Notes under the pieces: generated by a model | What the model saw: the letters and a program-made list of their open reading frames with translations, nothing else | What the model was told of the DNA's origin: nothing | The model's database searches: none | Made by a program: the position numbers and the translations under genes | Source: an uncultured Pseudomonadales bacterium | GTDB taxonomy: Bacteria > Patescibacteriota > Microgenomatia > UBA1400 > MFAQ01 | Length of the DNA stretch: 64,000 nucleotides | Reading direction: 5' to 3' | Assembly: GCA_964487665.1 (NCBI GenBank) | Contig: CAZARR010000002.1 | Location: 8,597 to 72,596, forward strand | Part shown: piece by piece, positions 1 to 64,000 of the stretch | How positions within the stretch are numbered: the stretch's first letter is position 1 | Layout: each line of letters starts with the position of its first letter

Positions 1-216
1 CCCCTCTTCCTCCTTCACTCTTTTTATCACCAACCCCACCTGTTCCCGATCACCCACATCCATCACCATGTATCTACATCGCAATTCTTTTGCAACTTTT
101 TTCAATTCATCCTCATTCCTAGCAGCAACAACCACACGATATCTTCTACTCAACCGCTTTGCCATCTCCCTACCCAACCCGTCACTTCCACCAGTTATCA
201 ACACAACTTTGGCCAT
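1..216 (-). CDS. short-chain dehydrogenase/reductase (SDR), N-terminal part; gene continues beyond the window start
   Basis: Reverse-strand translation from ATG at 214-216 gives MAKVVLITGGSDGLGREMAKRL..., a classical SDR Rossmann TGxxxGxG N-terminus; the ORF runs off the window edge. Confidence 0.6.
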   Translation of the reverse strand, partial: MAKVVLITGGSDGLGREMAKRLSRRYRVVVAARNEDELKKVAKELRCRYMVMDVGDREQVGLVIKRVKEEEG

Positions 217-246
217 AGCACTATAATAGCGCATACCCAATAAGAT

Positions 247-642
247 ATGCCAAGATCCCCCGATTCACCTTTATTCGATCTACCAGAATTATCCGAACTC
301 AAAAACCACACTGTTATAATTTGGGGCAGAATTTCCCGAGAGCATCTGATAGCCCTTAGAGGAATAACGATTCTAAATTTTGAAGTTATTCTTGGCCTTC
401 CCGCCAAATCCTGGGCCTTGTTGGTTTATGACAACGACTTGGGAGCCTTTTTTGTCGTCCCCTTTGAGTGGATATACAAAAGCCAAATTGACCCATCTTT
501 GTACCCCATTCTCACACCCGATTTCCGTCTTAAGGATGGTGAACCACACCTCACCAGCCCAATTGCCTTTGACCAAATGCTCGAACAAAAAAATGCCTGG
601 CCCTCGAGAAAATCCGTGGGGCCAATCAAGCTCACCAAGTAA
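247..642 (+). CDS. hypothetical protein
   Basis: 131-aa ORF in an otherwise empty 700-nt gap between the SDR gene and tgt; no recognisable motif. Several overlapping alternative ORFs exist. Confidence 0.25.
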   Translation: MPRSPDSPLFDLPELSELKNHTVIIWGRISREHLIALRGITILNFEVILGLPAKSWALLVYDNDLGAFFVVPFEWIYKSQIDPSLYPILTPDFRLKDGEPHLTSPIAFDQMLEQKNAWPSRKSVGPIKLTK

Positions 643-915
643 GCAACAATCGCTTCGAACTCGCGATCAAGATTTAGGTTTGACCTTCGTCTCCGGTCGG
701 TAATATTAATACCCCAAGTTCCGTTAGGAGAGCTGTAGCCGCCAACACACTCTCCCGACTAGCCGAGGGTAGAGGCGGCACAGCCCACTCACCACTTTCC
801 CACATCTCCTCAAATCCGGGTTCAACAGCTGCGTGAATTGATAGATCCCTCCTCCTATCTTTAGCATCTCTTCCTAGCTCAGGTAATGCTGCCATAACCG
901 AAATTATACACCCAC

Positions 916-921
916 TATAAT
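916..921 (+). promoter_or_regulatory. TATAAT -10-like hexamer 6 nt upstream of the tgt ATG (possible leaderless transcript)
   Basis: The hexamer tataat at 916-921 is followed by 6 nt (ctaccc) and the tgt ATG at 928. Confidence 0.3.
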
Positions 922-927
922 CTACCC

Positions 928-2139
928 ATGTTCGAATTTAGTATCACCGGCAAACTTCTTGGCCATGGACGAACCGGAGTTTTTCAAACCCCCCACGGTA
1001 TCATCCACACCCCTGTTTTTATGCCTGTCGGTACCAACGCCTCGGTCAAATCCGTCCCCACCGAATGTCTTTTTGATCTCGGTGCCCAGATGATTCTTGC
1101 CAACAACTATCACCTTTATCTTCGCCCAGGCAGCCATCTGATTCACCAGCTTGGCGGTATCCATCGTTTTATGAACTGGGATCACCCCATTCTTACCGAC
1201 AGTGGTGGTTTTCAGGTTTTTAGTCTGGGAGAACCAAAAAAACTACGAAAATTAGCTGAACTTACCAAAAATACTACTCTACGCGATCCAAACTTAATCG
1301 AAACCTCTAACGAAGGAGTTCGTTTTCGCTCCCACCTCGATGGCTCTTCACACTTTTTTACCCCCGAGGAAGCCATCAAATCTCAGCAACTGATTGGCGC
1401 TGATATTATTATGGCTTTGGACGTTTGTACGCCCGACCTAGCCGATCGTGACACTTCCCAAATTGCCCTTCGCCGCACCCACTCTTGGTTAGCCCGTTGC
1501 AAAACCCAATGGCAAAAAACTTGTAAACATGGACCCAGTAAAATTAACCAGCAGGCACTTTTTGGCATCATTCAGGGCGCCATGTATCAGGATTTACGTC
1601 GAGAGTCTGCCCAATTTGTAGTCGATCAAAACCTACCCGGTATTGCTATCGGCGGCGAAACCATCGGTTACAACATGGCTGGAACCACCCAAGTGATGGA
1701 CTGGATCCGCGATTTGTTGCCCGACAATAAACCCCGTTACACTATGGGGCTGGGTCTCAAACCATCCGATTTACTGACAGCCATTATGGCTGGCTCCGAC
1801 ATGTTTGATTGCGTTGCCCCGACCAGATTAGCCCGTAACGGTGCCCTCTATACTGGACAAGTTAAGGTCAAAGACAATCGCTATTACTTCGAAAGCGAAT
1901 TCCCCCAAGAACGCTTAAATATTGCCAACTCACGTTTTAAAAATGACCCCAACCCTATCGATCCACGCTGTGACTGTTCGACTTGTAAACATTACTCTCT
2001 GGCTTATCTGAACCACCTGTTTCACAACAAAGAATTACTCTACTATCAATTGGCATCTATCCACAACCTACGTTTCATGATCAAAATTACCCAAGACGCC
2101 ATCAATCTTTCTCCCTATAGCCCGAAATTTGCATTATAA
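928..2139 (+). CDS. tgt: queuine tRNA-ribosyltransferase (tRNA-guanine transglycosylase)
   Basis: GIIHTPVFMPVGT and LGGIHRFMNW motifs, catalytic-Asp region, and the C-terminal zinc site CDCSTCKHYSLAYLNHL; length 403 aa is typical. Confidence 0.95.
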   Translation: MFEFSITGKLLGHGRTGVFQTPHGIIHTPVFMPVGTNASVKSVPTECLFDLGAQMILANNYHLYLRPGSHLIHQLGGIHRFMNWDHPILTDSGGFQVFSLGEPKKLRKLAELTKNTTLRDPNLIETSNEGVRFRSHLDGSSHFFTPEEAIKSQQLIGADIIMALDVCTPDLADRDTSQIALRRTHSWLARCKTQWQKTCKHGPSKINQQALFGIIQGAMYQDLRRESAQFVVDQNLPGIAIGGETIGYNMAGTTQVMDWIRDLLPDNKPRYTMGLGLKPSDLLTAIMAGSDMFDCVAPTRLARNGALYTGQVKVKDNRYYFESEFPQERLNIANSRFKNDPNPIDPRCDCSTCKHYSLAYLNHLFHNKELLYYQLASIHNLRFMIKITQDAINLSPYSPKFAL

Positions 2140-2365
2140 AATTCAAGGCTCCTATTTTTTCAGTCCTGGCTTTTTCAGCTGCTATCTCCAATTTCACGGC
2201 AATTACTTCCAGGCTCAACTTTTCGCCAAAATACATTTCCAACACTCGCTCCTGCTGTTCTGTTAGGACTATCTCGCTTCGGTGTCCCAACCAATACTCA
2301 TACAATCCCCTCTCGACACTATCTCTTACTGCCTTTCTTGAGAATGGCTCCTTGCCAAAAACCAA
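2102..2365 (-). CDS. small HTH protein resembling sigma-70 region 4
   Basis: 87 aa; LTEQQERVLEMYFGEKLSLEVIAVKLEIAAEKARTEKIGAL resembles the region-4 HTH (LTxRExxVL..FG....tlxEIa..lg.s.erVRQI). It overlaps the tgt 3' end by 38 nt, so the call is tentative. Confidence 0.35.
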   Translation of the reverse strand: MVFGKEPFSRKAVRDSVERGLYEYWLGHRSEIVLTEQQERVLEMYFGEKLSLEVIAVKLEIAAEKARTEKIGALNFIMQISGYREKD

Positions 2366-2375
2366 TCGTAATGCC

Positions 2376-2912
2376 TTACCCCCCTCCTTTTACCCAGATA
2401 ATCACATCCTGACCCACGAATCCCAATTTTTCCTTCTGGGGTGATAAACCCAACGACTGAGCATAGCTGAACAAAGAGTCGAGCCAGTTGACTCCTGCTC
2501 TTTTGACAATTGGCTCATCAACAACACAACAAGGCAAAATTGCAAAACTCTTTTTGAACTCAGCCGCTGCCTGAATAATTTTCATGTTCGAGCCATGCGC
2601 ATGTAGCCCAACCAGCAGGTCAAAGTTTGCTCCATCCCTAACCTCAAATTGCTTGTTCAACCTAGTCAATCCCTCTTGTTGTGCTCTCGCAAGCCGTACT
2701 CTCTTGCCACTTTCCAGATCCCGGTACTTATGGGTAAGTTTTTGCCAGACCGGATCAATAACCACGCAATCAAAATCCTTCTGATCAAGTAAGAAGGATA
2801 ATAACCCCTTTCCCCCACCCACATCAGCCACACGACAAGGTAAGTACTGTTTTCCAATCCACTCTGCAAAAACCTGAAATCTAAACTGGTGCGGTAGCCT
2901 TCTTTTCTTCAT
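2376..2912 (-). CDS. class I SAM-dependent methyltransferase (specificity unknown)
   Basis: Gly-rich SAM-binding motif I VADVGGGKGLLSFLL followed by an acidic motif II (DCVVIDP); it lies directly downstream of queA on the same strand. Confidence 0.5.
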   Translation of the reverse strand: MKKRRLPHQFRFQVFAEWIGKQYLPCRVADVGGGKGLLSFLLDQKDFDCVVIDPVWQKLTHKYRDLESGKRVRLARAQQEGLTRLNKQFEVRDGANFDLLVGLHAHGSNMKIIQAAAEFKKSFAILPCCVVDEPIVKRAGVNWLDSLFSYAQSLGLSPQKEKLGFVGQDVIIWVKGGG

Positions 2913-2913
2913 A

Positions 2914-3987
2914 TCATTTTATCAACATCGCATCACCGAAACTAAACAGTTTATATTTCCCACTTATTGCTTCGCGATAAGCTCTGCCCAACAAACTACT
3001 TTCAAAATTGACAAATTTCGCACCAGTATTTGGTCTCGATACAAATGCACTAACCAGCATTAATAGCGTACTTTTTGGCAAATGAAAATTAGTTACCAAG
3101 GAGTCTGTTACTTTAAATTTATACGGGGGGTAAATATAAATTGCAGTCTCCCCGTTTCTTCCCGTCAGAAATCCCTCCTCATCACCGCAGCTTTCCAAAA
3201 CTCTGGCACTGGTTGTCCCCACAGCAATCACCCTTCCTCCTTTGCTTTTAGCCCTGTTAATTATTTCAGCGTTTTCTTTCGTCAGCTCAAACCACTCACT
3301 ATGCATTTTATGTCTAGAAATATCATCAACTTTCACCGGACGAAAGGTTCCCAGTGAAACATGCAAGTCAATTCGAACAACAATTACTCCTTGTGCCTCC
3401 ATTCTCTCAATTAAATCGGGGGTAAAATGTAAACCAGCGGTTGGGGCGGCCACCGAACCTTCCGCCTTCGCATACACCGTCTGGTAGCTCTCTCTTACTA
3501 ACTTTTCACTTTCGTTTGTATGAATGTAACTGGGTAAAGGAGTTAAGCCAATTTGATTAATCAAACTATGTAGTTCCGATTCCCCCATGTTGAACACCAT
3601 CGTCGTTACTCCATCGCCATCAATATTTTCTATCTTAGCTTCTAACCCTCGCTCAAATACCACCACACTTCCAACCTTGACACCAGGTTTAGTCAACACT
3701 TTGTATTTTGTCCCTTTAGCCCAATCCAGGATCAACATCTCCACTCTACCTCCAGTTTTCTTTTTTCCATACAACCTCGCGGGTACCACCCTACTGTCAT
3801 TCAGAACCAATACATCACCACACTTTACATAATTACTAAGATCTCTAAAATTTTTCTTTCTGATTTCTTCAGTCCTCCGATCTACCACCATTAGCCCGGC
3901 GCTATCGCGTGGATCGGCCAACCTTTGTCCGATCGCCATTTCGGGGAAAGAAAAGACAAAATCACTCAACCTTAGCATTTGCTTCAT
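2914..3987 (-). CDS. queA: S-adenosylmethionine:tRNA ribosyltransferase-isomerase
   Basis: N-terminus MKQMLRLSDFVFSFPEMAIGQRLADPRDSAGLMVV, GDVLVLNDSRVVPARL and TAGLHFT motifs; 357 aa. Confidence 0.95.
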   Translation of the reverse strand: MKQMLRLSDFVFSFPEMAIGQRLADPRDSAGLMVVDRRTEEIRKKNFRDLSNYVKCGDVLVLNDSRVVPARLYGKKKTGGRVEMLILDWAKGTKYKVLTKPGVKVGSVVVFERGLEAKIENIDGDGVTTMVFNMGESELHSLINQIGLTPLPSYIHTNESEKLVRESYQTVYAKAEGSVAAPTAGLHFTPDLIERMEAQGVIVVRIDLHVSLGTFRPVKVDDISRHKMHSEWFELTKENAEIINRAKSKGGRVIAVGTTSARVLESCGDEEGFLTGRNGETAIYIYPPYKFKVTDSLVTNFHLPKSTLLMLVSAFVSRPNTGAKFVNFESSLLGRAYREAISGKYKLFSFGDAMLIK

Positions 3988-4255
3988 CCTTTATTCTTTT
4001 CACCTTCCACATAAACAGTTTCCCTGGACTCTTTGTGTTGGTTGCACCTTTCACAAAACTTCGAGCTTCCTCCAAAATAAATCTTGGTGTGTTTTTACAT
4101 AGTCGCATGTACAAACTAGTATGCTCAATGTCACCAAGTTCCAACGCCAACCGATAAGCATAGTCCTGCCACTCCCGACTAATCCTCCGTTGCTTATTAG
4201 TCTCAACTTTGTAATTACTCAAGATTCCACCCAATGAACTGAATCCTCCTGCCAT
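3962..4255 (-). CDS. hypothetical protein (start uncertain)
   Basis: The ORF track gives 3962-4501, but residues 1-56 are the antisense translation of the Pro/Thr-rich linker of the opposite-strand deacetylase. The first Met that avoids that gene is at 4255 (MAGGFSSLGG...); Met codons at 4333 and 4327 are alternatives. No known motif. Confidence 0.3.
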   Translation of the reverse strand: MAGGFSSLGGILSNYKVETNKQRRISREWQDYAYRLALELGDIEHTSLYMRLCKNTPRFILEEARSFVKGATNTKSPGKLFMWKVKRIKDEANAKVE

Positions 4256-4283
4256 AGACAAGAGTTGATTATAATCAACTCTT

Positions 4284-5153
4284 GTGTCCAATAGACGACT
4301 GATTATCATTGTTTGTTTTCTAGGCATTGCCATTCTCGCCCCCTTTTCATTCAAAATAATTCCACACTCCACCACCACCTCAATCGCGATCGTCACCCCA
4401 TCGTCACCCCCACCTGTGGTTACGACGCTTATTACCCCAACCCCCACACCACCACCTTCGCTGCCTCCCGCCACCCCCCAACCAAAGGGCCCCTGTATCA
4501 ATTTACCGGTTCTAACCTACCACCACGTACAGCCACAAACCCAGGCTCTGGCAAAACACCAGACCAGTCTTACTGTCTATACCCCTGTCTTTTCTCAACA
4601 GATGCAGTACCTCAAAGATAAGGGTTATCACTCTATTAGACCAATTGATTTGGTCAATTGTTTCAACCAAGTGAGCTTGCTACCTTCAAAACCAATTCTG
4701 ATTACATTCGATGACGGCTACGAGGATTTCCACACCGATGCATACCCAGTCCTCAAGCAACTTTCTCTCTACTCTGTCATGTTCCTTCCCACTGGGTTGA
4801 TAGAAAATCCTGATTACCTAAACTGGAATACCCTTAACTTCATCAACTCCGAAGGGTTAGTTGAATTCGCCAATCACACTTGGTCACACCAACAGCTCAA
4901 AACTGATACACAAACTGTCCAAAAAGAAATCTCGACTGCTCACTCGCAATTGTCCGAACGCGGACTAAACCAGACAAAAACTTTTGCCTACCCTTATGGA
5001 ACTGTCAGCTCGCAGGCAATTTTATCGCTCACCAAATTGAGATATCAGCTTGGCTTCACCACCAAACGGGGGACATTTTTGTGCAAAGACAATCAGCTAA
5101 CCCTACCGCGTATTCACATCGGCAATTTACCCTTATCCGCGTATGGTCTCTGA
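4284..5153 (+). CDS. polysaccharide deacetylase (NodB-homology domain) with N-terminal membrane anchor and Pro/Thr-rich linker
   Basis: N-terminal TM helix, low-complexity TPTPTPPPSLPPATPQP linker, then the NodB motifs ITFDDGYED and HTWSH. Confidence 0.85.
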   Translation: MSNRRLIIIVCFLGIAILAPFSFKIIPHSTTTSIAIVTPSSPPPVVTTLITPTPTPPPSLPPATPQPKGPCINLPVLTYHHVQPQTQALAKHQTSLTVYTPVFSQQMQYLKDKGYHSIRPIDLVNCFNQVSLLPSKPILITFDDGYEDFHTDAYPVLKQLSLYSVMFLPTGLIENPDYLNWNTLNFINSEGLVEFANHTWSHQQLKTDTQTVQKEISTAHSQLSERGLNQTKTFAYPYGTVSSQAILSLTKLRYQLGFTTKRGTFLCKDNQLTLPRIHIGNLPLSAYGL

Positions 5154-5663
5154 CAGGGACATAACAGCCTCACCGACTTCCTTAACGAATAGCTCTTGCT
5201 CCCCCTCCGAAAAATTTGCCAACACATAGTCCTCTCCCGACACCCCCCTGTCTCCATCCCGACTATCAACTCCCAAACGAACTCGCCAAAATTCTTTTCC
5301 AATTGATCGTTCCACAGAAGAAACACCGTTGTGTACTTTTGGTCCCACTCCGCGTTGCATCTTCCAGCTACCCAATCTCAGATCCAAATCATCATGAACG
5401 ACCCATACTTCCGCTAATTCAATCTTAAAATAATCAATCACCCTTTGTACTACTACCCCCGACTCATTCATGTACTTACCGGGTTTTAGCAAAAGTAAAT
5501 TATCTGCCACTTCATTGACCCAACCTCCCCATTTCTTCTTTTCCATCCAACCAGCCCCATCGCCCAATTCTACAGCCAGCCTATCCACAAAAACAAACCC
5601 CGCATTGTGCCTGTTGCGCCTATGTTCCTCACCCGGATTTCCCAAACCAACAATCAGTTTCAT
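5133..5663 (-). CDS. pth: peptidyl-tRNA hydrolase
   Basis: MKLIVGLGNPGEEHRRNRHNAGF is the canonical Pth N-terminus; 176 aa. Confidence 0.95.
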   Translation of the reverse strand: MKLIVGLGNPGEEHRRNRHNAGFVFVDRLAVELGDGAGWMEKKKWGGWVNEVADNLLLLKPGKYMNESGVVVQRVIDYFKIELAEVWVVHDDLDLRLGSWKMQRGVGPKVHNGVSSVERSIGKEFWRVRLGVDSRDGDRGVSGEDYVLANFSEGEQELFVKEVGEAVMSLSETIRG

Positions 5664-5683
5664 TCAGCTATAATTCTACCAGC

Positions 5684-6538
5684 ATGAAACATGCTATCAA
5701 CATCTCAGTGGTCATTCCCTGTCTCAACGAAGAAAAAGATCTTCCCAACCTGCTTCACGACCTGGCGCGCCAAACCTCCAGGAATTTCGAGGTAATTGTG
5801 GTCGACGGTCACAGTGATGACAAAACCATTGACAAAATCAAACCTATCTCCACCAAACTACCTCAGTTTCACCTCCTTAGTACTTCCAAGCGAAACGTAT
5901 CATTCCAACGAAATCTCGGCGGCCGTGCGGCAATTGGTAAGTACATCATTTTTATGGACGCTGACAATCGGTTGCCCAAATTTTTCATCGAAGGCATTAG
6001 CTATCGCTTGAACTCCCAAAACACTGACGTATTTACCACCTGGTGCGAACCAGATAGAAATACAGCTACTGCCAAGGCAATTGCCTCATTGTTCAACTTT
6101 GGGATCGAAGCGGGAAAACTGACTGATGTTCCATATGCCCAAGGGGCGATGATCGGTCTCTCGTCACAAAAATTTCGTCAAACTACCGGTTTCGACGAAA
6201 ACATTACCTTCACCGAAGACGCAGAATATATCAGGCGTTGTTATCGCCATGGATTTACCTTCTCTATCTTTAAAGACCCTCGTTACAGAATTTCTCTTCG
6301 ACGATTTCGCCGTCAAGGAACCATCAGAAGCATTGGCCAATATGCCAGACTACACCTAAAGAGTCTGACGGGAAAAGCAATAGATCAGACGAGCGAATAC
6401 CCTATGGGAGGGGCTATTTTCAAAAAGAACGAAAACAGTTTTCTCAACATAACTAAAAACATTATCGACTCGACCACCAACAATCCCGGAGGATTTAAAA
6501 AGATCCAAAAAATCATCAAAAACTCTTTTGAAAACTAG
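5684..6538 (+). CDS. family 2 glycosyltransferase
   Basis: ISVVIPCLNEEKDL start and a DAD acidic motif (FMDADNRL) typical of GT-A fold GT2 enzymes. Confidence 0.85.
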   Translation: MKHAINISVVIPCLNEEKDLPNLLHDLARQTSRNFEVIVVDGHSDDKTIDKIKPISTKLPQFHLLSTSKRNVSFQRNLGGRAAIGKYIIFMDADNRLPKFFIEGISYRLNSQNTDVFTTWCEPDRNTATAKAIASLFNFGIEAGKLTDVPYAQGAMIGLSSQKFRQTTGFDENITFTEDAEYIRRCYRHGFTFSIFKDPRYRISLRRFRRQGTIRSIGQYARLHLKSLTGKAIDQTSEYPMGGAIFKKNENSFLNITKNIIDSTTNNPGGFKKIQKIIKNSFEN

Positions 6539-7509
6539 CCTGTAAGCATCTCCAAACCTACCAACATCAAATATACCCCTATCAAAACCACCCCCTCCCA
6601 ACGGTCCAGCCGCTTTTTAGTCGATACGAATAACCAGAACAAGACAAAGGTCACCACAAAACCCAAAGAGAAGACTGAATATTTCCACACAGGTACTACC
6701 ATGACTGGCCTGATCATGGCAGTGATTCCAATTATCCAAGTCGAGTTTGTTACTACACTCCCAAGCAAATCTCCAAAAACCAATGCCGACTGCTTCTGGC
6801 GTATCGCTTCAATGGCCAAGACCAGTTCTGGTAGACTAGTTCCCACTGCTACCACCACCAGAGAAACAAAGACGATACTCAATCTCAACACTTCCGCCAG
6901 TGCCACCGCTCCCACGACCACCTGATTGGCGCTAAACAGCATCAAAAGCAACATCAAAGCCATTTTTACCAACATTCTGTCAATTCTCCCCTCGTGCCAT
7001 GTTCTAATTGTTCTCAAAAACGTATGTTGGTACTTCCCCTGTTTGATCAACTTGGTGTGCTTGTTCAGCGCCAAATTGTCCCTGACATAAAGAAGATAAG
7101 CCAATAGTAACATTACTCCATCAACCCTGCTCAAACTCCCGTCAAGCATCAACACCAACGGCATTAATCCAGCCACCAAAGCAGCTGACATTTCCCAGCG
7201 TATAAATCCACCTACAATTCCTACCGATCCCGAAGCTAATGCTGCTATCCCTACGATAAATGAAATGTTAAAGATATTACTACCCAACACATTTCCCAAA
7301 GAAACCTCCCCTATTCCTCTAATTGACGAGGTCACTGCCACCAAAAGCTCCGGCAGGGTAGTAAACATCGCTACTGCCACAGCCGCTATGGCCAAACTAT
7401 GCCAGCCGGTTCTAACCATCAACCGTTTGAACATATCTACACTCACTCTCGAGGCAAAGATCAGTACAAACGCCCAAAAGAATAAATATCCAGACCAAAG
7501 TAACAACAT
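6535..7509 (-). CDS. CaCA-family Na+(K+)/Ca2+ exchanger-like membrane protein (YrbG-like)
   Basis: Two alpha-repeat signatures (TTLPELLVAVTS..GNVLGSNIFNI and GTSLPELVLAIEA..GDLLGS) in a polytopic membrane protein. Confidence 0.85.
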   Translation of the reverse strand: MLLLWSGYLFFWAFVLIFASRVSVDMFKRLMVRTGWHSLAIAAVAVAMFTTLPELLVAVTSSIRGIGEVSLGNVLGSNIFNISFIVGIAALASGSVGIVGGFIRWEMSAALVAGLMPLVLMLDGSLSRVDGVMLLLAYLLYVRDNLALNKHTKLIKQGKYQHTFLRTIRTWHEGRIDRMLVKMALMLLLMLFSANQVVVGAVALAEVLRLSIVFVSLVVVAVGTSLPELVLAIEAIRQKQSALVFGDLLGSVVTNSTWIIGITAMIRPVMVVPVWKYSVFSLGFVVTFVLFWLFVSTKKRLDRWEGVVLIGVYLMLVGLEMLTG

Positions 7510-7529
7510 TACTCTAATTTAAACACAAA

Positions 7530-10031
7530 TTAACGCCAATAACCTAAAGCTCTCTTAAAACACTCAAATAAGCCAAATTCCAACACCGACAAACTCACAA
7601 CAATTAGCCAGTATATTCCCAATGGTCTTGTCTCAAACATCCACCAACCCAATGGAGTTTGAATTGCCATAAATAATAGCAAACCGCTCAATAGCAACCC
7701 CCTATTAAGCCATCGACTTTTCATCGTCTTTTTTCTCAACGCCAGTCCATGCAAATCTTTCACGCTAAATGCGTAAAGGAGTGCTGTCAAACCCAAAATC
7801 GCAAAGCTCATTGTCCTAGCAAACACATCGCCCTGCCCCAGTCCAAGCCAAAAACCTACCATCATCATCAGTGCCGATGACACCGACACCAGTGTAATTA
7901 ACAACCAATCACGCCGATCAAGCAAACCCTCCAATCTTCTTCCCGGTTCCAATCTACCCAAACTGTTACCATCTACAATCAATGCAACATACGGCCAGCT
8001 ACCACTCACCAAATTTATCCACAATATTTGCACAGGAATCAACGGCATAGGCAAATTAAAGATCAAACTAAAAACGATCACCCCCACTCCGGCAAAAGAC
8101 CCTACCATTAGATACATCAAACCTCGCCTAAAATTTGCCAGCACTCTTTTTCCCTCCACGATCCCCTCTAGTAACACACCCAAATTTCTCTTGACGAGAA
8201 TAATATCACCAGCGTCACGCGCCACATCAGTACCACTTTTGACCACTACCCCCACGTCCGCCTTCTTCAAGGCCAAGGCATCATTCATTCCGTCACCCAT
8301 CATTGCCACCAGATGACCTCCCTTTTGCAGGCAATCAACTATTGCCAACTTCTGCTCTGGCTTAACTCGCGCAAACAATACTTTCTCCGATATCATCGCA
8401 CTAGACATCCTTGAATTCTCAATTATTTGACTTCCCGTAATCACCATTTTCTCTACCAACGCTCCCCTTACTAAATTCAGACCTCGCAACAGTGCCCATG
8501 CCGTCTCTTTATAATCACCGGTAATTAATTTTACTTTCAAACCTAAACCCACCATTTTTTGAATAACTTTTCTGGCTCCGGGGCGAAGTGGATCGACAAA
8601 AGCAACCACCCCCAGATATTCAAAATTCGAACCCATAATCTTATCAACCTTACTTTTTTCAACTCCATCACGCTTAGCAAACCCCACCAACCGCCACCCC
8701 TTGTCGGCCCACATTGAAAATGCCTTTCTCCACTCACTTTTTTGTTTCTCTGTCAAGGTACACCGCTCCAGTAGCACCTCTGGGGCTCCACTCAAAAAAT
8801 CCACGCCGATGCCCTTGTAATTATGCCTAGTCATGATCAGGCTGGTCTTGTGGTCAAACGGCACACCATCGATTCGCTGCCATAGCGCTTCTATTTGCGC
8901 CGCCTTTTTCACACCAATTAACCTCCTGGCCCAACCATCCATGGCAATTTCCAAAGGATCTCGGTGGTCGTTACACACGATTGCCGCACAAACTAATTCG
9001 GTAGGGGACTTTTCGAACTCCTTTTTACCTACAAGTACACCACTCGGCCTGTCGGTGACAGCCACAACCCTCATTGTTCCCATTGTCAACGTTCCGGTTT
9101 TATCCAGGCATACCGTATCCACACTTCCCAACGTCTCTACCGCCATTAATCGTCTAACCAATATGCCAGCTGTGTTCATTCTTCTCATTCCCGCCACCAA
9201 ACTTACCGTCAAACCAATCCCCATTCCTTCGGGCACCAAAGCAACCGCCAACGAGACCGCCAAGGTCAGCATCTGGTACCACCCCCTGTGAGCCAACCCT
9301 CCTCCAATCACCAAAATAAGCGACAAAATCAGAGCTACCACCAACAACCTCCAACTCAGTTCCCTCACCATTTTTGCCAAAGAGGTCCCTTTTGTCTGGG
9401 TCTGCGCCAAGCTAGTCACCAATCTACCAATCGAACTTTTCTCTCCTGTCCTTAGCACCAGCATATCCGCCAACCCCCTCTCGACAACTGTCCCTGCAAA
9501 TAACTTGCTCGTATCACTTAAGTTTTCAAATTCTAGCTTTTTAGTATTTTTTACAGTTTTTTTAAATACGCCCACACTTTCTCCGCTGATATTTGACTCA
9601 TCCACCTTCAAACCGTCCTGCCAGACCAATACCCCATCTGCTGGAATTTTGCACCCTATTTCCAACCTTACCAGGTCCCCCACCACTACCATTTTCCTAT
9701 CAACCATTGAGTAAACACCATCTCTTATTACCTTAACTGGCGAACCGATCCCCTCAAATAATAATTTGATCGTCTTCCCCGCTTTGTATTCTTGTGCGAA
9801 TCCCAACACCAAATTAAAAACTATCACCACCATAATTACCGCACCATCGGCAATTTCGCCAACTGCTAAGGATATTACCGCCGCAATAAACAACAGCACT
9901 ACCAGCGGAGACCTCATTTGATTTAAAAGCAACTTCAACAACCCAAATCGATCGTGAGCTTTAAATACGTTCGGTCCATCTCTCTCAAAAATTTTTCTAG
10001 CCTGTTCACTCGTCAGACCTAGCTTGTCCAT
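7530..10031 (-). CDS. cation-transporting P-type ATPase (type II, Ca2+/Mg2+-like)
   Basis: Phosphorylation motif CLDKTGTLT, hinge MMGDGMNDALALKKADVGV, TGES-like SGES, and a cation-ATPase N-terminal domain; 833 aa. Confidence 0.95.
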   Translation of the reverse strand: MDKLGLTSEQARKIFERDGPNVFKAHDRFGLLKLLLNQMRSPLVVLLFIAAVISLAVGEIADGAVIMVVIVFNLVLGFAQEYKAGKTIKLLFEGIGSPVKVIRDGVYSMVDRKMVVVGDLVRLEIGCKIPADGVLVWQDGLKVDESNISGESVGVFKKTVKNTKKLEFENLSDTSKLFAGTVVERGLADMLVLRTGEKSSIGRLVTSLAQTQTKGTSLAKMVRELSWRLLVVALILSLILVIGGGLAHRGWYQMLTLAVSLAVALVPEGMGIGLTVSLVAGMRRMNTAGILVRRLMAVETLGSVDTVCLDKTGTLTMGTMRVVAVTDRPSGVLVGKKEFEKSPTELVCAAIVCNDHRDPLEIAMDGWARRLIGVKKAAQIEALWQRIDGVPFDHKTSLIMTRHNYKGIGVDFLSGAPEVLLERCTLTEKQKSEWRKAFSMWADKGWRLVGFAKRDGVEKSKVDKIMGSNFEYLGVVAFVDPLRPGARKVIQKMVGLGLKVKLITGDYKETAWALLRGLNLVRGALVEKMVITGSQIIENSRMSSAMISEKVLFARVKPEQKLAIVDCLQKGGHLVAMMGDGMNDALALKKADVGVVVKSGTDVARDAGDIILVKRNLGVLLEGIVEGKRVLANFRRGLMYLMVGSFAGVGVIVFSLIFNLPMPLIPVQILWINLVSGSWPYVALIVDGNSLGRLEPGRRLEGLLDRRDWLLITLVSVSSALMMMVGFWLGLGQGDVFARTMSFAILGLTALLYAFSVKDLHGLALRKKTMKSRWLNRGLLLSGLLLFMAIQTPLGWWMFETRPLGIYWLIVVSLSVLEFGLFECFKRALGYWR

Positions 10032-10034
10032 CGA

Positions 10035-10661
10035 CTAGTTCTTCTCTTTTCTAGATTTTAGATATTCCCACCCAATTGGCAACACTGAAATTAACACAAT
10101 CACCATCACAGTATAGTGAAAATTGTCCTTAATCACTGGGATCCTACCAAAGAAATAACCCGACAACAAAAATAGAGTCACCCAGACAACACCCCCCAAC
10201 AAGTTAAAACCTAAAAAAATTCGATAGGACATCGTCCCCACCCCAGCCACAAAGGGAGCAAAGGTCCTGACAATCGGAACAAATCTTGCCAATACAATCG
10301 CTTTCCCGCCGTGTTTTTCATAAAACTTCTGGGCCTTTTCCAAGTATTCCCTTTTCAACATCCTATAATTCATTTCAAACGCTTTCGGGCCAATGTAATT
10401 CCCTATCCAATAGTTAACGGTATCTCCCAAAAAAGCCGCCACAATCAACACCAGCCACAACACCCCCATGTTCAAACCACCTCCGGCCGCTATAGCACCC
10501 GCAGCAAAAATTAGCGAATCGCCAGGTAAAAAAGGAGTAATCACCAGCCCCGTTTCCATAAAAACTATCGCCCAAAGAATCAGGTACACCAAAGCACCAT
10601 ACTGCTCAGTTATCATTAACAAATTCCTGTCGATGTGCAACACAAAGTCAACCATAGACAA
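10035..10661 (-). CDS. DedA/SNARE-associated family membrane protein
   Basis: VITPFLPGDSLIFAAG signature of the DedA family; polytopic, 208 aa. Confidence 0.85.
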   Translation of the reverse strand: MSMVDFVLHIDRNLLMITEQYGALVYLILWAIVFMETGLVITPFLPGDSLIFAAGAIAAGGGLNMGVLWLVLIVAAFLGDTVNYWIGNYIGPKAFEMNYRMLKREYLEKAQKFYEKHGGKAIVLARFVPIVRTFAPFVAGVGTMSYRIFLGFNLLGGVVWVTLFLLSGYFFGRIPVIKDNFHYTVMVIVLISVLPIGWEYLKSRKEKN

Positions 10662-10670
10662 ATCATTCTA

Positions 10671-12377
10671 TCACCCAATCCGACCAATCAGTTTTGCCTC
10701 GTCAAGTGATGTCGCCTGTGTAACGTCTTTGTCGTCTCTGATGCGAACTAACCTCGGAAAGCGCAGGGCCCACCCGGCGGTATGTATCGGACTCTTGGTA
10801 ATCTCATCAGCTGCCACCTCAACCACTATCTTTGGTACAACCCAAACATCAGGACTCAAGTTATCATTTACATAATAATTGACAGGCTTATCTTTAGTAG
10901 CAAGTTTTTCCAATACTGAATTCAATTTATTAAACAGTTCGTCTGACACACCGGTTCCAACCTTAGCAATTGTCAACAACCTCTCTCCATCCACCAATCC
11001 GACCAGAAAAGATCCCAAGCCAAAACGAGACCTCTTTCCCTTTCCTCGATAGTAACCCATTATCACCAAATCCAAGGTGTCCAACAATTTCCCCGTCGTC
11101 CCCTCTGCCTCTTTTATCTTCACCCAATTCCAGCCTTGTCTACCCGGCAGATAGGCCCCACCCCCCTGCTTTATCACAGCACCCTCATATCCTTCAGACA
11201 AAAATGACTCATGTAGTCTTTTTAATTCTCTCCAGTCGTCAACGATGTATTTATTATTTACTACGAAAATATCGTTTTTTGTAATCACCATCTCCAATAA
11301 CTTCCGCCTTTTCACATAAGGTAGCCGCAAAAGTTCATCACCGTTCAAATACAAAACATCAAAAATATAAAATCGCAGCGGAAGTTCAACAGAATATTTT
11401 TTAATTTCATGTTTCCTCTTTCGCTTGATAGTTTCCTGAAATGGTAATGTTTTGCCTGTTTGAGCGTTTATCCCGATTGCCTCAGAATCAAAGATCACAC
11501 TATCTCCACTAAAATATTTAGCCAATTCCAACAACTCAGGAAACATGTTGGTGGAATCCTCCAAATTTCTGGTGAAGGCTTTTATTGTATTTGACCCCCT
11601 GTCGAAATGTATTTGTACTCGCGTCCCATCAAACTTTTGCTCAACTCCCACTACTCCCATTTTTTCGATAATCTCTTTAGGCGAATTCAAACGTTGGCAC
11701 AATGCCGGGTCAACCGGTACTCCCACCGTTACTTTAATTTCTTTTTTAGCCTTTTCAATACCCTTCAATAATACTTTTTTTGTTAACAATCCTATATCAG
11801 GGCAGATCTGGAACATTTCTTCTAAACTACGCGCCGCCGACTTATCTCCTTTTATTATCACCGAAAGCACATCAATTATTGTTTTTTCCGAAAATCCCAA
11901 CCTCAACTTTCCCAACACCATTCTTGTAGTGAGTTTTATTCCAGACCCATCCATACATCTATAAAGTGCTACCAGTGCGGTAATCTTCCGATCCTGACTA
12001 CCCTGACCTCCATCAACAGCCAAACGACGAAGGCATTCATATGCCTCTCGCACACTAATTTCTTTTTCTATCGTCACCTTCCCCAGCGCATTTACCACCA
12101 CCTCACCCAGGTCACCTATTCTTTTGTAATCAACCCAGACTTTTTCAATACTATTTCCGGTTCTCCCTGCAATCGCCCTAGCCACCATTTTTTCAGCCAT
12201 ATTAAACTCGACATTATCAAAACGCGGCCCCAGTCGACCAAGCATCAAGTAAATAGCCTCACGGACCTCGTCTTCCCCCAGATCACCAATCAATTGAACC
12301 AGCTGATCAGTAATATTCAGACGTGAGCTTTCTGCTTCCAATTTTATCAGCCGCTTACAAAAATCACTGTATTTCAT
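10671..12377 (-). CDS. ATP-dependent DNA ligase (archaeal/eukaryotic-type, with N-terminal DNA-binding domain)
   Basis: Motif I adenylation lysine EQKFDGTRVQIH, motif IV EGAVIK, motif V LPGRQGWNWVKIK, OB-fold C-terminus; 568 aa. Confidence 0.9.
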   Translation of the reverse strand: MKYSDFCKRLIKLEAESSRLNITDQLVQLIGDLGEDEVREAIYLMLGRLGPRFDNVEFNMAEKMVARAIAGRTGNSIEKVWVDYKRIGDLGEVVVNALGKVTIEKEISVREAYECLRRLAVDGGQGSQDRKITALVALYRCMDGSGIKLTTRMVLGKLRLGFSEKTIIDVLSVIIKGDKSAARSLEEMFQICPDIGLLTKKVLLKGIEKAKKEIKVTVGVPVDPALCQRLNSPKEIIEKMGVVGVEQKFDGTRVQIHFDRGSNTIKAFTRNLEDSTNMFPELLELAKYFSGDSVIFDSEAIGINAQTGKTLPFQETIKRKRKHEIKKYSVELPLRFYIFDVLYLNGDELLRLPYVKRRKLLEMVITKNDIFVVNNKYIVDDWRELKRLHESFLSEGYEGAVIKQGGGAYLPGRQGWNWVKIKEAEGTTGKLLDTLDLVIMGYYRGKGKRSRFGLGSFLVGLVDGERLLTIAKVGTGVSDELFNKLNSVLEKLATKDKPVNYYVNDNLSPDVWVVPKIVVEVAADEITKSPIHTAGWALRFPRLVRIRDDKDVTQATSLDEAKLIGRIG

Positions 12378-13432
12378 ATTAGTTTTCCTGTATACAGATA
12401 TACGACCCCTTTTGTTTTACCCTTCTTCTTGATAAATTTTTTCTCCGTCAAATTCTTTAGATCCCTAAGTAGCGAATCGTCACTTAGATGCGGAAACCAA
12501 GTACGTGCAGTGTGAATGTCCACGTGTCCTGTTTGTTTGATATTTTCAAGTAATACGCACTGTCTTTCCGTCAGCCCCGCTCTTTGCTGTTTCAGTTCTA
12601 GCCTTCGCCGTACACGATCCATTTCCCGAACTTTCATCAATAGAGCATGCGCCTCTTCCCGCAAAGCCTCACAATATATTTTCAAATAGTCGCCATAGTC
12701 ACCGCTTGCGGTAGTCGTCAATGCCTGCCTCAACTCAATGTTTTTTCCCTCCAAAACATCCTCTGCACAAAACATTACCATTGCTTTTAATTCCATTGTT
12801 CTCATACAACCCCACGACAGCACTTGCGCAAGCTGAATGTTTCCATCAGTAAAAGGCTGCACCCTCAATATTTCGGCCCTTACAATTCCCGAAAGTAATA
12901 TTTTATTTACCCTCGAACGAACATCAATTTCACTTACCCACCGAAACAAATCTTCCATATGGTAGGACACCTCTATCGATGGGACACCAACCACATTCCC
13001 AAAGTTTATTTCAACCTCTCTAAAAACACCCAACACATGAGAGGGAAGGACCCTCTCTCCCAACAAACAATGCAAATCCGACATAAACTTTCGCGTAAAC
13101 CATTTTAACCAACCGCCACTTCGGTTCGACATCAACATTCTATCTATCAAGGCCAAACCTCGAAAATAATTACCTATCAGCTGCAGCTGATCACTTTGCG
13201 TAAAGGAATCGCGGGCTATTTTCCTTGTTAACACTTCGGCCACCTCACGGCTGGTTATGTTTAGACCTGCTTGCTTTAGCCCGAACAATACTCTTCTACG
13301 ATTCGCGTCTTCTGCCATCTTATCTTTCCAGGGGTCTGGAATTTCTGTTACTTCTATTGTTGCCAAACTTACTTCAATTTCTATCAAATTTGCCAGCATC
13401 TCATCATCAATGATGTATTTCGGGTTAAACAT
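12374..13432 (-). CDS. Fic-fold protein with degenerate catalytic motif and C-terminal winged HTH
   Basis: Where Fic proteins carry HPFx(D/E)GNGR, this protein reads VQPFTDGNIQLAQ (His to Gln, GNGR to GNIQ). The C-terminal LTERQCVLLENIKQTGHVDIHTARTWF... looks like a wHTH. Confidence 0.5.
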   Translation of the reverse strand: MFNPKYIIDDEMLANLIEIEVSLATIEVTEIPDPWKDKMAEDANRRRVLFGLKQAGLNITSREVAEVLTRKIARDSFTQSDQLQLIGNYFRGLALIDRMLMSNRSGGWLKWFTRKFMSDLHCLLGERVLPSHVLGVFREVEINFGNVVGVPSIEVSYHMEDLFRWVSEIDVRSRVNKILLSGIVRAEILRVQPFTDGNIQLAQVLSWGCMRTMELKAMVMFCAEDVLEGKNIELRQALTTTASGDYGDYLKIYCEALREEAHALLMKVREMDRVRRRLELKQQRAGLTERQCVLLENIKQTGHVDIHTARTWFPHLSDDSLLRDLKNLTEKKFIKKKGKTKGVVYLYTGKLI

Positions 13433-14306
13433 GGTTATTATCCTTGTTCATTATTTTACCGAACTCAATAGGTACCTGTTGAGCCAAATCGTCGCTGTTG
13501 AACATAGACCCAACCCTATGCCCCAAACTCTCCGACGCCGCTTTGACCAAATAAACAGCCGACGATAACGCTATTACGGTATCATTCTGAACCCACAAAC
13601 CCGCCACTAAACCAGCGATCAAATCTCCCGTCCCTCCCTTTATCAACCCAGGGTGGCCTCCTGATATTTTTACCACCCTGTTCTTATCTACCACCAAAGC
13701 ATCTTGATCCTTACAAAGAATTATTAACTCGTATTTACGTGATAATTTCGATAATATACTCGCCCTCCTCCCAATGTCTGCAGGCAACGCAAACCCGAAC
13801 AACATTTCGAACTCTTTAAAGTTTGGCGTAATAACTGCACCGTGGGGAATCTCCTCGGGCGATACCACCTGCAGTGCTCCCCCATCAACTACTAACTTTT
13901 GTTCCCTCTTCAATTTACCAAACAAACCCAAAACTACTTTTCTAGTATCACTACCTGCCTCATCACAAACGACACCATCCTTTTCGTAATGATTTCGCTT
14001 CATCCCCGGCCCAACTAGAATTACCTCCGATTTCGCAATGTAATCCGCCATTTCATCCCGATCTATCCAAATAAAATTGGACAATTGACTTTTTAGTCTA
14101 TCCACTACACCCTTATCTGCCTTTGGCGTGGCGAAATAAACCATACTCACCACTCGAGAAGCTGCCTTCAATGCCAAAATGGGGGCCCCATGAAACAAAT
14201 CGCTACCGCCAACAATAGTTAGCTGTCCAACATCATACTTTGTCGAATCAACCCTAGGCGTCCAAAGTGAAGCAATTAATCGAAGATCAAAATTTTCAAC
14301 ATTCAC
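13425..14306 (-). CDS. nnrD: ADP-dependent NAD(P)H-hydrate dehydratase (YjeF C-terminal domain family)
   Basis: GGSDLFHGAPILALKAA and GGTGDLIAGLVAGL motifs of the carbohydrate-kinase-like NnrD family. Confidence 0.85.
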   Translation of the reverse strand: MNVENFDLRLIASLWTPRVDSTKYDVGQLTIVGGSDLFHGAPILALKAASRVVSMVYFATPKADKGVVDRLKSQLSNFIWIDRDEMADYIAKSEVILVGPGMKRNHYEKDGVVCDEAGSDTRKVVLGLFGKLKREQKLVVDGGALQVVSPEEIPHGAVITPNFKEFEMLFGFALPADIGRRASILSKLSRKYELIILCKDQDALVVDKNRVVKISGGHPGLIKGGTGDLIAGLVAGLWVQNDTVIALSSAVYLVKAASESLGHRVGSMFNSDDLAQQVPIEFGKIMNKDNNHV

Positions 14307-15337
14307 ACCTTGATTATCCTTTCCGGCAAAAAGTTGTCAACCACAAGCTCCTCGGCAGATGTGACAATAAGTTGCCTGTCTTTCATCAACATTATCACCT
14401 CGCTTCGATGTGAGGCATCCAACTCAGAGAAAATGTCATCCAACATTAACAAACATTTTCGCCCCAATGCTCTCTCGATGTGATCTATTTCTGCTAGTTT
14501 AATTGCCAAAACTGCCATTCTCTGTTCACCCCTTGACCCAAATGTCGCCAAATCAATATCTTTACCCAACACCAAAAAGTCGTCCTTGTGCGGCCCAACT
14601 AAAGTGTGTCCCAACAGTATTTCCACCTCCCTATGCTTATACAGCCTATTGTTATCAATTAGGTTGGGTTGGTACACAAGCCTTGTTTTTTCAAGGTGAA
14701 TATCTTGGGTTAAATACATATTGATTCCCTGTATCGCCACAGTTCTACCTTCCTGAATTAATTTCCCGTGTTTTATCAGTAACTCATCCCAAAAAGCCAG
14801 AACCTCAACCTTGTTTTTTCCATCCCGAATACTGCCCAGTAGTTTATTTCTTTGTCGAAGAGCCTTCTCGTAAACCAAAACACTTCGTGCATAGTTCCAA
14901 CTTCCACTTATTATCAAATGATCCAAAAACCGCCTTCTCACATCAGGACCATCACTGATTAGGCCCATATCTTCCGGCCTAAAGATTACACACCCCAGCA
15001 TACCCATGTAGTCCCGACGCAGCTTATATGCTCCATCGACCCTCAATCTAGTGGAAACACCAGAAATTGTTACCCCAAGATCAACCTCAACACCACCCTC
15101 TGTCCCAACCACTCCCTCAACAATAGATACCTTTTCACCTGAGGATATTACCTCCCGAAGTTTATATGCCTTAAAGCTTCTACCTGTTGCCAAAAAATAA
15201 ATTGACTCAAGAATGTTTGTTTTTCCTCTCCCATTCCCTCCCAATATCAGATTAATCCGGGGAGAAAAATCCATCTCCAAGTGACTGTGATTACGAAAAT
15301 TAGTTAATTTTATTTTTTTTAATATCATCTCTGGCAC
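14303..15337 (-). CDS. recF: DNA replication and repair protein RecF
   Basis: LKKIKLTNFRNHSHLEMDFSPRINLILGGNGRGKTNILESIYFLATGRSFK (Walker A, SMC-like N-terminus); 344 aa. Confidence 0.9.
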   Translation of the reverse strand: MPEMILKKIKLTNFRNHSHLEMDFSPRINLILGGNGRGKTNILESIYFLATGRSFKAYKLREVISSGEKVSIVEGVVGTEGGVEVDLGVTISGVSTRLRVDGAYKLRRDYMGMLGCVIFRPEDMGLISDGPDVRRRFLDHLIISGSWNYARSVLVYEKALRQRNKLLGSIRDGKNKVEVLAFWDELLIKHGKLIQEGRTVAIQGINMYLTQDIHLEKTRLVYQPNLIDNNRLYKHREVEILLGHTLVGPHKDDFLVLGKDIDLATFGSRGEQRMAVLAIKLAEIDHIERALGRKCLLMLDDIFSELDASHRSEVIMLMKDRQLIVTSAEELVVDNFLPERIIKV

Positions 15338-16179
15338 TTCTCACATACATAGGTCCCTCTCCCCCCCAATTGAAACTTAATTATTTTGTTATTACAAACC
15401 TTGCACAACTGACCATCGCGGGAATATACCAAAAAGTTATCTTGATAGCTTCCCCCCATTCCATCCAAATTTACGTATTTGTGATCTACTGCAGTTGCCC
15501 CACCCATTCTTATTCCCAATTCGATGACTCTACGCAAGTTAACGCATAGGGCCTCCACCTCCTGTCTCTTCAGTGACCTAGCTTTTCTTCTCGGATCAAT
15601 TTTGGCCCCAAACAACGCGTCGTTTGCATAGATATTTCCTACTCCACCAATCTTTGTGTTATCCATCAATACCACTTTTACCGCACGACTACTTGCCATT
15701 AATATTTTTTGTAGGTACATACTACTAAATGTTTCATCCGTTACATCTGGTGGTTTACTACTAAACAGCTCCTCAGCTTGGCTTCTATCTATCAATCTTA
15801 CATAGCCAAAAACCCTCATGTCATTAAAGTACAAGACGGTGCCATCATTAAATGTCACCACCAATCGGGTGTGCCTGTTTGGAAGCTGAGCGACCCAATC
15901 TGGGCTGGGGTGTCCCCCGGCAAATCTCTTTAATCCTTCGATAAATATTAACTGACCGGTCATCTTTAAGTGAATTATCAGTACCCGCTCACTTACATCA
16001 AACCTCACAATTAGCTGCTTACCTTTCCTTTCCACTTCCACAATTCTCTTCGCACCCAACCACTCTTTATCACCCGAAAACGATTTTTCCCGCAATATTT
16101 CGATACCCTTTATCGTTCGCCCGACAACTAATTTATTAAGTTGTCTTTTAATAGTCTCTACCTCCGGAAGTTCAGGCAT
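15325..16179 (-). CDS. mutM: formamidopyrimidine-DNA glycosylase
   Basis: N-terminal catalytic MPELPEVE and a C-terminal zinc finger CKVCNNKIIKFQLGGRGTYVCEKCQ. Confidence 0.9.
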   Translation of the reverse strand: MPELPEVETIKRQLNKLVVGRTIKGIEILREKSFSGDKEWLGAKRIVEVERKGKQLIVRFDVSERVLIIHLKMTGQLIFIEGLKRFAGGHPSPDWVAQLPNRHTRLVVTFNDGTVLYFNDMRVFGYVRLIDRSQAEELFSSKPPDVTDETFSSMYLQKILMASSRAVKVVLMDNTKIGGVGNIYANDALFGAKIDPRRKARSLKRQEVEALCVNLRRVIELGIRMGGATAVDHKYVNLDGMGGSYQDNFLVYSRDGQLCKVCNNKIIKFQLGGRGTYVCEKCQR

Positions 16180-17299
16180 AAGTTTTTAAAGCGCAGACTT
16201 TCTTCACTATCATTCGAATTCTCTTTTCAAACGCCTTCCGATCAAAACGTAAAACACTCTTCTGAATTTCCTTCCTACTCCACTTCACTTTATTAAACTG
16301 TAATATCGCCTTCCTCAAACTATCCTCATCAGTTTGATCAACAAAAATACCACTAAACCTATCCATGACACTCTCCATAAAACCACCACCGTGTAATGCA
16401 ATTACCGGGGTTCCGGCAGACATTGCTTCCACCGGAGTCATTCCAAAATCAACCTCTTTCTCCAATGCAAAAAATCCTTTTGCCCTAGCATACAATTGAT
16501 AAAGCGAATCATCATCAACTCTACCCAACATTTCAGTGTGTGTCCCCACATGCTCACCTAACTTTTCCACGAGATTCGCTGCCCACCCAGCTGTTTCTCC
16601 CGCTATCTTTAGGGGTATCCCCAAGTTATCACAAACATTAACCGCCTCCTCAATCCCTTTTCCGCCTATTAGCCTGGCGGCTATGAAAAAAAAGTTTTCT
16701 TTCCTCACCCCTTCGGACGCCTTGATTATTCTTCTAACCTCCACAGGAGGGTATACTATCGTCGCGTCTCTTCGATAATGCTTAAATATTCTTTCTTTAA
16801 CATTCTTCGAGTTCGCAATCCAAAAATCCACCCGCCTTGAAGCAAAATAGTCAAATCTACGTAAAAAATGATTTACTACAGCAGCGTATACTCTCACTAG
16901 CCAATATCTTTGCCAGTCGATACTCGTTTGATAGCCATATAGAAACTTGGGGGGGGTGTGACAATATGCGATAACTTTAGTTTTTTTTGAAACTTTAAAT
17001 CCTCTGGCAAAATAACTTGAGCAAGATGTTATCACCAAATCATAATCTGATAAATCGAGCGATGACCAGATCAGCGGAATTAAAAACCTCAACGGACTAT
17101 AAAGCCTCCCATACTTTATCAACATTCCCCATCTACTTTCTACAATTTCCCTATCACGAAAATTTTTCTCAGCCGTAGATCCTCGTATCGAGAATGCCGT
17201 ATATATTTTTGCCCTGGGATACATATCACACAGCACCCGCAAAACTCTTTCCGCTCCTCCATATTCCTTCAAATAATCATGGACCAAAGCTATTTTCAC
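16172..17299 (-). CDS. family 4 (GT-B) glycosyltransferase
   Basis: N-terminal IALVHDYL..GGAERV and the C-terminal GT1/GT4 EFGMTPVEAMSAGTPVIA motif. Confidence 0.85.
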   Translation of the reverse strand: MKIALVHDYLKEYGGAERVLRVLCDMYPRAKIYTAFSIRGSTAEKNFRDREIVESRWGMLIKYGRLYSPLRFLIPLIWSSLDLSDYDLVITSCSSYFARGFKVSKKTKVIAYCHTPPKFLYGYQTSIDWQRYWLVRVYAAVVNHFLRRFDYFASRRVDFWIANSKNVKERIFKHYRRDATIVYPPVEVRRIIKASEGVRKENFFFIAARLIGGKGIEEAVNVCDNLGIPLKIAGETAGWAANLVEKLGEHVGTHTEMLGRVDDDSLYQLYARAKGFFALEKEVDFGMTPVEAMSAGTPVIALHGGGFMESVMDRFSGIFVDQTDEDSLRKAILQFNKVKWSRKEIQKSVLRFDRKAFEKRIRMIVKKVCALKTYA

Positions 17300-18210
17300 G
17301 AGAAGGCCTCCATCAGTTTATCTTCCCAGTCATCTTTTGGTAATTTGTTAACCAAACTTTTAAACTCTAAATCTTGAAAAAGTTTAAGCGCCTTCCCCCT
17401 GTCATAGTCCGCCAATCTACACTTCGTTATATCAAAGTCGATTGGGACGTCCCTTTTAATCGTAACCAGCTCCTTACTTTGGTATGCCAAATCCTTACCG
17501 TCAATCAACAAACCTCGTATCCTAGGGTTGGCAACCTTATCCAGGTTCATATATATTTTATCAAGAGAAGCAAATTGGTGCATCAACTTTAACGCTGTTA
17601 CCTCCCCGATTCCCGGTACCCCCTTAACATTGTCAGATGTATCGCCCATCAACGCCTTCAGATCAATTATCTGATCAGCTCTTAGGCCATATCGTGACCT
17701 TAAATAATCCTCATCTATCAGGTCTATCTCCGCTTTTGCTTTGTTCCACCCTGTTACTGGCATATATATGACCACTTTCGTTCCGTCCAATAGCTGAAAG
17801 GAATCCCTATCACCAGTTGCAATCACTACCTGAACTTCCTTTAGTCTTTTAACTTTTTCTGTCAAGGTGCCTATAAGGTCATCCGCCTCAAACCCATCCA
17901 GACCAAACTGGGGAATATTTATCACTTCAACCACACTTTTCGCCGTATCAATTTGCTCAAACATCTCCCGCTCCATCTCCGCTCTACCAGCCTTGTACTC
18001 CTTGTATATTACGTGTCGAAAATTGCGCTTCGATACATCCCACGTTACCGCTACAAAATCTGGCTCAACCCGCTCAATTGCTGATAACAACATCGAGGAA
18101 AAGCCATACACCGCACCAACCACTTGTCCCCTCGAGGTTACCAAACCTGGAAATGCATGATAAGCTCGGTGTAACAGTGAGTTGCCATCAACCAACAAAA
18201 ACTTCTTCAT
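17296..18210 (-). CDS. stand-alone 5'-3' exonuclease (Pol I N-terminal/FEN-like domain only)
   Basis: [19 protein letters not shown] is the canonical start, with an H3TH region; about 304 aa and no polymerase domain. The internal Met at 18210 was chosen over the track start 18267; a GGAGG-like sequence lies upstream. Confidence 0.85.
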   Translation of the reverse strand: MKKFLLVDGNSLLHRAYHAFPGLVTSRGQVVGAVYGFSSMLLSAIERVEPDFVAVTWDVSKRNFRHVIYKEYKAGRAEMEREMFEQIDTAKSVVEVINIPQFGLDGFEADDLIGTLTEKVKRLKEVQVVIATGDRDSFQLLDGTKVVIYMPVTGWNKAKAEIDLIDEDYLRSRYGLRADQIIDLKALMGDTSDNVKGVPGIGEVTALKLMHQFASLDKIYMNLDKVANPRIRGLLIDGKDLAYQSKELVTIKRDVPIDFDITKCRLADYDRGKALKLFQDLEFKSLVNKLPKDDWEDKLMEAFS

Positions 18211-20089
18211 GACCAACCTTTTTACCTCCCATAATTTTTTCAAACTCTTCTTGTTCAACGGTCTCAACCTCTAGTAACCGTTCAACCAATTTATCAACCT
18301 TCGCCATTTCTTTTTTTAATACTTGAAGGGACTTTTTGTAACATCTATCAATTATTGCCTTAATTTGTTTATCGACCATCCCCTGGACTTCCGGAGACAA
18401 TCTCTCCTGTTCTGAATAGGCCCGACCCCAATCAGCCATTTCCCACATTGGACCAAATGATACAGGCCCCAACTCACTCATTCCCAAATCTTCAACCATC
18501 GCTCTGGCAATCTTAGTTGCGCGCTTTATATCACTTTCGGCTCCAGCGGTCACCTCATTGAATACTAGTTTTTCCGCCGCCCGGCCTCCCAGCAGGGAAG
18601 TAATTCGATCCAGCAACTCTGATTCTGTTTGTTGGTATTTATCAGCACTTGGTTGGCTCATGGTATAGCCAAGGGCCATTCCCCTAGAAACAATACTTAC
18701 TCTGTGTATTGGATCAGTACCGATAAGCACGTGTCCGACAACGGCATGGCCAGCCTCGTGATACGCAGTCATCTTCCTTTCTAATGGACTCTGTAACCTC
18801 TTTTTTTCAGGACCCAATTTAACTCTGGTTGCCGCCTCCTCCAAATCCTCCATTTTAATTGTCGTCCTATCCATTCTTGCTGCCCGAATAGCTGCTTCGT
18901 TCAACATATTTTCCAAGTCAGCGCCAGAAAACCCAACCGTACGTCTTGCCACCTTATCCCAATCAACATCAACTTCAAACGGCTTACCCCGCGCATGAAT
19001 TGCCAATATGTCCTTCCTCCCGGCGATATCTGGCAAATCAAGAGTCACTCGCCGGTCAAACCTACCTGGCCTAACCAAAGCAGGGTCTAGAACATCAGGC
19101 CTGTTTGTTGCAGCTACCACTACTACATTATCGTTTGTTCCAAAACCATCCATTTCTACTAATATCTGATTCAATGTCTGCTCTCTCTCGTCATGTCCTC
19201 CAATAGCACCCCCAATTCCTCTTGTCCGGCCTATGGCGTCAATTTCATCAATAAAGATTATTGCTGGTGCAGCTTTTTTTGCAGTCTCAAACAGGTCTCT
19301 GACGCGACTTGCACCCACCCCAACCAACATCTCCATAAACTCACTCCCGGCCATAGAAAAAAAGGGCACACCCGCTTCGCCAGCTACTGCTTTTGCTAAC
19401 AAGGTTTTACCCACTCCCGAGGGACCGGTTAACAAAACCCCCTTCGGTGTTCGAGCTCCTACCGCCCGATATTTTTTTGAGTTCTTCAAAAAATCCACCA
19501 CCTCCTCCAGTTCTTTTTTTGCCTCGTCAACCCCTGCTACATCGCCAAACTTCACCGACTGCTTACCTTTAGAAAAAAGTTTTGCTTTGCTTTTTCCAAA
19601 ACCGAACATCATATCAACACCGCCACCCCGCTTTCGCATCAAAAAGTACATCAAAATTCCAAATCCCAAAATAGGTGCTACAAATGATATTATTCCCGCA
19701 AATGCCTTAGAAGCCAACTGCGATGAGATATCGACCTTCACTTTAGATTGGTCTATCCCCGCACGTTGCAATATACCCACCATTGTATCCGATGGCTCTT
19801 TTCGGGAAAGTTTCATTCTTTCATCGCCACCTGCATTTTTGTAATACAGTAATAACTCGTCACCCCTAACTTCTATCTTTTCGACCTTTTCTTCCTTTAT
19901 ATCGGCAAGCACCTGGGAAATATTCACGGTCTCAATGGATGCCGCACCACTAAAAAAACTTATCAGGCCCGGTAAAAATAGCAAAGAAATCAATAACCAC
20001 AACAACAGCTTTTTTATATTCAGATCAATCTGAAGTTTTACGCGTTTTTTTACTTCTTTTTTGGTTGCCATACTTTCAAAAATATCCAC
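18188..20089 (-). CDS. ftsH: ATP-dependent zinc metalloprotease FtsH
   Basis: N-terminal TM, AAA Walker [27 protein letters not shown], and the zinc-binding [10 protein letters not shown]. Confidence 0.95.
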
Positions 20090-20446
20090 CTATCTTACCA
20101 CGGTGCCATTCCCAACTGGTTCATTCAAAGGTATGGATGTTGGTCTCTGTTTATCAGCGGGGTTACTGTTGACTGTGTCAGCCATCAACATCATCCCCTG
20201 ACTTTCTTCCTCACCCATCTTCTTTGGGGTCATGTTAATCAAAAAAATAAATTGCTTTCCTATAAAATCTTCCTCTTTGTACCACTTTCTAACGCCAGAA
20301 AAAATAATTCGGATCCCCACTTCGATCCCAAAATCCACTTCAAATCGTAAAAGTTTGTTACTCCACTTGGGCACTTCAACTTTGACTACTTTTCCCACTC
20401 GAAGGTCAAGTTTCTCAAAATCTGTGTAACTTACTACCGCCTTCAT
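20090..20446 (-). CDS. tRNA-binding domain protein (CsaA/Trbp111/EMAP-like OB fold)
   Basis: DLRVGKVVKVE motif of the Myf tRNA-binding domain; 118 aa; adjacent to trpS. Confidence 0.8.
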   Translation of the reverse strand: MKAVVSYTDFEKLDLRVGKVVKVEVPKWSNKLLRFEVDFGIEVGIRIIFSGVRKWYKEEDFIGKQFIFLINMTPKKMGEEESQGMMLMADTVNSNPADKQRPTSIPLNEPVGNGTVVR

Positions 20447-20447
20447 C

Positions 20448-21443
20448 TTAGAATTTTATTTTCATTGCATCTTTCATCTGATCAACTATTTCCTCAGCAA
20501 TCTCACTAACCTTCCTTGATCCTGCAACTGCCCTTGCCAAGAGCTCATCCTTTTTACCCTCTGCCACAAGGCGCCTTTCTCTTATAGGACTCAAAACCTT
20601 GTTCATTACCTCGAACAATCTCTCCTTAACCTCTACATCCCCCACCTTTCCTTCCCTATAGCGCCTCTTTAACTCCTCAACCTCAACTAAATTTTCATTA
20701 AATAGGTCATGGTACTCAAAAGCGATATTTCCCTCAACTGTTCCTGGATCAGTAACGTGAATTCGGCTTGGGTCTGTGTATACCTTCATTATCTTTACCC
20801 TCAGTTCTTCTTCACTATCAGACAGGAAAATGCAATTATTCAGGCTTTTTCCCATTTTTGAATTGCCATCAGTACCAGGAACATTTTTCTCTACCCCAAA
20901 AAGCGCTTGCGGCTCGTGTAAAACAGACACTCCGTATGTATCGTTAAACTTCCTCGCCAGGTCTCGAGTGCTTTCAACCATTGGAGCCTGATCTTTTCCC
21001 GCTGGGACCAGATCAGCATTAACGCATAAGATATCTCCCGCTTGGTGGATAGGATACATAAAAAAGCCCAATGGCGTACTCTCTTCCATACCTTTCTGAG
21101 CCAACTCCGTCTTTATCGTTGGATTGTGGGAAATCTGTTGCACTGTTACAAAATTAGACAGATAGACAAAAATTTCATGGATCTGTTTTACCTCGCTTTG
21201 AATAAATACCGTCGTCTTTTCAAAATCAATTCCTACAGCAAAGTAATCGCAAAGCAACCCCAAAACACTCTCTCGTACTTTAGCTGGGTTATCAAAGTTG
21301 TCCGTTAGCGCTTGTACATTGGCGATTTCCACAAATTGCTCATACTCATCCTGCAATCTAACCCTGTTAAGAAGCGACCCCTTCAAATGCCCAATATGCA
21401 ACCTCCCCGTAGGCCTATCACCTGTCAATATTCTTTTCTTCAT
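20448..21443 (-). CDS. trpS: tryptophan--tRNA ligase
   Basis: The class I HIGH region appears as TGDRPTGRLHIGH and KMSKS as KMGKS; 331 aa is typical of TrpRS. Confidence 0.9.
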   Translation of the reverse strand: MKKRILTGDRPTGRLHIGHLKGSLLNRVRLQDEYEQFVEIANVQALTDNFDNPAKVRESVLGLLCDYFAVGIDFEKTTVFIQSEVKQIHEIFVYLSNFVTVQQISHNPTIKTELAQKGMEESTPLGFFMYPIHQAGDILCVNADLVPAGKDQAPMVESTRDLARKFNDTYGVSVLHEPQALFGVEKNVPGTDGNSKMGKSLNNCIFLSDSEEELRVKIMKVYTDPSRIHVTDPGTVEGNIAFEYHDLFNENLVEVEELKRRYREGKVGDVEVKERLFEVMNKVLSPIRERRLVAEGKKDELLARAVAGSRKVSEIAEEIVDQMKDAMKIKF

Positions 21444-21487
21444 GGCCTAATTCTCAATTGTCTACGCTCAATTGTCAATTTATTTAG

Positions 21488-21561
21488 TAGCAGGGGTGGG
21501 GATCGAACCCACGACCTGCGGTTTATGAATCCGCCGCTCTGACCATCTGAGCTACCCTGCC
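21488..21561 (-). tRNA. tRNA-Met (anticodon CAU; elongator, initiator or Ile2 identity not resolvable)
   Basis: A manual cloverleaf fold gives a 7-bp acceptor stem with G1-U72, D-arm GCUC/GAGC, anticodon loop UUCAUAA (CAU), T-arm GUGGG-UUCGAUC-CCCAC, discriminator A and no encoded CCA. Confidence 0.8.
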
Positions 21562-21694
21562 GCGCTACTCACTTTTTATAGTGTAACCAAACAAAGCCGC
21601 ACGCACAGTATTTTACCACCATCTGAGGCTTAAATATGTTAAAATTAACAGCTGCATGCGGGGGGGAGGTAAGTATCTCGTGAGGCTCATAATC

Positions 21695-22111
21695 TCACTC
21701 AAGCGGGGAGCGTAACCCCGCCCCCGCAACCAATTCAAACCACTTTACCCAATTTGGTACCTCTTTTCTATCCGATAACAACTCATCGCTCCCTTTTGTT
21801 GCCATGGCCGCCTTACCATCAACCTCCCAACCTTTAACACGCACCAGTCGATCTCCCGGTATCTGCATATCTAGATCATCCCGTATTACCCTTTCGACAT
21901 AAGCGGAGCTGGTCGCTTCACGTACCTTTTGCGCCAAATTCTGGTTTTTTACCCTTTCCTGCTCAAGCTCGTCTCGGGCGACACTGATTCTTTTAGACGC
22001 CATTATCAATTCCCGCAAACTACTACCCATATTTAAAATCATTATTGCCCCGACAAACCAGAAAACCAAGTTCACCCACCCAACCCGATTCACCCCGTCC
22101 TTGACACCCAT
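21695..22111 (-). CDS. septum formation initiator family protein (FtsB/DivIC-like)
   Basis: Single N-terminal TM, a coiled-coil region, and a C-terminal YVERVIRDDLDMQIPGDRLVRV resembling the FtsB/DivIC conserved end. Confidence 0.5.
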   Translation of the reverse strand: MGVKDGVNRVGWVNLVFWFVGAIMILNMGSSLRELIMASKRISVARDELEQERVKNQNLAQKVREATSSAYVERVIRDDLDMQIPGDRLVRVKGWEVDGKAAMATKGSDELLSDRKEVPNWVKWFELVAGAGLRSPLE

Positions 22112-22195
22112 CTACAAGGATAGTATCATATTGACCTGTAATATCATAAAAAGTGATATTATTTATTAACCGATAAATCAGTCAAAAACTCTTTA

Positions 22196-23071
22196 ATGGT
22201 TGACCCAAACACACCGTTCAAACAGCTAATTCGGGACTTCAAGACCGACCTAGAAAGCCAGGGAAGAGCCTCGGCTACCATTCTCGCCTATACCAAAGAC
22301 GTAGAACAGCTAGCAGACTTTGTCGAGAAACTTGGCAAGTTATCTCCCCAGACGATAGATCAAGCTGACATAGACAATTACAAAACTTTTTGCGAAGGCA
22401 AAAACTTCACACCAAAGTCGATATCTCGAAAAATCAACTCCATAAAGTCATTTTTTCGTTATTTGGAAGCAAAAAATATTGTTGGTCAAAACCCAGCTGC
22501 CCAAGTGTCCCACCCCCGTTATGACATCAAACCCCCACGCATCCTCTCTAAGCTCGAGTACAGAGCTTTGCGCGACACATGCAGAGACAATGCGCGCATG
22601 GCCGCTATCGTCGAACTTTTGCTTCAAACCGGTATGCGAATTTCTGAGGTGGCCAACCTTGACACCACCGATTTAAATACTGTAGACAATAAAATCAACG
22701 TCAAAGCCTACGAATCTCACGAAAGTCGTACCGTTCCATTAAATGACGCAGCCAAACAAGCTCTGCAGAACTACCTTAGCGAAAGACCAAAGACCATGTC
22801 AACCAAACTGTTTGTCACTAAAACTGGTAATCCGTTTTTGGTACGTAATATCCGTTCAAGCATCGATCGTTTCTTTCGTATGGCCGGGATAGAAGACGCC
22901 AAAGTCAATGATCTTAGACACACTTTTATTGCCCACCAGCTAATGTCCGGCGCCCCCCTTGTCTATATCAGCAAGTTAGCCGGACACAAACGTCTTTCCA
23001 CCACTGAAAAGTATCTGGAATTTATCCAAAACAAGACCAACCACGATCGACCTAAGCTAGAAAATCTTTGA
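22196..23071 (+). CDS. tyrosine site-specific recombinase, XerC/XerD-like
   Basis: N-terminal SAM-like core-binding domain and a catalytic domain with ARMAAIVELLLQTGMRISEVANL, HDLRHTF and the LAGHKRLSTTEKYLEF catalytic tyrosine region; 291 aa. Confidence 0.9.
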   Translation: MVDPNTPFKQLIRDFKTDLESQGRASATILAYTKDVEQLADFVEKLGKLSPQTIDQADIDNYKTFCEGKNFTPKSISRKINSIKSFFRYLEAKNIVGQNPAAQVSHPRYDIKPPRILSKLEYRALRDTCRDNARMAAIVELLLQTGMRISEVANLDTTDLNTVDNKINVKAYESHESRTVPLNDAAKQALQNYLSERPKTMSTKLFVTKTGNPFLVRNIRSSIDRFFRMAGIEDAKVNDLRHTFIAHQLMSGAPLVYISKLAGHKRLSTTEKYLEFIQNKTNHDRPKLENL

Positions 23072-23072
23072 A

Positions 23073-23393
23073 CTATCGCTTTACCATCCGCTTAAGACCG
23101 TCGATAGTCACTCTCGACAGAAACCCTAGAACCTCATTTATCTTCTCAATTTCTCCGATAGCTAGACTCAGCCAACCTTGGCTACTTAACCTATTATCTT
23201 CAATCATAACCAGAGCTCTTTTTACGTTGTTTATCTCTAGAATTTGACCATTCACCTCATCTTCAATCACCACAGTTACTGGGTGCCCTCCCCCACCCAC
23301 ACCTAGATTACCAGAAACCACAACTTGGTTATCTCCGTCACTAGAGGCACTCGCATACCCCAACATTCGATCTCGTCTTTCTCTTTTTTTCAT
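23073..23393 (-). CDS. hypothetical protein
   Basis: 106 aa; Gly/Val-rich repeats (VVVSGNLGVGGGG...) with a faint resemblance to bactofilin beta-helix repeats. No firm assignment. Confidence 0.3.
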   Translation of the reverse strand: MKKRERRDRMLGYASASSDGDNQVVVSGNLGVGGGGHPVTVVIEDEVNGQILEINNVKRALVMIEDNRLSSQGWLSLAIGEIEKINEVLGFLSRVTIDGLKRMVKR

Positions 23394-23444
23394 CTTGGTA
23401 TTGTGGAGGTATATTACAATACTAACTTCACTTAAGCTATCGAG

Positions 23445-24254
23445 TTAAACCCCCAATTTCTCCTGCCTTTGGCGAACGGCCTCAAACAAAAACAGAGCAC
23501 CCGCTACCGTGACATTTAAACTATCCATCGGGCCATGCATATCAATTCGCACGGTTACCCCACCCTTACCTAAATCCCTACTAACCCCAGCATGTTCATT
23601 ACCTACCACCAGTGCACAAGGACGAGTAAGATCCTGTTTTGTATACAAGACCTTTCCCTTCGGTGAGGTTATAACCGGAGTAATTCCCCGTTTTTCCATC
23701 CACTCGCGACATATTCGAGTAGAAGTAGTTATGCATGCTATTGCGAAAACCGAACCAAGTGACGAATGGACACAAGCTGGGTCATAAAATACGGTACGCG
23801 GATCGCAAAGAATTACTGCATCTACCCCCGCTGCGGCCGATGTTCGAACCAGAACCCCAAGACTGCCTGGCTTTTCTATAGACTCGGCTACAAGTATTAA
23901 CGGATTTGTCGGTAGGGGGACGGTTTCGAGAGTGTAACGCTCAACCCATTGTACGATCGCCACACACCCCAGAGATCCTTCCCGTTTAGACAACTTATCA
24001 AGGATTTCCTCGCTTGTCTCTTCTACCCGCACCCGACTCTGTCTGCATTGATCGATTAGCTCACTATCTGAAATTGTGGTTTTAGAAGGCGCATACAATA
24101 CACTTAATATTTCCCCGCCGTTAGCAAAAATATGTCTAAGTGTAAGAAACCCCTCCAGCACCGTGCATCGCGTTTGTTTTCTTTTCCGAGCGTTTTGCAA
24201 CAGTAGGCGAACTTGCTTGACTAAAGGGTTGTGAATACTTGTAATCACTGGCAA
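23445..24254 (-). CDS. TrmH/SpoU-family RNA 2'-O-methyltransferase (RlmB-like, with N-terminal substrate-binding domain)
   Basis: LVVGNEHAGVS and SLNVTVAGALFLFE SPOUT motifs. The track ORF (to 24380) runs through the tRNA-Ile gene and has no internal ATG, so the start is taken as TTG at 24254 (GTG at 24248 is the alternative). Confidence 0.75.
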   Translation of the reverse strand: MPVITSIHNPLVKQVRLLLQNARKRKQTRCTVLEGFLTLRHIFANGGEILSVLYAPSKTTISDSELIDQCRQSRVRVEETSEEILDKLSKREGSLGCVAIVQWVERYTLETVPLPTNPLILVAESIEKPGSLGVLVRTSAAAGVDAVILCDPRTVFYDPACVHSSLGSVFAIACITTSTRICREWMEKRGITPVITSPKGKVLYTKQDLTRPCALVVGNEHAGVSRDLGKGGVTVRIDMHGPMDSLNVTVAGALFLFEAVRQRQEKLGV

Positions 24255-24282
24255 TATTCTTAAATAACCTAATTCAATTTTG

Positions 24283-24356
24283 TAGGCCGGGCAGGATTCG
24301 AACCTGCGACATCGAAGGTATAAGCTTCGCGCTCTAACCAACTGAGCTACCGGCCT
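24283..24356 (-). tRNA. tRNA-Ile (anticodon UAU)
   Basis: A clean manual cloverleaf: acceptor AGGCCGG/CCGGCCU, D-arm GCUC-AGUUGGUUA-GAGC, anticodon stem CGAAG/CUUCG with loop CUUAUAC (U33, anticodon U34-A35-U36, A37), variable AUGUC, T-arm GCAGG-UUCGAAU-CCUGC, discriminator A. Confidence 0.85.
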
Positions 24357-24390
24357 TCGGACCCGACTATTATAAATCAAACTGACTAAA

Positions 24391-26715
24391 CTAAAGCTTG
24401 GCTCGTCTCTCGATTATTTCTTCGACCTCTTTCTCGTCCACGCCATACTTAAGTCTCGACATTTCTCGAATTAACCTCGCCACCTCCTTGCTTCCCTGGG
24501 CTCTTTCGGCTATCAAATCCCTTTTTACGTCCATGCTGAACGAAGGTACGGGAGTACCATTGACAATTGACTTTGCATAGAGAGTTTGTGCTGGAATATT
24601 TTGCAAATCGTTATCGTTAAATTGTGGGGTGAAAACGTCCTGCAACACCTTGGCATCATTTACACCCACTCTGTAGCTCATTACAGTCCCTACATTTCCA
24701 AAAATAGCATCTCTTACCTGTTCATCGAGTTGGCTCACAAACTGGTTTGCCAACACTAATCCAAGTGCATATTTCCTCGCTTCAGATAACATTTGAGCAA
24801 AGTCAGGGGTAGCAAAGTTTTGAAACTCGTCAACGTACAAATAAAAAGGTCGTCGCTCCGACTTTGGAATATCTTGCCTCGACAAAGCCGCCTGAAGCAC
24901 CTTTGGAACCAATACTAACCCCAAAAAGTTTGAATCCTCCTCTCCCAACAAGCCTTTCGCTAGTTTCAAAAAGACAATTTTTCCTTCGTCCATGGCTTTG
25001 CGAAAATTCAGCGTACTTACCGATTGACCAATGATGTTCCTGATCAACTTATTAGTTACAAAACGGCCAAATTTCGAAGCGATATAATCCAAAGTCTCCG
25101 ATTTGTGAAAGTCGCTTGTTTGGGCAATCTGATCAGTCCAATATCGACGCACGATTGGATCAGTCACTTTTGGTAACAACTCCTGAACGTACTTATTGTC
25201 TGTCAATGCTCTGTTAACCTCCACAAAAGTTGCTCCAGGCTCCACTGCTACCGTTAGCATTGCATTTCGAATCGCATGTTCAAACCTAGGGCCAATAATT
25301 CCAGTCTTATGTGGGTCATAAAGTTTGTACATCAAATTGATGATCGAGCTGGCAACGAAATGCATTTCCTCAATGTTCCGCACCTCCAACAGGTTAAAAC
25401 CCACAGGCATTTCTCTATCACTTGGGTCAAAAACAATAACGTCTTCAGCCCGCTCCGGCGGAACCATCTCCAATAGCTCCTCAATTCCATCTCCGTGTGG
25501 TTCCAGGAAACACAACCCCTTTCCTGCCCTCATATCCTGAATAATCATTGACTTTAACAACTCTGTCTTTCCCGTACCAGTCCTACCGATAATGTACATG
25601 TGGCGCATGCGGTCCTCCTCCGAAATATAAATATTTCGTTCCTTACCACGATAAATCGACCTACCCAACCACATCCCACTTTCAGGAAATCCTCCTGTTG
25701 CGGGCGCTGACTTGGCTGTCAACCAAAAAATATGTGGCGTTTCCACTGTTTTGTTAGGCATGTGCCACACCGTCGCTAATTCTTCACCTGACAACACCGA
25801 GTTATTCCCGAACAAAGATTGATACCGATAAACGAAATCAAGCATAAAACCGCTCTTAATTCGAATCTTTTTACTAGTAAATCCGTTCTGGTCCCCATTA
25901 AACTGAGCAAAGGCGCTTTTTAAGTTAGACAAATTAGCCTTGGCCTCTCCCTCCGTTGCTGCAGTACTTACAATTCTGATCGTTGTCAAAAACCCTGGTT
26001 TACCAATCTTGTTATCAATGGCCTCCAAATCTGCTGGGCTTATTTTAAACTTAGCCTTCTCGGGATCAGCTTCGCTTTTTTTAGTTTTTGAAATATACCC
26101 CTCCCCATTTTTTTTCCAGGCCGAGTCCGCAGGCGCCACAATTATTTGAACCGCTGCGGCTTGCCCGATAGCAAATTTCGAAAGGGAGGTGGTAATGGCC
26201 GCCAACGGATCGGTTGGCAACTCTTTGTAGGTCTTGATTGGTTTAAAGCTTTCCGAGCGCAAAACTAACTCTGCAAAAGCAACTTTTCCTCCTTTAGAGA
26301 ATATTGAATGCTCGTCCACCTCCTTTACCTGCACCCCCGGATACGCCCCCGACAGCTGCTTTTCAATTAACTCCACATTATCTAGATGACAACTGACATA
26401 AAACCTCACATCTTCTTTTTTGCCAACAATTTCAAAGGAAATGTGTGGTTGTGCTTTAAACCTTTGCCAGAATCCCCCCTTTTTTATTGAACTCAAAGCT
26501 GAGAACATCTGTTCAGCAGCATCTATCTTTACCTCATTATCTCTTGGAACCGCGACCTCAAGTAAAACAAACTTCAGGCTGACCTCCTCGCGATTGCTAA
26601 AACGTAAATACTGTAAAAACACCATCAACCCGATGGCCAACACAGCAACAAAAACCCCCAATATTAGCGCTCCGCCAAAAACGTAATAAGCAACTGTTGC
26701 CAAATCTATAGTCAT
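24391..26715 (-). CDS. membrane-anchored FtsK/HerA-superfamily P-loop ATPase resembling type IV coupling proteins (VirD4/TraD/TraG-like)
   Basis: N-terminal TM helices, a long pre-ATPase domain, Walker A YIIGRTGTGKTE followed by FLEPHGDG (compare coupling-protein DPKGD), Walker B YLYVDEFQNFA, and an RKxG-like ARKYALGLVLANQ; 774 aa. Confidence 0.6.
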   Translation of the reverse strand: MTIDLATVAYYVFGGALILGVFVAVLAIGLMVFLQYLRFSNREEVSLKFVLLEVAVPRDNEVKIDAAEQMFSALSSIKKGGFWQRFKAQPHISFEIVGKKEDVRFYVSCHLDNVELIEKQLSGAYPGVQVKEVDEHSIFSKGGKVAFAELVLRSESFKPIKTYKELPTDPLAAITTSLSKFAIGQAAAVQIIVAPADSAWKKNGEGYISKTKKSEADPEKAKFKISPADLEAIDNKIGKPGFLTTIRIVSTAATEGEAKANLSNLKSAFAQFNGDQNGFTSKKIRIKSGFMLDFVYRYQSLFGNNSVLSGEELATVWHMPNKTVETPHIFWLTAKSAPATGGFPESGMWLGRSIYRGKERNIYISEEDRMRHMYIIGRTGTGKTELLKSMIIQDMRAGKGLCFLEPHGDGIEELLEMVPPERAEDVIVFDPSDREMPVGFNLLEVRNIEEMHFVASSIINLMYKLYDPHKTGIIGPRFEHAIRNAMLTVAVEPGATFVEVNRALTDNKYVQELLPKVTDPIVRRYWTDQIAQTSDFHKSETLDYIASKFGRFVTNKLIRNIIGQSVSTLNFRKAMDEGKIVFLKLAKGLLGEEDSNFLGLVLVPKVLQAALSRQDIPKSERRPFYLYVDEFQNFATPDFAQMLSEARKYALGLVLANQFVSQLDEQVRDAIFGNVGTVMSYRVGVNDAKVLQDVFTPQFNDNDLQNIPAQTLYAKSIVNGTPVPSFSMDVKRDLIAERAQGSKEVARLIREMSRLKYGVDEKEVEEIIERRAKL

Positions 26716-27074
26716 CCTGTTGTATAGAATACCCTTCCAGGATATTTTTTAATCATCATCAAACACCACTCTGAAAGCCATCGTATCCCCTCCGCTATTT
26801 TACTATGCAACCCGCTCTTCAGCTCCTCCTCAGTCAAAGGAAGGGTGATATTGGCCATTCCCGATGTAGTCGGTGAAGATGCTGTAGTTTGAGTACCAGT
26901 AGTGCTAGCCTGGCTACTAGTTACAATTTGCGCCTGACTCTGACCATTTGGCACAAAGGCTTCGCCTCTCTCAGATTGCTTCTCAATCTTCTCGATATAA
27001 CCCTCAACCTGACGTAAGGCATCAGGACTTATCCCAGAAGACACCAAATCATGTTCCTGTCTCGCAGTAGCCAT
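26712..27074 (-). CDS. hypothetical Ser/Thr-rich small protein (operonic with the coupling-ATPase gene)
   Basis: 120 aa with a 4-nt overlap onto the downstream ATPase gene; low-complexity TSSQASTTGTQTTASSPTTSG segment. Confidence 0.4.
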   Translation of the reverse strand: MATARQEHDLVSSGISPDALRQVEGYIEKIEKQSERGEAFVPNGQSQAQIVTSSQASTTGTQTTASSPTTSGMANITLPLTEEELKSGLHSKIAEGIRWLSEWCLMMIKKYPGRVFYTTG

Positions 27075-27308
27075 ACTATTAATATACCAAGAAATTCCAC
27101 ATTAACTGTCACTAGAAAATTTACCAAAACAAACAATTTTATTGCCGACAAATCTAGTTTAGGGCGACAAATCAACAAGTTTACTACTACGCCCACCCAT
27201 TAGCACTCGAGGCACCAAAATGACAACCAAACGATTACTACCTATCTTTAAACCACTTTTCCCAATCGCTGTCAATACCCCAACTTTATCAGACCTCTAG
27301 TCTATCAA

Positions 27309-29645
27309 TCACTCTGATACTTTCGACTCCTTTGGTACTACTTCAATCTCACATGCTCCAGAAACACAAGCAAGTTCCTGAGCCGCCTTAGTATAATCTT
27401 CCTCCTCGTAACGGTAAAGTTTAGAGAAGTCGATATTGGGGAAACTTCCGAACAACCCCTCGAATTCCTCACGTGCTATCTCTTGATACGGCATCTGGGC
27501 GTACTTGGCATCATAGGCTGGCAAAAATGACATCCCCCCAATAAGATCTCTGTGCTCCCAAACCCACTTAATCAAGTCAATCATTTCATCGGGGTGATAG
27601 GTGATCGTGACACTGGGATTATGTTCCGTCCAGTGTAGTTTATTTTGTAACCAATAGGTACATTGTTCAATCGCAGTTCTATCCTTTCGAACAATTGCCC
27701 CTTCGGGGGATTTAATCGGAAAGTGTATCACCCACGTGTTAGCCGAATCCGCATCCTGTCCGTTTTCCGGATCCATTGGCACACCGGCATCGCGTAAAAC
27801 CTTAAAAATCGGCGTGTGTGTCCCCACTCGTACGTTTCGAATATAATAATCGGACCAACGGGGATGTATCCCCGAAGCGCAATCAAACAATTGCGAAGAG
27901 TTTCCCGATGGTTTTACGCAAGTCACCGCGCTGGACTGATTTATTCCCAACATTTGAGCATAAGTTCGATTTGTCTCGATTGCTACCTGTCGCAATCGAT
28001 TCTGAACCGCACTATCCTGAGCCACTCGGCTATCAAGTTGCCCGTTAATATCCACACCCAGAAGCCTCTCTTCTTCGCAATTCTGTTTCCAGGTTGACCT
28101 AAGACCGGGAAAATTTGTTGCCATTGACTGAATAGTCCCAATAATTGTGGCCATTTCCACCTTATCTTTTAGGCTTTCGTAGGTATCATCTTTTCTGGCA
28201 ATGGTTATGCTTAAATTACATAGTTGCCATGGACGCAAAATTATTTCCCCACAAGGATTTGTGCCAAAATCCGCCTCCAATCTGCGAGCCGGTCGCATAT
28301 TTATTGCTGCCTGCCGATTAAAAATTCCCGGCTCCCCCCGCCCATTTCTGACCATCTCTAGCATCTGTCCAGTTAACTCAGCTTGAGTAATTCCACTTGC
28401 TGGCCACACCACCGAGTTATTTGCGTTCCATCTTTGACTATTATCCAACTCAAAATTTCCATTCTTGCAATTAAGCATTTCCTCATCACCCCAGTCAAAA
28501 AGTGAAATCATCGCTGTCCTTCGCATTCCCCCCGACACCGCCGCGTTACCCACCTCGCACATAATATCGTGAGCATCTATCGTCCGCAAAAAACTACCCT
28601 GCCTCAACAAAACCCTCGCGCGCACGAAATCCAACATCTGTCGTAGTGGATCAGGACCAGACGCGCGGCCACCCTTAATCTTTAATATTGCCCCCGCCGG
28701 TCTGATTGCTGAAAAATCAAACACCACATCGCCCCCTTCCAACCAAGTCGACAGACCCAATCGCAAGGAGTCACCCCACCCCTCAGTGGTATCTTCAACC
28801 ACGTGAGTTTTTGCCATTGAACCAGTCTGTCTCCTAACTCTTGGCAGGTTCTCAACATATTTACTCTCAACTGAAAAGCCAACGCCACAACCATTCATTG
28901 AGATAATCAAGGCCTCAACAAAAGAGTCAATACTCTCAACTGGTTGGTATGAACAGTTATATATGGCAATATTGTTTCTTCTTGCAGCCTGCCCTGCCAT
29001 AGCCAAAAGCCTCATTGACGGAGCTACTTTCATGTCCAATATCGACTGTCTTATTTGTTTATAAGTTTTTGAAGGAAGACGAGATTGTGACAATTCTTTC
29101 AAAAACCCCACCGCTCTATCTACAGTTTCCACCCACGTCTCACGGCGTCCTAATTCGTAATTAAACCTGGAATACTTATCAAAAAACTGAAACTTCTGCA
29201 CCGGAGAGGCAAAATAGACATCCGACTGGGCAAATGCCTGCTGAACCTCCCTGGGAACTGGCCTAGCCTCTCTCAGTTTTGCATGCTCAGCCCTATACAA
29301 AATATAACTTTTTGCTGCCTCGAACTCACCGGCAGCCTGCAGTACAATTTCCACAGCATCCTGTACCTGCTCAACAGTAGGTTGGACGTATTTAGCTCCG
29401 ATTATGTTCACCACCCTGCGAGCCAGCGCTGAAATTGTAACCCGGGGAGACTTCCCCAATCCCTCATAACACTTACTTAGTGCGACTTTGATCTTTGTCA
29501 CCTCAAATGGCACTATTCGGCCGTCCCTTTTCTTAATAGTTTTCGGCATTTGTACCTTTTCCTTGGTCTTTACCTTCACCACACCCTTTATCGGTCCTGC
29601 TGTAATCCCCGACACGTTTGTGCTAACTAACATTGTTTCCGACAT
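27309..29645 (-). CDS. nrdJ: ribonucleotide reductase, large monomeric form (class II adenosylcobalamin-dependent NrdJ-like)
   Basis: Active-site signature NPCGEIILRPWQLCNLS, a C-terminal redox Cys pair (CVSGAC), 778 aa, and no nrdB nearby; the class II assignment is inference. Confidence 0.8.
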   Translation of the reverse strand: MSETMLVSTNVSGITAGPIKGVVKVKTKEKVQMPKTIKKRDGRIVPFEVTKIKVALSKCYEGLGKSPRVTISALARRVVNIIGAKYVQPTVEQVQDAVEIVLQAAGEFEAAKSYILYRAEHAKLREARPVPREVQQAFAQSDVYFASPVQKFQFFDKYSRFNYELGRRETWVETVDRAVGFLKELSQSRLPSKTYKQIRQSILDMKVAPSMRLLAMAGQAARRNNIAIYNCSYQPVESIDSFVEALIISMNGCGVGFSVESKYVENLPRVRRQTGSMAKTHVVEDTTEGWGDSLRLGLSTWLEGGDVVFDFSAIRPAGAILKIKGGRASGPDPLRQMLDFVRARVLLRQGSFLRTIDAHDIMCEVGNAAVSGGMRRTAMISLFDWGDEEMLNCKNGNFELDNSQRWNANNSVVWPASGITQAELTGQMLEMVRNGRGEPGIFNRQAAINMRPARRLEADFGTNPCGEIILRPWQLCNLSITIARKDDTYESLKDKVEMATIIGTIQSMATNFPGLRSTWKQNCEEERLLGVDINGQLDSRVAQDSAVQNRLRQVAIETNRTYAQMLGINQSSAVTCVKPSGNSSQLFDCASGIHPRWSDYYIRNVRVGTHTPIFKVLRDAGVPMDPENGQDADSANTWVIHFPIKSPEGAIVRKDRTAIEQCTYWLQNKLHWTEHNPSVTITYHPDEMIDLIKWVWEHRDLIGGMSFLPAYDAKYAQMPYQEIAREEFEGLFGSFPNIDFSKLYRYEEEDYTKAAQELACVSGACEIEVVPKESKVSE

Positions 29646-30099
29646 TTATTCCTCCTTGTAAATTTTTTATTAATGAGAGCAAATCGTTAGCCGAATTAAT
29701 ATCCAAATAAACACTGGCAAACCTCAAATAAGCCACATCATCCAGTTTCTTTAATCTCGTCAGTACCATCCGCCCAATATCCGAACTGGGGACGCGGGTC
29801 GTCTGTCTGTTTAGTAACTTTATCTCGATATCATCAACCAAAATTTCAATGTCTTTGTCCTCCACCGGACGTTTCCAACAGGCCTTCTTTACTCCCTTGA
29901 CAATCTTATCCCGGTCAAAATCCTCCAAAACCCCGCTACGTTTAATCACTTTCAAATCTATTCGGGCAACTTTCTCATACGTTGTAAATCTCTTTTTACA
30001 TTTCTTGCACTCACGCCTACGCCTCAAGGTCGCCTCGTCTTCAACCACACGACTCTCCAAAACACTTGTTTCTTGAGTATTGCAAAATGGGCAGTGCAT
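29623..30099 (-). CDS. nrdR: transcriptional repressor NrdR
   Basis: MHCPFCNTQETSVLESR zinc ribbon plus an ATP-cone domain. The internal Met at 30099 is preferred over the track start 30126. It overlaps the RNR start. Confidence 0.9.
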   Translation of the reverse strand: MHCPFCNTQETSVLESRVVEDEATLRRRRECKKCKKRFTTYEKVARIDLKVIKRSGVLEDFDRDKIVKGVKKACWKRPVEDKDIEILVDDIEIKLLNRQTTRVPSSDIGRMVLTRLKKLDDVAYLRFASVYLDINSANDLLSLIKNLQGGINVGNNVS

Positions 30100-30114
30100 A
30101 TTATTTTTAGTAGC

Positions 30115-30134
30115 AGTGTAAAACATAAAACACT
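30115..30134 (-). promoter_or_regulatory. inverted repeat AGTGT-N10-ACACT upstream of nrdR (candidate NrdR-box-like operator)
   Basis: agtgtaaaacataaaacact lies 16 nt upstream of the nrdR start; it resembles the acaC...Gtgt palindromic NrdR box but with non-canonical spacing. Confidence 0.25.
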
Positions 30135-30173
30135 ACCGGTAGTATTGCAACCGATTAAAACTACATCAAAATC

Positions 30174-30767
30174 TTAGAGAGTAATTGACAGCCAAGCCCA
30201 AACAGCCACAATGCTTGCAACTAAATTATTAGTTGTCAAGAAAAGCCAAGACGCTACCATACCAATTGATGCTGCCACCGATACCAAAATCAACGATTCA
30301 CCCACGCTCATACCGTAAACAAACAAGGCTATCGGCATCCGGACCAATCCGAATATCATTCCACTTGCAACCATCGCGATACCCTTCCCAAACCTACTCG
30401 ACCACACCTGGGCAAAATAACCCGCAAACACCAAACACTCCACAATTGCGGTAGCCAAAGACACCCCAATAATCTCAAGGCTACTTTTAGCCAAAACCTT
30501 ACCATTTGCCAGGCTAACCACCAACCAGTACAACAATCCCACCGCAAACCCCATTAATAGAGCCCTGACCACTCGACCTTTAAACACCCCGTTAGGCCCC
30601 AGATTCGCCACGCTTAACCACCACAAAGGCATCAACCACAGTACTGGTTTAAACCACAGCTCTTCAATCGCTTCTGGCAAATGCACATAATAACGAAACA
30701 AACTCCAAACAACCAACAAGTAGACAAGATATACATAACTGACCTTTATACGGGACAAACTAGCCAC
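30174..30767 (-). CDS. CPBP-family (CAAX protease/Abi-like) intramembrane protein, tentative
   Basis: Polytopic 197-aa membrane protein with an EExxxK-like EAIEELWFKP near TM1; the assignment is weak. Confidence 0.35.
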   Translation of the reverse strand: MASLSRIKVSYVYLVYLLVVWSLFRYYVHLPEAIEELWFKPVLWLMPLWWLSVANLGPNGVFKGRVVRALLMGFAVGLLYWLVVSLANGKVLAKSSLEIIGVSLATAIVECLVFAGYFAQVWSSRFGKGIAMVASGMIFGLVRMPIALFVYGMSVGESLILVSVAASIGMVASWLFLTTNNLVASIVAVWAWLSITL

Positions 30768-30806
30768 ACCATCATACTATCATAATCACATATATAATTA
30801 TCAAAG

Positions 30807-33140
30807 GTGACAAAGAGAAAAATCATCCTATTGGTCGCATGCATTTTCATCGTCGTGGTGGCGACAATAGGTTTATTTATTTTTCTTTTGTTCAAAGACG
30901 TTCCCAACCCCCAGAAACTTACCAAATCTCCCGCTCCTGTGAGCACTCAAATATTTGATAGAAACAGCAAATTGCTCTATGAAGTTTATGTGGATCAAAA
31001 CCGCCTTCCTGTAAATATCAATGACGTACCAGATTACCTAAAAAAAGCTACCGTATCAATCGAAGACAAAAATTTTTATAAACATCATGGCCTGGACACG
31101 CGCGGAATATTACGCGCGGCTTTCAAATTAGCTACCGGCGGTCGCCTTGAGGGTGGTTCTACCATTACCCAACAATTAGTCAAGGTCGCTATCCTTTCCG
31201 ACAACCGGCGTACTGTCACTAGAAAAATTCGCGAGGCAGGACTAGCTATTTTTACCGAAATTCTTTATTCCAAAGATCAAATTCTCGAACTCTACCTCAA
31301 TCACGCCCCTTATGGAGGTACGGCTTATGGAATCGAAGCTGCATCAAAGGTATTTTTTGGAAAAACCTCCAAGGATCTTAATCTGGCCGAATCTGCCCTT
31401 TTGGCCGGACTACCCCAATCACCCACCAAATATTCCCCTTTTGGTGCCAACCCAGAGCTAGCCATAAATCGACAACACTTAGTTTTAGATCAAATGGCTC
31501 AGGACGGATATATCACCAAAGAACAAGCCGAGGAGGCAAAAAACCTTCCCCTGCATTTTGCTAACAATACCAAGTCTATCAAGGCACCCCACTTCTCGCT
31601 TATGGTCCGTGACCTTTTGGTGGATCGATACGGTGAAGATCGTGTTAATCTCGGTGGGCTTAAAGTGACAACCACTCTCGATCTTGATCTTCAGGAATAT
31701 GCCCAAGCCACTGTCAGTAGCGAAATAAACAAGGTTAAAAAATACAAAATTTCTAACGGAGCCTCCCTTATTACCCGTCCAAAAACCGGGGAGATACTCG
31801 CGATGGTTGGTTCAAAAGACTATTTCAGCTCTGATATCGATGGTAACGTCAACCTCACCACTCGTCTCCGCCAACCGGGAAGTTCAATTAAGCCAATTAA
31901 TTACGCTGTCGGACTACTTCGCGGATGGACAGCGAGCACCATGTACTTAGACATCCCTACTTGTTTTAGTGTCACCAACCAAAAACAATATTGCCCCAAG
32001 AACTACGACAACTCATTTCACGGACCAGTGCAAATGCGCTTTGCTTTAGGCAACTCCTACAATATTCCCGCCGTCAAGCAGCTAGCCCTTAACGGAATCG
32101 ACAGTTTTATCGCCACTGCCAGTGCTATGGGGATAACCACCTGGACAGATCCGAGCCGATACGGTCTATCTCTAACCCTTGGTGGCGGTGAGGTTACCAT
32201 GAGCGATATGTCTACCGCATTCGGTACCTTTGCCAATGCCGGAGTTACCGTTCCGCTAAATCCGATACTGAAAGTCGAAACATACAACGGAGAGGTATTA
32301 GAAGAAAACCGACCCAACGATCTTGCCGACGTCGTAAACACCTTGCCTCAAGAATGGTCTGACTTCTGGCAAAAGAGGAGTGAAATCGCCTCTGATATTT
32401 CTTACCAGTGCACTCAGTACAACCACCAATGCCTTCGTGTCTCACTCCCCGAAGGAGTCGCTTATATTATTTCTCACATTCTTCTCGACAACAACGCACG
32501 CACCGGAGCCTTTGGGCCCAACAGTCAACTCCTAATCCCCAACAAAAGTGTCTCAGTAAAAACTGGTACAACCAACGACCTACGGGACAACTGGACTATC
32601 GGATTTACACCTGACATTCTCGTTGCAACTTGGGTTGGCAACAACGATAACACACCAATGAGTTATGTCGCCTCCGGAGTCACGGGTGCATCATCAATCT
32701 GGCAAGCTCTTATGAGACGCGCGCTTAAACAACAGCCAGACCACTTTCCCAAACAACCAAACGACGTAGAAAGTAAAGTCATTTGTGCCAATACTGGGCT
32801 TGTTCCCAATGACCCCAATTCATGCCCAACAAGAACCGAACTATTTATCAAGGGTGTGTATCCACCCAATCAAATTCCCGAGAGAAAGCAAATTTGGGTG
32901 CGAAGATCCGATAAATACCCCCTATTACCCGGGGATACCACCGTTGACCTTGACCTCGAAGAACACACTATTATCAACGATCCGTTTACCCACGACTTTT
33001 GCCTCGACTGTACTTATCCTGTAAATGATAAGGGGACAACTCAATGGCCCACTTACAATATCAACTACGACACTTTTCGCATGTCCCCGCCATCTCCTCG
33101 AGACTACCTTGTCCTAGGCACCCCCACGCCCCAACCGTGA
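30807..33140 (+). CDS. class A penicillin-binding protein (bifunctional glycosyltransferase/transpeptidase), copy 1
   Basis: N-terminal TM, GT51 motifs EDKNFYKHHG and GGSTITQQLVK, transpeptidase SxxK (GSSIKP), SYN, and KTGTTNDLRDNWTIGF. Confidence 0.9.
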   Translation: MTKRKIILLVACIFIVVVATIGLFIFLLFKDVPNPQKLTKSPAPVSTQIFDRNSKLLYEVYVDQNRLPVNINDVPDYLKKATVSIEDKNFYKHHGLDTRGILRAAFKLATGGRLEGGSTITQQLVKVAILSDNRRTVTRKIREAGLAIFTEILYSKDQILELYLNHAPYGGTAYGIEAASKVFFGKTSKDLNLAESALLAGLPQSPTKYSPFGANPELAINRQHLVLDQMAQDGYITKEQAEEAKNLPLHFANNTKSIKAPHFSLMVRDLLVDRYGEDRVNLGGLKVTTTLDLDLQEYAQATVSSEINKVKKYKISNGASLITRPKTGEILAMVGSKDYFSSDIDGNVNLTTRLRQPGSSIKPINYAVGLLRGWTASTMYLDIPTCFSVTNQKQYCPKNYDNSFHGPVQMRFALGNSYNIPAVKQLALNGIDSFIATASAMGITTWTDPSRYGLSLTLGGGEVTMSDMSTAFGTFANAGVTVPLNPILKVETYNGEVLEENRPNDLADVVNTLPQEWSDFWQKRSEIASDISYQCTQYNHQCLRVSLPEGVAYIISHILLDNNARTGAFGPNSQLLIPNKSVSVKTGTTNDLRDNWTIGFTPDILVATWVGNNDNTPMSYVASGVTGASSIWQALMRRALKQQPDHFPKQPNDVESKVICANTGLVPNDPNSCPTRTELFIKGVYPPNQIPERKQIWVRRSDKYPLLPGDTTVDLDLEEHTIINDPFTHDFCLDCTYPVNDKGTTQWPTYNINYDTFRMSPPSPRDYLVLGTPTPQP

Positions 33141-34312
33141 ACAGAACATTGGCCCTGGCGACTTCGATACTTTTATCTATAGTCCTCCTCAGTCTGGTTG
33201 TGGTCTACAAAGTTCTACCCACCCTACCTCTACTTTCACCATCCGCTGTAATTTCGGATCTAGAGAATATGTTCAACTCCCGCTCCAATCAATTTCAAGT
33301 TTACGGATTTTTACCATTTTGGACACTTAATATGGTCGACACCACAGACCTTAAATCACTCACCCATCTAATATATTTCGGCATCGAAATTTCCTCTGAC
33401 GGGACACTAAAGTCAAACCTGAACAAAAAAGAATTAGAACCTGGCTGGGTTCAATTAAATTCTGCGAGTCTCAAAAAACTTCGCACCAATTTCCCTAACC
33501 GCAGTATTATCGTCGTCCGTAATATGAATTCGCAAGACATTGAGTCAATACTCAATAACCGCCAAGCATTTGAGCTATCCATCGAACAAATTATCAATCT
33601 TGTCAAAGTCAACAAATATCAAGGTGTCAATATTGACTTCGAGTCCTCAGATAGCTTTTCTCCAGAAACCCAAACCAACTTCACCAAGTGGATTTCCAAA
33701 CTGGTTGATGTCTGCCACTCCCAAGTTAAACATTGTGAGGTTAGTATCGACATTAATGCTGACTCCGCAGCCAAAGACCGTCTTTACCAACTAAAACCAT
33801 TAGGGTTAATAGCCGACAGGATCATTGTCATGGCATACGATTTTTACTATCGAAACAGCACCAAGTCAGGCCCTGTTGCTCCGTTAACCGGCAAGTGTAA
33901 AACACCAGAACAGATTAACTGCCTGGACTACGATATCAAGACAGCTATTTCTGATATCAGCCGTAGTGTTTCCCCCCATAAATTGATTTTAGGTATTCCA
34001 ACTTATGGCTATCTATGGACTACCACTGATGATTCCTTTCTATCAAATACGACGAGTCGCGGAGTATTTATAAGCCAAAGAGACATAGCGGCCTTGTTTA
34101 ATTCAGACAGCCCCCCAATTGCTTCATGGTCAGCACACACGCTAACTCCATACGCCATCATCAGGGAGAAAAAAGTTGTCAAACAAATTCACTACGAAAA
34201 TTCGCAATCAATTCAGGAAAAAATTAGATTCGCCCAAGCTAATGGCTTGGCAGGCATTGCCTATTGGGCGATTGGCTATCAAGAGCAATCCTTTTTGCCC
34301 CTTTTACCCTAG
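33137..34312 (+). CDS. glycoside hydrolase family 18-like protein with N-terminal membrane anchor
   Basis: YGFLPFW and LTHLIYFGIE with a DGxDxDWE-like GVNIDFES motif. The start is taken as GTG at 33137, overlapping the PBP stop as GTGA (TTG at 33149 is the alternative); the track start 33044 lies inside the PBP gene. Confidence 0.7.
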   Translation: MNRTLALATSILLSIVLLSLVVVYKVLPTLPLLSPSAVISDLENMFNSRSNQFQVYGFLPFWTLNMVDTTDLKSLTHLIYFGIEISSDGTLKSNLNKKELEPGWVQLNSASLKKLRTNFPNRSIIVVRNMNSQDIESILNNRQAFELSIEQIINLVKVNKYQGVNIDFESSDSFSPETQTNFTKWISKLVDVCHSQVKHCEVSIDINADSAAKDRLYQLKPLGLIADRIIVMAYDFYYRNSTKSGPVAPLTGKCKTPEQINCLDYDIKTAISDISRSVSPHKLILGIPTYGYLWTTTDDSFLSNTTSRGVFISQRDIAALFNSDSPPIASWSAHTLTPYAIIREKKVVKQIHYENSQSIQEKIRFAQANGLAGIAYWAIGYQEQSFLPLLP

Positions 34313-34337
34313 GTCAACGCTTGCTATTATATTCTCA

Positions 34338-36467
34338 ATGCCAGATACAACGATTTCTGGTTCAAAATTCAATAAATTAAACAAGTTACTATATCTCATC
34401 GGTCACCCATTTTTTCCGATACTTGTTTTTGTTATTCTAAAGTTAGCCAATACTTTTCACATAGTAAATCGTAGACGTCTAATTGCAACTCTATTCGTAA
34501 TTGCCATCACTCTCATATTCACCACTCAACTTAGACAACTAATTGTTAACCTGCCCAATCCGGAAAACCTCAAGTCAAAACCCCCCTTGCTTTCAACTAA
34601 AATTTTCGATCGACATGGCAACTTGCTCTACACTTTTTATAATTTAGAAAACCGCTCTTTGATAGAGCTTTCGGACTTGCCAAACTACGTACCCTTAACT
34701 TTCATCGCTATAGAGGACAAAAATTTCTACAAGCATAGGGGAATTTCGATCACAGGCATATTTAGAGCAGCCAGGAACAATCTACTCAAATCAGAATCTT
34801 TGCAGGGGGGATCAACCATAACTCAACAGCTTGTTAAAAACAGCCTTCTCACCAAAGATAAAACCTGGCAAAGAAAACTCAAAGAAATAATCCTCGCCGT
34901 TTTGGTGGAGAGACGGTATTCAAAACAAGACATTATTGAAATGTATCTCAATCAGGTTAATTTTGGCGGCCCAATCTATGGAATCGAAGAAGCTTCGCAA
35001 CAATATTTCGGTATTCCCGCCCGAAACCTCTCTCTTGCCCAGTCTGCCTTCCTAGCTGGTCTTCCCAAAGCTCCCACCTTGTTTTCTCCCTACGCAGATA
35101 ACTCTAGTGATCCCAAACAAAGACAGGTAACCATTCTTAATCGAATGCACGAACTCAAACTGGTAAGCGATGACGCTTATCAAAGCGCAATCCAACAGAC
35201 AATCATCATCAAACCCAATCAAAGAAAAATTATCGCTCCTCACTTTGTTATGTATATATACGATCTTTTAAAAGAAAACTTCTCCGAAAGTATAGTCCGG
35301 GAGGGAGGGCTTCGGGTTTATACGACACTTGACCAGAATATTCAGCAACTTGCCCAAGACGAAATTAACCAGGAGATTACCAATCTTGGCAAAAAATATC
35401 ATGTCAACAACGGAGCTTCACTGGTAATAAATCCTGCCACAGGGGAATTGTTAGCTATGGTTGGCTCGCTAAATTACTTTGACACCAAGATCGATGGACA
35501 GGTAAACCTCACCACAGCCCTCCGCCAACCTGGAAGTACCGTCAAACCGATTAATTACTCTCTAGCCCTCGAGTCAGGGATGACACCGGCATCCACCATC
35601 GAAGATCGGCCCATACAGATAAAACTGGATGATGGAACTACCTGGGTACCCAAAAATTATGACAATCGCTTTCATGGACCCCTGACCCTACGTAGCGCGC
35701 TAGCAAATTCATACAATATTCCAGCCATCAACACACTCTCAAAGTTTGGTCCAACACAAATGGCAAGCTTAGCAAAAGAGATGGGTCTTACCAGCTGGAA
35801 CAACCCGAATCGTTTTGGTCTATCGATAACCTTAGGAGCGCTCGAAACAAGTCTCCTCCAACTTTCTCAAGCCTACTCGGTTTTCGCAAATTACGGTAAA
35901 CAAATCCCCATTATTTCCATCACCAAGATTACCGACAGCCAAAATCGAGAGTTAACAATTAGCCCATGTAAACTCGCCCACCTGCCAGATAACTGTTTTG
36001 GTAAACAAATTATCAGCCCAGAAACTTCGTACACTATTACAGATATCCTTTCCGATAATTACGCACGAGCAAAAGCATTTGGTTTAAATTCTGTTCTCAA
36101 TACATCCCCACTAAGAACAATGGTTAAAACCGGAACAAGCAACAATTTAAGGGACAACTGGACCATTGGCTTTACACCAGATATTCTCGTTGCCACTTGG
36201 GTGGGAAACAATGACAACACCCCAATGAATGCAATTGCATCAGGAATAACTGGAGCCTCACCCATTTGGAATAGATTAATAACGAAACTCGCCAACCCGG
36301 CAACCCCCTGGTTTACTCCCCCTTCGAATCTTGCCAGAATCTTTTATTGCCCGGCCACCAATTCACAGGCTTGCCCAGACTGTCAAAACCGATATGAATA
36401 CTTTAGTGTCGACAAAAAACCTCGTCCCTGTCCTCCAAAAACTCAACAAGTAACTCAGAACTCGTAA
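34338..36467 (+). CDS. class A penicillin-binding protein, copy 2 (paralog)
   Basis: TM anchor, EDKNFYKHRG and GGSTITQQLVK, GSTVKP, and KTGTSNNLRDNWTIGFTPDILVATWVGNNDNTPM, near-identical to the copy-1 motif. The start is the ATG at 34338, just after the GH18 stop. Confidence 0.9.
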   Translation: MPDTTISGSKFNKLNKLLYLIGHPFFPILVFVILKLANTFHIVNRRRLIATLFVIAITLIFTTQLRQLIVNLPNPENLKSKPPLLSTKIFDRHGNLLYTFYNLENRSLIELSDLPNYVPLTFIAIEDKNFYKHRGISITGIFRAARNNLLKSESLQGGSTITQQLVKNSLLTKDKTWQRKLKEIILAVLVERRYSKQDIIEMYLNQVNFGGPIYGIEEASQQYFGIPARNLSLAQSAFLAGLPKAPTLFSPYADNSSDPKQRQVTILNRMHELKLVSDDAYQSAIQQTIIIKPNQRKIIAPHFVMYIYDLLKENFSESIVREGGLRVYTTLDQNIQQLAQDEINQEITNLGKKYHVNNGASLVINPATGELLAMVGSLNYFDTKIDGQVNLTTALRQPGSTVKPINYSLALESGMTPASTIEDRPIQIKLDDGTTWVPKNYDNRFHGPLTLRSALANSYNIPAINTLSKFGPTQMASLAKEMGLTSWNNPNRFGLSITLGALETSLLQLSQAYSVFANYGKQIPIISITKITDSQNRELTISPCKLAHLPDNCFGKQIISPETSYTITDILSDNYARAKAFGLNSVLNTSPLRTMVKTGTSNNLRDNWTIGFTPDILVATWVGNNDNTPMNAIASGITGASPIWNRLITKLANPATPWFTPPSNLARIFYCPATNSQACPDCQNRYEYFSVDKKPRPCPPKTQQVTQNS

Positions 36468-36606
36468 ATCTTAGTCGACCCCCACCCAAAACTCCAATAG
36501 AAAAAGATGCTGACCAAGAAACTAATTATCAAAACCAAAACTACCCACCTTTTATCAGAACTTTTAACTTCTTTCTCAAGCTGCCTATCCTTTTTCTTCT
36601 CGTTAT

Positions 36607-37590
36607 TTATTTCCTGCTCAATTTCTGCCATGCGTCACTATTTACTATATTTTCCGGGCACTTTCCGGCAAGCACTTTCTTCACCCCATCAACTACTAGT
36701 TGAGACATTTGAACCCTAGCCTCCATAGTTGCCGAAGCAATGTGTGGAGTAAGCACCACATTTGGAATCGACCTCAATTTGACCCCGACTTCTGTCTCAT
36801 TTTCGTAGACATCCAAACCAGCTCCCGCAAGTTTTCCATGACTCAAAGCCCTAACCAAGGCATCCTCATCCAGTACACCTCCCCTCGAAGTATTTATTAC
36901 TATGGCACTAGGTTTCATCAATCGCAGCTGCTTCTCACCTACCATTTTTCTGGTTTCATCTGTCAATGGTACTGACAAACTGATCACATCCGAATGTTGT
37001 AACAGGTTATTAAATCCCACGTACTTGACCCCCAGCTCATACTCACACTCCTCATCCCGATTTCTGCAATAATAGATCACTTTCATGCCCAGCCCCATTG
37101 CCAATCGGGCCGTCCATTTGCCGATCCTGCCTAAACCAATTATCCCCATGGTTTTACCACGTATACCCATCCCGACTAACAAGTCTGGTTCCCACCCCTT
37201 ATATTTTCCGCTGCGTACCAATCGGTCCCCCTCAACCAGTCGTCGGGCCACAGCTAATGTTAGCGCCATCACATGCTCGGCCACTGCCTCTACCAATACC
37301 CCAGGTGTGTTGACCACGGCTATCCCCCGGGAGGTCGCAGCACCAATATCAACATTGTCGAATCCTACGGCGTAATTTCCCACCACTCTTAAACTCATCC
37401 CGGCTCTATCCATTACCTCAGCGTCTATTCTCTCCGTCAACATGCTAATTATTGCCGACACTCCCCGAACCTTTTCCAACAAATCCTTTCGAGAGATATC
37501 CCTTTTTGGCCAAACATCAAGATCGTAATTTGCAAATGCCTTAGCAAGATCCATACCCACCAGCTTATGAGTTACAAATATTCGCGCCAT
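36607..37590 (-). CDS. D-isomer-specific 2-hydroxyacid dehydrogenase (glyoxylate/hydroxypyruvate reductase or PGDH-like)
   Basis: NAD-binding GKTMGIIGLGRIG plus the catalytic R/E/H triad region; 327 aa. Confidence 0.85.
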   Translation of the reverse strand: MARIFVTHKLVGMDLAKAFANYDLDVWPKRDISRKDLLEKVRGVSAIISMLTERIDAEVMDRAGMSLRVVGNYAVGFDNVDIGAATSRGIAVVNTPGVLVEAVAEHVMALTLAVARRLVEGDRLVRSGKYKGWEPDLLVGMGIRGKTMGIIGLGRIGKWTARLAMGLGMKVIYYCRNRDEECEYELGVKYVGFNNLLQHSDVISLSVPLTDETRKMVGEKQLRLMKPSAIVINTSRGGVLDEDALVRALSHGKLAGAGLDVYENETEVGVKLRSIPNVVLTPHIASATMEARVQMSQLVVDGVKKVLAGKCPENIVNSDAWQKLSRK

Positions 37591-37600
37591 CCTATATAGT

Positions 37601-38584
37601 CTACCCCGTTGAGGATACTACTCTCAAGCTCTTCTTTAGCCACCGATCAATCTCATGTCTTCGTAATAAACCATTTTTTGCGCCATATTTTGTTACCTCG
37701 CTACCTCCGTTAGCCAACCCCATTTTCAATAAAATTTCGTCAGTTTTTCCTTCCAAAACTCCAGCAATCACCCCCGAACAAAACCCATCGCCAGCCCCAG
37801 TATCGTCTATTGATTTCAATGGAAATGCAGACATTTTTATTGTCACACCGCCAGAAACAATACACGCTCCCCTTGCCCCATCCGTTACAGCAACCTTGTT
37901 TACACCCCAATCTTTGGTCTTTCGAATTATTTCATCCCAATTTTCATATTGCTCACCGGTCAAATCAGCAGCCTCTAACCTATTCAAGATCACTATTTTG
38001 ATTTTGGGAAACAACTCCAACAATTTTTCCCTCTTCGTAATCTCTTTTTTACCAGGATTAATACTCACTCCAATTCCTTTCTTTGCCGCGTACACTACCA
38101 AATCCTCGAGCAAACCAATGTCCCCACCCAAACTCGCAATATGAATCCAGTCCACCTTGCTCACAAAATCCCAATTTATGTCATTTGACTTAATTTCCGC
38201 ACTTGCTCCCCTGTAAGTAATGATCGACCTTCCTCCTTTTGGCCCAACCAGAACCACCGATATCCCCGTCGAAATCTCGCTTTCCTGTACCAAATCCATG
38301 TTTACCTTTTCCGTCTCCAAGTTATTTTTAATCATTTTTCCGAAACCGTCTCTTCCCACACACACTATTGGGGCACACAACAAACCCAAGCGAGTCAAAC
38401 CCACAGCAACATTCGTTCCCGCGCCGCCCACAGCCATCTCCATATGATCGATCTCCATTTTTCCCCCATATACTTCACAGAGCGCCACGCCCCCCTCTAC
38501 CTCGTGACTTTTTAGTATTCTAAACAAATTTGACCTCATGATCATGTCCACTATTGCTGAGCCCACCACCACTACTTTTTTCAC
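37601..38584 (-). CDS. PfkB-family carbohydrate kinase (ribokinase-like)
   Basis: C-terminal DTTGAGD-type motif DDTGAGDGFCSGVIAG and an N-terminal GG dipeptide region. Confidence 0.85.
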   Translation of the reverse strand: MKKVVVVGSAIVDMIMRSNLFRILKSHEVEGGVALCEVYGGKMEIDHMEMAVGGAGTNVAVGLTRLGLLCAPIVCVGRDGFGKMIKNNLETEKVNMDLVQESEISTGISVVLVGPKGGRSIITYRGASAEIKSNDINWDFVSKVDWIHIASLGGDIGLLEDLVVYAAKKGIGVSINPGKKEITKREKLLELFPKIKIVILNRLEAADLTGEQYENWDEIIRKTKDWGVNKVAVTDGARGACIVSGGVTIKMSAFPLKSIDDTGAGDGFCSGVIAGVLEGKTDEILLKMGLANGGSEVTKYGAKNGLLRRHEIDRWLKKSLRVVSSTG

Positions 38585-39519
38585 CTTGTTCTCCTGCTCA
38601 TAGCCTCCACCAAAGTTTTGGCGATACTATTAACATCCATACCGTACTTTCTTCTCAACTCGTTTACCGTACCACTTTCTCCAAAACAATCTGGCATTCC
38701 CACTCTGGTTACGAAAACGGGCCAACTTTCACCACACACTTCCGCTACCGCCCCACCCAACCCGGCAACAATACTATGCTCCTCAATAGTTACCACCTTC
38801 CCTGTTTTTTTTACACTTCCTATGAGCACATGGTTGTCGAATGGTTTAATACTCGACACATTTATCACCTCAACACTGATCTTTTGTTCTACCAATTCCG
38901 CCACCTCTAGTGCTACCTCTACCATTGATCCGCACGCTACCAAAGTGACATCCTTACCACTTCTCAAAATATATGCGCGCCCTCCTTCTATCACTCCGTT
39001 TGTTACTATTGAGCCTGGCTCCTTGCTGATCCTAATATAAACCGGCCCCGGACAGTTGACGGCTTCAACGGGCACCTGTTTTGCCTGTGCATAGTCTGCA
39101 GGTACAAGAACCGTCAAATTAGGCATTACCCTGGTTATGGCAATATCCTCAAATGCTTGTTGATTTGCCCCGTCTCCGCCATTACCAAATCCCGCATGTG
39201 CACCAATGATCTTTACATTTTGCCTTGACAAACAAACCGAAATCCTCATCTGTTCCCAGTTTCGTCCCGGATTAAAAACAGCAAACGAAGCCACAAACGG
39301 GATCAATCCTTCGGCCGCCATCCCCGCAGCCACCCCCATCATGTTTTGTTCGGCGATTCCCATCTCGAAAAACCTATCCGGGTACAATTTCTTAAACTCA
39401 AGCAGTCTTATGCTCTCCGCCAAATCAGCACACAACACTACAATCCGAGAATCTCTTTTGGCTATTTCACACAATCCCTCACTCAAACCATCCCGCATGG
39501 ATACCTGACCGCTAGTCAT
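38581..39519 (-). CDS. transketolase, C-terminal (pyrimidine-binding) subunit
   Basis: FEMGIAEQNMMGVAAGMA and the C-terminal domain; it overlaps the N-terminal subunit gene, the usual split tkt arrangement. Confidence 0.9.
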   Translation of the reverse strand: MTSGQVSMRDGLSEGLCEIAKRDSRIVVLCADLAESIRLLEFKKLYPDRFFEMGIAEQNMMGVAAGMAAEGLIPFVASFAVFNPGRNWEQMRISVCLSRQNVKIIGAHAGFGNGGDGANQQAFEDIAITRVMPNLTVLVPADYAQAKQVPVEAVNCPGPVYIRISKEPGSIVTNGVIEGGRAYILRSGKDVTLVACGSMVEVALEVAELVEQKISVEVINVSSIKPFDNHVLIGSVKKTGKVVTIEEHSIVAGLGGAVAEVCGESWPVFVTRVGMPDCFGESGTVNELRRKYGMDVNSIAKTLVEAMSRRTR

Positions 39520-40360
39520 AGCTTACCTTTCCCGACAAGGTTCTAATTTCTCTAAGTTGCATCAGCGCTTCAACTGCTTCACCTATTTTTGGAACCTTAC
39601 CATGCCAAGGAAACTGATTTTCCATAAAAGAAATCCCCTTTCCTGGTGTCGTGTGCAATACTAGGATTTGTGGCTTATCAGGTACCAAAGCCGCGGCATC
39701 GATCGCCTCTCCTATTTTTGACACACTGTGTCCATCAACCTCCCTGACCCACAAATTAAAGGCTTCATATTTACCAGTCAAAGGCTCCATCGGCCAAATT
39801 TCTTCCGAGAACCCATCTAATTGGATATTATTTCGATCCACCACAAAAGTGAGATTAGCCAATTTATACTTTGCCGCAGCCACGTATGCTTCCCACACCT
39901 GCCCCTCATCCTGCTCACCATCCCCCATAAAACAGATTACTCGCCATCTTTTTTTCATGATTTTTCCTGCCAATGCCATTCCAACAGCTTGACTGGCACC
40001 TTGGCCCAAAGAGCCACTACTAATCTCAACTCCCGGCAGTAGATGATTAATTGGATGGCCCTGCAAACGACTCCCTAGCTGCCTCAACGTTAATAACTCA
40101 CTCTGATCAAAAAAGCCCGCCAAGGCCAAACTGGCGTACAAAACTGGAGCATAGTGACCTGCGCTCAACACTACCCGATCCCTATCTTCCCACCAAGGAT
40201 TATCTGGTTTTACCGCCACTTTTCCGCCAAAATACAACGTAGCCCAAAAGTCCGCCGAACCTAACGGACCAGCTGTGTGTCCTGACCCAGCATTGGTCAA
40301 CATTTTAATTATCTCTAGCCGGATTTCCCCAGCTTTCTTTTCCACTAATCCGCTATCCAT
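39512..40360 (-). CDS. transketolase, N-terminal (thiamine-diphosphate-binding) subunit
   Basis: GSGHTAGPLGS and the GDGEQDEG TPP-binding motif. Confidence 0.9.
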   Translation of the reverse strand: MDSGLVEKKAGEIRLEIIKMLTNAGSGHTAGPLGSADFWATLYFGGKVAVKPDNPWWEDRDRVVLSAGHYAPVLYASLALAGFFDQSELLTLRQLGSRLQGHPINHLLPGVEISSGSLGQGASQAVGMALAGKIMKKRWRVICFMGDGEQDEGQVWEAYVAAAKYKLANLTFVVDRNNIQLDGFSEEIWPMEPLTGKYEAFNLWVREVDGHSVSKIGEAIDAAALVPDKPQILVLHTTPGKGISFMENQFPWHGKVPKIGEAVEALMQLREIRTLSGKVSYD

Positions 40361-40362
40361 AA

Positions 40363-41001
40363 CTAATTATCAATAAATGCCATTTCCGGCTTGGTCGTAT
40401 CGACCATCGGAATTTTCTGTCGGCTTCCCAGCTCCTTGTCAAATTGTTCTAAATAAGAGATAACCATTTCTGGTGTGGTAGCTATCCTATAAACTCTTAA
40501 GGCACCCGGTCTTGCGTCTCCGATTAACAAATTTTTTACCAAAGCCTCTGTAACTTCGTGCCAAAAACTGCCATAAAAAATAATTGGCTTGTGGTGTCCA
40601 AAATAAAGATACGCCAAACCCCATGCCATACCCAGCTCAGACAACGTACCCGTTCCACCATTCATAATCACATAAGCATTACCCAACTCCAGTAACTTCA
40701 TCGTTCGATCGACATAATTATCCATCACGACTTCCTTATCAGCCTTGTTGTTTGGGTCTTTACCTTCAAAGTTCTCGATATATTTAGGATAAAACGTTGC
40801 TACCATTACTCGCCCCGACCCTGCATGCGCCCCCTCAGTCGCTGCCCGCATTACTCCCGGCCCACCACCATTAACAACACCCAACCCATTCCTTGCCAAC
40901 TCCTTTGCTACTGCAAATGCATCTTTGTACAACTCACTTCCAGGCTGAGCATTAGCATGACCAAAAATCGTTACTGCTTTAATATTTACAAACTTCATCA
41001 C
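40363..41001 (-). CDS. LOG-family protein (TIGR00730; cytokinin riboside 5'-monophosphate phosphoribohydrolase-like)
   Basis: GGGPGVM and MNGGTGTLSEL (PGGxGTxxE) motifs. Confidence 0.8.
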   Translation of the reverse strand: MMKFVNIKAVTIFGHANAQPGSELYKDAFAVAKELARNGLGVVNGGGPGVMRAATEGAHAGSGRVMVATFYPKYIENFEGKDPNNKADKEVVMDNYVDRTMKLLELGNAYVIMNGGTGTLSELGMAWGLAYLYFGHHKPIIFYGSFWHEVTEALVKNLLIGDARPGALRVYRIATTPEMVISYLEQFDKELGSRQKIPMVDTTKPEMAFIDN

Positions 41002-41012
41002 TTACCATCTTA

Positions 41013-41699
41013 TCACTCGTGAACAACTAGACTGGTTAGCCTGGTCCACTCGTTCTGTATATTTACCGCTTTCAGCAAATGACTACCAACCACAAACTCC
41101 ATTCCCGCAAACGAATAATCCAACTCATCCTCTCGCATTTCTTCGTCCCACTCAGCTGCGATACACCACTTAATTTTTTCCTCATCTAGCCCTCCGTCAA
41201 TTACCAAATGAACTCGTTTTGACCATTCTCTCACTCTCTTTATTCTCGCCAAAACACGTTGATCAAATCCCCCTCCCTGCTCACCCATAGGCGCACCCAT
41301 CAATAACACTGCATCCACGTCATCGATTATTTTAGTCAAAGGTTCCAAGTCGGTCTCTAATCCAAATGCCAACCCTATTTCCAGCCCCAGAGCTTGACCA
41401 TCTGCGACAAAAGAAGTTACACTGTCCATCTCTTCAATCTGCCCAAACACCCTCTTGACTCCTGCTTTCCTCACATGACCCAAATACTGCTCTGGCTTAC
41501 TAACCATCAAGTGGATATCCCACTCCGCCTCAGAATAACTGTCTAGGTACTCCAACCCCACCGTTTTTCTTGCTGCAAACACCCCGTCAATCACGTCCAG
41601 CTGAATGCGATTAGTCACTTGAATGCATTTATCTACCTCTTCTCGAAATTGGCTAACATTATCCGCTAATATTGCTGGAATTACTTTTACCAAATTCAT
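41013..41699 (-). CDS. rpe: ribulose-phosphate 3-epimerase
   Basis: IPAILADNVSQ, QLDVIDG and HLMV motifs of the Rpe TIM barrel. Confidence 0.9.
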   Translation of the reverse strand: MNLVKVIPAILADNVSQFREEVDKCIQVTNRIQLDVIDGVFAARKTVGLEYLDSYSEAEWDIHLMVSKPEQYLGHVRKAGVKRVFGQIEEMDSVTSFVADGQALGLEIGLAFGLETDLEPLTKIIDDVDAVLLMGAPMGEQGGGFDQRVLARIKRVREWSKRVHLVIDGGLDEEKIKWCIAAEWDEEMREDELDYSFAGMEFVVGSHLLKAVNIQNEWTRLTSLVVHE

Positions 41700-42136
41700 A
41701 CAATTCTCTTTAACTTTTCTAATCTTCGCACGAACCTCTCTACCCCAGAAAATTCAGTTTCCAAAAACACACGCGTATACTCGACTGCCTCCTGCTCGCG
41801 AACAAAATCTCCCGGTAGCGACAAACAATTAATATCGTCGTCGTTACGAGCCGACCGCACCACCTCCACGCTAAAACCCAATCCACAGCGCATCCACCTA
41901 AACCTATTAGCCACGATCTGCATTCCCACCCCATTTCTACAAATCAATATACCTCGAGCCAATCGGTCATCTCGCATCTTCAAAGCTACTGCTTCGGCCC
42001 AGTCCACATAGTCGTCATCTCCAACTTTGGCAAAATCACCACAGTCAACTGTCTCATAACCATTCAGGCCTAACCACTCTAAAAGCTTGCCCTTCAACTC
42101 AAAACCCCCATGGTCTGCACCCAAAAAGACCTTCAT
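41696..42136 (-). CDS. rpiB: ribose-5-phosphate isomerase B
   Basis: MKVFLGADHGGFELK and CRNGVGMQIVANR (CGTGxG) motifs; 146 aa. Confidence 0.9.
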   Translation of the reverse strand: MKVFLGADHGGFELKGKLLEWLGLNGYETVDCGDFAKVGDDDYVDWAEAVALKMRDDRLARGILICRNGVGMQIVANRFRWMRCGLGFSVEVVRSARNDDDINCLSLPGDFVREQEAVEYTRVFLETEFSGVERFVRRLEKLKRIV

Positions 42137-42155
42137 CTTTCCATTCTAACAAATT

Positions 42156-42452
42156 TTAGTCAAACCCCAACTCCGCTTTTGCTTCGTCACTCATCATATC
42201 CGGCACCCATGGTGGATCCCAAATTAGTTCTGTCCTTACATCACCTATACCCTTCACTTTTTTTACTTCCGTTTTTACCATGATATCAATCATGCTTGCC
42301 AGTGGACAACCAGGCGATGTCAAAGTCATCCTTACCACCGTGTCACCACTCTTTCTTACACTGATCTTATAAATTAACCCCAAGCTGACAATATCAATCC
42401 CCAACTCGGGATCCACCACCCTCCTCAAAGCTTGTTTTATCTCTTTAATCAT
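42156..42452 (-). CDS. DUF59/MIP18-family Fe-S assembly protein (SufT-like)
   Basis: VVDPELGIDIVSLGLIY and the TSPGCP motif; 98 aa. Confidence 0.75.
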   Translation of the reverse strand: MIKEIKQALRRVVDPELGIDIVSLGLIYKISVRKSGDTVVRMTLTSPGCPLASMIDIMVKTEVKKVKGIGDVRTELIWDPPWVPDMMSDEAKAELGFD

Positions 42453-43135
42453 CGTTTAAACAACCACCCACCAACCACTAGCATTAATGCTCCTAGTATC
42501 AACCTAATCCACCTTTCACTTTTGTGCTCCCATTCCTTCAATAGCATTAGCTCTTTGCCCCTCTCTACCAATATCAACACTACCACCAAGGGAGACACAA
42601 ACACAACGTTGTAATACAAAAATAACATTAGCAATTTAGGAATCCCCAAGCCAGAGTTTGCAATAGCTATAGCAGTTCCCACATAAAGGGGCATCATACA
42701 CGGGGACCCCATCAAAGTTGTCAGCATCCCTGCCAAAATCGCCACATACACATTCGACCGTGACATCAAACGCCCAAACTGTTTATCCAACCCCTCTGGC
42801 ATCCGCACCTTTAACGATGAGTCAGGCCAAAAACCACCAATCAATTGCAATATTCCAAAAAAGATTACTCCACCTCCAGCAATCCGAAACAAATACCTTG
42901 CTAACACTGTTCTTTGCAAAAAAAAGGCCAAGTTGTAAAAAAACAACCCTACCAATAGATAAGACATAAACACGCTAGCAATATAAATCAAACCCAACCG
43001 AAGTACTCTCGACTGCCCCTTTTTATTCTGTACCCCAAAAACCAGCAGGTATCCCAAAAACATCACCATTAGCCCTATACCACAAGGGTTTAGACCACCC
43101 AACAATGCCGAAACTGTCAAAGTAGCGACGTTCAT
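42449..43135 (-). CDS. ccdA: cytochrome c-type biogenesis protein CcdA / DsbD-beta-like membrane thiol-disulfide transporter
   Basis: Two conserved Cys in TM segments (GGLNPCG and GSPCMMP) of a 6-TM protein. Confidence 0.85.
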   Translation of the reverse strand: MNVATLTVSALLGGLNPCGIGLMVMFLGYLLVFGVQNKKGQSRVLRLGLIYIASVFMSYLLVGLFFYNLAFFLQRTVLARYLFRIAGGGVIFFGILQLIGGFWPDSSLKVRMPEGLDKQFGRLMSRSNVYVAILAGMLTTLMGSPCMMPLYVGTAIAIANSGLGIPKLLMLFLYYNVVFVSPLVVVLILVERGKELMLLKEWEHKSERWIRLILGALMLVVGGWLFKR

Positions 43136-43767
43136 CTCGTCTTAAGTTTTTCCTTTACTTTAGAAAGCACCAGATTACTCGCAACCATTTCTCCATCTAT
43201 ATAAAAAGTAGGTGTGCCCGATAACCTGATTCTATTACCCAAATTAATATCCTCATTTACCGCACTTGCCACATCTTCCGACTTCTGTTTTGCCACAAAA
43301 TCGCTTTCTACCATGCCTAGACCGGTAGCATAACCAACGACCGCTCGATCAAGCTTATCTCCATCCAAACTTTCCCACTCGCTTTGTTTGTCAAACATTA
43401 CTTCCAACATATCCCATCCCTTCCCCAACTTTGTGGCTGCCTCAACCGAACGAGCTCCAAATAACGAATTCTTGTGAACAGTCGTCAACGGATAATGTCG
43501 GTAGACAAACGTCACTCCAGCCATCGTCCTTAGCTCCTTTCCTATTGGCTCGGCCGTCTTGCAAGCTGGGCACTGAACATCAGAAAACTCCACTACCAAT
43601 ACTTTCTCCTGTCCATTTTTACTTACTAACCTCGCCCCCGTTACCAAATCGTCGCTAATTTTCGCCACCCCCCCGTCTCCGGATAATCGTGACAACCCCA
43701 CCACCACCAGGACTACCACTAGCAAGCTTCCAAGTAATACCCCAATAGTCAATTTCAAATTAATCAT
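43132..43767 (-). CDS. DsbA-family thiol:disulfide oxidoreductase, membrane-anchored (canonical domain order)
   Basis: TM anchor, VVEFSDVQCPACK active site, RHYPL, then LSGTPTFYIDGE cis-Pro loop near the C-terminus. Confidence 0.8.
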   Translation of the reverse strand: MINLKLTIGVLLGSLLVVVLVVVGLSRLSGDGGVAKISDDLVTGARLVSKNGQEKVLVVEFSDVQCPACKTAEPIGKELRTMAGVTFVYRHYPLTTVHKNSLFGARSVEAATKLGKGWDMLEVMFDKQSEWESLDGDKLDRAVVGYATGLGMVESDFVAKQKSEDVASAVNEDINLGNRIRLSGTPTFYIDGEMVASNLVLSKVKEKLKTR

Positions 43768-43818
43768 TACTTTCTATTATATTCGTTACAGCTCGTCTGA
43801 ACATATTAACACAGACAA

Positions 43819-44505
43819 CTAGAAGTATTTCTCTGTTTTTATTGCCGTCTCCGGTACCCCCAAACCCACAAAGATCTTCGCGCAACTATATACCATCTCC
43901 CTTCCACCACACAGATAAACAATACTCTGTGAAAAATCACCAGACGACTTTGTTATCAAGTCCTGCACGTGTCCCACCTCTCCCGTCCATTTTTCATTTG
44001 TACCGGAAAGCACCATTTTGAAACCATCACCCAACATTTTTTCAAAATGCTCTTGCCAAAACAAATCCTTTTGATACCTCATCCCCCACCACAACCTAAT
44101 TCTAGCTTTTTTTGCTTCAGCCAACCCCCCAACCATCGAGCGAAAAGGGGCAATTCCGCTTCCTGTGGCCACGAAGATATACTCCGGCGCCGCTTCGAGC
44201 ACAAACGACCCCATCGGACCTAAAATTTCTACCTCTGACCCACTCTTGAGTGCTAGTATATATCTCGACCCGATTCCCATTGGTGACACGTCGATTAGCA
44301 GTTCTACTTCTTTTCCTCCCGGTCTACTACATATTGAATAAGACCGCCTGTCACCGCTTTTGCTAACCAACAAGCTCACATATTGTCCAGGAGAAAAATT
44401 GAATTCTTCAGCTAAATCCAATCTTATCAGCCAATAATTTCCCGCCAGTAGCCTTTTGCCCGCCACTCTCGCCCAGATTTTTTTTACCCTAGTTTTTTCC
44501 ATCAA
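43819..44505 (-). CDS. FNR-like FAD/NAD(P)-binding oxidoreductase
   Basis: RSYSICS (RxYS FAD-binding) and a GSGIAPF NAD(P)-binding motif; 228 aa; last gene of the suf string. Confidence 0.75.
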   Translation of the reverse strand: MMEKTRVKKIWARVAGKRLLAGNYWLIRLDLAEEFNFSPGQYVSLLVSKSGDRRSYSICSRPGGKEVELLIDVSPMGIGSRYILALKSGSEVEILGPMGSFVLEAAPEYIFVATGSGIAPFRSMVGGLAEAKKARIRLWWGMRYQKDLFWQEHFEKMLGDGFKMVLSGTNEKWTGEVGHVQDLITKSSGDFSQSIVYLCGGREMVYSCAKIFVGLGVPETAIKTEKYF

Positions 44506-44848
44506 ATATCTTACTCATGGCACGATAAAACAAGGTGGCGCATTTCATTCGCCCCAGACCTATTCCTCCCAGCATTTCAGACACACCTTTTTCCCCCAAA
44601 CTTAGTAAATCTGCCTTCCCCATCCCAATTATTTTTTCCGACAACATACTGGCGGCTGCAGTAGATATCACACACCCAACACCCCTCCACCCAACCTTTG
44701 CTACTTTTCCTTTATCAAACGTCACCCCCACCTCTACCATATCCCCACACGATGCGTTAGCCTCCCTAATCACCAGCTCCGCCCCAGCTAACTGCCCAAA
44801 ATTCCTCGGGTGTTTAGCGTGGTCCAAAATATTTTCACTATAATCCAC
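44489..44848 (-). CDS. sufU: SUF-system NifU-type Fe-S scaffold/sulfur-transfer protein
   Basis: HAKHPRNFG, ASCGD and a conserved Cys in the GCVIS region; 119 aa. Confidence 0.9.
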   Translation of the reverse strand: MDYSENILDHAKHPRNFGQLAGAELVIREANASCGDMVEVGVTFDKGKVAKVGWRGVGCVISTAAASMLSEKIIGMGKADLLSLGEKGVSEMLGGIGLGRMKCATLFYRAMSKIFDGKN

Positions 44849-44851
44849 TTT

Positions 44852-46126
44852 TCAACTGAATATTTTTTTAATTTTCCCGATCCCCAAAATCAAGGCGTCA
44901 ATTTCCTCTACTGTTGTATAAACATAGAAACTAGCCCTTACCATGGCCACTTCCCCGAAAGATGCCACGAGGGGCGCCCCACAATGTTGTCCGCTGCGCA
45001 CGGCGATTCCTTCACTATCCAAAACTTGTGCCGCATCATGAGCATGAACCTTACCCACGTTAAAGGTAATTACTCCAGATCGCCATTCTGAATTACGCAC
45101 ACCAAAAAGTCGAATCTCACCTCTATTTTCCAAATCAATAAACTTTTCTAGGGCATATTCGGTTAGATTCTTCTCATGTCTGCAAATTGCATCCATTCTC
45201 AAGGACGACAAGTAGTCAACCGCCCTCCCCAACCCCACAATACCGGCAATGTCCGGCGTCCCTGCCTCAAATTTATTTGGGACTTCAGCCCAGGTGGCCT
45301 TGGCCATCCCCACCTCGTTTATCATGTCACCTCCATACAAAAACGGCTCCATCTTCCTTAACAATTCCTCTTTTCCCCACACACATCCAATTCCCGTCGG
45401 CCCAAGCATCTTATGACCGGAAAAAACTAAAAAGTCCACTCCCAGTTTCTTGACGTCAACCTCTTTATGGGGGACCAACTGCGCCCCGTCTAGCACAATC
45501 ACAGCACCGGGAGCTTTTTTTCGCACCAGCCTCACCACCTCTTCTAACCTAGTAATACTTCCCAAAACGTTACTGACCGCACTCAAAGCTACGATCACCA
45601 CTTTCTCAGAGAGTAAATTATCCAAAGCTCCCAAATGTACACCATCAATCACTCTGGCTTTCTCTTCCATGAGTACCATCTCTCCATCACTATTGACGTT
45701 TACCATCGCCAACTTCAAACCCCGCTCCCTCGCCAGCTCCTGCCAAGGTACCAAATTCGAATGATGCTCCAGACGACTGACGACAATTTCCCTCCCCTTC
45801 GCCGCCACCCCCCTGCCATAACTATTTGCAATCAAATTCAAACCCTCACTGGCATTTCGCACAAAGATTACCTCATTCGTCTTCGCCCCAATAAACTTCG
45901 CTACTTTTTCTCTCGATTCATCCACCATCTTGGTAGCCTCAACCGAAAGAGTATGCACTCCACGATGGATATTCGCGTTATGATTTTCATAAAAGTCGAC
46001 AATACTTTCAATTACCTGCCGAGGTTTTTGGCTGGTCGCTGCGCTATCCAAATACACCAATTTTTTCCCGTTTACCCTTCGCTTTAGTATCGGAAAGTCT
46101 CCCCGAACTTTATCCACATCAAACAT
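44852..46126 (-). CDS. sufS: cysteine desulfurase SufS
   Basis: The PLP-lysine region SGHKMLGPTGIG, the RSGQHCA-like RSGQHCGAP catalytic Cys loop, and an N-terminal DSAATSQKP. Confidence 0.95.
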   Translation of the reverse strand: MFDVDKVRGDFPILKRRVNGKKLVYLDSAATSQKPRQVIESIVDFYENHNANIHRGVHTLSVEATKMVDESREKVAKFIGAKTNEVIFVRNASEGLNLIANSYGRGVAAKGREIVVSRLEHHSNLVPWQELARERGLKLAMVNVNSDGEMVLMEEKARVIDGVHLGALDNLLSEKVVIVALSAVSNVLGSITRLEEVVRLVRKKAPGAVIVLDGAQLVPHKEVDVKKLGVDFLVFSGHKMLGPTGIGCVWGKEELLRKMEPFLYGGDMINEVGMAKATWAEVPNKFEAGTPDIAGIVGLGRAVDYLSSLRMDAICRHEKNLTEYALEKFIDLENRGEIRLFGVRNSEWRSGVITFNVGKVHAHDAAQVLDSEGIAVRSGQHCGAPLVASFGEVAMVRASFYVYTTVEEIDALILGIGKIKKIFS

Positions 46127-46166
46127 AGGCTAATTCTAACACCACCAGTGCCAACCTCTAACTAAT

Positions 46167-46634
46167 TTAATCCCCCAAAAATCCTCTTATCAACATCTTC
46201 TCCGCCTCACTCCTGGTTAAGCCTCGGCCCATCATATAAAAGAGTTGGGCTTCATCCAAAGGCGCCACCGTCGCCGCATGACTTGCCTTTACCTGGTTAG
46301 CCTCAATCTCAAGTTTTGGCTCCACCTCCACGCTCGAGATATTGTCCAGCAAAATTGCTCGAACATCCAAAAAACTATCCACTCCATCTGCCCCCTTTCC
46401 AATTTTTATCATCCCAACAATTTTTACCTTTGCCCCCCCACCAGCTATCACCCGTACCTCCACCTTCGCCTTCGTATTTTCCACCCCGTGTTTAACTACG
46501 ATTTCAACTTGATAGTCGCCAATCTCCTCTGCCCTAACTATCGTTTCCAAAAACTTTTCCCCCCCAGGCACTTTCAACTCCATTGTCTTTCTTTTCGAAC
46601 CTGGTTTTGTTATTAGCCAACGAAGCTTACTCAT
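46167..46634 (-). CDS. sufD: truncated SufD-like protein (155 aa, C-terminal beta-helix and helical domain only)
   Basis: [65 protein letters not shown] aligns with the C-terminus of the adjacent SufB (...[36 protein letters not shown]). Confidence 0.7.
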
Positions 46635-48058
46635 CCCACACTTCCTTCCATCTCTAATTCCACCAACCGGTTCATCTCTACCGCATACTCCAAGGGTATC
46701 TGTTTGATTATCGGCGCCAGAAACCCATTCACAATTAATGCTTCAGCTTGATGCTCATTTATTCCTCGGCTCATTAAATAAAACAATTGTTCTTCTCCCA
46801 CCTTCGATACAGTAGCCTCGTGTTCCAAGATTGCATCACTCTCCCAAATATTGTTGGTTGGATAGGTATCTGACCGGCTCAAGCTATCCAAAATTAAAGC
46901 GTCGCACACTACCTTGCTCCGGGCCTTAATCGCCCCCTTGTTAATTTTTACCAACCCCCGATAGCTCGCCCGCCCCCCATCCTTGCTTATTGACTTACTA
47001 ATTATCTGAGAACTTGTTTCGCTCCCCAGGTGAATCATCTTTGCTCCCGTATCCTGATGCTGTCCTGCCCCTGCAAAAGCAACTGACAGCATTTCTCCTT
47101 TCGCTCGTCGGCCCACCAAGATACACCCGGGATACTTCATCGTCAATTTACTTCCCAGGTTACCGTCGACCCACCTCATCTCCCCTTCTTCTTCCACCCA
47201 GGCTCGTTTTGTCACCAGGTTGTATACATTTCGATACCAGTTCTGAACCGTGGTATAGACTACTCTGGCCCCTTTCTTTACCACCACCTCCACCACTGCT
47301 GCATGCAACGATCCCGATGAATAAGCAGGGGCGGAACAGCCTTCCACGTAATGCACACTGCTTCCCTCATCAGCAATAATTAGCGTTCTCTCAAACTGCC
47401 CTGCTCTTTCAGCGTTAATCCGAAAATATGTTTGCAAAGGTAGGTCGACCTTTACCCCCTTTGGCACATACACAAAAGAACCACCAGACCACACCGCACT
47501 ATTCAAGGCAGCTAGTTTATTATCTCCCCTCGCCACCACTTTTCCAAAATATTGTTTAACCAATTCCGGATATTTTGCCAAGCCTTCATCCATCGAGGTA
47601 AAAATTACCCCCTTACTTTCCAAACTTTTCTTTAGTGATCCATAAATTACCTCGCTATCATATTGCGCCTTCACCCCAGCCAACACATCTCGTTCAGCCT
47701 CAGGCACCCCAATCTTCTCAAATGTTTTTCTGATATTCTCAGGTACATCCTCCCATTTACGCGAGACTCCTCCGGCTGGTCGTAGATAATAACAGATATC
47801 AGCAAAATCGATTCCCGACAAATCACCTCCCCATGTTGGTATAGGTAACTGCCCAAACCCAACCAGTGATTGCAAACGGTAATCAAGCATCCATTTCGGC
47901 TCTTTCTTTTCTTGCGACAACTGCCTAATCAACTCTTCCCCCAATCCCATACTAAGAATCTTTTCGTATTCAACTTTGTCCTTATGTCCCAGACTATAAC
48001 CATCCACCATATTTCCAACACCATTTGTATTTATCCCCACTTTTGAAAAGCGACTCAT
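46631..48058 (-). CDS. sufB: Fe-S cluster assembly protein SufB
   Basis: 475 aa with the SufB core and the C-terminal [22 protein letters not shown]; it sits between sufC and sufD. Confidence 0.95.
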
Positions 48059-48798
48059 TTTGCCTCTCTCCCGGAAAAACCATCCCTCTCCACCATGTCG
48101 ACCAACTCACTTCCCCCATACCTAACCATATTTCCTTCTTTAAGTAAAAAAACCTTATCTGGTTCTAAATATTTAAGCAATCTTTGGTAATGTGTGATCA
48201 CCAATGTCCCCATTTGTTTATTTTTTACCAATGTACCAATTGCTTTCGCTACGACCCGCAGACCATCCACATCCAACCCTGAATCAACCTCATCGACAAT
48301 TGCGTATTTCGGTTTCATTATAATCATTTGTAACGTCTCCATTCTTTTCTTTTCTCCTCCAGAAAAACCATCGTTAATTCCGCGCTTAATCAAATCATCC
48401 TTAATTAACAATGATTTAGCCACCGATAACACCTCATTTTTCAAATCGATCGCCGTTGTCATTTTTCCGCCCTCCTCTTTTTGCCTTAATGCTGCCAACA
48501 TTAATTCTTTGACATTTACCCCAGGAATCGCCGTCGGGTACTGGGAAAGTAGAAATAACCCAGCCCTAGCCCGTTCATCCACACCCATTCTTGTAACATC
48601 TACGCTATCAATTTTGATTGATCCTTCTACAATCTGATAGTACGGATGCCCCGCAATAGTTAGCCCCAAACTCGACTTACCTGATCCATTCGGTCCCATC
48701 AACACCACCACCTCCCCCGATTTAATTTCCAAGGACACCGACTGGAGCACCCTTTTGCCACCCACGTCAACCGATAGATTTTTTACCAATAACGACAT
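48055..48798 (-). CDS. sufC: Fe-S cluster assembly ATPase SufC
   Basis: Walker [14 protein letters not shown] signature LSGGEKKR-like [12 protein letters not shown], Walker [12 protein letters not shown]. Confidence 0.95.
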
Positions 48799-48815
48799 AA
48801 TTCCAATATGATACC

Positions 48816-49433
48816 CTATCCGAACAATCCCATCTGTTTTTCGAGCAATTGTTTTGCCTTTGCATAACCAAAATCAACTTTAACTTCTCTTGGCTCATTC
48901 CACCTATCCTTAAATTTCAATTTTCCATTCTGTTTACCGTAATCATAGATCCTTTTTGTAACCTCCACATCCATCTCACAATATCGCGCAAGCTTAGATA
49001 GACTAACCTCATCGCCTTTTTCCCACCAAACTACAGCATCGAATCCTGTCGCCAATTTGCTAATATTACCCAACGTCTCTTTTGCAATCGCATCCAACCC
49101 TATCCTTCTGCCAAATTCCCTCCTAACTTCCTCCAAAATATCAAAATGGGGCAACGAGGCAAAGATTCCCCGGTTGTAATAGACGGCCAAGGCTGGCACA
49201 TCAAAACCCTTTGAATTAAACCCAATTATCCGGTCTGCCTTTTCAAACCATGGCCACATTGCATCGAAATCCTTTTCAAAAAAACTCGCCATCTCCCCAC
49301 TACGCTCCTGATTGTACCTATCTACCTCCCGTTGATATGCCGACACCACACTTACCCCTAGTTTTCCCGGGTCGCGGCTATCAATATCACTGAAAAATTT
49401 CTTAGTTTCGACATCAAAAAATAGTTCAAGCAT
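48816..49433 (-). CDS. DEDD-type 3'-5' exonuclease-like protein (RNase H fold, PolB-exonuclease-related)
   Basis: Exo I LFFDVET, Exo II IGFNSKGFDVPAL, and Exo III-like YCEMDVEVTKRIY; 205 aa. Confidence 0.5.
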   Translation of the reverse strand: MLELFFDVETKKFFSDIDSRDPGKLGVSVVSAYQREVDRYNQERSGEMASFFEKDFDAMWPWFEKADRIIGFNSKGFDVPALAVYYNRGIFASLPHFDILEEVRREFGRRIGLDAIAKETLGNISKLATGFDAVVWWEKGDEVSLSKLARYCEMDVEVTKRIYDYGKQNGKLKFKDRWNEPREVKVDFGYAKAKQLLEKQMGLFG

Positions 49434-49442
49434 GGCTAAAAA

Positions 49443-50792
49443 TTATATCTCAAACTCGTCGTTCAAAACGGGTGTCTCAATCGACACACCAGTAAAATTT
49501 TTATCAATCTTGTCCCTTAATGTTTTTCTTGGTTCCTCGTCTCCATGCACCAGAAAAATCTTATTTACTCCATTAATGTGACCCAACCAATCTATTAGCT
49601 GGCCTTGATCAGCATGTGCACTCATACTGGCTGTTTCACGAACATTAGCTCTTACCTCAACGCGCACATCGCCAATTCTTACCATCAATGGTGTCCCAAC
49701 GTCTTGTTTTGTTCCATCCAAAATTGACCGCCCCAAGGTTCCCATTGCTTGGTAACCTACAAATAGCAGTCGGGTGTTCTCAAATGGTAACAATTTAATT
49801 GCATGACCCATAATCCGTCCTCCGGTCATCATCCCGCTACCGGCCAAAATCACTTTGGGCTCTTTGATCGCAAATATTCGTTTGCTCTCTTTGGGATTTC
49901 TCACCACAGTTAAACCAGGAAAATCAAATGGATCGTCAATTGCGCTATGGTTTTTAAGTTCGACGTTATACAAATACCGATATTCACGAAATATATCAGT
50001 AGCCTTTATTGCCATCGGGCTGTCCAAAAACACTCTAGTTCCATCTCTAATCTTTTTTGTCTTCTTCAGATGGTCGAGGTGGTGCAACAACTCCTGCGTC
50101 CGTTCCAAAGAAAAACTCGGAATCAACAATGCACCGCCAGATTTCTCAATCTCTCCAATTTCCTCTAACAATACTTGGCTGGGGTCTTCCTTCGGATGTA
50201 GCCTGTCACCATAGGTCGACTCCATCAATACTACTTGACCCTCGGTGGGGTACTCAGTCGGGCGAACCAGTGGCTGCGGAGTATTTCCCAAATCCCCAGA
50301 AAAGATGATCTTTTTACCTCCACAATTCATCTCAACGCTTGCCGACCCCAAAATATGTCCTGCATCCCAAAAACAAAAACTATCGCCATCACCCAAATCA
50401 GCACTCTGGTGATAGTCAATTCCTTTAATCAAGGAGGTAACTTTCTCGACATCCCCCTCGGTATACAAAACCATTCCATTTCTATCTTCCTTGGCTATTT
50501 TGGCACTATCCCGAAGAACCAAATCCACCAACTCAGTCGAGGGTAAAGTCGTATAGATTGGTCCTTGATACCCCCACCGGCTCAGAAGTGGTAGTCTGCC
50601 ACAATGGTCCAGGTGTGCGTGGGTGACTATCACCGCCTTTAAACCTACTACCATTTGCGAAAGGTCTGCACTATTCAGCTCTGCCGAATCTCTACCGCCC
50701 TGAAATATTCCAAAGTCTACCAAAATCCGACTATCCAAAAGATAACTCGACCCTGTCACCATCCCGGCCGCACCCAAAAATCGCAGTAACAT
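49443..50792 (-). CDS. beta-CASP family metallo-beta-lactamase-fold RNase (CPSF73/YSH1/RNase J-like)
   Basis: MBL motif THAHLDHCG plus downstream beta-CASP Asp/His motifs; 449 aa. Confidence 0.8.
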   Translation of the reverse strand: MLLRFLGAAGMVTGSSYLLDSRILVDFGIFQGGRDSAELNSADLSQMVVGLKAVIVTHAHLDHCGRLPLLSRWGYQGPIYTTLPSTELVDLVLRDSAKIAKEDRNGMVLYTEGDVEKVTSLIKGIDYHQSADLGDGDSFCFWDAGHILGSASVEMNCGGKKIIFSGDLGNTPQPLVRPTEYPTEGQVVLMESTYGDRLHPKEDPSQVLLEEIGEIEKSGGALLIPSFSLERTQELLHHLDHLKKTKKIRDGTRVFLDSPMAIKATDIFREYRYLYNVELKNHSAIDDPFDFPGLTVVRNPKESKRIFAIKEPKVILAGSGMMTGGRIMGHAIKLLPFENTRLLFVGYQAMGTLGRSILDGTKQDVGTPLMVRIGDVRVEVRANVRETASMSAHADQGQLIDWLGHINGVNKIFLVHGDEEPRKTLRDKIDKNFTGVSIETPVLNDEFEI

Positions 50793-50807
50793 TCATTCAG
50801 TTTAACA

Positions 50808-51101
50808 TCAGAAGCCAAATCTCGGCTCTCTCGGTTTAGCGATGTTGCACACCAGATTTCTCCCCAACACTTCCTTCCCGCTAAATACCTCTACAGCCCG
50901 CTGAGCTTCGGCCTGATTAACCATTGTTACGAACCCAAAACCTTTACTTCTTTCCTGATCACCGTTTTCCATCATCACCACTGCATCATCCACTTTTCCA
51001 TACTCAGAAAACATCTTATAAAGGTCATCGGACCTTAAAGAAAAGGGCAAATTACCCACATACAATCTAATTTCGCTTTTTTGTCCATTAAAACCACTCA
51101 C
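50808..51101 (-). CDS. RRM-domain RNA-binding protein
   Basis: RNP-2 LYVGNL and RNP-1 KGFGFVTM; a GTG start at 51101 is preceded by GGAGG 10 nt upstream. Confidence 0.85.
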   Translation of the reverse strand: MSGFNGQKSEIRLYVGNLPFSLRSDDLYKMFSEYGKVDDAVVMMENGDQERSKGFGFVTMVNQAEAQRAVEVFSGKEVLGRNLVCNIAKPREPRFGF

Positions 51102-51148
51102 GGCAAAGTCACCTCCTTAGCTCCCGCTATTATATACTAATATCCGCC

Positions 51149-51898
51149 ATGAACTGCCCCCAATGTTTGCATTTTTTTTCTACCACCCCAGTTCACTTGC
51201 CTGACCATGAAGAAATTAACATCTATGAATGTTTCTACTGCGGAGGACACTTTCTTCCCCCATTAATTGCCAACCTTATCGACAAACACCAAGCCAAAAA
51301 TATTGACTCGGTCATTCCCAAGGCAAATATTCCATACCCCACCTCACCAGATTGTCCCATCTGTCGGCAGCGCCTTATTGCCATCAGTGCGGACTCCGTT
51401 CCTCGCTCGATTATCGTCTATGCCTGCCCCAGTGACCACGGTCATTACTTTCCCTCAAGAGAATTCTACAAATTTAAAATAGCCCAAGAGGCAAAGATAA
51501 CCTACCACCAACTTTGGGGAATACCCATCAAATCGGCCTTTGCTGTTATCTTGCCAGTACTTTTCTTTACTCTTGCCGTCTCGATGGGACCTACTACCGT
51601 AAACTACTTCAAAGCGCGCCAAGAGTCTCGTGTCAGTGCCTCATCACCAGTTAGCCATCCGTTGATCATAGTCCAGGACAATAACCAAGTTATTATCTCT
51701 TTTACTACCAAGACTCCAACAACATCACACATTCTTCTTTCTTCACCCAACCAAGGTACCAGCAACATTACAGTCTCCTCAACACCTCGCACTAGTCATG
51801 TCATCACCACTGAAACACTAATGACCAAAACACAATATCAGTTTACTATCTCCACCCCCGACTTCACCTCAGAAACCTACACCTTCCTCACCAACTAA
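51149..51898 (+). CDS. zinc-ribbon membrane protein, hypothetical
   Basis: Two Cys4 knuckle pairs (NCPQC..CFYCGG; CPICRQ..ACPSDHGH), one TM helix, and a Thr/Ser-rich beta-strand-like C-terminal region. Confidence 0.4.
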   Translation: MNCPQCLHFFSTTPVHLPDHEEINIYECFYCGGHFLPPLIANLIDKHQAKNIDSVIPKANIPYPTSPDCPICRQRLIAISADSVPRSIIVYACPSDHGHYFPSREFYKFKIAQEAKITYHQLWGIPIKSAFAVILPVLFFTLAVSMGPTTVNYFKARQESRVSASSPVSHPLIIVQDNNQVIISFTTKTPTTSHILLSSPNQGTSNITVSSTPRTSHVITTETLMTKTQYQFTISTPDFTSETYTFLTN

Positions 51899-52636
51899 CT
51901 ACGCCCCCATCATATAGTCGTGCATCTCCCAAAACTTACCCTGTTCTCCCGCGCATTCACTCGCTTCTGCCGATTTCTGCGCATAAGAATGGAAAGGCAA
52001 CGGGTTATGTCTATACTCAACACTTAACTGGCTGCCATACTTCTTTTCCAATGCCTGAGTAGTCGGAAAAGCCCTCTTACAAAATGGGCACTCAAAATCC
52101 GAGAACTCCACCATCTTAACCTTGGCATTCTTATCTCCACGCACATAGCCTACATTTGTTTTCACACTTACTCTGGCTGAAGAATTACCCCCAACCTTAT
52201 CACCAGAACCGTTCTTAATCTCTGCGTCAATTATTTTTTCAAATTCCCCCTGCGGCTGAGCACCAACCAACATAACCCCATTAATAAAAAAGCTTGGTGT
52301 GCCAGACACCCCCAAAGACCCACCATACGCCAAGTCGTCTTTTACCTTCTGTTCATATTTTCCCGAATCTAAACAAAAATCAAACTTATCTCCATCCATA
52401 CCCAAATTTCGCGCCTGCATCTTCAAATTCGAAACCTGCAGCGGTGACGGTGCAGCTGAACCATTCCCTGCCTGTTGTGCCGTCGGCGCCGTGGGGGCGA
52501 CACCTTTCTGTAACAAATCAACCTGAGAAGACAATCGACCTACCCAAAATGCCCCACCTATAAGCAACGCCACCACAATTGGGGGGTACAACCATGCAAT
52601 TGGATTCTGATTTGAAACTGTTTGTTTTTCACTCAT
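51899..52636 (-). CDS. DsbA-like thioredoxin-fold protein with apparently circularly permuted domain order, membrane-anchored
   Basis: After the TM anchor comes the segment that is normally C-terminal (GVSGTPSFFINGVMLVGAQPQGEFEKII), then a Gly-rich linker, then the normally N-terminal half (AKVKMVEFSDFECPFCKR ... RHNPLPFH ... GKFWEMHD), then the stop. The start is the ATG at 52636 (AAGGGA SD upstream) rather than the track start 52717. Confidence 0.6.
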   Translation of the reverse strand: MSEKQTVSNQNPIAWLYPPIVVALLIGGAFWVGRLSSQVDLLQKGVAPTAPTAQQAGNGSAAPSPLQVSNLKMQARNLGMDGDKFDFCLDSGKYEQKVKDDLAYGGSLGVSGTPSFFINGVMLVGAQPQGEFEKIIDAEIKNGSGDKVGGNSSARVSVKTNVGYVRGDKNAKVKMVEFSDFECPFCKRAFPTTQALEKKYGSQLSVEYRHNPLPFHSYAQKSAEASECAGEQGKFWEMHDYMMGA

Positions 52637-52676
52637 CGTCCCTTGATAATACCATAAGTTTATAATTGCTCTCAAC

Positions 52677-53663
52677 ATGGCCAACCCCCGCTGGATCAAG
52701 AACCTCGCCTTCGCCAATTACTTCGAAATTTTACTGATTACCGCCACAATTACCGTCATATCGACAAGAATATTTTTGCAGACCACCCATTTTCAGTTGT
52801 CTCCCGGCGACTTACACATTGCTCACGTTCTTTGGGGGGGTCTATTTATGTTTATCAGTATTTTTCTCCTCCTCGGTTTTCTGAACAAATCGACAATGTT
52901 GCTAGGAAGCCTATTCGGGGGGGTTGGTTTTGGACTATTTGTCGACGAAATAGGTAAGTTTGTCACCAAGGACAATAATTATTTCTATCAGCCAGCTGTT
53001 GCCCTAGTGTACTGCGTCTTCGTTGTTATTTACCTTGTTTTTAATTATTTAAACAAAAAACCCATTTCCACCGACACCGAATACCTTTCCAATGCCATTG
53101 AGGGTATCAAACATCTCTATACCGATGAACCAACATCCGACAGAGTCGAGTCGATTCGTAAATTACTTTCTTTAGCCAAACAGAACCTACACTCCCGCCT
53201 ACTCGCACAATTTGTCAGTTCCATTTCCCCAAAAACACCATCTTCCTCCAAAAGAATTACCTCCACCCTCAAACATCTCTATCACTTACTTAAAATCAGT
53301 CGCTCTCCCCGCAGGTTGTCAATTCTCGTCACTATTTATTTTTCATTACACTCCCTGATCAACCTTGGCCAAACAATCATTACCACCTGGCAACCACGAT
53401 CGGGGGTTTCTCAGTGGGGGGAGTGGTTATCAACCTTGGTGGCCAACGGTCTAGTACTTTTTGGGCTAATTCGGTTACGCAAATCTCGTCTCGCATCCTA
53501 CAAAATTTTAAAAACCTCAATCCTCATCTCCATTTTTATCACCCAAATTTTTACCTTTTATCTTGACCAGCTTTCAGCCCTCTTCGGTCTGGCTATCAAC
53601 TTGGTTTCACTAATCGGGATTAACTATCTCATTGACACACGAACCAAATTTGCCTATTCTTAA
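52677..53663 (+). CDS. hypothetical polytopic membrane protein
   Basis: Multiple predicted TM helices and no recognisable motif; 328 aa. Confidence 0.4.
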   Translation: MANPRWIKNLAFANYFEILLITATITVISTRIFLQTTHFQLSPGDLHIAHVLWGGLFMFISIFLLLGFLNKSTMLLGSLFGGVGFGLFVDEIGKFVTKDNNYFYQPAVALVYCVFVVIYLVFNYLNKKPISTDTEYLSNAIEGIKHLYTDEPTSDRVESIRKLLSLAKQNLHSRLLAQFVSSISPKTPSSSKRITSTLKHLYHLLKISRSPRRLSILVTIYFSLHSLINLGQTIITTWQPRSGVSQWGEWLSTLVANGLVLFGLIRLRKSRLASYKILKTSILISIFITQIFTFYLDQLSALFGLAINLVSLIGINYLIDTRTKFAYS

Positions 53664-53672
53664 CTAACTGAC

Positions 53673-54149
53673 ATGAATAAAAAAACCCTTGCTGTATTGT
53701 CGCTCATCTGCTTACTTTCCTTAGGTCTCACCTACAAAACCTTATTCTCCAGCAAAAAACAAAACACCACACCCATAGCTAACCCGACCAACTTTCAAGA
53801 TTTATCTAACCAGGCTGTCCAAGGTGGACCCCGCGATAACCCTGAGGAGGCATACAAAACCTATTCCCACGACGCTTTCGTCAAGGATCCTGCCAAAAAA
53901 CGAGTCATCTTTTTCACCTCCCCCTCCTGCACTAGTTGCAAGCCAATCGAAAAAGAACTTACCGATTCCAAAGCTAGCATTCCCACTGACTACACAATAT
54001 TTGTCGCCGACCTCACTCAAGAAAAAGACCTAGCCGCCAAACTCGGGGTAAATTACCAACACACTTTTGTCGTTGTCGACCAAAACGGACAAAAAACCCT
54101 CAGTTGGAATGGGGGAGGTTTGCGCGAACTCCTCATTAACCTAAGATAA
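53673..54149 (+). CDS. secreted thioredoxin-like protein (CxxC)
   Basis: Signal peptide/anchor, then VIFFTSPSCTSCKP, a thioredoxin-fold CxxC in the expected context; 158 aa. Confidence 0.6.
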   Translation: MNKKTLAVLSLICLLSLGLTYKTLFSSKKQNTTPIANPTNFQDLSNQAVQGGPRDNPEEAYKTYSHDAFVKDPAKKRVIFFTSPSCTSCKPIEKELTDSKASIPTDYTIFVADLTQEKDLAAKLGVNYQHTFVVVDQNGQKTLSWNGGGLRELLINLR

Positions 54150-54915
54150 ACACAGCCAAATACAACAGTCCCACCAGAATTCGATAATATCCGAACCTTT
54201 TTAAGTCCCCTCTAGAAACGTACGACAAAAAAGCCTTCACCACGACCAACGCGCAGACAAAAGCCACCACAAAACCCAAAATCAATATTTGCACCTGTTT
54301 GCTGCCAAAAGAACCCGCACTCCTTACCAAATCAAGCCCTGTCGCCGCAAACATTGTTGGCAGGGACAACAAAAAAGAGAACTCTACCGCCTGCTTCCTC
54401 GTCAGACCCATTACCATTCCTCCGATTATCGTCGCTGCCGCTCGAGACACGCCTGGAATGACAGACAAAGATTGGAACAGTCCAATGGAAACCAGTTTTT
54501 TTTTGTCCAGTTTGTCGATGTCGCTAACTCCCGGACCCCTAGATCGCCCATTCGACTCAAACCATAGTATAAAAACCCCCCCCAACATCAAAGTTACTGC
54601 CACCAACACATCACTACCCAACAAGTATTGCTTAACAACTGGGTACAACAAAAGACCAACAAGCCCGGTTGGTAAAAACGCCACCACAATTTTCCACCAC
54701 CATTGCTTATGCCGCCACAAGGTATTTGCGTACAAACATGCCACCGCCAAAACTGCCCCCAATTGGATAAAAATTTCAAATGTCTTCACAAAGTCTGTCG
54801 AAGTAATCCCCAACAGCCGACCTACCAAAATCATATGTCCCGTCGAAGACACAGGGAGAAATTCAGTCAGCCCTTCGACTACTGCTAATACCACCGCCTG
54901 ATACCAAGTCAACAT
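54136..54915 (-). CDS. uppP: undecaprenyl-diphosphatase
   Basis: VVEGLTEFLPVSSTGH and the second motif around SRSGATI-like PGVSRAAATIIGG; 259 aa. Confidence 0.9.
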   Translation of the reverse strand: MLTWYQAVVLAVVEGLTEFLPVSSTGHMILVGRLLGITSTDFVKTFEIFIQLGAVLAVACLYANTLWRHKQWWWKIVVAFLPTGLVGLLLYPVVKQYLLGSDVLVAVTLMLGGVFILWFESNGRSRGPGVSDIDKLDKKKLVSIGLFQSLSVIPGVSRAAATIIGGMVMGLTRKQAVEFSFLLSLPTMFAATGLDLVRSAGSFGSKQVQILILGFVVAFVCALVVVKAFLSYVSRGDLKRFGYYRILVGLLYLAVFILG

Positions 54916-54961
54916 CGCTTTAGCTAGTGTACCACCCTCAAATACCCGGTATTATTAATGT

Positions 54962-56782
54962 ATGAGGTTCCCCAAATCAGCCAACGCTCCCCAAGGCCTA
55001 GGCAATCTTTGGCGTGTCTACCTGAGCACCCAAAAGCTCATTTGGAATATTGACCACAAATTAGCCGCCGGTCTTGCTATTTCCAGTATTATTACCGGTT
55101 TACTTAATTACCCCCGAATTTTAATCACCAAAGCCTATCTAGATACCATTGTGGCGGCTATCAAAGTCGGCTCCCCACAACCATATTTTCTCACTCTTAT
55201 TTGGCTTACCCTGGGGAACTTGGCCATTAGCCAAATTGATAGCTACCTCAACAATTATAGTGGCAATAGTGAGCGTCTTTTAAACAGAATACTTCAAACC
55301 AAAGTCGGTATTAACATTGCCCGAAAACTTAACACTATTCCCGTTTCCGAAGCTGAAAAACCAGAAGTTCGCGATTTATCTCAAAGAGTCAATGACAACC
55401 TAAGTAGTCTCTGGCGGTTGCAACAAACAGTTAGTAACATACCAGAAACATTCTTTACCATTGTTTCCACCCTCATTCCTCTTATCACATATCTCCCCCT
55501 ATCAATCATCCCTGCCATCATCCTCGCTATTCCCGATATCATTATTGGCAACAAATACGCCAAAATCGGTTATGCCATCCGCTCCAAAAATGCCGCCCTC
55601 TGGCGCCTGTGGACTGCTTTCGAAGATTTTACCCTCAAAGGTCGCTATCTCTACGAAAACAAAATCCTTCGCCACACCGAGATCCTTTTTAAACGAGAAA
55701 ACAAAATCGCTCATAGAGTTTTTCTTGAGGATTTCAAACTCGATCTCGAAGCTACTCGAAAAAGACAAGGCACCAGATTTGTTATGGATCTGTTCGAACT
55801 TATCACAACCTTGTACTTGTTTACCCGAGCAGCTTACCAAACAATTTCCCTCGGTACTGCCCAGATTGCTATCCAATCAATCAGAAGTTTTATCGGCAGA
55901 CTTTCCTTCCTCATCCGTCAATGTAGTTCCCTTGTCGAGGACTACCTCTTTATCCAGGACTACGAAAAACTAATGTCTATCCCCGACGAGGAACCGCACA
56001 AGGGAGTTCACTTTCCAGCGAGGATAACTTATGGCCTAGAATTCCGCCACGTTTGGTTTAAATATGGACAAAACCCCCACTGGACCATCAAAGATATCTC
56101 TTTTGTCCTCGATCCCACCGACAATCTAGCCATCGTAGGTCAAAATGGAGCTGGCAAATCAACCCTGATAAAACTTATCTGCCGCTTTTACCAGCCCCAA
56201 CGCGGAGAAATCCTTCTTAATGGTAAAAACATTAACGACTATTCACTGTCTGAATACCAGCACCACCTTTCTGCCCTTTTTCAAGATTTTGCCCAATACC
56301 CATTCAACGCTCGAGATAATATCGCCTTTGGTGATATTATCAAGAAATCGGCTATTAGCGACATTCGCCAAGCCGCGAAACTTACCGGAATTGACGACTT
56401 TATTTTGTCCCTTCCCCACAAATACAAAAACTCGCTCGACAAGGAATTCAAAGGCGGAATTGAACCCTCCAAGGGCCAATGGCAACGTATTGCCCTGGCT
56501 CGAGCGCTATATCGCGACTCAGTCATTATCATTCTCGACGAACCAACCTCGAACGTTGATCCCGAGTCCGAAGAAGAAATCTTTCAGCGTCTTCTTCGAG
56601 TTGCTCAAAACAAAATGGTCATTCTTGTTTCCCATCGCTTCAGCACCGTCCGCCGGGCTGACAAAATATTAGTCCTCGAAGATGGTCGCGTCATCGAATA
56701 CGACAACCATACTAATCTAATTAGACATCGTGGCCGTTACCATCAGCTTTTTACTGCTCAGGCCAAAAATTATCAACAGTGA
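54962..56782 (+). CDS. ABC transporter, fused permease/ATP-binding (type I exporter, MsbA-like)
   Basis: 6-TM N-terminal domain; Walker A GQNGAGKSTL, a degenerate signature PSKGQWQRIALARAL, Walker B IIILDEPTS, and the H-loop. Confidence 0.9.
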   Translation: MRFPKSANAPQGLGNLWRVYLSTQKLIWNIDHKLAAGLAISSIITGLLNYPRILITKAYLDTIVAAIKVGSPQPYFLTLIWLTLGNLAISQIDSYLNNYSGNSERLLNRILQTKVGINIARKLNTIPVSEAEKPEVRDLSQRVNDNLSSLWRLQQTVSNIPETFFTIVSTLIPLITYLPLSIIPAIILAIPDIIIGNKYAKIGYAIRSKNAALWRLWTAFEDFTLKGRYLYENKILRHTEILFKRENKIAHRVFLEDFKLDLEATRKRQGTRFVMDLFELITTLYLFTRAAYQTISLGTAQIAIQSIRSFIGRLSFLIRQCSSLVEDYLFIQDYEKLMSIPDEEPHKGVHFPARITYGLEFRHVWFKYGQNPHWTIKDISFVLDPTDNLAIVGQNGAGKSTLIKLICRFYQPQRGEILLNGKNINDYSLSEYQHHLSALFQDFAQYPFNARDNIAFGDIIKKSAISDIRQAAKLTGIDDFILSLPHKYKNSLDKEFKGGIEPSKGQWQRIALARALYRDSVIIILDEPTSNVDPESEEEIFQRLLRVAQNKMVILVSHRFSTVRRADKILVLEDGRVIEYDNHTNLIRHRGRYHQLFTAQAKNYQQ

Positions 56783-57921
56783 CTAGCTCAACCGTAAGAC
56801 TATTCATTCTTCAGTTCCTGATCGCTACCCTTATTTTTCTTGCCCATTATTTTATCGTCGGTCAGGCAGTTTACGGTGACGGTCGTATCTATTATGCCTA
56901 TGCAGTCTCACTATATTTTGACCATGATCTGGACACTCGCAATCAACTTCCTCAACTACCGGAATTATCAAATCCAAGCCACCCCATCGGAAGCGGTCTA
57001 GCCTATCTACCACCCCTCATCCTAGCTAACTTCGTCAGCAATCTATTCTCACTTAATTTACCTCCCCTTTCTCATCTTTATCAAATTACCACCGGTCTCT
57101 ATTTAGTTTTCCTCTCTTCTATTGGTCTTTACCTTACCTACCGTACCCTTACTCGATTTTTCTCGGCAACAACATCACTGCTGGCTCTGACCACTCTCTG
57201 GCTTACCACTAATTTATTTTTTTACACCGCGATCGACCTTCTCAACTCTCACCCTGTGTCATTTTTTCTCGCCTCCCTGACATTAAACATTGCCACTAGT
57301 AAAAAAATTACCAATAAACACGTCTATCTCATTGCGTTGCTCACAGGTTTTGCCACTTCCGTCCGCGACCAAGATATTATCAGCTACCTACCGTTACTGT
57401 TTTTATCACTATACAAACTAAACCATGTGACCAAGCTCAAAAATATGATTTTTTCAACTTCTCTTTCGCTATTACTGATCTTTGTCGGACTTCTTCCACA
57501 AACTATTTTTCGCCTAACCTACCACCATCAACTTACTTCTACCTGGCTCAGTCCGACTAATTGGGACATATTTCACCCAAAAATTATCAACCTTTTAGTT
57601 GGACCAGAACGCGGCTTACTTTTCTATTCGCCCTTAATATTCGCAGCGCTTTGGGGACTATCCAAATGGAAACATCAACTTGCCAAAGTTGGCACAATTA
57701 CCTTCACTCTTCAATTCCTCCTTATCTCCGTCTGGTGGGCTTGGCACCAAGGAGCTTCCTATGGTATCCGTATGCTGATATCCACCTACCCACTCATCAG
57801 TCTAGGGATGGGTTATTTTTTCTCGCGTCTCTCTGTCAACTTTTCAAAACTGCTTATCATCTTTTTTACCATCCTCAACCTATCCACAATTCTATGTTTT
57901 TTACTCTTCACGACCACGTAG
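56779..57921 (+). CDS. polytopic membrane protein, possibly GT-C-fold glycosyltransferase-like
   Basis: About 10 TM helices with an acidic first extracytoplasmic loop (YFDHDLDTRNQ), as in ArnT/PMT-type GT-C enzymes. The assignment is weak. Confidence 0.3.
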   Translation: MTSSTVRLFILQFLIATLIFLAHYFIVGQAVYGDGRIYYAYAVSLYFDHDLDTRNQLPQLPELSNPSHPIGSGLAYLPPLILANFVSNLFSLNLPPLSHLYQITTGLYLVFLSSIGLYLTYRTLTRFFSATTSLLALTTLWLTTNLFFYTAIDLLNSHPVSFFLASLTLNIATSKKITNKHVYLIALLTGFATSVRDQDIISYLPLLFLSLYKLNHVTKLKNMIFSTSLSLLLIFVGLLPQTIFRLTYHHQLTSTWLSPTNWDIFHPKIINLLVGPERGLLFYSPLIFAALWGLSKWKHQLAKVGTITFTLQFLLISVWWAWHQGASYGIRMLISTYPLISLGMGYFFSRLSVNFSKLLIIFFTILNLSTILCFLLFTTT

Positions 57922-57931
57922 ATATTCTAGG

Positions 57932-59116
57932 TTAGTCTACAAAGGTTAGTGCCTTACCCTTTTTATCTGCTCGCCCCGTCCTTCCAATCCTGTGAATATA
58001 GTCTTCATATGAGGTGGGTGCGTCATAATTTATTACGTGAGTAACATCGTTTATATCAAGCCCCCTAGATGCAATATCTGTTGCCAGCAATATTCGTATT
58101 CTATCTTGCCTAAACTGCTCCAAGGCCAGCTGGCGTTGCGACTGAGTTTTATTACCATGTATCGACACCACTTGGAATCCCCTCTGGGTTAATGTCCGCG
58201 AAAGTTTCTCAATTCCTAACTTAGTTCTTCCGAATATTAGTACCTTTTCAAATTCTTCTTTTATCAACAGTTCGTGGAGCACATCCACTTTTTGTCTACC
58301 ATTAACCCTTACCACATCCTGCTCTACACTGGCGGCAGTCTTACCAGCCCGCACTGAAATAGTTACTGGATTAACCAAAAATTCATTTGCCAATTTCCGG
58401 GTATCATCGGGTAACGTTGCCGAAAAGAACAAAGACTGACGCACCTTGGGAAGTTTTGCCACAATCTGTTTTATATCATTCACAAATCCCATATCCAGCA
58501 TTCGGTCTACCTCGTCCAAAACAATCGAATTAAACACCCCAAATCCTATCGCTCGATGATTTTCTAGATCTTTTAATCTTCCCGGAGTTCCTATGACAAA
58601 GTTGAAATTTCTACGTAAATCATTCATTTGTCTACGTATCGGTACCCCACCAATACACACAACAGCTTGAATTCCCATCGTCTTCACAAAGTCATTAAAT
58701 TCTCCGGCAATTTGAACTGCCAATTCCCTAGTTGGCACAACGATCAACACTTTCTCTCCCCTCGCTTTGTTAACCTTTTCAATCAAAGGTAACAAAAATG
58801 CCGCCGTTTTTCCCGTCCCCGTCTGAGCTATGCCAACCACATCCCTACCCAAAAATAGCTCGGGGATAGCCTGGTCTTGAATTGGTGTTGGCTGTTGGTA
58901 GCCGCGACTTTCTACGTTTCGTCTCAATTGATCCGAAAGTGGAAAATCAGCAAATGAATTCTTGCACACATACTGTTCGACAGCCTCATCCTGGGCCTTC
59001 CGAACAAACAGGTTACTGTCAATCGGCTTTGGGTCTCTACGTCCTCGCCACCCCCCCGTTCTTCGATTATTTTGATAATACATATATTTCTTATCCAACA
59101 GATTTGATAAGAACAA
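57932..59116 (-). CDS. DEAD-box ATP-dependent RNA helicase
   Basis: Q motif (GYQQPTPIQ), motif I AQTGTGKTAAF, motif II DEVD, motif III SAT, motif VI HRIGRTGR. The N-terminus is basic and RGG-like. Confidence 0.9.
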   Translation of the reverse strand: MFLSNLLDKKYMYYQNNRRTGGWRGRRDPKPIDSNLFVRKAQDEAVEQYVCKNSFADFPLSDQLRRNVESRGYQQPTPIQDQAIPELFLGRDVVGIAQTGTGKTAAFLLPLIEKVNKARGEKVLIVVPTRELAVQIAGEFNDFVKTMGIQAVVCIGGVPIRRQMNDLRRNFNFVIGTPGRLKDLENHRAIGFGVFNSIVLDEVDRMLDMGFVNDIKQIVAKLPKVRQSLFFSATLPDDTRKLANEFLVNPVTISVRAGKTAASVEQDVVRVNGRQKVDVLHELLIKEEFEKVLIFGRTKLGIEKLSRTLTQRGFQVVSIHGNKTQSQRQLALEQFRQDRIRILLATDIASRGLDINDVTHVINYDAPTSYEDYIHRIGRTGRADKKGKALTFVD

Positions 59117-59253
59117 AAAACCTCGGAATTCGATCGGAAAAATTAAAATTTACTCAAGCGACCCGTAATTCTTGTCTAGTCAGCTGAACCTATCAACTGA
59201 TGGATACCCGCATTATAGCACACCCCACCCAGCACCGTCCAGTTATAGGCTAT

Positions 59254-59877
59254 TTAAGCGAACTTAGTCATTCCCAGGTTAGCCACAAAAGTTGACCCCG
59301 GTTTAACCACCACAAACATTGAGTGGTAATCGTCTACTTGCTTTTTTCTGCCACTCTTAGGGTTAATCACGGTGTTGATATCCCACCACCGCCTTTCAAA
59401 CTCCAAAACACTGAATCGCCTGTCCTTTCCGGCAAAAGTCTTATATGGATCAGCAATTCTTATCAAGTTACCTCGCACGTCAACCGCCGTCACAATGCTG
59501 TAATGCCCATCATCGTCATCACCACCCACCTCATCACTGTCGGGGTATTCAAACAAACCTTGCCACTCTACCCCAACTGGGCACTTGAATTCGTTAATTA
59601 ACAACGATAAATCCATAATTGACGAATTGTGTTTGTACCAAAACTCTAGCTCCGGCGCCAATACATTTGCTGCCTTACCTAATCCACCAACGGTCATTCC
59701 TAGCTTTTTGATTGTTTTAACCACTCTGGCAGCTCTGACCACGCTATCCTGCTCCACTTTCACCGACCAAAAGCCCAGTAACATCTGCAAAACGGCCGGC
59801 CCGCAATAGACATTAGTTTTCTGCTCGAGGCGGGGCAACTCGGGAAAGTCAGTTTTTTGGAGCCAATTCAAGAGCAT
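59254..59877 (-). CDS. C39-like papain-fold cysteine peptidase/acyltransferase domain protein (cytoplasmic)
   Basis: Catalytic Cys context NVYCGPAVLQMLLGFW and His context DDGHYSIVTAVDVRGNLIRIADP, typical of Peptidase_C39_2/BtrH-like domains. There is no signal peptide. Confidence 0.55.
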   Translation of the reverse strand: MLLNWLQKTDFPELPRLEQKTNVYCGPAVLQMLLGFWSVKVEQDSVVRAARVVKTIKKLGMTVGGLGKAANVLAPELEFWYKHNSSIMDLSLLINEFKCPVGVEWQGLFEYPDSDEVGGDDDDGHYSIVTAVDVRGNLIRIADPYKTFAGKDRRFSVLEFERRWWDINTVINPKSGRKKQVDDYHSMFVVVKPGSTFVANLGMTKFA

Positions 59878-60919
59878 ATTTTGTTAGCATGCTAGCAACA
59901 ATTGTCTCGAATTTTACACCATACATCAATGCCACCTCGGTAAAAGGTAGTCCCAAATCCGGCCCAAAAGCAGTGTTTGGGTTCGCATCTGTAAAATATG
60001 GAGTGTTTGTGCGTTGATCGTAACGGATATCAAACTTGGCATAGTCTTTGTAGTACAGACCCTGAAACGCTCTGACCGCCAACCTGGCTACCTTTGTCCG
60101 CAGAGGTTCCTCAACTGGCTTATATTTATAAGCATTGAGGTGGTCATACGACTCAATACTAGTGAAATAATGCTTACCATCAGGCATAATTCCGAACTCC
60201 TTCTCACCCATAAATACATGCTTTTTGTTTCCGTCATCAAACACGCATACCGTCAACTCAGGACCGTCAACAAACTGCTCGACAATTACGGGTTGTTTGT
60301 AATCCGCAATCATTTTGTCAACCTTCTTTTGTGCCTCCTTAACCTTCTCCTTTACCGCCTTGTTATCTATCCCCACACTGCCACCGCTACTGTTCAATTT
60401 CACAATCAGGGGGAGCCCCAAATCTTCTTGAACCTTGGTCCCTACTCTGCGAATAAATTGAAAAGCAGGTGTGGGAATGTCATAACCCATGAGTAACCTC
60501 TTGGTCAGGTTTCTGTCGTTTCCTATCACCATCCCGGCCATCCCCGCCCCAGTGTAAGGGATGTTAGACAGCTCCAGCGCGGCTGGTACCGATGTTTGCA
60601 GGTTATCTTTACCCTTCAGGGTATCCACCAAGTTCAAAACCAAGGCCGGCTTGTCTACCAACAGATTCGTCAAAAAATATTGATTTCCTGGCAGAGTTTT
60701 TACCTCAACGCCTAAACCCTTTATCACCTCTGCCACCTGAGTGGAACGCTCTTCCACCTCCACTTCGGCCCGATAGGCATCTTCAGTCGGGAACCACTCC
60801 CTTTCCACATGTGAATACGCTACCACCACCAAACCCAATCCCTTCAACGCATCTTTATCAACCCGTAAATCCGATTGAAGCGATACCGAACCTTCATCCG
60901 AAACATTATTTCTTAGCAT
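59849..60919 (-). CDS. D-alanine--D-alanine ligase family ATP-grasp enzyme (divergent)
   Basis: LQTSVPAALELSNIPYTGAGMAGMVIGNDRNLTKRLL aligns with Ddl LQGxLExxxxPYxGxGxxAxAxxMDKxxxKxL. ATP-grasp motifs LIVKLNSSGGSVGI and the C-terminal RYD...YFTDANPNTAFGP are present, but the GEDG loop is replaced by KGKDN. Confidence 0.7.
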   Translation of the reverse strand: MLRNNVSDEGSVSLQSDLRVDKDALKGLGLVVVAYSHVEREWFPTEDAYRAEVEVEERSTQVAEVIKGLGVEVKTLPGNQYFLTNLLVDKPALVLNLVDTLKGKDNLQTSVPAALELSNIPYTGAGMAGMVIGNDRNLTKRLLMGYDIPTPAFQFIRRVGTKVQEDLGLPLIVKLNSSGGSVGIDNKAVKEKVKEAQKKVDKMIADYKQPVIVEQFVDGPELTVCVFDDGNKKHVFMGEKEFGIMPDGKHYFTSIESYDHLNAYKYKPVEEPLRTKVARLAVRAFQGLYYKDYAKFDIRYDQRTNTPYFTDANPNTAFGPDLGLPFTEVALMYGVKFETIVASMLTKYALELAPKN

Positions 60920-60972
60920 ACAAACATGTTACTACGAAAAAAATCCCATAATCAACATGCTAATATGAATTT

Positions 60973-61200
60973 GTGTCCTCTTGCGAATACTGTTCAGCCC
61001 CAGATAACTATTGCCAAATATCAACAAGAGTATTTTACGAGAATTTCTTTGACCACAATAACGACAAGAAACCTCTCCCCACCGGCGCGGCCGTGGCCTT
61101 TACTGAAGATGATCGCTGGTATTATTGTTGTCAACGACCAGAGACTTGCGACCATTTCCTAGTAAGATCAGCGACAAACAATCCAGAGCCAGTCCTGTAA
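60973..61200 (+). CDS. small Cys-rich protein (putative zinc-binding), hypothetical
   Basis: 75 aa with CEYC...C near the N-terminus and YYCCQRPETCDH near the C-terminus; 10 nt upstream of the SET gene. Confidence 0.4.
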   Translation: MSSCEYCSAPDNYCQISTRVFYENFFDHNNDKKPLPTGAAVAFTEDDRWYYCCQRPETCDHFLVRSATNNPEPVL

Positions 61201-61210
61201 AATTTACACC

Positions 61211-61591
61211 ATGACACACACTGTTCACGTCAAAAAAATCCGCAGCAAGGGTCGGGGCGTATTCGCCCTTCAGAATTTTAACGTTGGTGATATCGTCGAG
61301 CGATGTCATGTGATCGTCCTCACCCCAACCGAACGTAAACATTGTGAAAAGACTGTTCTCAACCATTACCTTTATCCTTGGCGAAGCACCAGAAGCGCCG
61401 CCATCGTCCTCGGCCACGGTTTTATCTACAATCACTCGTACTCCCCAAATGCCGACTGGAAACAAGACTTTCGCTCAAAGATGATGGTTTATAGAGCCAT
61501 TAAACCTATAAAAAAAGGTGAAGAAATCACTGTTAACTACAATGGCGAACCGGACGACACCACCCCCATCGACTGGTTCGATGTGGTCTAA
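61211..61591 (+). CDS. minimal SET-domain protein (putative lysine methyltransferase)
   Basis: GRGVFALQNFNVGDIVERC (SET N-terminus), the NHSYSPN signature (compare NHSCxPN), and GEEITVNY (the EELxxxY tyrosine); 126 aa. Confidence 0.7.
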   Translation: MTHTVHVKKIRSKGRGVFALQNFNVGDIVERCHVIVLTPTERKHCEKTVLNHYLYPWRSTRSAAIVLGHGFIYNHSYSPNADWKQDFRSKMMVYRAIKPIKKGEEITVNYNGEPDDTTPIDWFDVV

Positions 61592-62528
61592 AATATACGC
61601 CATTAACAAAATGGCAAACAAGAAGATACCACCACCGACTAGCCCGACACCGTCAACCAATCCCATTCTATCTACCAAAACTTTCCTCAGAAATCTTCTT
61701 TCGATTTTCTTTCAACTGCCCCCACGATTACAGAAAAAACGAACAGCCATTTTTCACGCCTATCTTTATCTCTGTTTTCAAAGAATCGTTTTGGAAATTA
61801 TTTTCCGACAAAAAGTCCGACAAACTTCAATCTTTGGCCTCCATATTAATTTCGCTACTCTCTCCCAATATATTCATCAATTCGAGGCCAATTTCATTCA
61901 AAACGACTACTATTTCGAAACACATTCGCGAACACCTTTGATTATCGATTGCGGCGCCAATACAGGCGACACCACCAGCTACTTTCGTTTCCTGTATCCC
62001 CAATCCCGAATTATTTGTTTCGAGCCAGAGCCCCTTGCTTTTTCACTATTATCTCAGTTAGTATCCAACAACAAACTTACCAATGTCACCCTCCATCAAC
62101 TGGCTCTATCTGATCGTAGAGGGTCGAAAGTCATCTACGCTAACCCCAACCAGCCCGCGTCTGATATTACCAGTTTTTATCGCAGTCCCGATCCCGGAAG
62201 AACCCAAATCCGTCTGGCCGCCACCACTAAAGCTGTCCAATTGTCGCGTTACATCTCCACCCCCGTCGACCTTCTTAAGCTTGATATCGAGGGTGCCGAG
62301 CGAGAGGTTATTCCCCAACTAGCAAAAGCCAACAAACTAAAACTTTTTCGCCATATCATCATTGAATATCACCACCACTTGACCCCTGGTGATGACCAAT
62401 TTTCTCAGATACTTAAAATCCTCGAAGATAATCATTTTACTTATCAGATCTCAACTCCACTCAAATTTACCTATCAAATAAATAAATTTCAGGATATTCA
62501 CATTCATTGTTTCCAAAAACCAATTTAG
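61581..62528 (+). CDS. FkbM-family methyltransferase
   Basis: IDCGANTGDTTSYF, ICFEPEP and LLKLDIEGAEREV are the FkbM-domain hallmarks. The start is the ATG at 61581, overlapping the SET stop (61611 is the alternative); the track start 61518 lies inside the SET gene. Confidence 0.8.
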   Translation: MWSKIYAINKMANKKIPPPTSPTPSTNPILSTKTFLRNLLSIFFQLPPRLQKKRTAIFHAYLYLCFQRIVLEIIFRQKVRQTSIFGLHINFATLSQYIHQFEANFIQNDYYFETHSRTPLIIDCGANTGDTTSYFRFLYPQSRIICFEPEPLAFSLLSQLVSNNKLTNVTLHQLALSDRRGSKVIYANPNQPASDITSFYRSPDPGRTQIRLAATTKAVQLSRYISTPVDLLKLDIEGAEREVIPQLAKANKLKLFRHIIIEYHHHLTPGDDQFSQILKILEDNHFTYQISTPLKFTYQINKFQDIHIHCFQKPI

Positions 62529-62556
62529 GCGTTGTATAGGCAGCCTAGCCACGAAC

Positions 62557-63876
62557 CTATTTTGGCACTATCGTCATCGTTTCCGTCTCACGCGAATATT
62601 GATAACGAAACTGGTACTTCCTGGGGCTAACCAAGAAATAGGGAATAACCTGATAATCAATCGCCGATTGTAAATTTGGTGTCACCTCCCAATTACTCAA
62701 AACTACTTTAGTTTCCCCCCTTGCAAGTGCTCCGTCAGTCTTTTCTACAATCAACTGCATTGCTCCTTTTTCAAAGTTTACCGCCCTATGATGCAAACGA
62801 AAGACAACTTTTTCCAACCCGCTCCACGGAGCAAACATAGCCAAAAACAACACCCAACCAAGCACCCAAAATCGTGTTTTTGCCACTTGCCCAAAAAAGA
62901 TCAACAGAAACACCACCGGGAAATATAAATAATAAAACATCGTATGAATCACAAAAAAACTATTCGCCCCAAGAGCGACAAAAAAGGCGGCCAACCAAAA
63001 CAAATTCTTTGGTTTGGTCACCAGGGCCATTGATCCCAACAATCCCCACAATCCAATAGTAAGCGGAATCGACTGGGGCAATAGTCGGCCACTCAACTCC
63101 CTAATGAATATCGCCTGACTAGTCAAAAAAGAAAACAGACTAAAGTCACTTTTATACGGGTTTGTATCACTAGCAAACCGATTCAGGCTGTCGGGTGTCA
63201 ACACGAAAACGGGTAAATACAACACTGCCAGTAACAAGAAGGGGAATAGTGCTCGAAATTTTACCGACCCAATTTTCTCCCCAAGTGCCCAACTGGTGGG
63301 TATCAACGCTAATGGTACCAAAACACTCGGCCCATAAGAAAAAACCATCATCGGCCAAAGAATCCACAACCAAAGTAATAATTTTTGATTATATTTTTCT
63401 AGATAACTTAACCAACAATTCACAAACAACAACCCGAACAAACCAGCCAATAGAGTATGAATATTCGAAAACCACCACAAATAAAAACGGTACGCAAATA
63501 TCATCGCCAACACAGAACTGATCAATGTTTTTTTCGTTACCCTCACCAACACTCGATAAACTAAAAAACTATTTAGTGTGTGAACCACAAACAATACCAA
63601 AAAATAAAATTCAACCTTTAGACCGATGGTATCGTACAAAGCTTTGTGGACCAAATAGCCGATAAATTTGTGCCGGTCAACATTTCGAGATATCAAGCTA
63701 TCAACTACCACCTGCCAATAGTTACGCTCAGCCACAAACTTAAGAGCGGTAAAATCGTCGTAAAAAAAATACCGGCTATCAAACAGAATATATTCAAAAT
63801 AACCGACCGTTACAGTCAAAATTAACAAATACGCTAAATTCTTCTCTTTACTTTCTGTCAACCACTTGGACCACAT
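62557..63876 (-). CDS. large polytopic membrane protein, hypothetical (GT-C/ligase-like topology)
   Basis: More than 10 predicted TM helices with Trp/Phe-rich segments and no soluble-domain motif; 439 aa. Confidence 0.4.
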   Translation of the reverse strand: MWSKWLTESKEKNLAYLLILTVTVGYFEYILFDSRYFFYDDFTALKFVAERNYWQVVVDSLISRNVDRHKFIGYLVHKALYDTIGLKVEFYFLVLFVVHTLNSFLVYRVLVRVTKKTLISSVLAMIFAYRFYLWWFSNIHTLLAGLFGLLFVNCWLSYLEKYNQKLLLWLWILWPMMVFSYGPSVLVPLALIPTSWALGEKIGSVKFRALFPFLLLAVLYLPVFVLTPDSLNRFASDTNPYKSDFSLFSFLTSQAIFIRELSGRLLPQSIPLTIGLWGLLGSMALVTKPKNLFWLAAFFVALGANSFFVIHTMFYYLYFPVVFLLIFFGQVAKTRFWVLGWVLFLAMFAPWSGLEKVVFRLHHRAVNFEKGAMQLIVEKTDGALARGETKVVLSNWEVTPNLQSAIDYQVIPYFLVSPRKYQFRYQYSRETETMTIVPK

Positions 63877-64000
63877 TTAGATCCTGATTATACGTAAATT
63901 GATACCTGTCTGTAATTATTCTTGACAAAAACAGGTCAGTGACACCAGAACCCAACATCAGTCGTGCATCTCGCTCCAAACTTATTCCCGAAAGTGAAAT

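Follow-up and report, generated by a model that had tools for sequence, protein, structure and literature searches.

The window analysed here, a 64-kb stretch of DNA (64,000 nucleotides), carries on its minus strand a gene for a membrane-anchored DsbA-like protein in which the two halves of the domain appear in inverted order. The initial annotation had placed this protein in an ORF at 51899..52717. The ORF exists and reads as described there, but its start is probably the ATG at 52636 (MSEKQ...) and not the TTG at 52717. The features of the locus are the following.

51899..52636, minus strand: permuted DsbA-like gene, 245 amino acids plus the TAG stop at 51899-51901 (from the ORF list and the sequence)
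52637..52717, minus strand: 5' extension of the mechanical ORF, TTG start, 27 codons
52532..52600, minus strand: N-terminal transmembrane anchor, residues 13-35, IAWLYPPIVVALLIGGAFWVGRL (long helix 14-43 in the AF2 model)
52442..52531, minus strand: end of the juxtamembrane helix and low-complexity Pro/Ala/Gln tether, residues 36-65 (from pLDDT and homologue variation)
52211..52441, minus strand: C-terminal half of the DsbA fold, encoded first, residues 66-142 (from Pfam, AF2 and the structure 4PWO)
52373..52375, minus strand: Cys88 in helix alpha5, invariant, proposed partner of Cys228
52295..52303, minus strand: cis-Pro loop G112-T113-P114, within GVSGTPSFFING, invariant
52148..52210, minus strand: linker, residues 143-163 (21 residues), GSGDKVGGNSSARVSVKTNVG, between the two Pfam stretches
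51902..52147, minus strand: N-terminal half of the DsbA fold, encoded last, residues 164-245 (from Pfam, AF2 and 4PWO)
52079..52090, minus strand: active site C183-P-F-C186 (read from the sequence)
51953..51955, minus strand: Cys228 in helix alpha2, proposed partner of Cys88

The 27-codon extension is probably not translated, because the close homologues examined begin at the Met equivalent to 52636 and lack these residues, and because the extension overlaps the divergent ORF 52677-53663. The JGI gene call on a sister contig has a frame identical to that of the 51899..52636 gene. At the N-terminus of the protein lies a single hydrophobic helix, of which F30, G33, R34 and L35 are invariant across the family. 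Since the N-termini of homologues are rich in Lys and Arg, the positive-inside rule would predict an N-in, C-out topology with an extracytoplasmic domain. The tether that follows, located between the anchor and the new N-terminus of the fold, has a pLDDT below 50 at residues 45-57 in the AF2 model and differs in length and sequence among homologues.

The half that is encoded first contains alpha4, alpha5, alpha6, beta4-beta5 and alpha7 (AF2 helices 68-77, 82-90 and 95-107, strands 115-118 and 121-124, helix 129-142). The GTP of its cis-Pro loop, directly before strand 115-118, does not vary among 102 permuted homologues or within the Chloroflexota clade described below. The linker bridges the ancestral C-terminus, at the end of alpha7, and the ancestral N-terminus, before beta1. 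The half encoded last comprises beta1, beta2, the CPFC-bearing alpha1, beta3, alpha2 and alpha3 (strands 164-167 and 173-179, helix 184-203, strand 204-210, helices 219-230 and 235-244) and ends five residues past the FWEMHD motif. The CPFC lies at the start of helix 184-203, and both of its Cys residues are invariant in the 102 homologues and in another 120.

Order of the halves and predicted fold

The order anchor, cis-Pro loop half, linker, CPFC half and stop, as first read from the letters, is recovered by profile searches. The whole protein is matched by Pfam DSBA (E-value 3e-19) and Thioredoxin_4 (8.6e-22), with positions 123-190 of 191 of the former (C-half) falling on residues 96-163 of the ORF and positions 4-86 of 165 of the latter (N-half) on residues 189-269. 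A colinear N-half-then-C-half match to the PF01323/PF13462 profiles is absent from the protein. The neighbouring copy at 43132-43767, which the initial annotation had taken as its canonical reference, is a valid comparator, being colinear to the same profiles (residues 58-208 on profile positions 2-190). A below-cutoff match to NCBIfam likewise consists of two stretches in swapped order, as does the match to C. diphtheriae DsbA (4PWO) in a profile search of the PDB, where profile positions 167-252 fall on chain residues 67-154 and positions 72-145 on residues 166-240. Once de-permuted, the sequence aligns to 4PWO in one stretch (query 7-164 on chain 73-240) whose sole gap, of about eight residues, is at the junction; the profile reaches 4PWO with an E-value of 7e-26, the de-permuted sequence with one of 1e-19. 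Both halves are unambiguously homologous to DsbA/Thioredoxin_4, which makes the protein a permuted member of that family and not a non-member.

The AF2 model of the protein (pLDDT 89 overall, above 90 for residues 61-245) is predicted to close into a complete DsbA fold, with the thioredoxin fold, the inserted helical domain and all expected elements. Permuting DsbA circularly is a textbook exercise in protein engineering, and it is one product of such work, 1UN2, that constitutes the top match of the model when compared to the PDB with Foldseek (194 columns, TM 0.67). The model matches DsbA structures only, and 1UN2 is the only full-length match; the natural DsbAs align over about 82-85 columns each, i.e., half of the model. 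The same outcome was obtained with the AF2 model of a Chloroflexota protein (P0270), with a domain pLDDT above 90 and 1UN2 as the best and only full-length match. The sequence of 1UN2 was verified to be Q100-K189, GGGTG and A1-T99 of E. coli DsbA. The family profile aligns to it in a single stretch across the junction, where the natural linker is the counterpart of GGGTG, whereas against wild-type DsbA it yields two swapped stretches. The start of alpha4 (around L66-V68 of the window protein) aligns with E. coli S104, and the natural chain break is thus in the same alpha3/alpha4 loop as that of the engineered protein, cpDsbA_Q100T99.

Conservation and origin of the arrangement

A census with half-domain HMMs recovered at least 233 proteins with the C-half-then-N-half architecture, drawn from assemblies independent of one another. 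One clade, which includes the window protein, is from Patescibacteria/Microgenomates and another, large and separate, from Chloroflexota, with isolated cases besides; this taxonomic range is a lower bound, the matches listed being mostly canonical and tandem proteins. The swapped order recurs in about 100 of the 120 homologues that best match the window protein, and in 120 out of 120 of those that best match a Chloroflexota member. The permuted homologues come from JGI, ENA, NCBI and Logan assemblies, and some copies are located on contigs of 0.69, 1.08 and 2.3 Mb. An independent strain-level assembly, with 98.75% DNA identity over 20.8 kb, has an identical arrangement and only two nucleotide differences in the gene. 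Among permuted homologues the invariant positions are the CPFC, the GTP and 30 others. These alignments indicate purifying selection on the permuted protein, because catalytic and core residues are invariant although overall identity is 50-60%. The reading put forward in the initial annotation, that the DsbA/thioredoxin fold has here been circularly permuted in nature, is therefore upheld by the conservation among homologues, the invariant catalytic residues, the AF2 model and the match to 1UN2. The permuted DsbA families are large and previously unremarked, and databases label their members plainly as 'DsbA family protein'. The expectation that such a protein would be unusual holds for the searchable literature, where only engineered permutants and no natural permuted DsbA were found, but not for the databases, where it is common.

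An assembly artefact or a decaying pseudogene, with the permuted ORF mimicked by a tandem duplication that had collapsed or by a two-gene array with a frameshift, is exceedingly improbable. Relatives do have tandem DsbA genes (L063) and multi-domain arrays, and some MAGs show frameshifted or fragmentary arrays. Nevertheless, the misassembly or tandem-duplication collapse that had been considered at the outset is refuted by the recurrence of the architecture across unrelated assemblies and sequencing projects, including the independent 98.75%-identical contig and the Mb-scale contigs; the signature of purifying selection argues against decay, and the conserved convergent gene lying directly against the stop codon leaves no space in which a C-half could have been lost. 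There is also little probability that each half finds its counterpart in a second chain (domain swapping, to a dimer or higher oligomer) or in a different protein, in place of forming a monomeric permuted DsbA. Flexibly linked half-domains can in principle swap, oligomers do occur among DsbA-like proteins (ScsC and BcfH, for instance), and the AF2 input was a single chain; however, the monomer is modelled with confidence throughout the domain, linker flanks included, and superposes over its 194 columns on a protein whose linker has just five residues, while the natural linkers are longer (across lineages, the spacing from GTP to CxxC by which they were gauged is 62-87 residues) and ample for intramolecular closure. 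The gene is very probably a genuine and functional one, encoding a naturally permuted thiol-disulfide oxidoreductase of the DsbA/BdbD type (Thioredoxin_4/DSBA) with a predicted catalytic activity.

Regarding the route to this arrangement, tandem arrays of two to six DsbA domains are common in the subfamily. The census with half-domain HMMs counted 49 NCNC, 124 NCNCNC and 34 four-domain proteins, with up to six domains. In a representative search the best 150 matches were all multi-domain tandem arrays, a ranking in which summed multi-domain scores exceed single-domain ones. In these tandem proteins, from Myxococcota and others (e.g., P0004, P0010, P0052, P0121-P0269), the C-half of one domain, a linker and the N-half of the next follow each other in the permuted order, and this internal segment is colinear with the window protein over 73% of the query at 36-47% identity; unlike the permuted protein, they begin and end with an intact domain. 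Such a segment is the expected intermediate of a duplication-deletion route. It is most likely that the permutation arose, and probably more than once, from tandemly duplicated domains of which the first lost its N-half and the last its C-half, an origin that would fit because the arrays are so common in the subfamily. No direct ancestor of the clade of the window protein has been demonstrated among the tandem multi-domain DsbAs, and the NCN and CNC intermediates that were sought proved to be mostly contig-end fragments or frameshifts, none tied to the Patescibacteria clade. A remnant of the lost C-half 3' of the stop was also considered, and is excluded by the abutting convergent gene.

Besides the active site, the permuted proteins carry an additional Cys pair, Cys88 and Cys228, whose members are jointly present or jointly absent in 453 of 454 non-redundant domain units. 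The pair is found in 14/14 permuted representatives and in 69/440 canonical units. It brackets the break, with C228 in the AF2 helix 219-230 (alpha2) and C88 in helix 82-90 (alpha5), and probably forms a disulfide that would staple the two chain ends. In Wolbachia alpha-DsbA1, C97 and C146 form a structural disulfide in the helical domain. The proposed bond resembles the alpha2-alpha5 structural disulfide established in Mt-DsbA (C140-C192; PMC3853704), from which its spacing to the CXXC and to the cis-Pro differs by 1-5 residues.

Proposed working of the permuted protein

The most likely function of the protein is that of an extracytoplasmic thiol-disulfide oxidoreductase, with both the activity and its direction predicted. 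The N-terminal membrane helix would tether the protein outside the cytoplasm. From there, the chain would enter the fold at alpha4 and run through alpha5, alpha6, beta4 with the cis-Pro GTP, beta5 and alpha7, then cross the 21-residue linker and continue through beta1, beta2, the CPFC on alpha1, beta3, alpha2 and alpha3 to the stop. In three dimensions a complete DsbA fold is predicted to be rebuilt, placing the CPFC beside the cis-Pro loop, and an exchange of disulfides with exported proteins would therefore be expected, as for the canonical anchored DsbAs (BdbD, MdbA and Mt-DsbA). Since the permutation shifts the membrane tether from the thioredoxin to the helical domain, it may alter the encounter with partners or substrates. 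Neither a VKOR nor a DsbB-like partner was seen in the 64-kb window or beside the homologues examined, and no conserved functional partner was found in the neighbourhoods, where close relatives have only housekeeping neighbours in common. As to the neighbours themselves, the Collierbacteria-type permuted genes adjoin a 7TM_transglut/ATP-grasp cluster, and those of Chloroflexota an HHH_5-domain gene, possibly RuvA-like.

Two issues, the direction of the disulfide exchange and the number of origins, admit further readings. That the protein chiefly isomerises or reduces disulfides, on electrons supplied from the cytoplasm, and is not a DsbA-type oxidase is a possibility to be taken seriously, albeit the less probable one. 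In the window protein, Asp occupies the third position ahead of the first CPFC Cys, and Thr precedes the cis-Pro. This combination of a D-x-x-C-x-(Y/F)-C motif and Thr before cis-Pro has been linked to isomerases in the work on Mt-DsbA, which displays isomerase but not oxidase activity in vitro (PMC3853704). The lack of a quinone-linked VKOR/DsbB partner nearby points in the same direction. A gene for a CcdA-like membrane protein is also present in the window, but it is operonic with the canonical DsbA copy and not with the permuted gene, and the closest solved relatives (C. diphtheriae DsbA/TsdA and B. subtilis BdbD) are described, in PDB entry titles and paper abstracts, as oxidising or oxidative-folding enzymes. 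As to the number of origins, a single ancient permutation spread by descent and horizontal transfer, as opposed to several duplication-truncation events, seems unlikely. In every lineage the break falls in the one alpha3/alpha4 loop and the extra Cys pair is present, and deep nodes are poorly resolved in the tree of de-permuted domains, which was built by neighbour-joining on 168 columns. However, this tree recovers the Chloroflexota permuted clade (91% bootstrap) and the core Patescibacteria permuted clade (84%) each as monophyletic, and joins all permuted proteins in 0/100 replicates. Moreover, the window protein is more similar to its nearest canonical unit (56% identity) than to the Chloroflexota permuted members (at most 49%, median 41%), the units closest to L002, L003 and L010 (57-62%) are canonical or tandem, and the lengths of the linker and of the C-terminal tail vary by lineage. 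Several independent origins of the permutation are suggested by these comparisons. A more specific proposal, put forward tentatively and with the balance slightly against it, is that DsbA has been permuted at least three times (in the Microgenomates core, in Chloroflexota and in isolated Patescibacteria/DPANN-type lineages), always in the alpha3/alpha4 loop, which had proved permissive in random-permutation experiments in the laboratory, and only in the sub-lineage whose alpha2-alpha5 disulfide would be able to staple the cut domain.

Significance and comparison with known systems

The same permutant that engineers had built, broken in the same loop, occurs in hundreds of proteins and apparently arose more than once, and thereby offers a natural test of which chain breaks are tolerated. 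With tandem arrays so plentiful in this subfamily, the duplication-truncation model can be put to a natural test as well, and the result raises the testable idea that a fold becomes prone to permutation when a disulfide already spans the site of the later break. Permuted proteins split profile models into two half-matches, and as a consequence of such half-matches and of the 'DsbA family' labels they are under-described by domain annotation and by structure searches that presuppose sequential alignment. In biological terms, the gene points to what is predicted to be the main anchored DsbA-like enzyme of Patescibacteria and Chloroflexota.

The relatives of the window protein within the subfamily are oxidoreductases of the Gram-positive type, anchored in the membrane or lipoproteins: C. 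diphtheriae DsbA/TsdA (4PWO, 7UNN), B. subtilis BdbD (3EU3) and M. tuberculosis Mt-DsbA (4IHU/4K6X), with which it shares a DFECPFC-type site, the Thr-cisPro, the helical insertion and an N-terminal anchor. While these proteins have the canonical order of N-half then C-half, with the anchor before beta1, the window protein has the halves swapped and the anchor on the helical domain. In its topology it is like cpDsbA_Q100T99 (1UN2), from the work on random permutation by Hennecke, Sebbel and Glockshuber (1999), as cited in PMC3281007 and PMC11348275: in both, the chain starts at alpha4, a linker joins the old termini and the chain ends after alpha3. Nevertheless, 1UN2 is man-made and soluble, with a five-residue GGGTG linker and a CPHC active site, whereas the window protein is anchored and has CPFC; the two share about 14% identity and belong to different DsbA subfamilies, the natural proteins being Thioredoxin_4 members. 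The natural permuted proteins further differ from the engineered one in their linkers of 20-45 residues, their extra Cys pair and their membrane anchor.

Layout of the gene and order of its halves

The ORF described in the initial annotation as a circularly permuted DsbA (51899..52717, minus strand, 272 codons counted from a TTG) is present in the window. Its probable start has been revised to the ATG at 52636, the point where the homologues begin, which gives a product of 245 residues with the following parts:

N-terminus: short and polar
Residues 13-35: single hydrophobic helix
Up to ~residue 65: Pro/Ala/Gln-rich tether
After the tether: first fold segment, LQVSNLKMQARNLGMDGDKFDFCLDSGKYEQKVKDDLAYGGSLGVSGTPSFFINGVMLVGAQPQGEFEKIIDAEIKN
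Between the two fold segments: 21-residue linker, GSGDKVGGNSSARVSVKTNVG
Second fold segment, followed by the TAG stop: YVRGDKNAKVKMVEFSDFECPFCKRAFPTTQALEKKYGSQLSVEYRHNPLPFHSYAQKSAEASECAGEQGKFWEMHDYMMGA

In Pfam, the first segment maps to 123-190 of the DSBA profile (191 positions) and the second to 4-86 of Thioredoxin_4 (165 positions); the two are therefore halves of one domain in swapped order, as had been proposed. The paralogue at 43132-43767, which had served as the canonical comparator, indeed matches both profiles colinearly. Against the closest solved relative, C. diphtheriae DsbA/TsdA (4PWO/7UNN), the family profile likewise splits into two stretches in swapped order, its positions 167-252 matching chain 67-154 and its positions 72-145 matching chain 166-240, and re-pasting the halves in canonical order yields one stretch (7-164 to chain 73-240) whose sole gap, of ~8 residues, falls exactly at the junction. 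The fold is complete apart from part of one loop. NCBIfam is without a model for the permuted form and returns one below-cutoff match, in swapped pieces.

In the anchor (52532-52600, minus strand), F30, G33, R34 and L35 are invariant and S36 and V39 near-invariant among 102 homologues (protein residues 30-39). A mere anchor is not usually conserved to this degree, which hints that the segment makes a sequence-specific contact within the membrane.

Predicted structure, chain break and cysteine pair

AlphaFold2, run with the 102-sequence alignment, gave a confident model (mean pLDDT 89, pTM 0.73; >90 almost throughout residues 61-245) with these elements:

alpha4: 68-77
alpha5: 82-90
alpha6: 95-107
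beta4: 115-118
beta5: 121-124
alpha7: 129-142, with the linker next
beta1: 164-167
beta2: 173-179
alpha1: 184-203, beginning at CPFC
beta3: 204-210
alpha2: 219-230
alpha3: 235-244

Structure prediction had been suggested as a check on the permutation, and its outcome is favourable: in a Foldseek comparison with the PDB the sole match with E <1e-3 is full-length, to 1UN2, 'circularly permuted CPDSBA_Q100T99' (194 aligned columns, TM 0.67 normalised to the target). Natural DsbA-like structures align over just 80-85 columns each, equivalent to one half. The geometry of CPFC and the cis-Pro is one that we infer from the global superposition. The 1UN2 chain was checked to be Q100-K189, GGGTG and A1-T99 of E. 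coli DsbA. The family profile (81-195) aligns to 1UN2 residues 16-131 in one stretch spanning the junction, as opposed to two swapped pieces with wild-type DsbA, and the start of alpha4 (L66-V68) is aligned to E. coli S104; nature has therefore opened the chain in the alpha3/alpha4 loop cut in the laboratory permutant, within a few residues of the engineered break.

Besides CPFC, two cysteines are invariant, C88 (FDFCLD, helix alpha5) and C228 (SECAGEQ, helix alpha2). Across 454 non-redundant domain units, both equivalents occur in 83 and neither in 370, with 1 exception. The pair is found in 14/14 permuted representatives versus 69/440 canonical units, an enrichment that is suggestive, the canonical sample being retrieval-biased and the permuted representatives partly non-independent. 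Mt-DsbA of M. tuberculosis carries a documented structural disulfide, C140-C192, between helices alpha2 and alpha5 in its helical domain, and an alpha2-alpha5 structural disulfide is also reported for Wolbachia alpha-DsbA1 (PMC3853704; title of PDB 3F4T); spacings to CXXC and cis-Pro are similar in the window protein. A putative C88-C228 bond would bridge the break by linking alpha4-alpha5 at the N-terminal end with alpha2-alpha3 at the C-terminal end, and such a disulfide may have pre-adapted the sub-lineage bearing it to tolerate the cut.

Distribution and origin of the permuted order

A search of a 5.8-billion-protein collection returned 7622 matches to the window protein. The orthologues of the same order that the initial annotation had proposed to look for are plentiful: among the best 120, which were inspected, ~100 are single-domain proteins of 223-290 aa (50-64% identity, 88-100% colinear coverage) in which the GTP loop precedes CxxC and the chain stops 4-12 residues past FWEMHD. 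Named members belong to Candidatus Collierbacteria, the Microgenomates group and the Patescibacteria group. C183, C186, G112, T113, P114 and 27 other positions are invariant in the 102-protein alignment. The JGI contig Ga0172278_1779 (157 kb), from a different strain or assembly, matches the window at 98.75% DNA identity across 20.8 kb with equal gene arrangement, the permuted dsbA showing two nucleotide differences only; other members were located on contigs 0.12-0.69 Mb long. The alternative first raised, a local misassembly or tandem-duplication collapse, is ruled out by the ~100 same-order homologues, the invariant residues, the arrangement on Ga0172278_1779 and the other contigs.

A scan of species-representative genomes revealed the permuted order in at least the following settings:

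L002: Amesbacteria MAG
L001, L003: two mislabelled CPR-like MAGs
L010: 'Woesearchaeota' MAG
L022, L031: Chloroflexota (Thermoflexus, Dehalococcoidia)

L001 (CAYTOI010000009.1, 'uncultured Pseudomonadales') and L003 (CAYWJV010000004.1, 'uncultured Gammaproteobacteria') combine a Collierbacteria-like permuted dsbA with CPR-like neighbours (a 7TM_transglut/ATP-grasp cluster), and their taxonomic labels therefore look wrong. The L003 homologue (4959-5738) has a longer linker with its own Cys pair, CTIYSTDLQKYC, which may form a further disulfide inside this linker.

The Chloroflexota proteins constitute a second clade, larger than that of the window protein. With the Thermoflexus protein as query, 120/120 best matches are permuted (254-327 aa, 55-98% identity), including Dehalococcoidia, Tepidiformaceae, Anaerolineae and RefSeq WP_322795186.1 (Tepidiforma sp.), none of which carries an annotation more specific than 'DsbA family' or 'thioredoxin domain-containing' protein; some members lie on contigs of 1.08 and 2.3 Mb. 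The Chloroflexota model (pLDDT 86.8) also ranks 1UN2 first (196 columns, against 86-100 for natural DsbAs). In the Chloroflexota member P0270, the linker (residues ~170-200) has invariant P173, Y179, S180, F194 and I196 and is predicted, at pLDDT >95, to form a helix at 181-188 and an additional strand at 194-196; according to the model it is not a simple spacer and is now a structured addition to the fold.

Half-domain HMM census of all proteins fetched in this analysis
C-half (cis-Pro) then N-half (CxxC), permuted: 233
Canonical single domain (NC): 38
Tandem 2-domain (NCNC): 49
Tandem 3-domain: 124
Tandem 4-domain: 34
Tandem 5-6 domains: a few

In the accepted model of circular permutation, a domain is first duplicated in tandem and the outer half-domains are then lost. 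Raw material for this route is abundant in the DsbA subfamily of the window protein: the 150 top-scoring representatives in an exhaustive search are tandem arrays without exception (384-1196 aa), the permuted order is found inside two-domain proteins such as P0004 and P0010 (73% colinear coverage, 44-47% identity), and tandem dsbA genes stand side by side in Patescibacteria (L063). No convincing intermediate was found in the lineage of the window protein. Tandem DsbA proteins of 3-6 domains (P0121-P0269, up to 1196 aa) are common, mostly in Myxococcota-type assemblies, and their biology as disulfide catalysts appears unexplored.

Whether the permutation arose once was addressed with a neighbour-joining tree of 454 representatives at <=62% identity, all units de-permuted (168 match columns). 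Bootstrap support is 91% for the Chloroflexota permuted clade and 84% for the core Patescibacteria clade, and all permuted proteins form one group in 0/100 replicates. The window protein shares 56% identity with its nearest canonical unit versus <=49% (median 41%) with the Chloroflexota permuted proteins, and the nearest neighbours of L002, L003 and L010 are canonical or tandem units (57-62%). By lineage, the GTP-to-CxxC spacing is 74, 85, 66, 87 and 62 residues and the tail past FWxMHD 7, 13, 15, 8 and 7. Identity values and linker and tail lengths thus agree with the tree that the permuted proteins do not group together, and a recurrent origin appears somewhat probable, the tree method being simple and its deep nodes weak.

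Redox context and relation to known enzymes

Genes near the permuted dsbA, or related to it by function, are:

42449-43767, minus strand: gene pair closing a SUF Fe-S assembly operon, a canonical divergent DsbA (CPAC, 211 aa) and, overlapping it by 4 nt, a multi-pass membrane protein of 228 aa
51149-51898, plus strand: convergent neighbour whose product has a zinc ribbon at its N-terminus (CPQC, CFYC, CPIC), a single TM helix and a domain rich in Ser/Thr that is similar to the FN3-like N-terminal domain of purple acid phosphatase
52677-53663, plus strand: divergent 328-aa multi-pass membrane protein
53673-54149, plus strand: membrane- or signal-anchored thioredoxin (CTSC), two genes away from the permuted dsbA, with a gene for undecaprenyl-diphosphatase (BacA) after it

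The stop of 51149-51898 abuts that of dsbA with zero intergenic bases, a pairing kept beside the homologue P0002. The 328-aa protein, on the sister contig too, has no Pfam or NCBIfam match, and its gene is absent next to the more distant homologues examined. Plus-strand GC skew is strongly negative throughout the window (1-64000; -0.21 to -0.42 in 4-kb bins), and persists over genes on that strand, 30807-36467 and 51149-51898 among them; typical bacterial replication skew is much weaker.

By homology, the window protein would be an anchored extracytoplasmic thiol-disulfide oxidoreductase. An Asp stands three residues ahead of the first Cys of CPFC and a Thr ahead of the cis-Pro, features termed isomerase-like in the Mt-DsbA paper (PMC3853704); the nearest relatives of known structure, C. 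diphtheriae DsbA/TsdA and B. subtilis BdbD, are oxidising or oxidative-folding enzymes according to PDB titles and abstracts. No VKOR or DsbB-like gene was found within the 64-kb window or beside the homologues examined. The 228-aa membrane protein, which has a weak PF11139 match and carries Pro-Cys twice (NPCG, SPCM), looks like a CcdA/DsbD-type electron conduit. Together, the permuted dsbA, the CPAC DsbA/CcdA-like pair and the CTSC thioredoxin would give the organism several extracytoplasmic redox proteins. The tether of the permuted protein, from its sequence, enters the fold at the helical domain and not at beta1.

In the non-subscription full-text literature searched, no natural permuted DsbA was found, only engineered permutants; an earlier mention elsewhere is possible. 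The protein is a real circular permutant made by nature from a well-studied fold, widespread and apparently not described before, of interest to protein-evolution and Dsb specialists, and not a new kind of system. It is homologous to DsbA/BdbD/MdbA-type enzymes and probably works like them, differing from the family models only in colinearity, and its topology is that of the engineered cpDsbA_Q100T99.

Follow-up and report, generated by a model that had tools for sequence, protein, structure and literature searches.

A divergent Ddl-family ATP-grasp ligase and a C39-like papain-fold enzyme form a conserved gene pair in Microgenomates bacteria

Within the window (the whole 64,000-nucleotide stretch of DNA that was analysed), an initial annotation had described a divergent locus of five ORFs, and all of them are present at the coordinates given there (Table 1). 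The domain assignments (Ddl-family ATP-grasp, C39-like, SET and FkbM) were upheld by Pfam and NCBIfam profile searches, and the coordinates agree with the 29-nt overlap described for the minus strand, where the start of the C39-like ORF overlaps the stop of the ATP-grasp gene. Start and stop codons had been described as overlapping on the plus strand as well. This holds for SET and FkbM, which share 11 nt (the SET stop codon occupies 61589-61591, and the FkbM start is placed at the ATG at 61581 both by the sequence and by JGI, whose call is 315 aa long), but the Cys-rich ORF and SET are separated by a 10-nt gap.

Table 1. Features of the locus, in window coordinates.
Feature	Coordinates	Strand	Remarks
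Ddl-family ATP-grasp ligase, divergent	59849..60919	-	356 aa; gene 1 of conserved pair
C39/phytochelatin-synthase-like papain-fold enzyme, standalone, cytoplasmic	59254..59877	-	207 aa; gene 2 of pair
Divergent intergenic region, pair versus SET	60920..61210	.	holds unsupported 75-aa Cys-rich ORF
Cys-rich ORF	60973-61200	+	75 aa, GTG start, 6 Cys; no supporting gene call
Predicted minimal SET-domain methyltransferase	61211..61591	+	126 aa; neighbour outside conserved pair
FkbM-family methyltransferase	61581..62528	+	315 aa; neighbour outside conserved pair

The ORF for the Cys-rich mini-protein is unlikely to be a real gene. It matched no family in profile searches and is absent from the gene calls of the source annotation; tblastn against 96 related loci gave no match for it, and no gene-product record for it was found anywhere. 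If the ORF is discounted, the divergent intergenic region becomes 291 nt long, rather than 53 nt, and it contains no Rfam match. The 75-aa Cys-rich ORF is itself overlapped by a 78-aa ORF in a different frame. The SET assignment is predicted from a Pfam SET match over residues 14-111 (61.5 bits versus a cutoff of 22.4), and the FkbM protein matches both TIGR01444 fkbM_fam (97.7 bits versus 37.7) and Methyltransf_21 (PF05050; 58.9 versus 22.7).

The five ORFs had been proposed to form a peptide or protein-tag modification module, in which a ligase, a peptidase or transamidase and two methyltransferases would act with a Cys-rich substrate or adaptor. The tight packing of the genes in the window, including the SET/FkbM overlap, is consistent with this idea, as is the presence of SET beside the pair in one further, distantly related lineage (L059/L099), whose ATP-grasp proteins share 67% identity with the window's. 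By a rough estimate that allots one SET gene to each genome of 1000 genes, two such SET adjacencies among about 81 genomes are slightly more than expected by chance. However, this is the only other lineage in which SET adjoins the pair, and FkbM and the Cys-rich ORF, the latter lacking a homologue or gene call, adjoin it only on the window's own contig (0 of 82 other ATP-grasp loci, and 0 of 16 SET loci). Apart from L099, the SET loci have no pair nearby: the pair, FkbM and the Cys-rich ORF were all absent near 13 other SET loci that are clearly related and retain some flank (kilobases of it in 8 of the 13), and these 13 include all the closer SET homologues (63-71% identity), in varied contexts unrelated to the pair. 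FkbM is more plausibly grouped with the membrane proteins that come after it, several of which are PMT/PMT_2 proteins (GT-C type). Since conservation of the minus-strand pair does not extend to the plus-strand genes, an outcome that the initial annotation had itself set against its proposal, the five-gene module is unsupported and we consider it very improbable; SET, FkbM and the Cys-rich ORF adjoin the pair by chance.

In contrast, the minus-strand pair is conserved. We compared 83 distinct related loci, from about 80 species and otherwise unrelated contexts. Of these, 81 have enough sequence to judge the arrangement, and 69 of them carry the C39-like gene immediately downstream of the ATP-grasp gene on the same strand. 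Clustering of all ORFs of 70 aa or longer that lie within 5 kb, across the 83 loci, revealed no third conserved gene beside the pair, with any other neighbour recurring in at most 14 of 83. The ABC protein encoded at 54962-56782 of the window is without a C39 domain, and its adjacency to the pair is not conserved. The overlap between the two genes, 29 nt in the window, is 17-29 nt in L002, L059 and L107, and the pair has been kept by at least 155 species of Microgenomates, which are ultra-small bacteria. In a soil metagenome, the two are naturally fused as one 524-aa protein (P0241; Pfam domains PF07478 and PF13529), which shares 54% identity with the ATP-grasp protein over residues 1-321 and 39% with the C39-like protein over residues 333-517. 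The ATP-grasp gene is without an adjoining C39-like gene in about 12 loci, 4 of which have an unrelated protein of 427-444 aa in its position, and a RimJ/RimL-type GNAT (Acetyltransf_3) is fused to or adjoins the C39-like partner in about 18 loci. Adjacency and natural fusion bear out the association of the two enzymes that had first been suggested and, judged from these sequence comparisons, the two genes do belong together in function, as an uncharacterised operon.

The ATP-grasp protein matches Pfam Dala_Dala_lig_C (PF07478) at 65 bits, but its scores are under half of the curated cutoffs for the NCBIfam Ddl models (107 versus 243 for NF002378; 99 versus 246 for TIGR01205), and Pfam search did not detect in it the N-terminal domain PF01820 (Dala_Dala_lig_N) that is present in canonical Microgenomates Ddl proteins. 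When an AF2 model (mean pLDDT 76) was compared with the PDB using Foldseek, the best 50 matches were all Ddl-type (Ddl, and the D-Ala:D-lactate ligase LmDdl2), with TM scores of 0.62-0.70, normalised to the query. The protein resembles Ddl and VanA/VanC-type ligases in its three-domain ATP-grasp fold, and in having kept their ATP/Mg2+ ligands, although it is only ~24% identical to E. coli DdlB. Residues were mapped to DdlB by hhalign (98.8% probability). The ligands K144, E180, E187, D257, E270 and N272 correspond to K174, E214, E221, D297, D311 and N313, which are invariant in 83 of 83 ATP-grasp sequences, with D311 being Asp for Glu. In contrast, DdlB H63, E68, S150, K215, R255, G276 and S281 correspond to D99, K/R104, G180, S257, K295, A317 and a variable residue, and Y216, retained as Y258, is the sole residue kept among H63, E68, S150, K215, Y216, R255 and S281. 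The reported replacement of the GEDG loop is evident in the same alignment, where DdlB H63-G-R-G-G-E68-D-G stands against D99-T-L-K-G-K104-D-N. An equivalent of DdlB Glu15, E39, is proposed by motif matching only, and 16 of the 83 sequences have Gln or Asp there. The ligase is therefore predicted as likely active but re-specified, and the rebuilt substrate pocket suggests that its product is something other than D-Ala-D-Ala.

Canonical Ddl is common among Microgenomates, and in three related genomes (L011, L012 and L107/L108) a canonical Ddl with 39-40% identity to E. coli DdlB and all motifs present is encoded on the same contig as the ATP-grasp orthologue, in agreement with the earlier suggestion that the window's gene is a divergent paralog. 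A canonical ddl elsewhere in the genome, which the initial annotation had proposed as a test of paralogy, is thus present in these relatives; the 64-kb window itself holds no other ddl. Several source records annotate the ATP-grasp protein as D-alanine-D-alanine ligase. This annotation, the Ddl fold, and the lack of a further ddl in the window would all suit a housekeeping D-Ala-D-Ala ligase of the host that has diverged rapidly, but the sub-cutoff scores, the undetected N-terminal Pfam domain, the replacement of six substrate-site residues (H63, E68, S150, K215, R255 and S281) and the coexistence with canonical Ddl leave that explanation extremely unlikely. We conclude that the protein is a Ddl paralog and, in all likelihood, not the housekeeping ligase, and that its public label is probably wrong. 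Its best database homologues reach 79% identity. It also evolves more slowly than canonical Ddl (62-73% identity across related loci in full-length alignment, versus 59% for canonical Ddl between two Shapirobacteria), which could indicate a macromolecular substrate, a point against the small-peptide model described below.

The C39-like ORF scores 24.5 bits for Peptidase_C39 and 23.4 bits for C39_2, values that are borderline for a single sequence; 24 of 24 aligned homologues match both families, and 9 of 24 also match Pfam Phytochelatin. The protein has a papain fold, with an intact and conserved Gln-Cys-His-Asp catalytic set. The source annotation contains a 176-aa version starting at Met32, which loses the invariant Arg16, Gln19 and Cys25, and for this reason we take the 207-aa ORF as the correct gene. 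Among known structures, the nearest are those of C39 domains, of the pseudomurein endoisopeptidase PeiR and of Nostoc Alr0975, a phytochelatin-synthase-like enzyme that cleaves glutathione and is the best PDB profile match; CtaG and CcbD rank well under the C39, PeiR and PCS hydrolases. Identity to Alr0975 (MEROPS C83) and to C39 leader peptidase domains is just 15-22%, and compared with them the C39-like protein has extra decorations, including an Asp/Glu-rich loop before the catalytic His that could bind a cationic substrate. Unlike C39 bacteriocin-leader peptidases, it is standalone and cytoplasmic, with no ABC transporter fusion; no double-glycine precursor peptide was found near the pair, and no precursor peptide gene is conserved across the loci. 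Because the catalytic set is conserved and the fold neighbours are short-peptide hydrolases and transpeptidases, the C39-like partner is likely to be active.

A role in stem-peptide or cell-wall modification had been suggested on the basis of neighbouring genes for PBPs, uppP and GT-C-like membrane proteins. In the window, the PBP genes are 23-29 kb away (30807-33140 and 34176-36467) and uppP is 4.3 kb away (54136-54915). Some backing for a cell-wall link comes from Shapirobacteria, where the pair resembles Ddl in its context, lying in an alr-murF-ATPgrasp-C39 operon (alr, 297 bits; murF-like, 164-180 bits) that is divergent from ddl. Only one lineage shows this linkage (4 of the 83 loci, with L107/L108 in addition), and outside it the neighbours are housekeeping genes without a common theme.

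These observations can be accommodated, tentatively, in a model that we favour without holding it firmly, in which a ligase and an amidase or transpeptidase work as a pair on one small peptide, most likely at the D-Ala end of peptidoglycan-precursor metabolism, with the other three genes unrelated. The two genes would be translationally coupled, ATP-grasp followed by C39-like, and their products would act jointly on a single small-molecule substrate. The ATP-grasp enzyme would most likely use the chemistry of Ddl, in which ATP activates a carboxylate to an acyl phosphate that is then attacked by an amine. The C39-like enzyme, with its Cys-His-Asp residues and its place in the C39/PeiR/phytochelatin-synthase cluster, would most likely take up this small peptide or amide as a thioester, which it might then hydrolyse (as an amidase, for control or proofreading) or transfer to an acceptor (as a transpeptidase). 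Cooperation between an ATP-grasp ligase and a papain-fold enzyme has precedents, discussed below, in trypanothione synthetase-amidase (PMC2427367) and in closthioamide CtaD/CtaG and butirosin (PMC7183216). The pair would differ from the Van systems in having a cysteine enzyme as its fixed partner where they have the zinc dipeptidase VanX, and in lacking an adjacent VanH. A more far-reaching form of the model, which we think rather unlikely, is a new cytoplasmic cell-wall-precursor step across Microgenomates, in which the Ddl paralog builds an alternative dipeptide or stem-peptide branch that the cysteine peptidase edits or transfers; it would be VanA/VanX-like or Asl-like, constitutive rather than a form of resistance, with lineages varying it through the 427-444-aa partners, GNAT or second-ligase steps.

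Another possibility, to which we give little weight, is that the pair has no cell-wall role, and builds and degrades (or polymerises) a small-molecule conjugate in the cytoplasm, for example a thiol peptide or polyamine amide, much as glutathionylspermidine/trypanothione synthetase-amidase does, or glutathione synthetase together with phytochelatin synthase. Trypanothione synthetase-amidase combines an ATP-grasp amide synthetase with a papain-fold cysteine amidase that cleaves its own product, an architecture mirrored by the P0241 fusion (PMC2427367). The resemblance is of logic only, a ligase coupled, and sometimes fused, to a papain-fold enzyme, since the components are Ddl-type versus GSP_synth and C39-type versus CHAP, and the fusion order is ligase then peptidase; in the window proteins and P0241, Pfam gives PF07478 with PF13529/PF03412, and GSP_synth and CHAP were not found. 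The match to Alr0975, the Phytochelatin hits among the homologues, the acidic loop that could take a cationic substrate, and the absence of nearby cell-wall genes in most loci are consistent with a conjugate of this kind, but glutathione and polyamine genes do not recur near the pair, and the Shapirobacteria operon favours D-Ala chemistry.

The pair could also write and erase a protein modification, with the ATP-grasp enzyme attaching an amino acid to some conserved protein, from which the papain-fold enzyme would remove it, by analogy with tubulin tyrosine ligase (TTL) and vasohibin, or with RimK. The unusually high conservation of the ATP-grasp protein (62-79% identity across many candidate lineages) and the GNAT associated with the partner point in this direction. 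We find it quite unlikely, however, because the modelled fold is Ddl-type, the N-terminal domain included, and Ddl enzymes use free amino acids; furthermore, similarity to the RimK/TTL family is limited to the shared fold, and a candidate target gene is not conserved nearby. Closthioamide CtaD/CtaG and butirosin BtrJ/BtrH, like the pair described here, combine an ATP-grasp enzyme with a C39/BtrH-family papain-fold protein, which carries out acyl transfer with a Cys-His-Asp triad (PMC7183216). A thiotemplated secondary-metabolite pathway like these, in which a carrier-bound amino acid would be loaded or extended by the ATP-grasp enzyme, with the papain-fold enzyme serving as transacylase, is improbable, since no carrier protein (PCP/ACP), decarboxylase or any third gene is conserved within 5 kb of the pair (83 loci), CtaG and CcbD fall well behind the hydrolases as structural matches, and retention in so many reduced-genome species is unlike an accessory natural-product cluster.

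Candidate-phyla-radiation genomes are tiny, yet at least 155 species keep the pair, with 62-79% identity, suggesting that it is likely to matter to their biology. At least one annotation shortens the C39-like partner so that the catalytic cysteine is lost. If, as we favour, the pair edits peptidoglycan precursors, it would define a novel chemotype of the cell wall and, as an editor of D-Ala-type peptides that relies on cysteine, an enzyme class of its own; if it instead makes a small conjugate of a thiol or polyamine, this would be an unexpected metabolism in organisms thought to be nearly devoid of metabolism.

The five open reading frames of the locus were all present in the window as the initial annotation had described them, and its observations were largely right: the domain calls held, with Dala_Dala_lig_C in the 356-aa ATP-grasp protein (here, the ligase), Peptidase_C39 and C39_2 in the 207-aa C39-like protein (the partner), SET in the 126-aa protein and FkbM in the product of the last gene, and the 29-nt overlap between the two minus-strand genes was real. 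The FkbM gene starts at ATG 61581, with an 11-nt overlap with the SET stop, and the 75-aa Cys-rich ORF starts with GTG. The window is the reverse complement of a section of a 157-kb JGI metagenome contig from a Microgenomates-type organism. In the source annotation, the partner (protein P0121) is a 176-aa protein starting at Met32, which loses invariant Arg16 and Gln19 and catalytic Cys25; since this call deletes the catalytic cysteine, the 207-aa ORF is the right version, and homologues agree. A promoter and terminator scan and an Rfam search of the locus gave nothing informative, and a defence-system reading was rejected because PADLOC returned no match.

Coordinates of the features described here are collected in the table. 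The window encodes a tRNA-Ile with a UAU anticodon; to our knowledge this is not common among bacteria, which mostly decode AUA with a CAU tRNA modified by lysidine. Just past the 3' end of the window, beyond a series of large membrane proteins that include PMT/PMT_2 (GT-C) types, the same contig has a RimK/YheCD-type ATP-grasp gene about 10 kb from the pair. On the plus strand of the window (1-64000), C greatly exceeded G in every 2-kb bin, regardless of gene orientation (GC skew -0.21 to -0.44); for the Microgenomates order UBA1400, an asymmetry of this kind across the entire chromosome is already on record (PMC7143001).

Coordinates of features in the window and at related loci (L-handles)
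Feature	Locus	Position	Strand	Remark
C39-like gene (partner)	window	59254-59877	-	207 aa
ATP-grasp gene (ligase)	window	59849-60919	-	356 aa
Cys-rich ORF	window	60973-61200	+	75 aa
SET gene	window	61211-61591	+	126 aa
FkbM gene	window	61581-62528	+	315 aa
ATP-dependent DNA ligase	window	10671-12377	-	
tRNA-Met	window	21487-21561		
tRNA-Ile (UAU)	window	24282-24356	-	
TrwB/TraG-like type IV coupling protein	window	24391-26715	-	
Two class A PBPs either side of a GH18 hydrolase	window	30807-36467	+	
RimK/YheCD-type ATP-grasp gene	L001	1-883		window's contig
ATP-grasp/C39-like fusion P0241	L106	605-2179		524 aa
ATP-grasp relatives in Aenigmarchaeota and Dojkabacteria, respectively	L105; L103	5431-9869; 6001-7086		
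alr operon with pair	L107	5878-10873		Shapirobacteria
GNAT, fused or standalone	L004; L052	11164-12408; 8570-9106		examples
Third Ddl-like ATP-grasp type	L031	11644-12666		about 340 aa; also L027, L067, L068, L072, L075, L079, L084
427-444-aa family	L029; L045; L085; L036	10992-12326; 5052-6371; 4999-6282; 1643-2491		

The ligase has hundreds of close homologues, with 69-79% identity among the best 120 listed; the named ones came from Shapiro-, Collier-, Woese-, Gottesman-, Roizman- and Beckwithbacteria, along with generic Microgenomates or Patescibacteria records. Species-representative genomes yielded 155 ATP-grasp relatives, and 80 of these loci, analysed with 10-kb flanks, made up 83 distinct loci when combined with those from other look-ups. 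Of the 81 loci whose sequence extended far enough, 69 had the C39-like gene directly downstream of the ATP-grasp gene on the same strand, and when all adjacent ORFs were clustered, no other neighbour recurred in more than 14 of the 83. The two domains also occur in one chain in P0241, a soil metagenome protein, and this natural fusion is strong evidence that the ligase and its partner act together. ATP-grasp relatives with 35-40% identity in one Dojkabacteria and one Aenigmarchaeota genome had no C39-like neighbour; in the latter, a MAG of a DPANN archaeon, the gene is followed by one for a 451-aa protein without a family and then by a ThiF-like E1 enzyme. No description of the pair was found in the searchable literature.

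The initial annotation had suggested that all five genes could be one module for peptide, protein-tag or stem-peptide modification, of which only the minus-strand pair stood. When the five proteins were compared by tblastn with 86 ATP-grasp loci and 16 SET loci, nothing recurred except the pair. Among the 83 distinct ATP-grasp loci, the FkbM gene and the Cys-rich ORF adjoin the pair solely on the window's own contig, and the SET gene stands beside it at one other locus only (L059, Roizmanbacteria), on the same strand and 3' of the C39-like gene. A reciprocal metagenome scan with SET gave 16 loci, only one of which (L099) contained the pair, in the arrangement of L059; closer SET homologues (63-71% identity) were in varied contexts, with neither FkbM nor a small Cys-rich ORF, and no equivalent of that ORF was found upstream of SET at other SET loci. 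The Cys-rich ORF had no family match, no tblastn match among 96 related loci, and no place in the source gene calls or on record as a product, and was rejected as a gene. With the FkbM gene and Cys-rich ORF confined to this contig and SET found with the pair in one more lineage, a five-gene module is not supported, and the conserved unit is a two-gene operon of the ATP-grasp and C39-like genes.

The fold of the ligase is that of a Ddl-type enzyme: the top 50 PDB matches of its AF2 model (mean pLDDT 76) were all Ddl or the D-Ala:D-lactate ligase LmDdl2. Against curated Ddl models it scored 99-107 bits, where cutoffs are near 245, and the N-terminal Ddl Pfam domain was undetected in the protein. 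Residues were mapped by profile-profile alignment with canonical Ddl (98.8% probability) and by aligning 83 sequences, in which the ATP/Mg ligands K174, E214, E221, D297, D311 and N313 were invariant. E. coli DdlB residues H63, E68, S150, K215, R255, G276 and S281 correspond to D99, K/R104, G180, S257, K295, A317 and a variable residue, respectively; by a motif-based match, E39 would occupy the position of DdlB E15, where 16 of the 83 sequences have Gln or Asp instead. The ligase gene is the only Ddl-like gene within the 64-kb window. Canonical Ddl is common in Microgenomates, and the check for a ddl elsewhere, suggested in the initial annotation, was positive in related genomes, where it lies on the same contig as a ligase orthologue (L011, L012, L107/L108) and encodes proteins with all classical motifs and 39-40% identity to DdlB. 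Taken together, these findings make the ligase gene a re-specified Ddl paralog.

Compared with known structures, the partner scored highest with the ComA C39 domain (16.4), the pseudomurein endoisopeptidase PeiR (16.2) and a B. anthracis C39-like protein (16.1), followed by the Nostoc phytochelatin-synthase-like Alr0975 (14.6) and the carrier-dependent transacylases CtaG (11.4) and CcbD (9.4). Alr0975 was its top match in a PDB profile search (E 1e-4) and in Foldseek. All 24 aligned homologues matched Pfam C39 and C39_2, and 9 of them also matched Phytochelatin. Gln19, Cys25, His125 and Asp143 were present in 68-71 of 71 sequences, and the partner, which belongs to the C39/PCS cluster, is probably catalytically active as a cysteine hydrolase or transpeptidase. 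Since no signal peptide or membrane segment was visible and no ABC transporter was attached, it is cytoplasmic; it is not a bacteriocin-leader peptidase.

Additions to the pair differed among lineages. In Shapirobacteria (L107/L108, L011), it supplies the last two genes of a compact operon, alr - murF-like - ATP-grasp - C39, with canonical ddl divergent; of the three extra genes, L012 carries the murF-like one and ddl, with alr undetected, and L007 and L010 carry just the murF-like one. At about 18 Collierbacteria-type loci, a RimJ/RimL-type GNAT (Acetyltransf_3) either makes an N-terminal fusion with the C39-like protein, giving proteins of 394-417 aa, or stands alone just upstream of the ATP-grasp gene. 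An apparent second C39 paralog upstream at these loci was rejected, as it consisted mostly of standalone GNATs clustered in via the fusions; a real second C39-like gene apparently occurs in L019 and L033 only, the latter having two adjoining ORFs of 215 and 210 aa directly after the ATP-grasp gene, assigned by cluster membership.

Woesebacteria-type loci carry a third Ddl-like ATP-grasp gene 3' of the C39-like gene, directly or one short ORF on. This type was found at nine loci including L031, with 54-83% identity to the L031 protein at the other eight; a more distant relative is in the same position in L076 and close by in L029 and L045. At 181-197 bits it is nearer Ddl than the window's ligase, but still below the Ddl cutoffs, and the L031 sequence reads as keeping K215 and R255. 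In other organisms, relatives of this type occur as two ATP-grasp units joined in tandem, about 680 aa long (P0266, P0275); these were rejected as a link between the two ligase types because both halves resemble the third type. At four loci, the gene directly following the ATP-grasp gene is not the C39-like one but encodes a 427-444-aa protein without a detectable family, with conserved motifs GCQT, HTEED and CGWGP, which may be a non-homologous replacement. GCQT and HTEED had raised the suspicion of a C45/Ntn-type hydrolase in L029, L045 and L085, which was rejected when Pfam and PDB profile searches were empty; the protein had no significant similarity to the 451-aa Aenigmarchaeota neighbour.

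ATP-grasp ligases that work with papain-fold enzymes are already known, and the pair resembles them; coupled action of its two proteins is well supported. Precedents for such cooperation are of three sorts. TTL and vasohibin are a writer/eraser pair acting on proteins, and a protein substrate for the ligase is possible, the slow evolution of the ligase keeping it in play; no target gene or carrier-protein gene conserved near the pair was found. In closthioamide and butirosin, an ATP-grasp enzyme and a papain-fold partner work by carrier-dependent transacylation (PMC7183216), and in trypanothione synthetase-amidase, synthetase and amidase act on the same product (PMC2427367). The Ddl-type fold, the short-peptide hydrolases and transpeptidases among the partner's structural neighbours, the lack of a conserved carrier or target gene, the fusion and the alr-murF-ddl context together favour a ligase and an amidase or transpeptidase that would both act on one small peptide or amide. 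Such a small-molecule substrate would most plausibly belong to the D-Ala branch of peptidoglycan-precursor metabolism, a cell-wall link suggested by a single lineage. If a role in cell-wall editing were true, the interest of the pair would rise.
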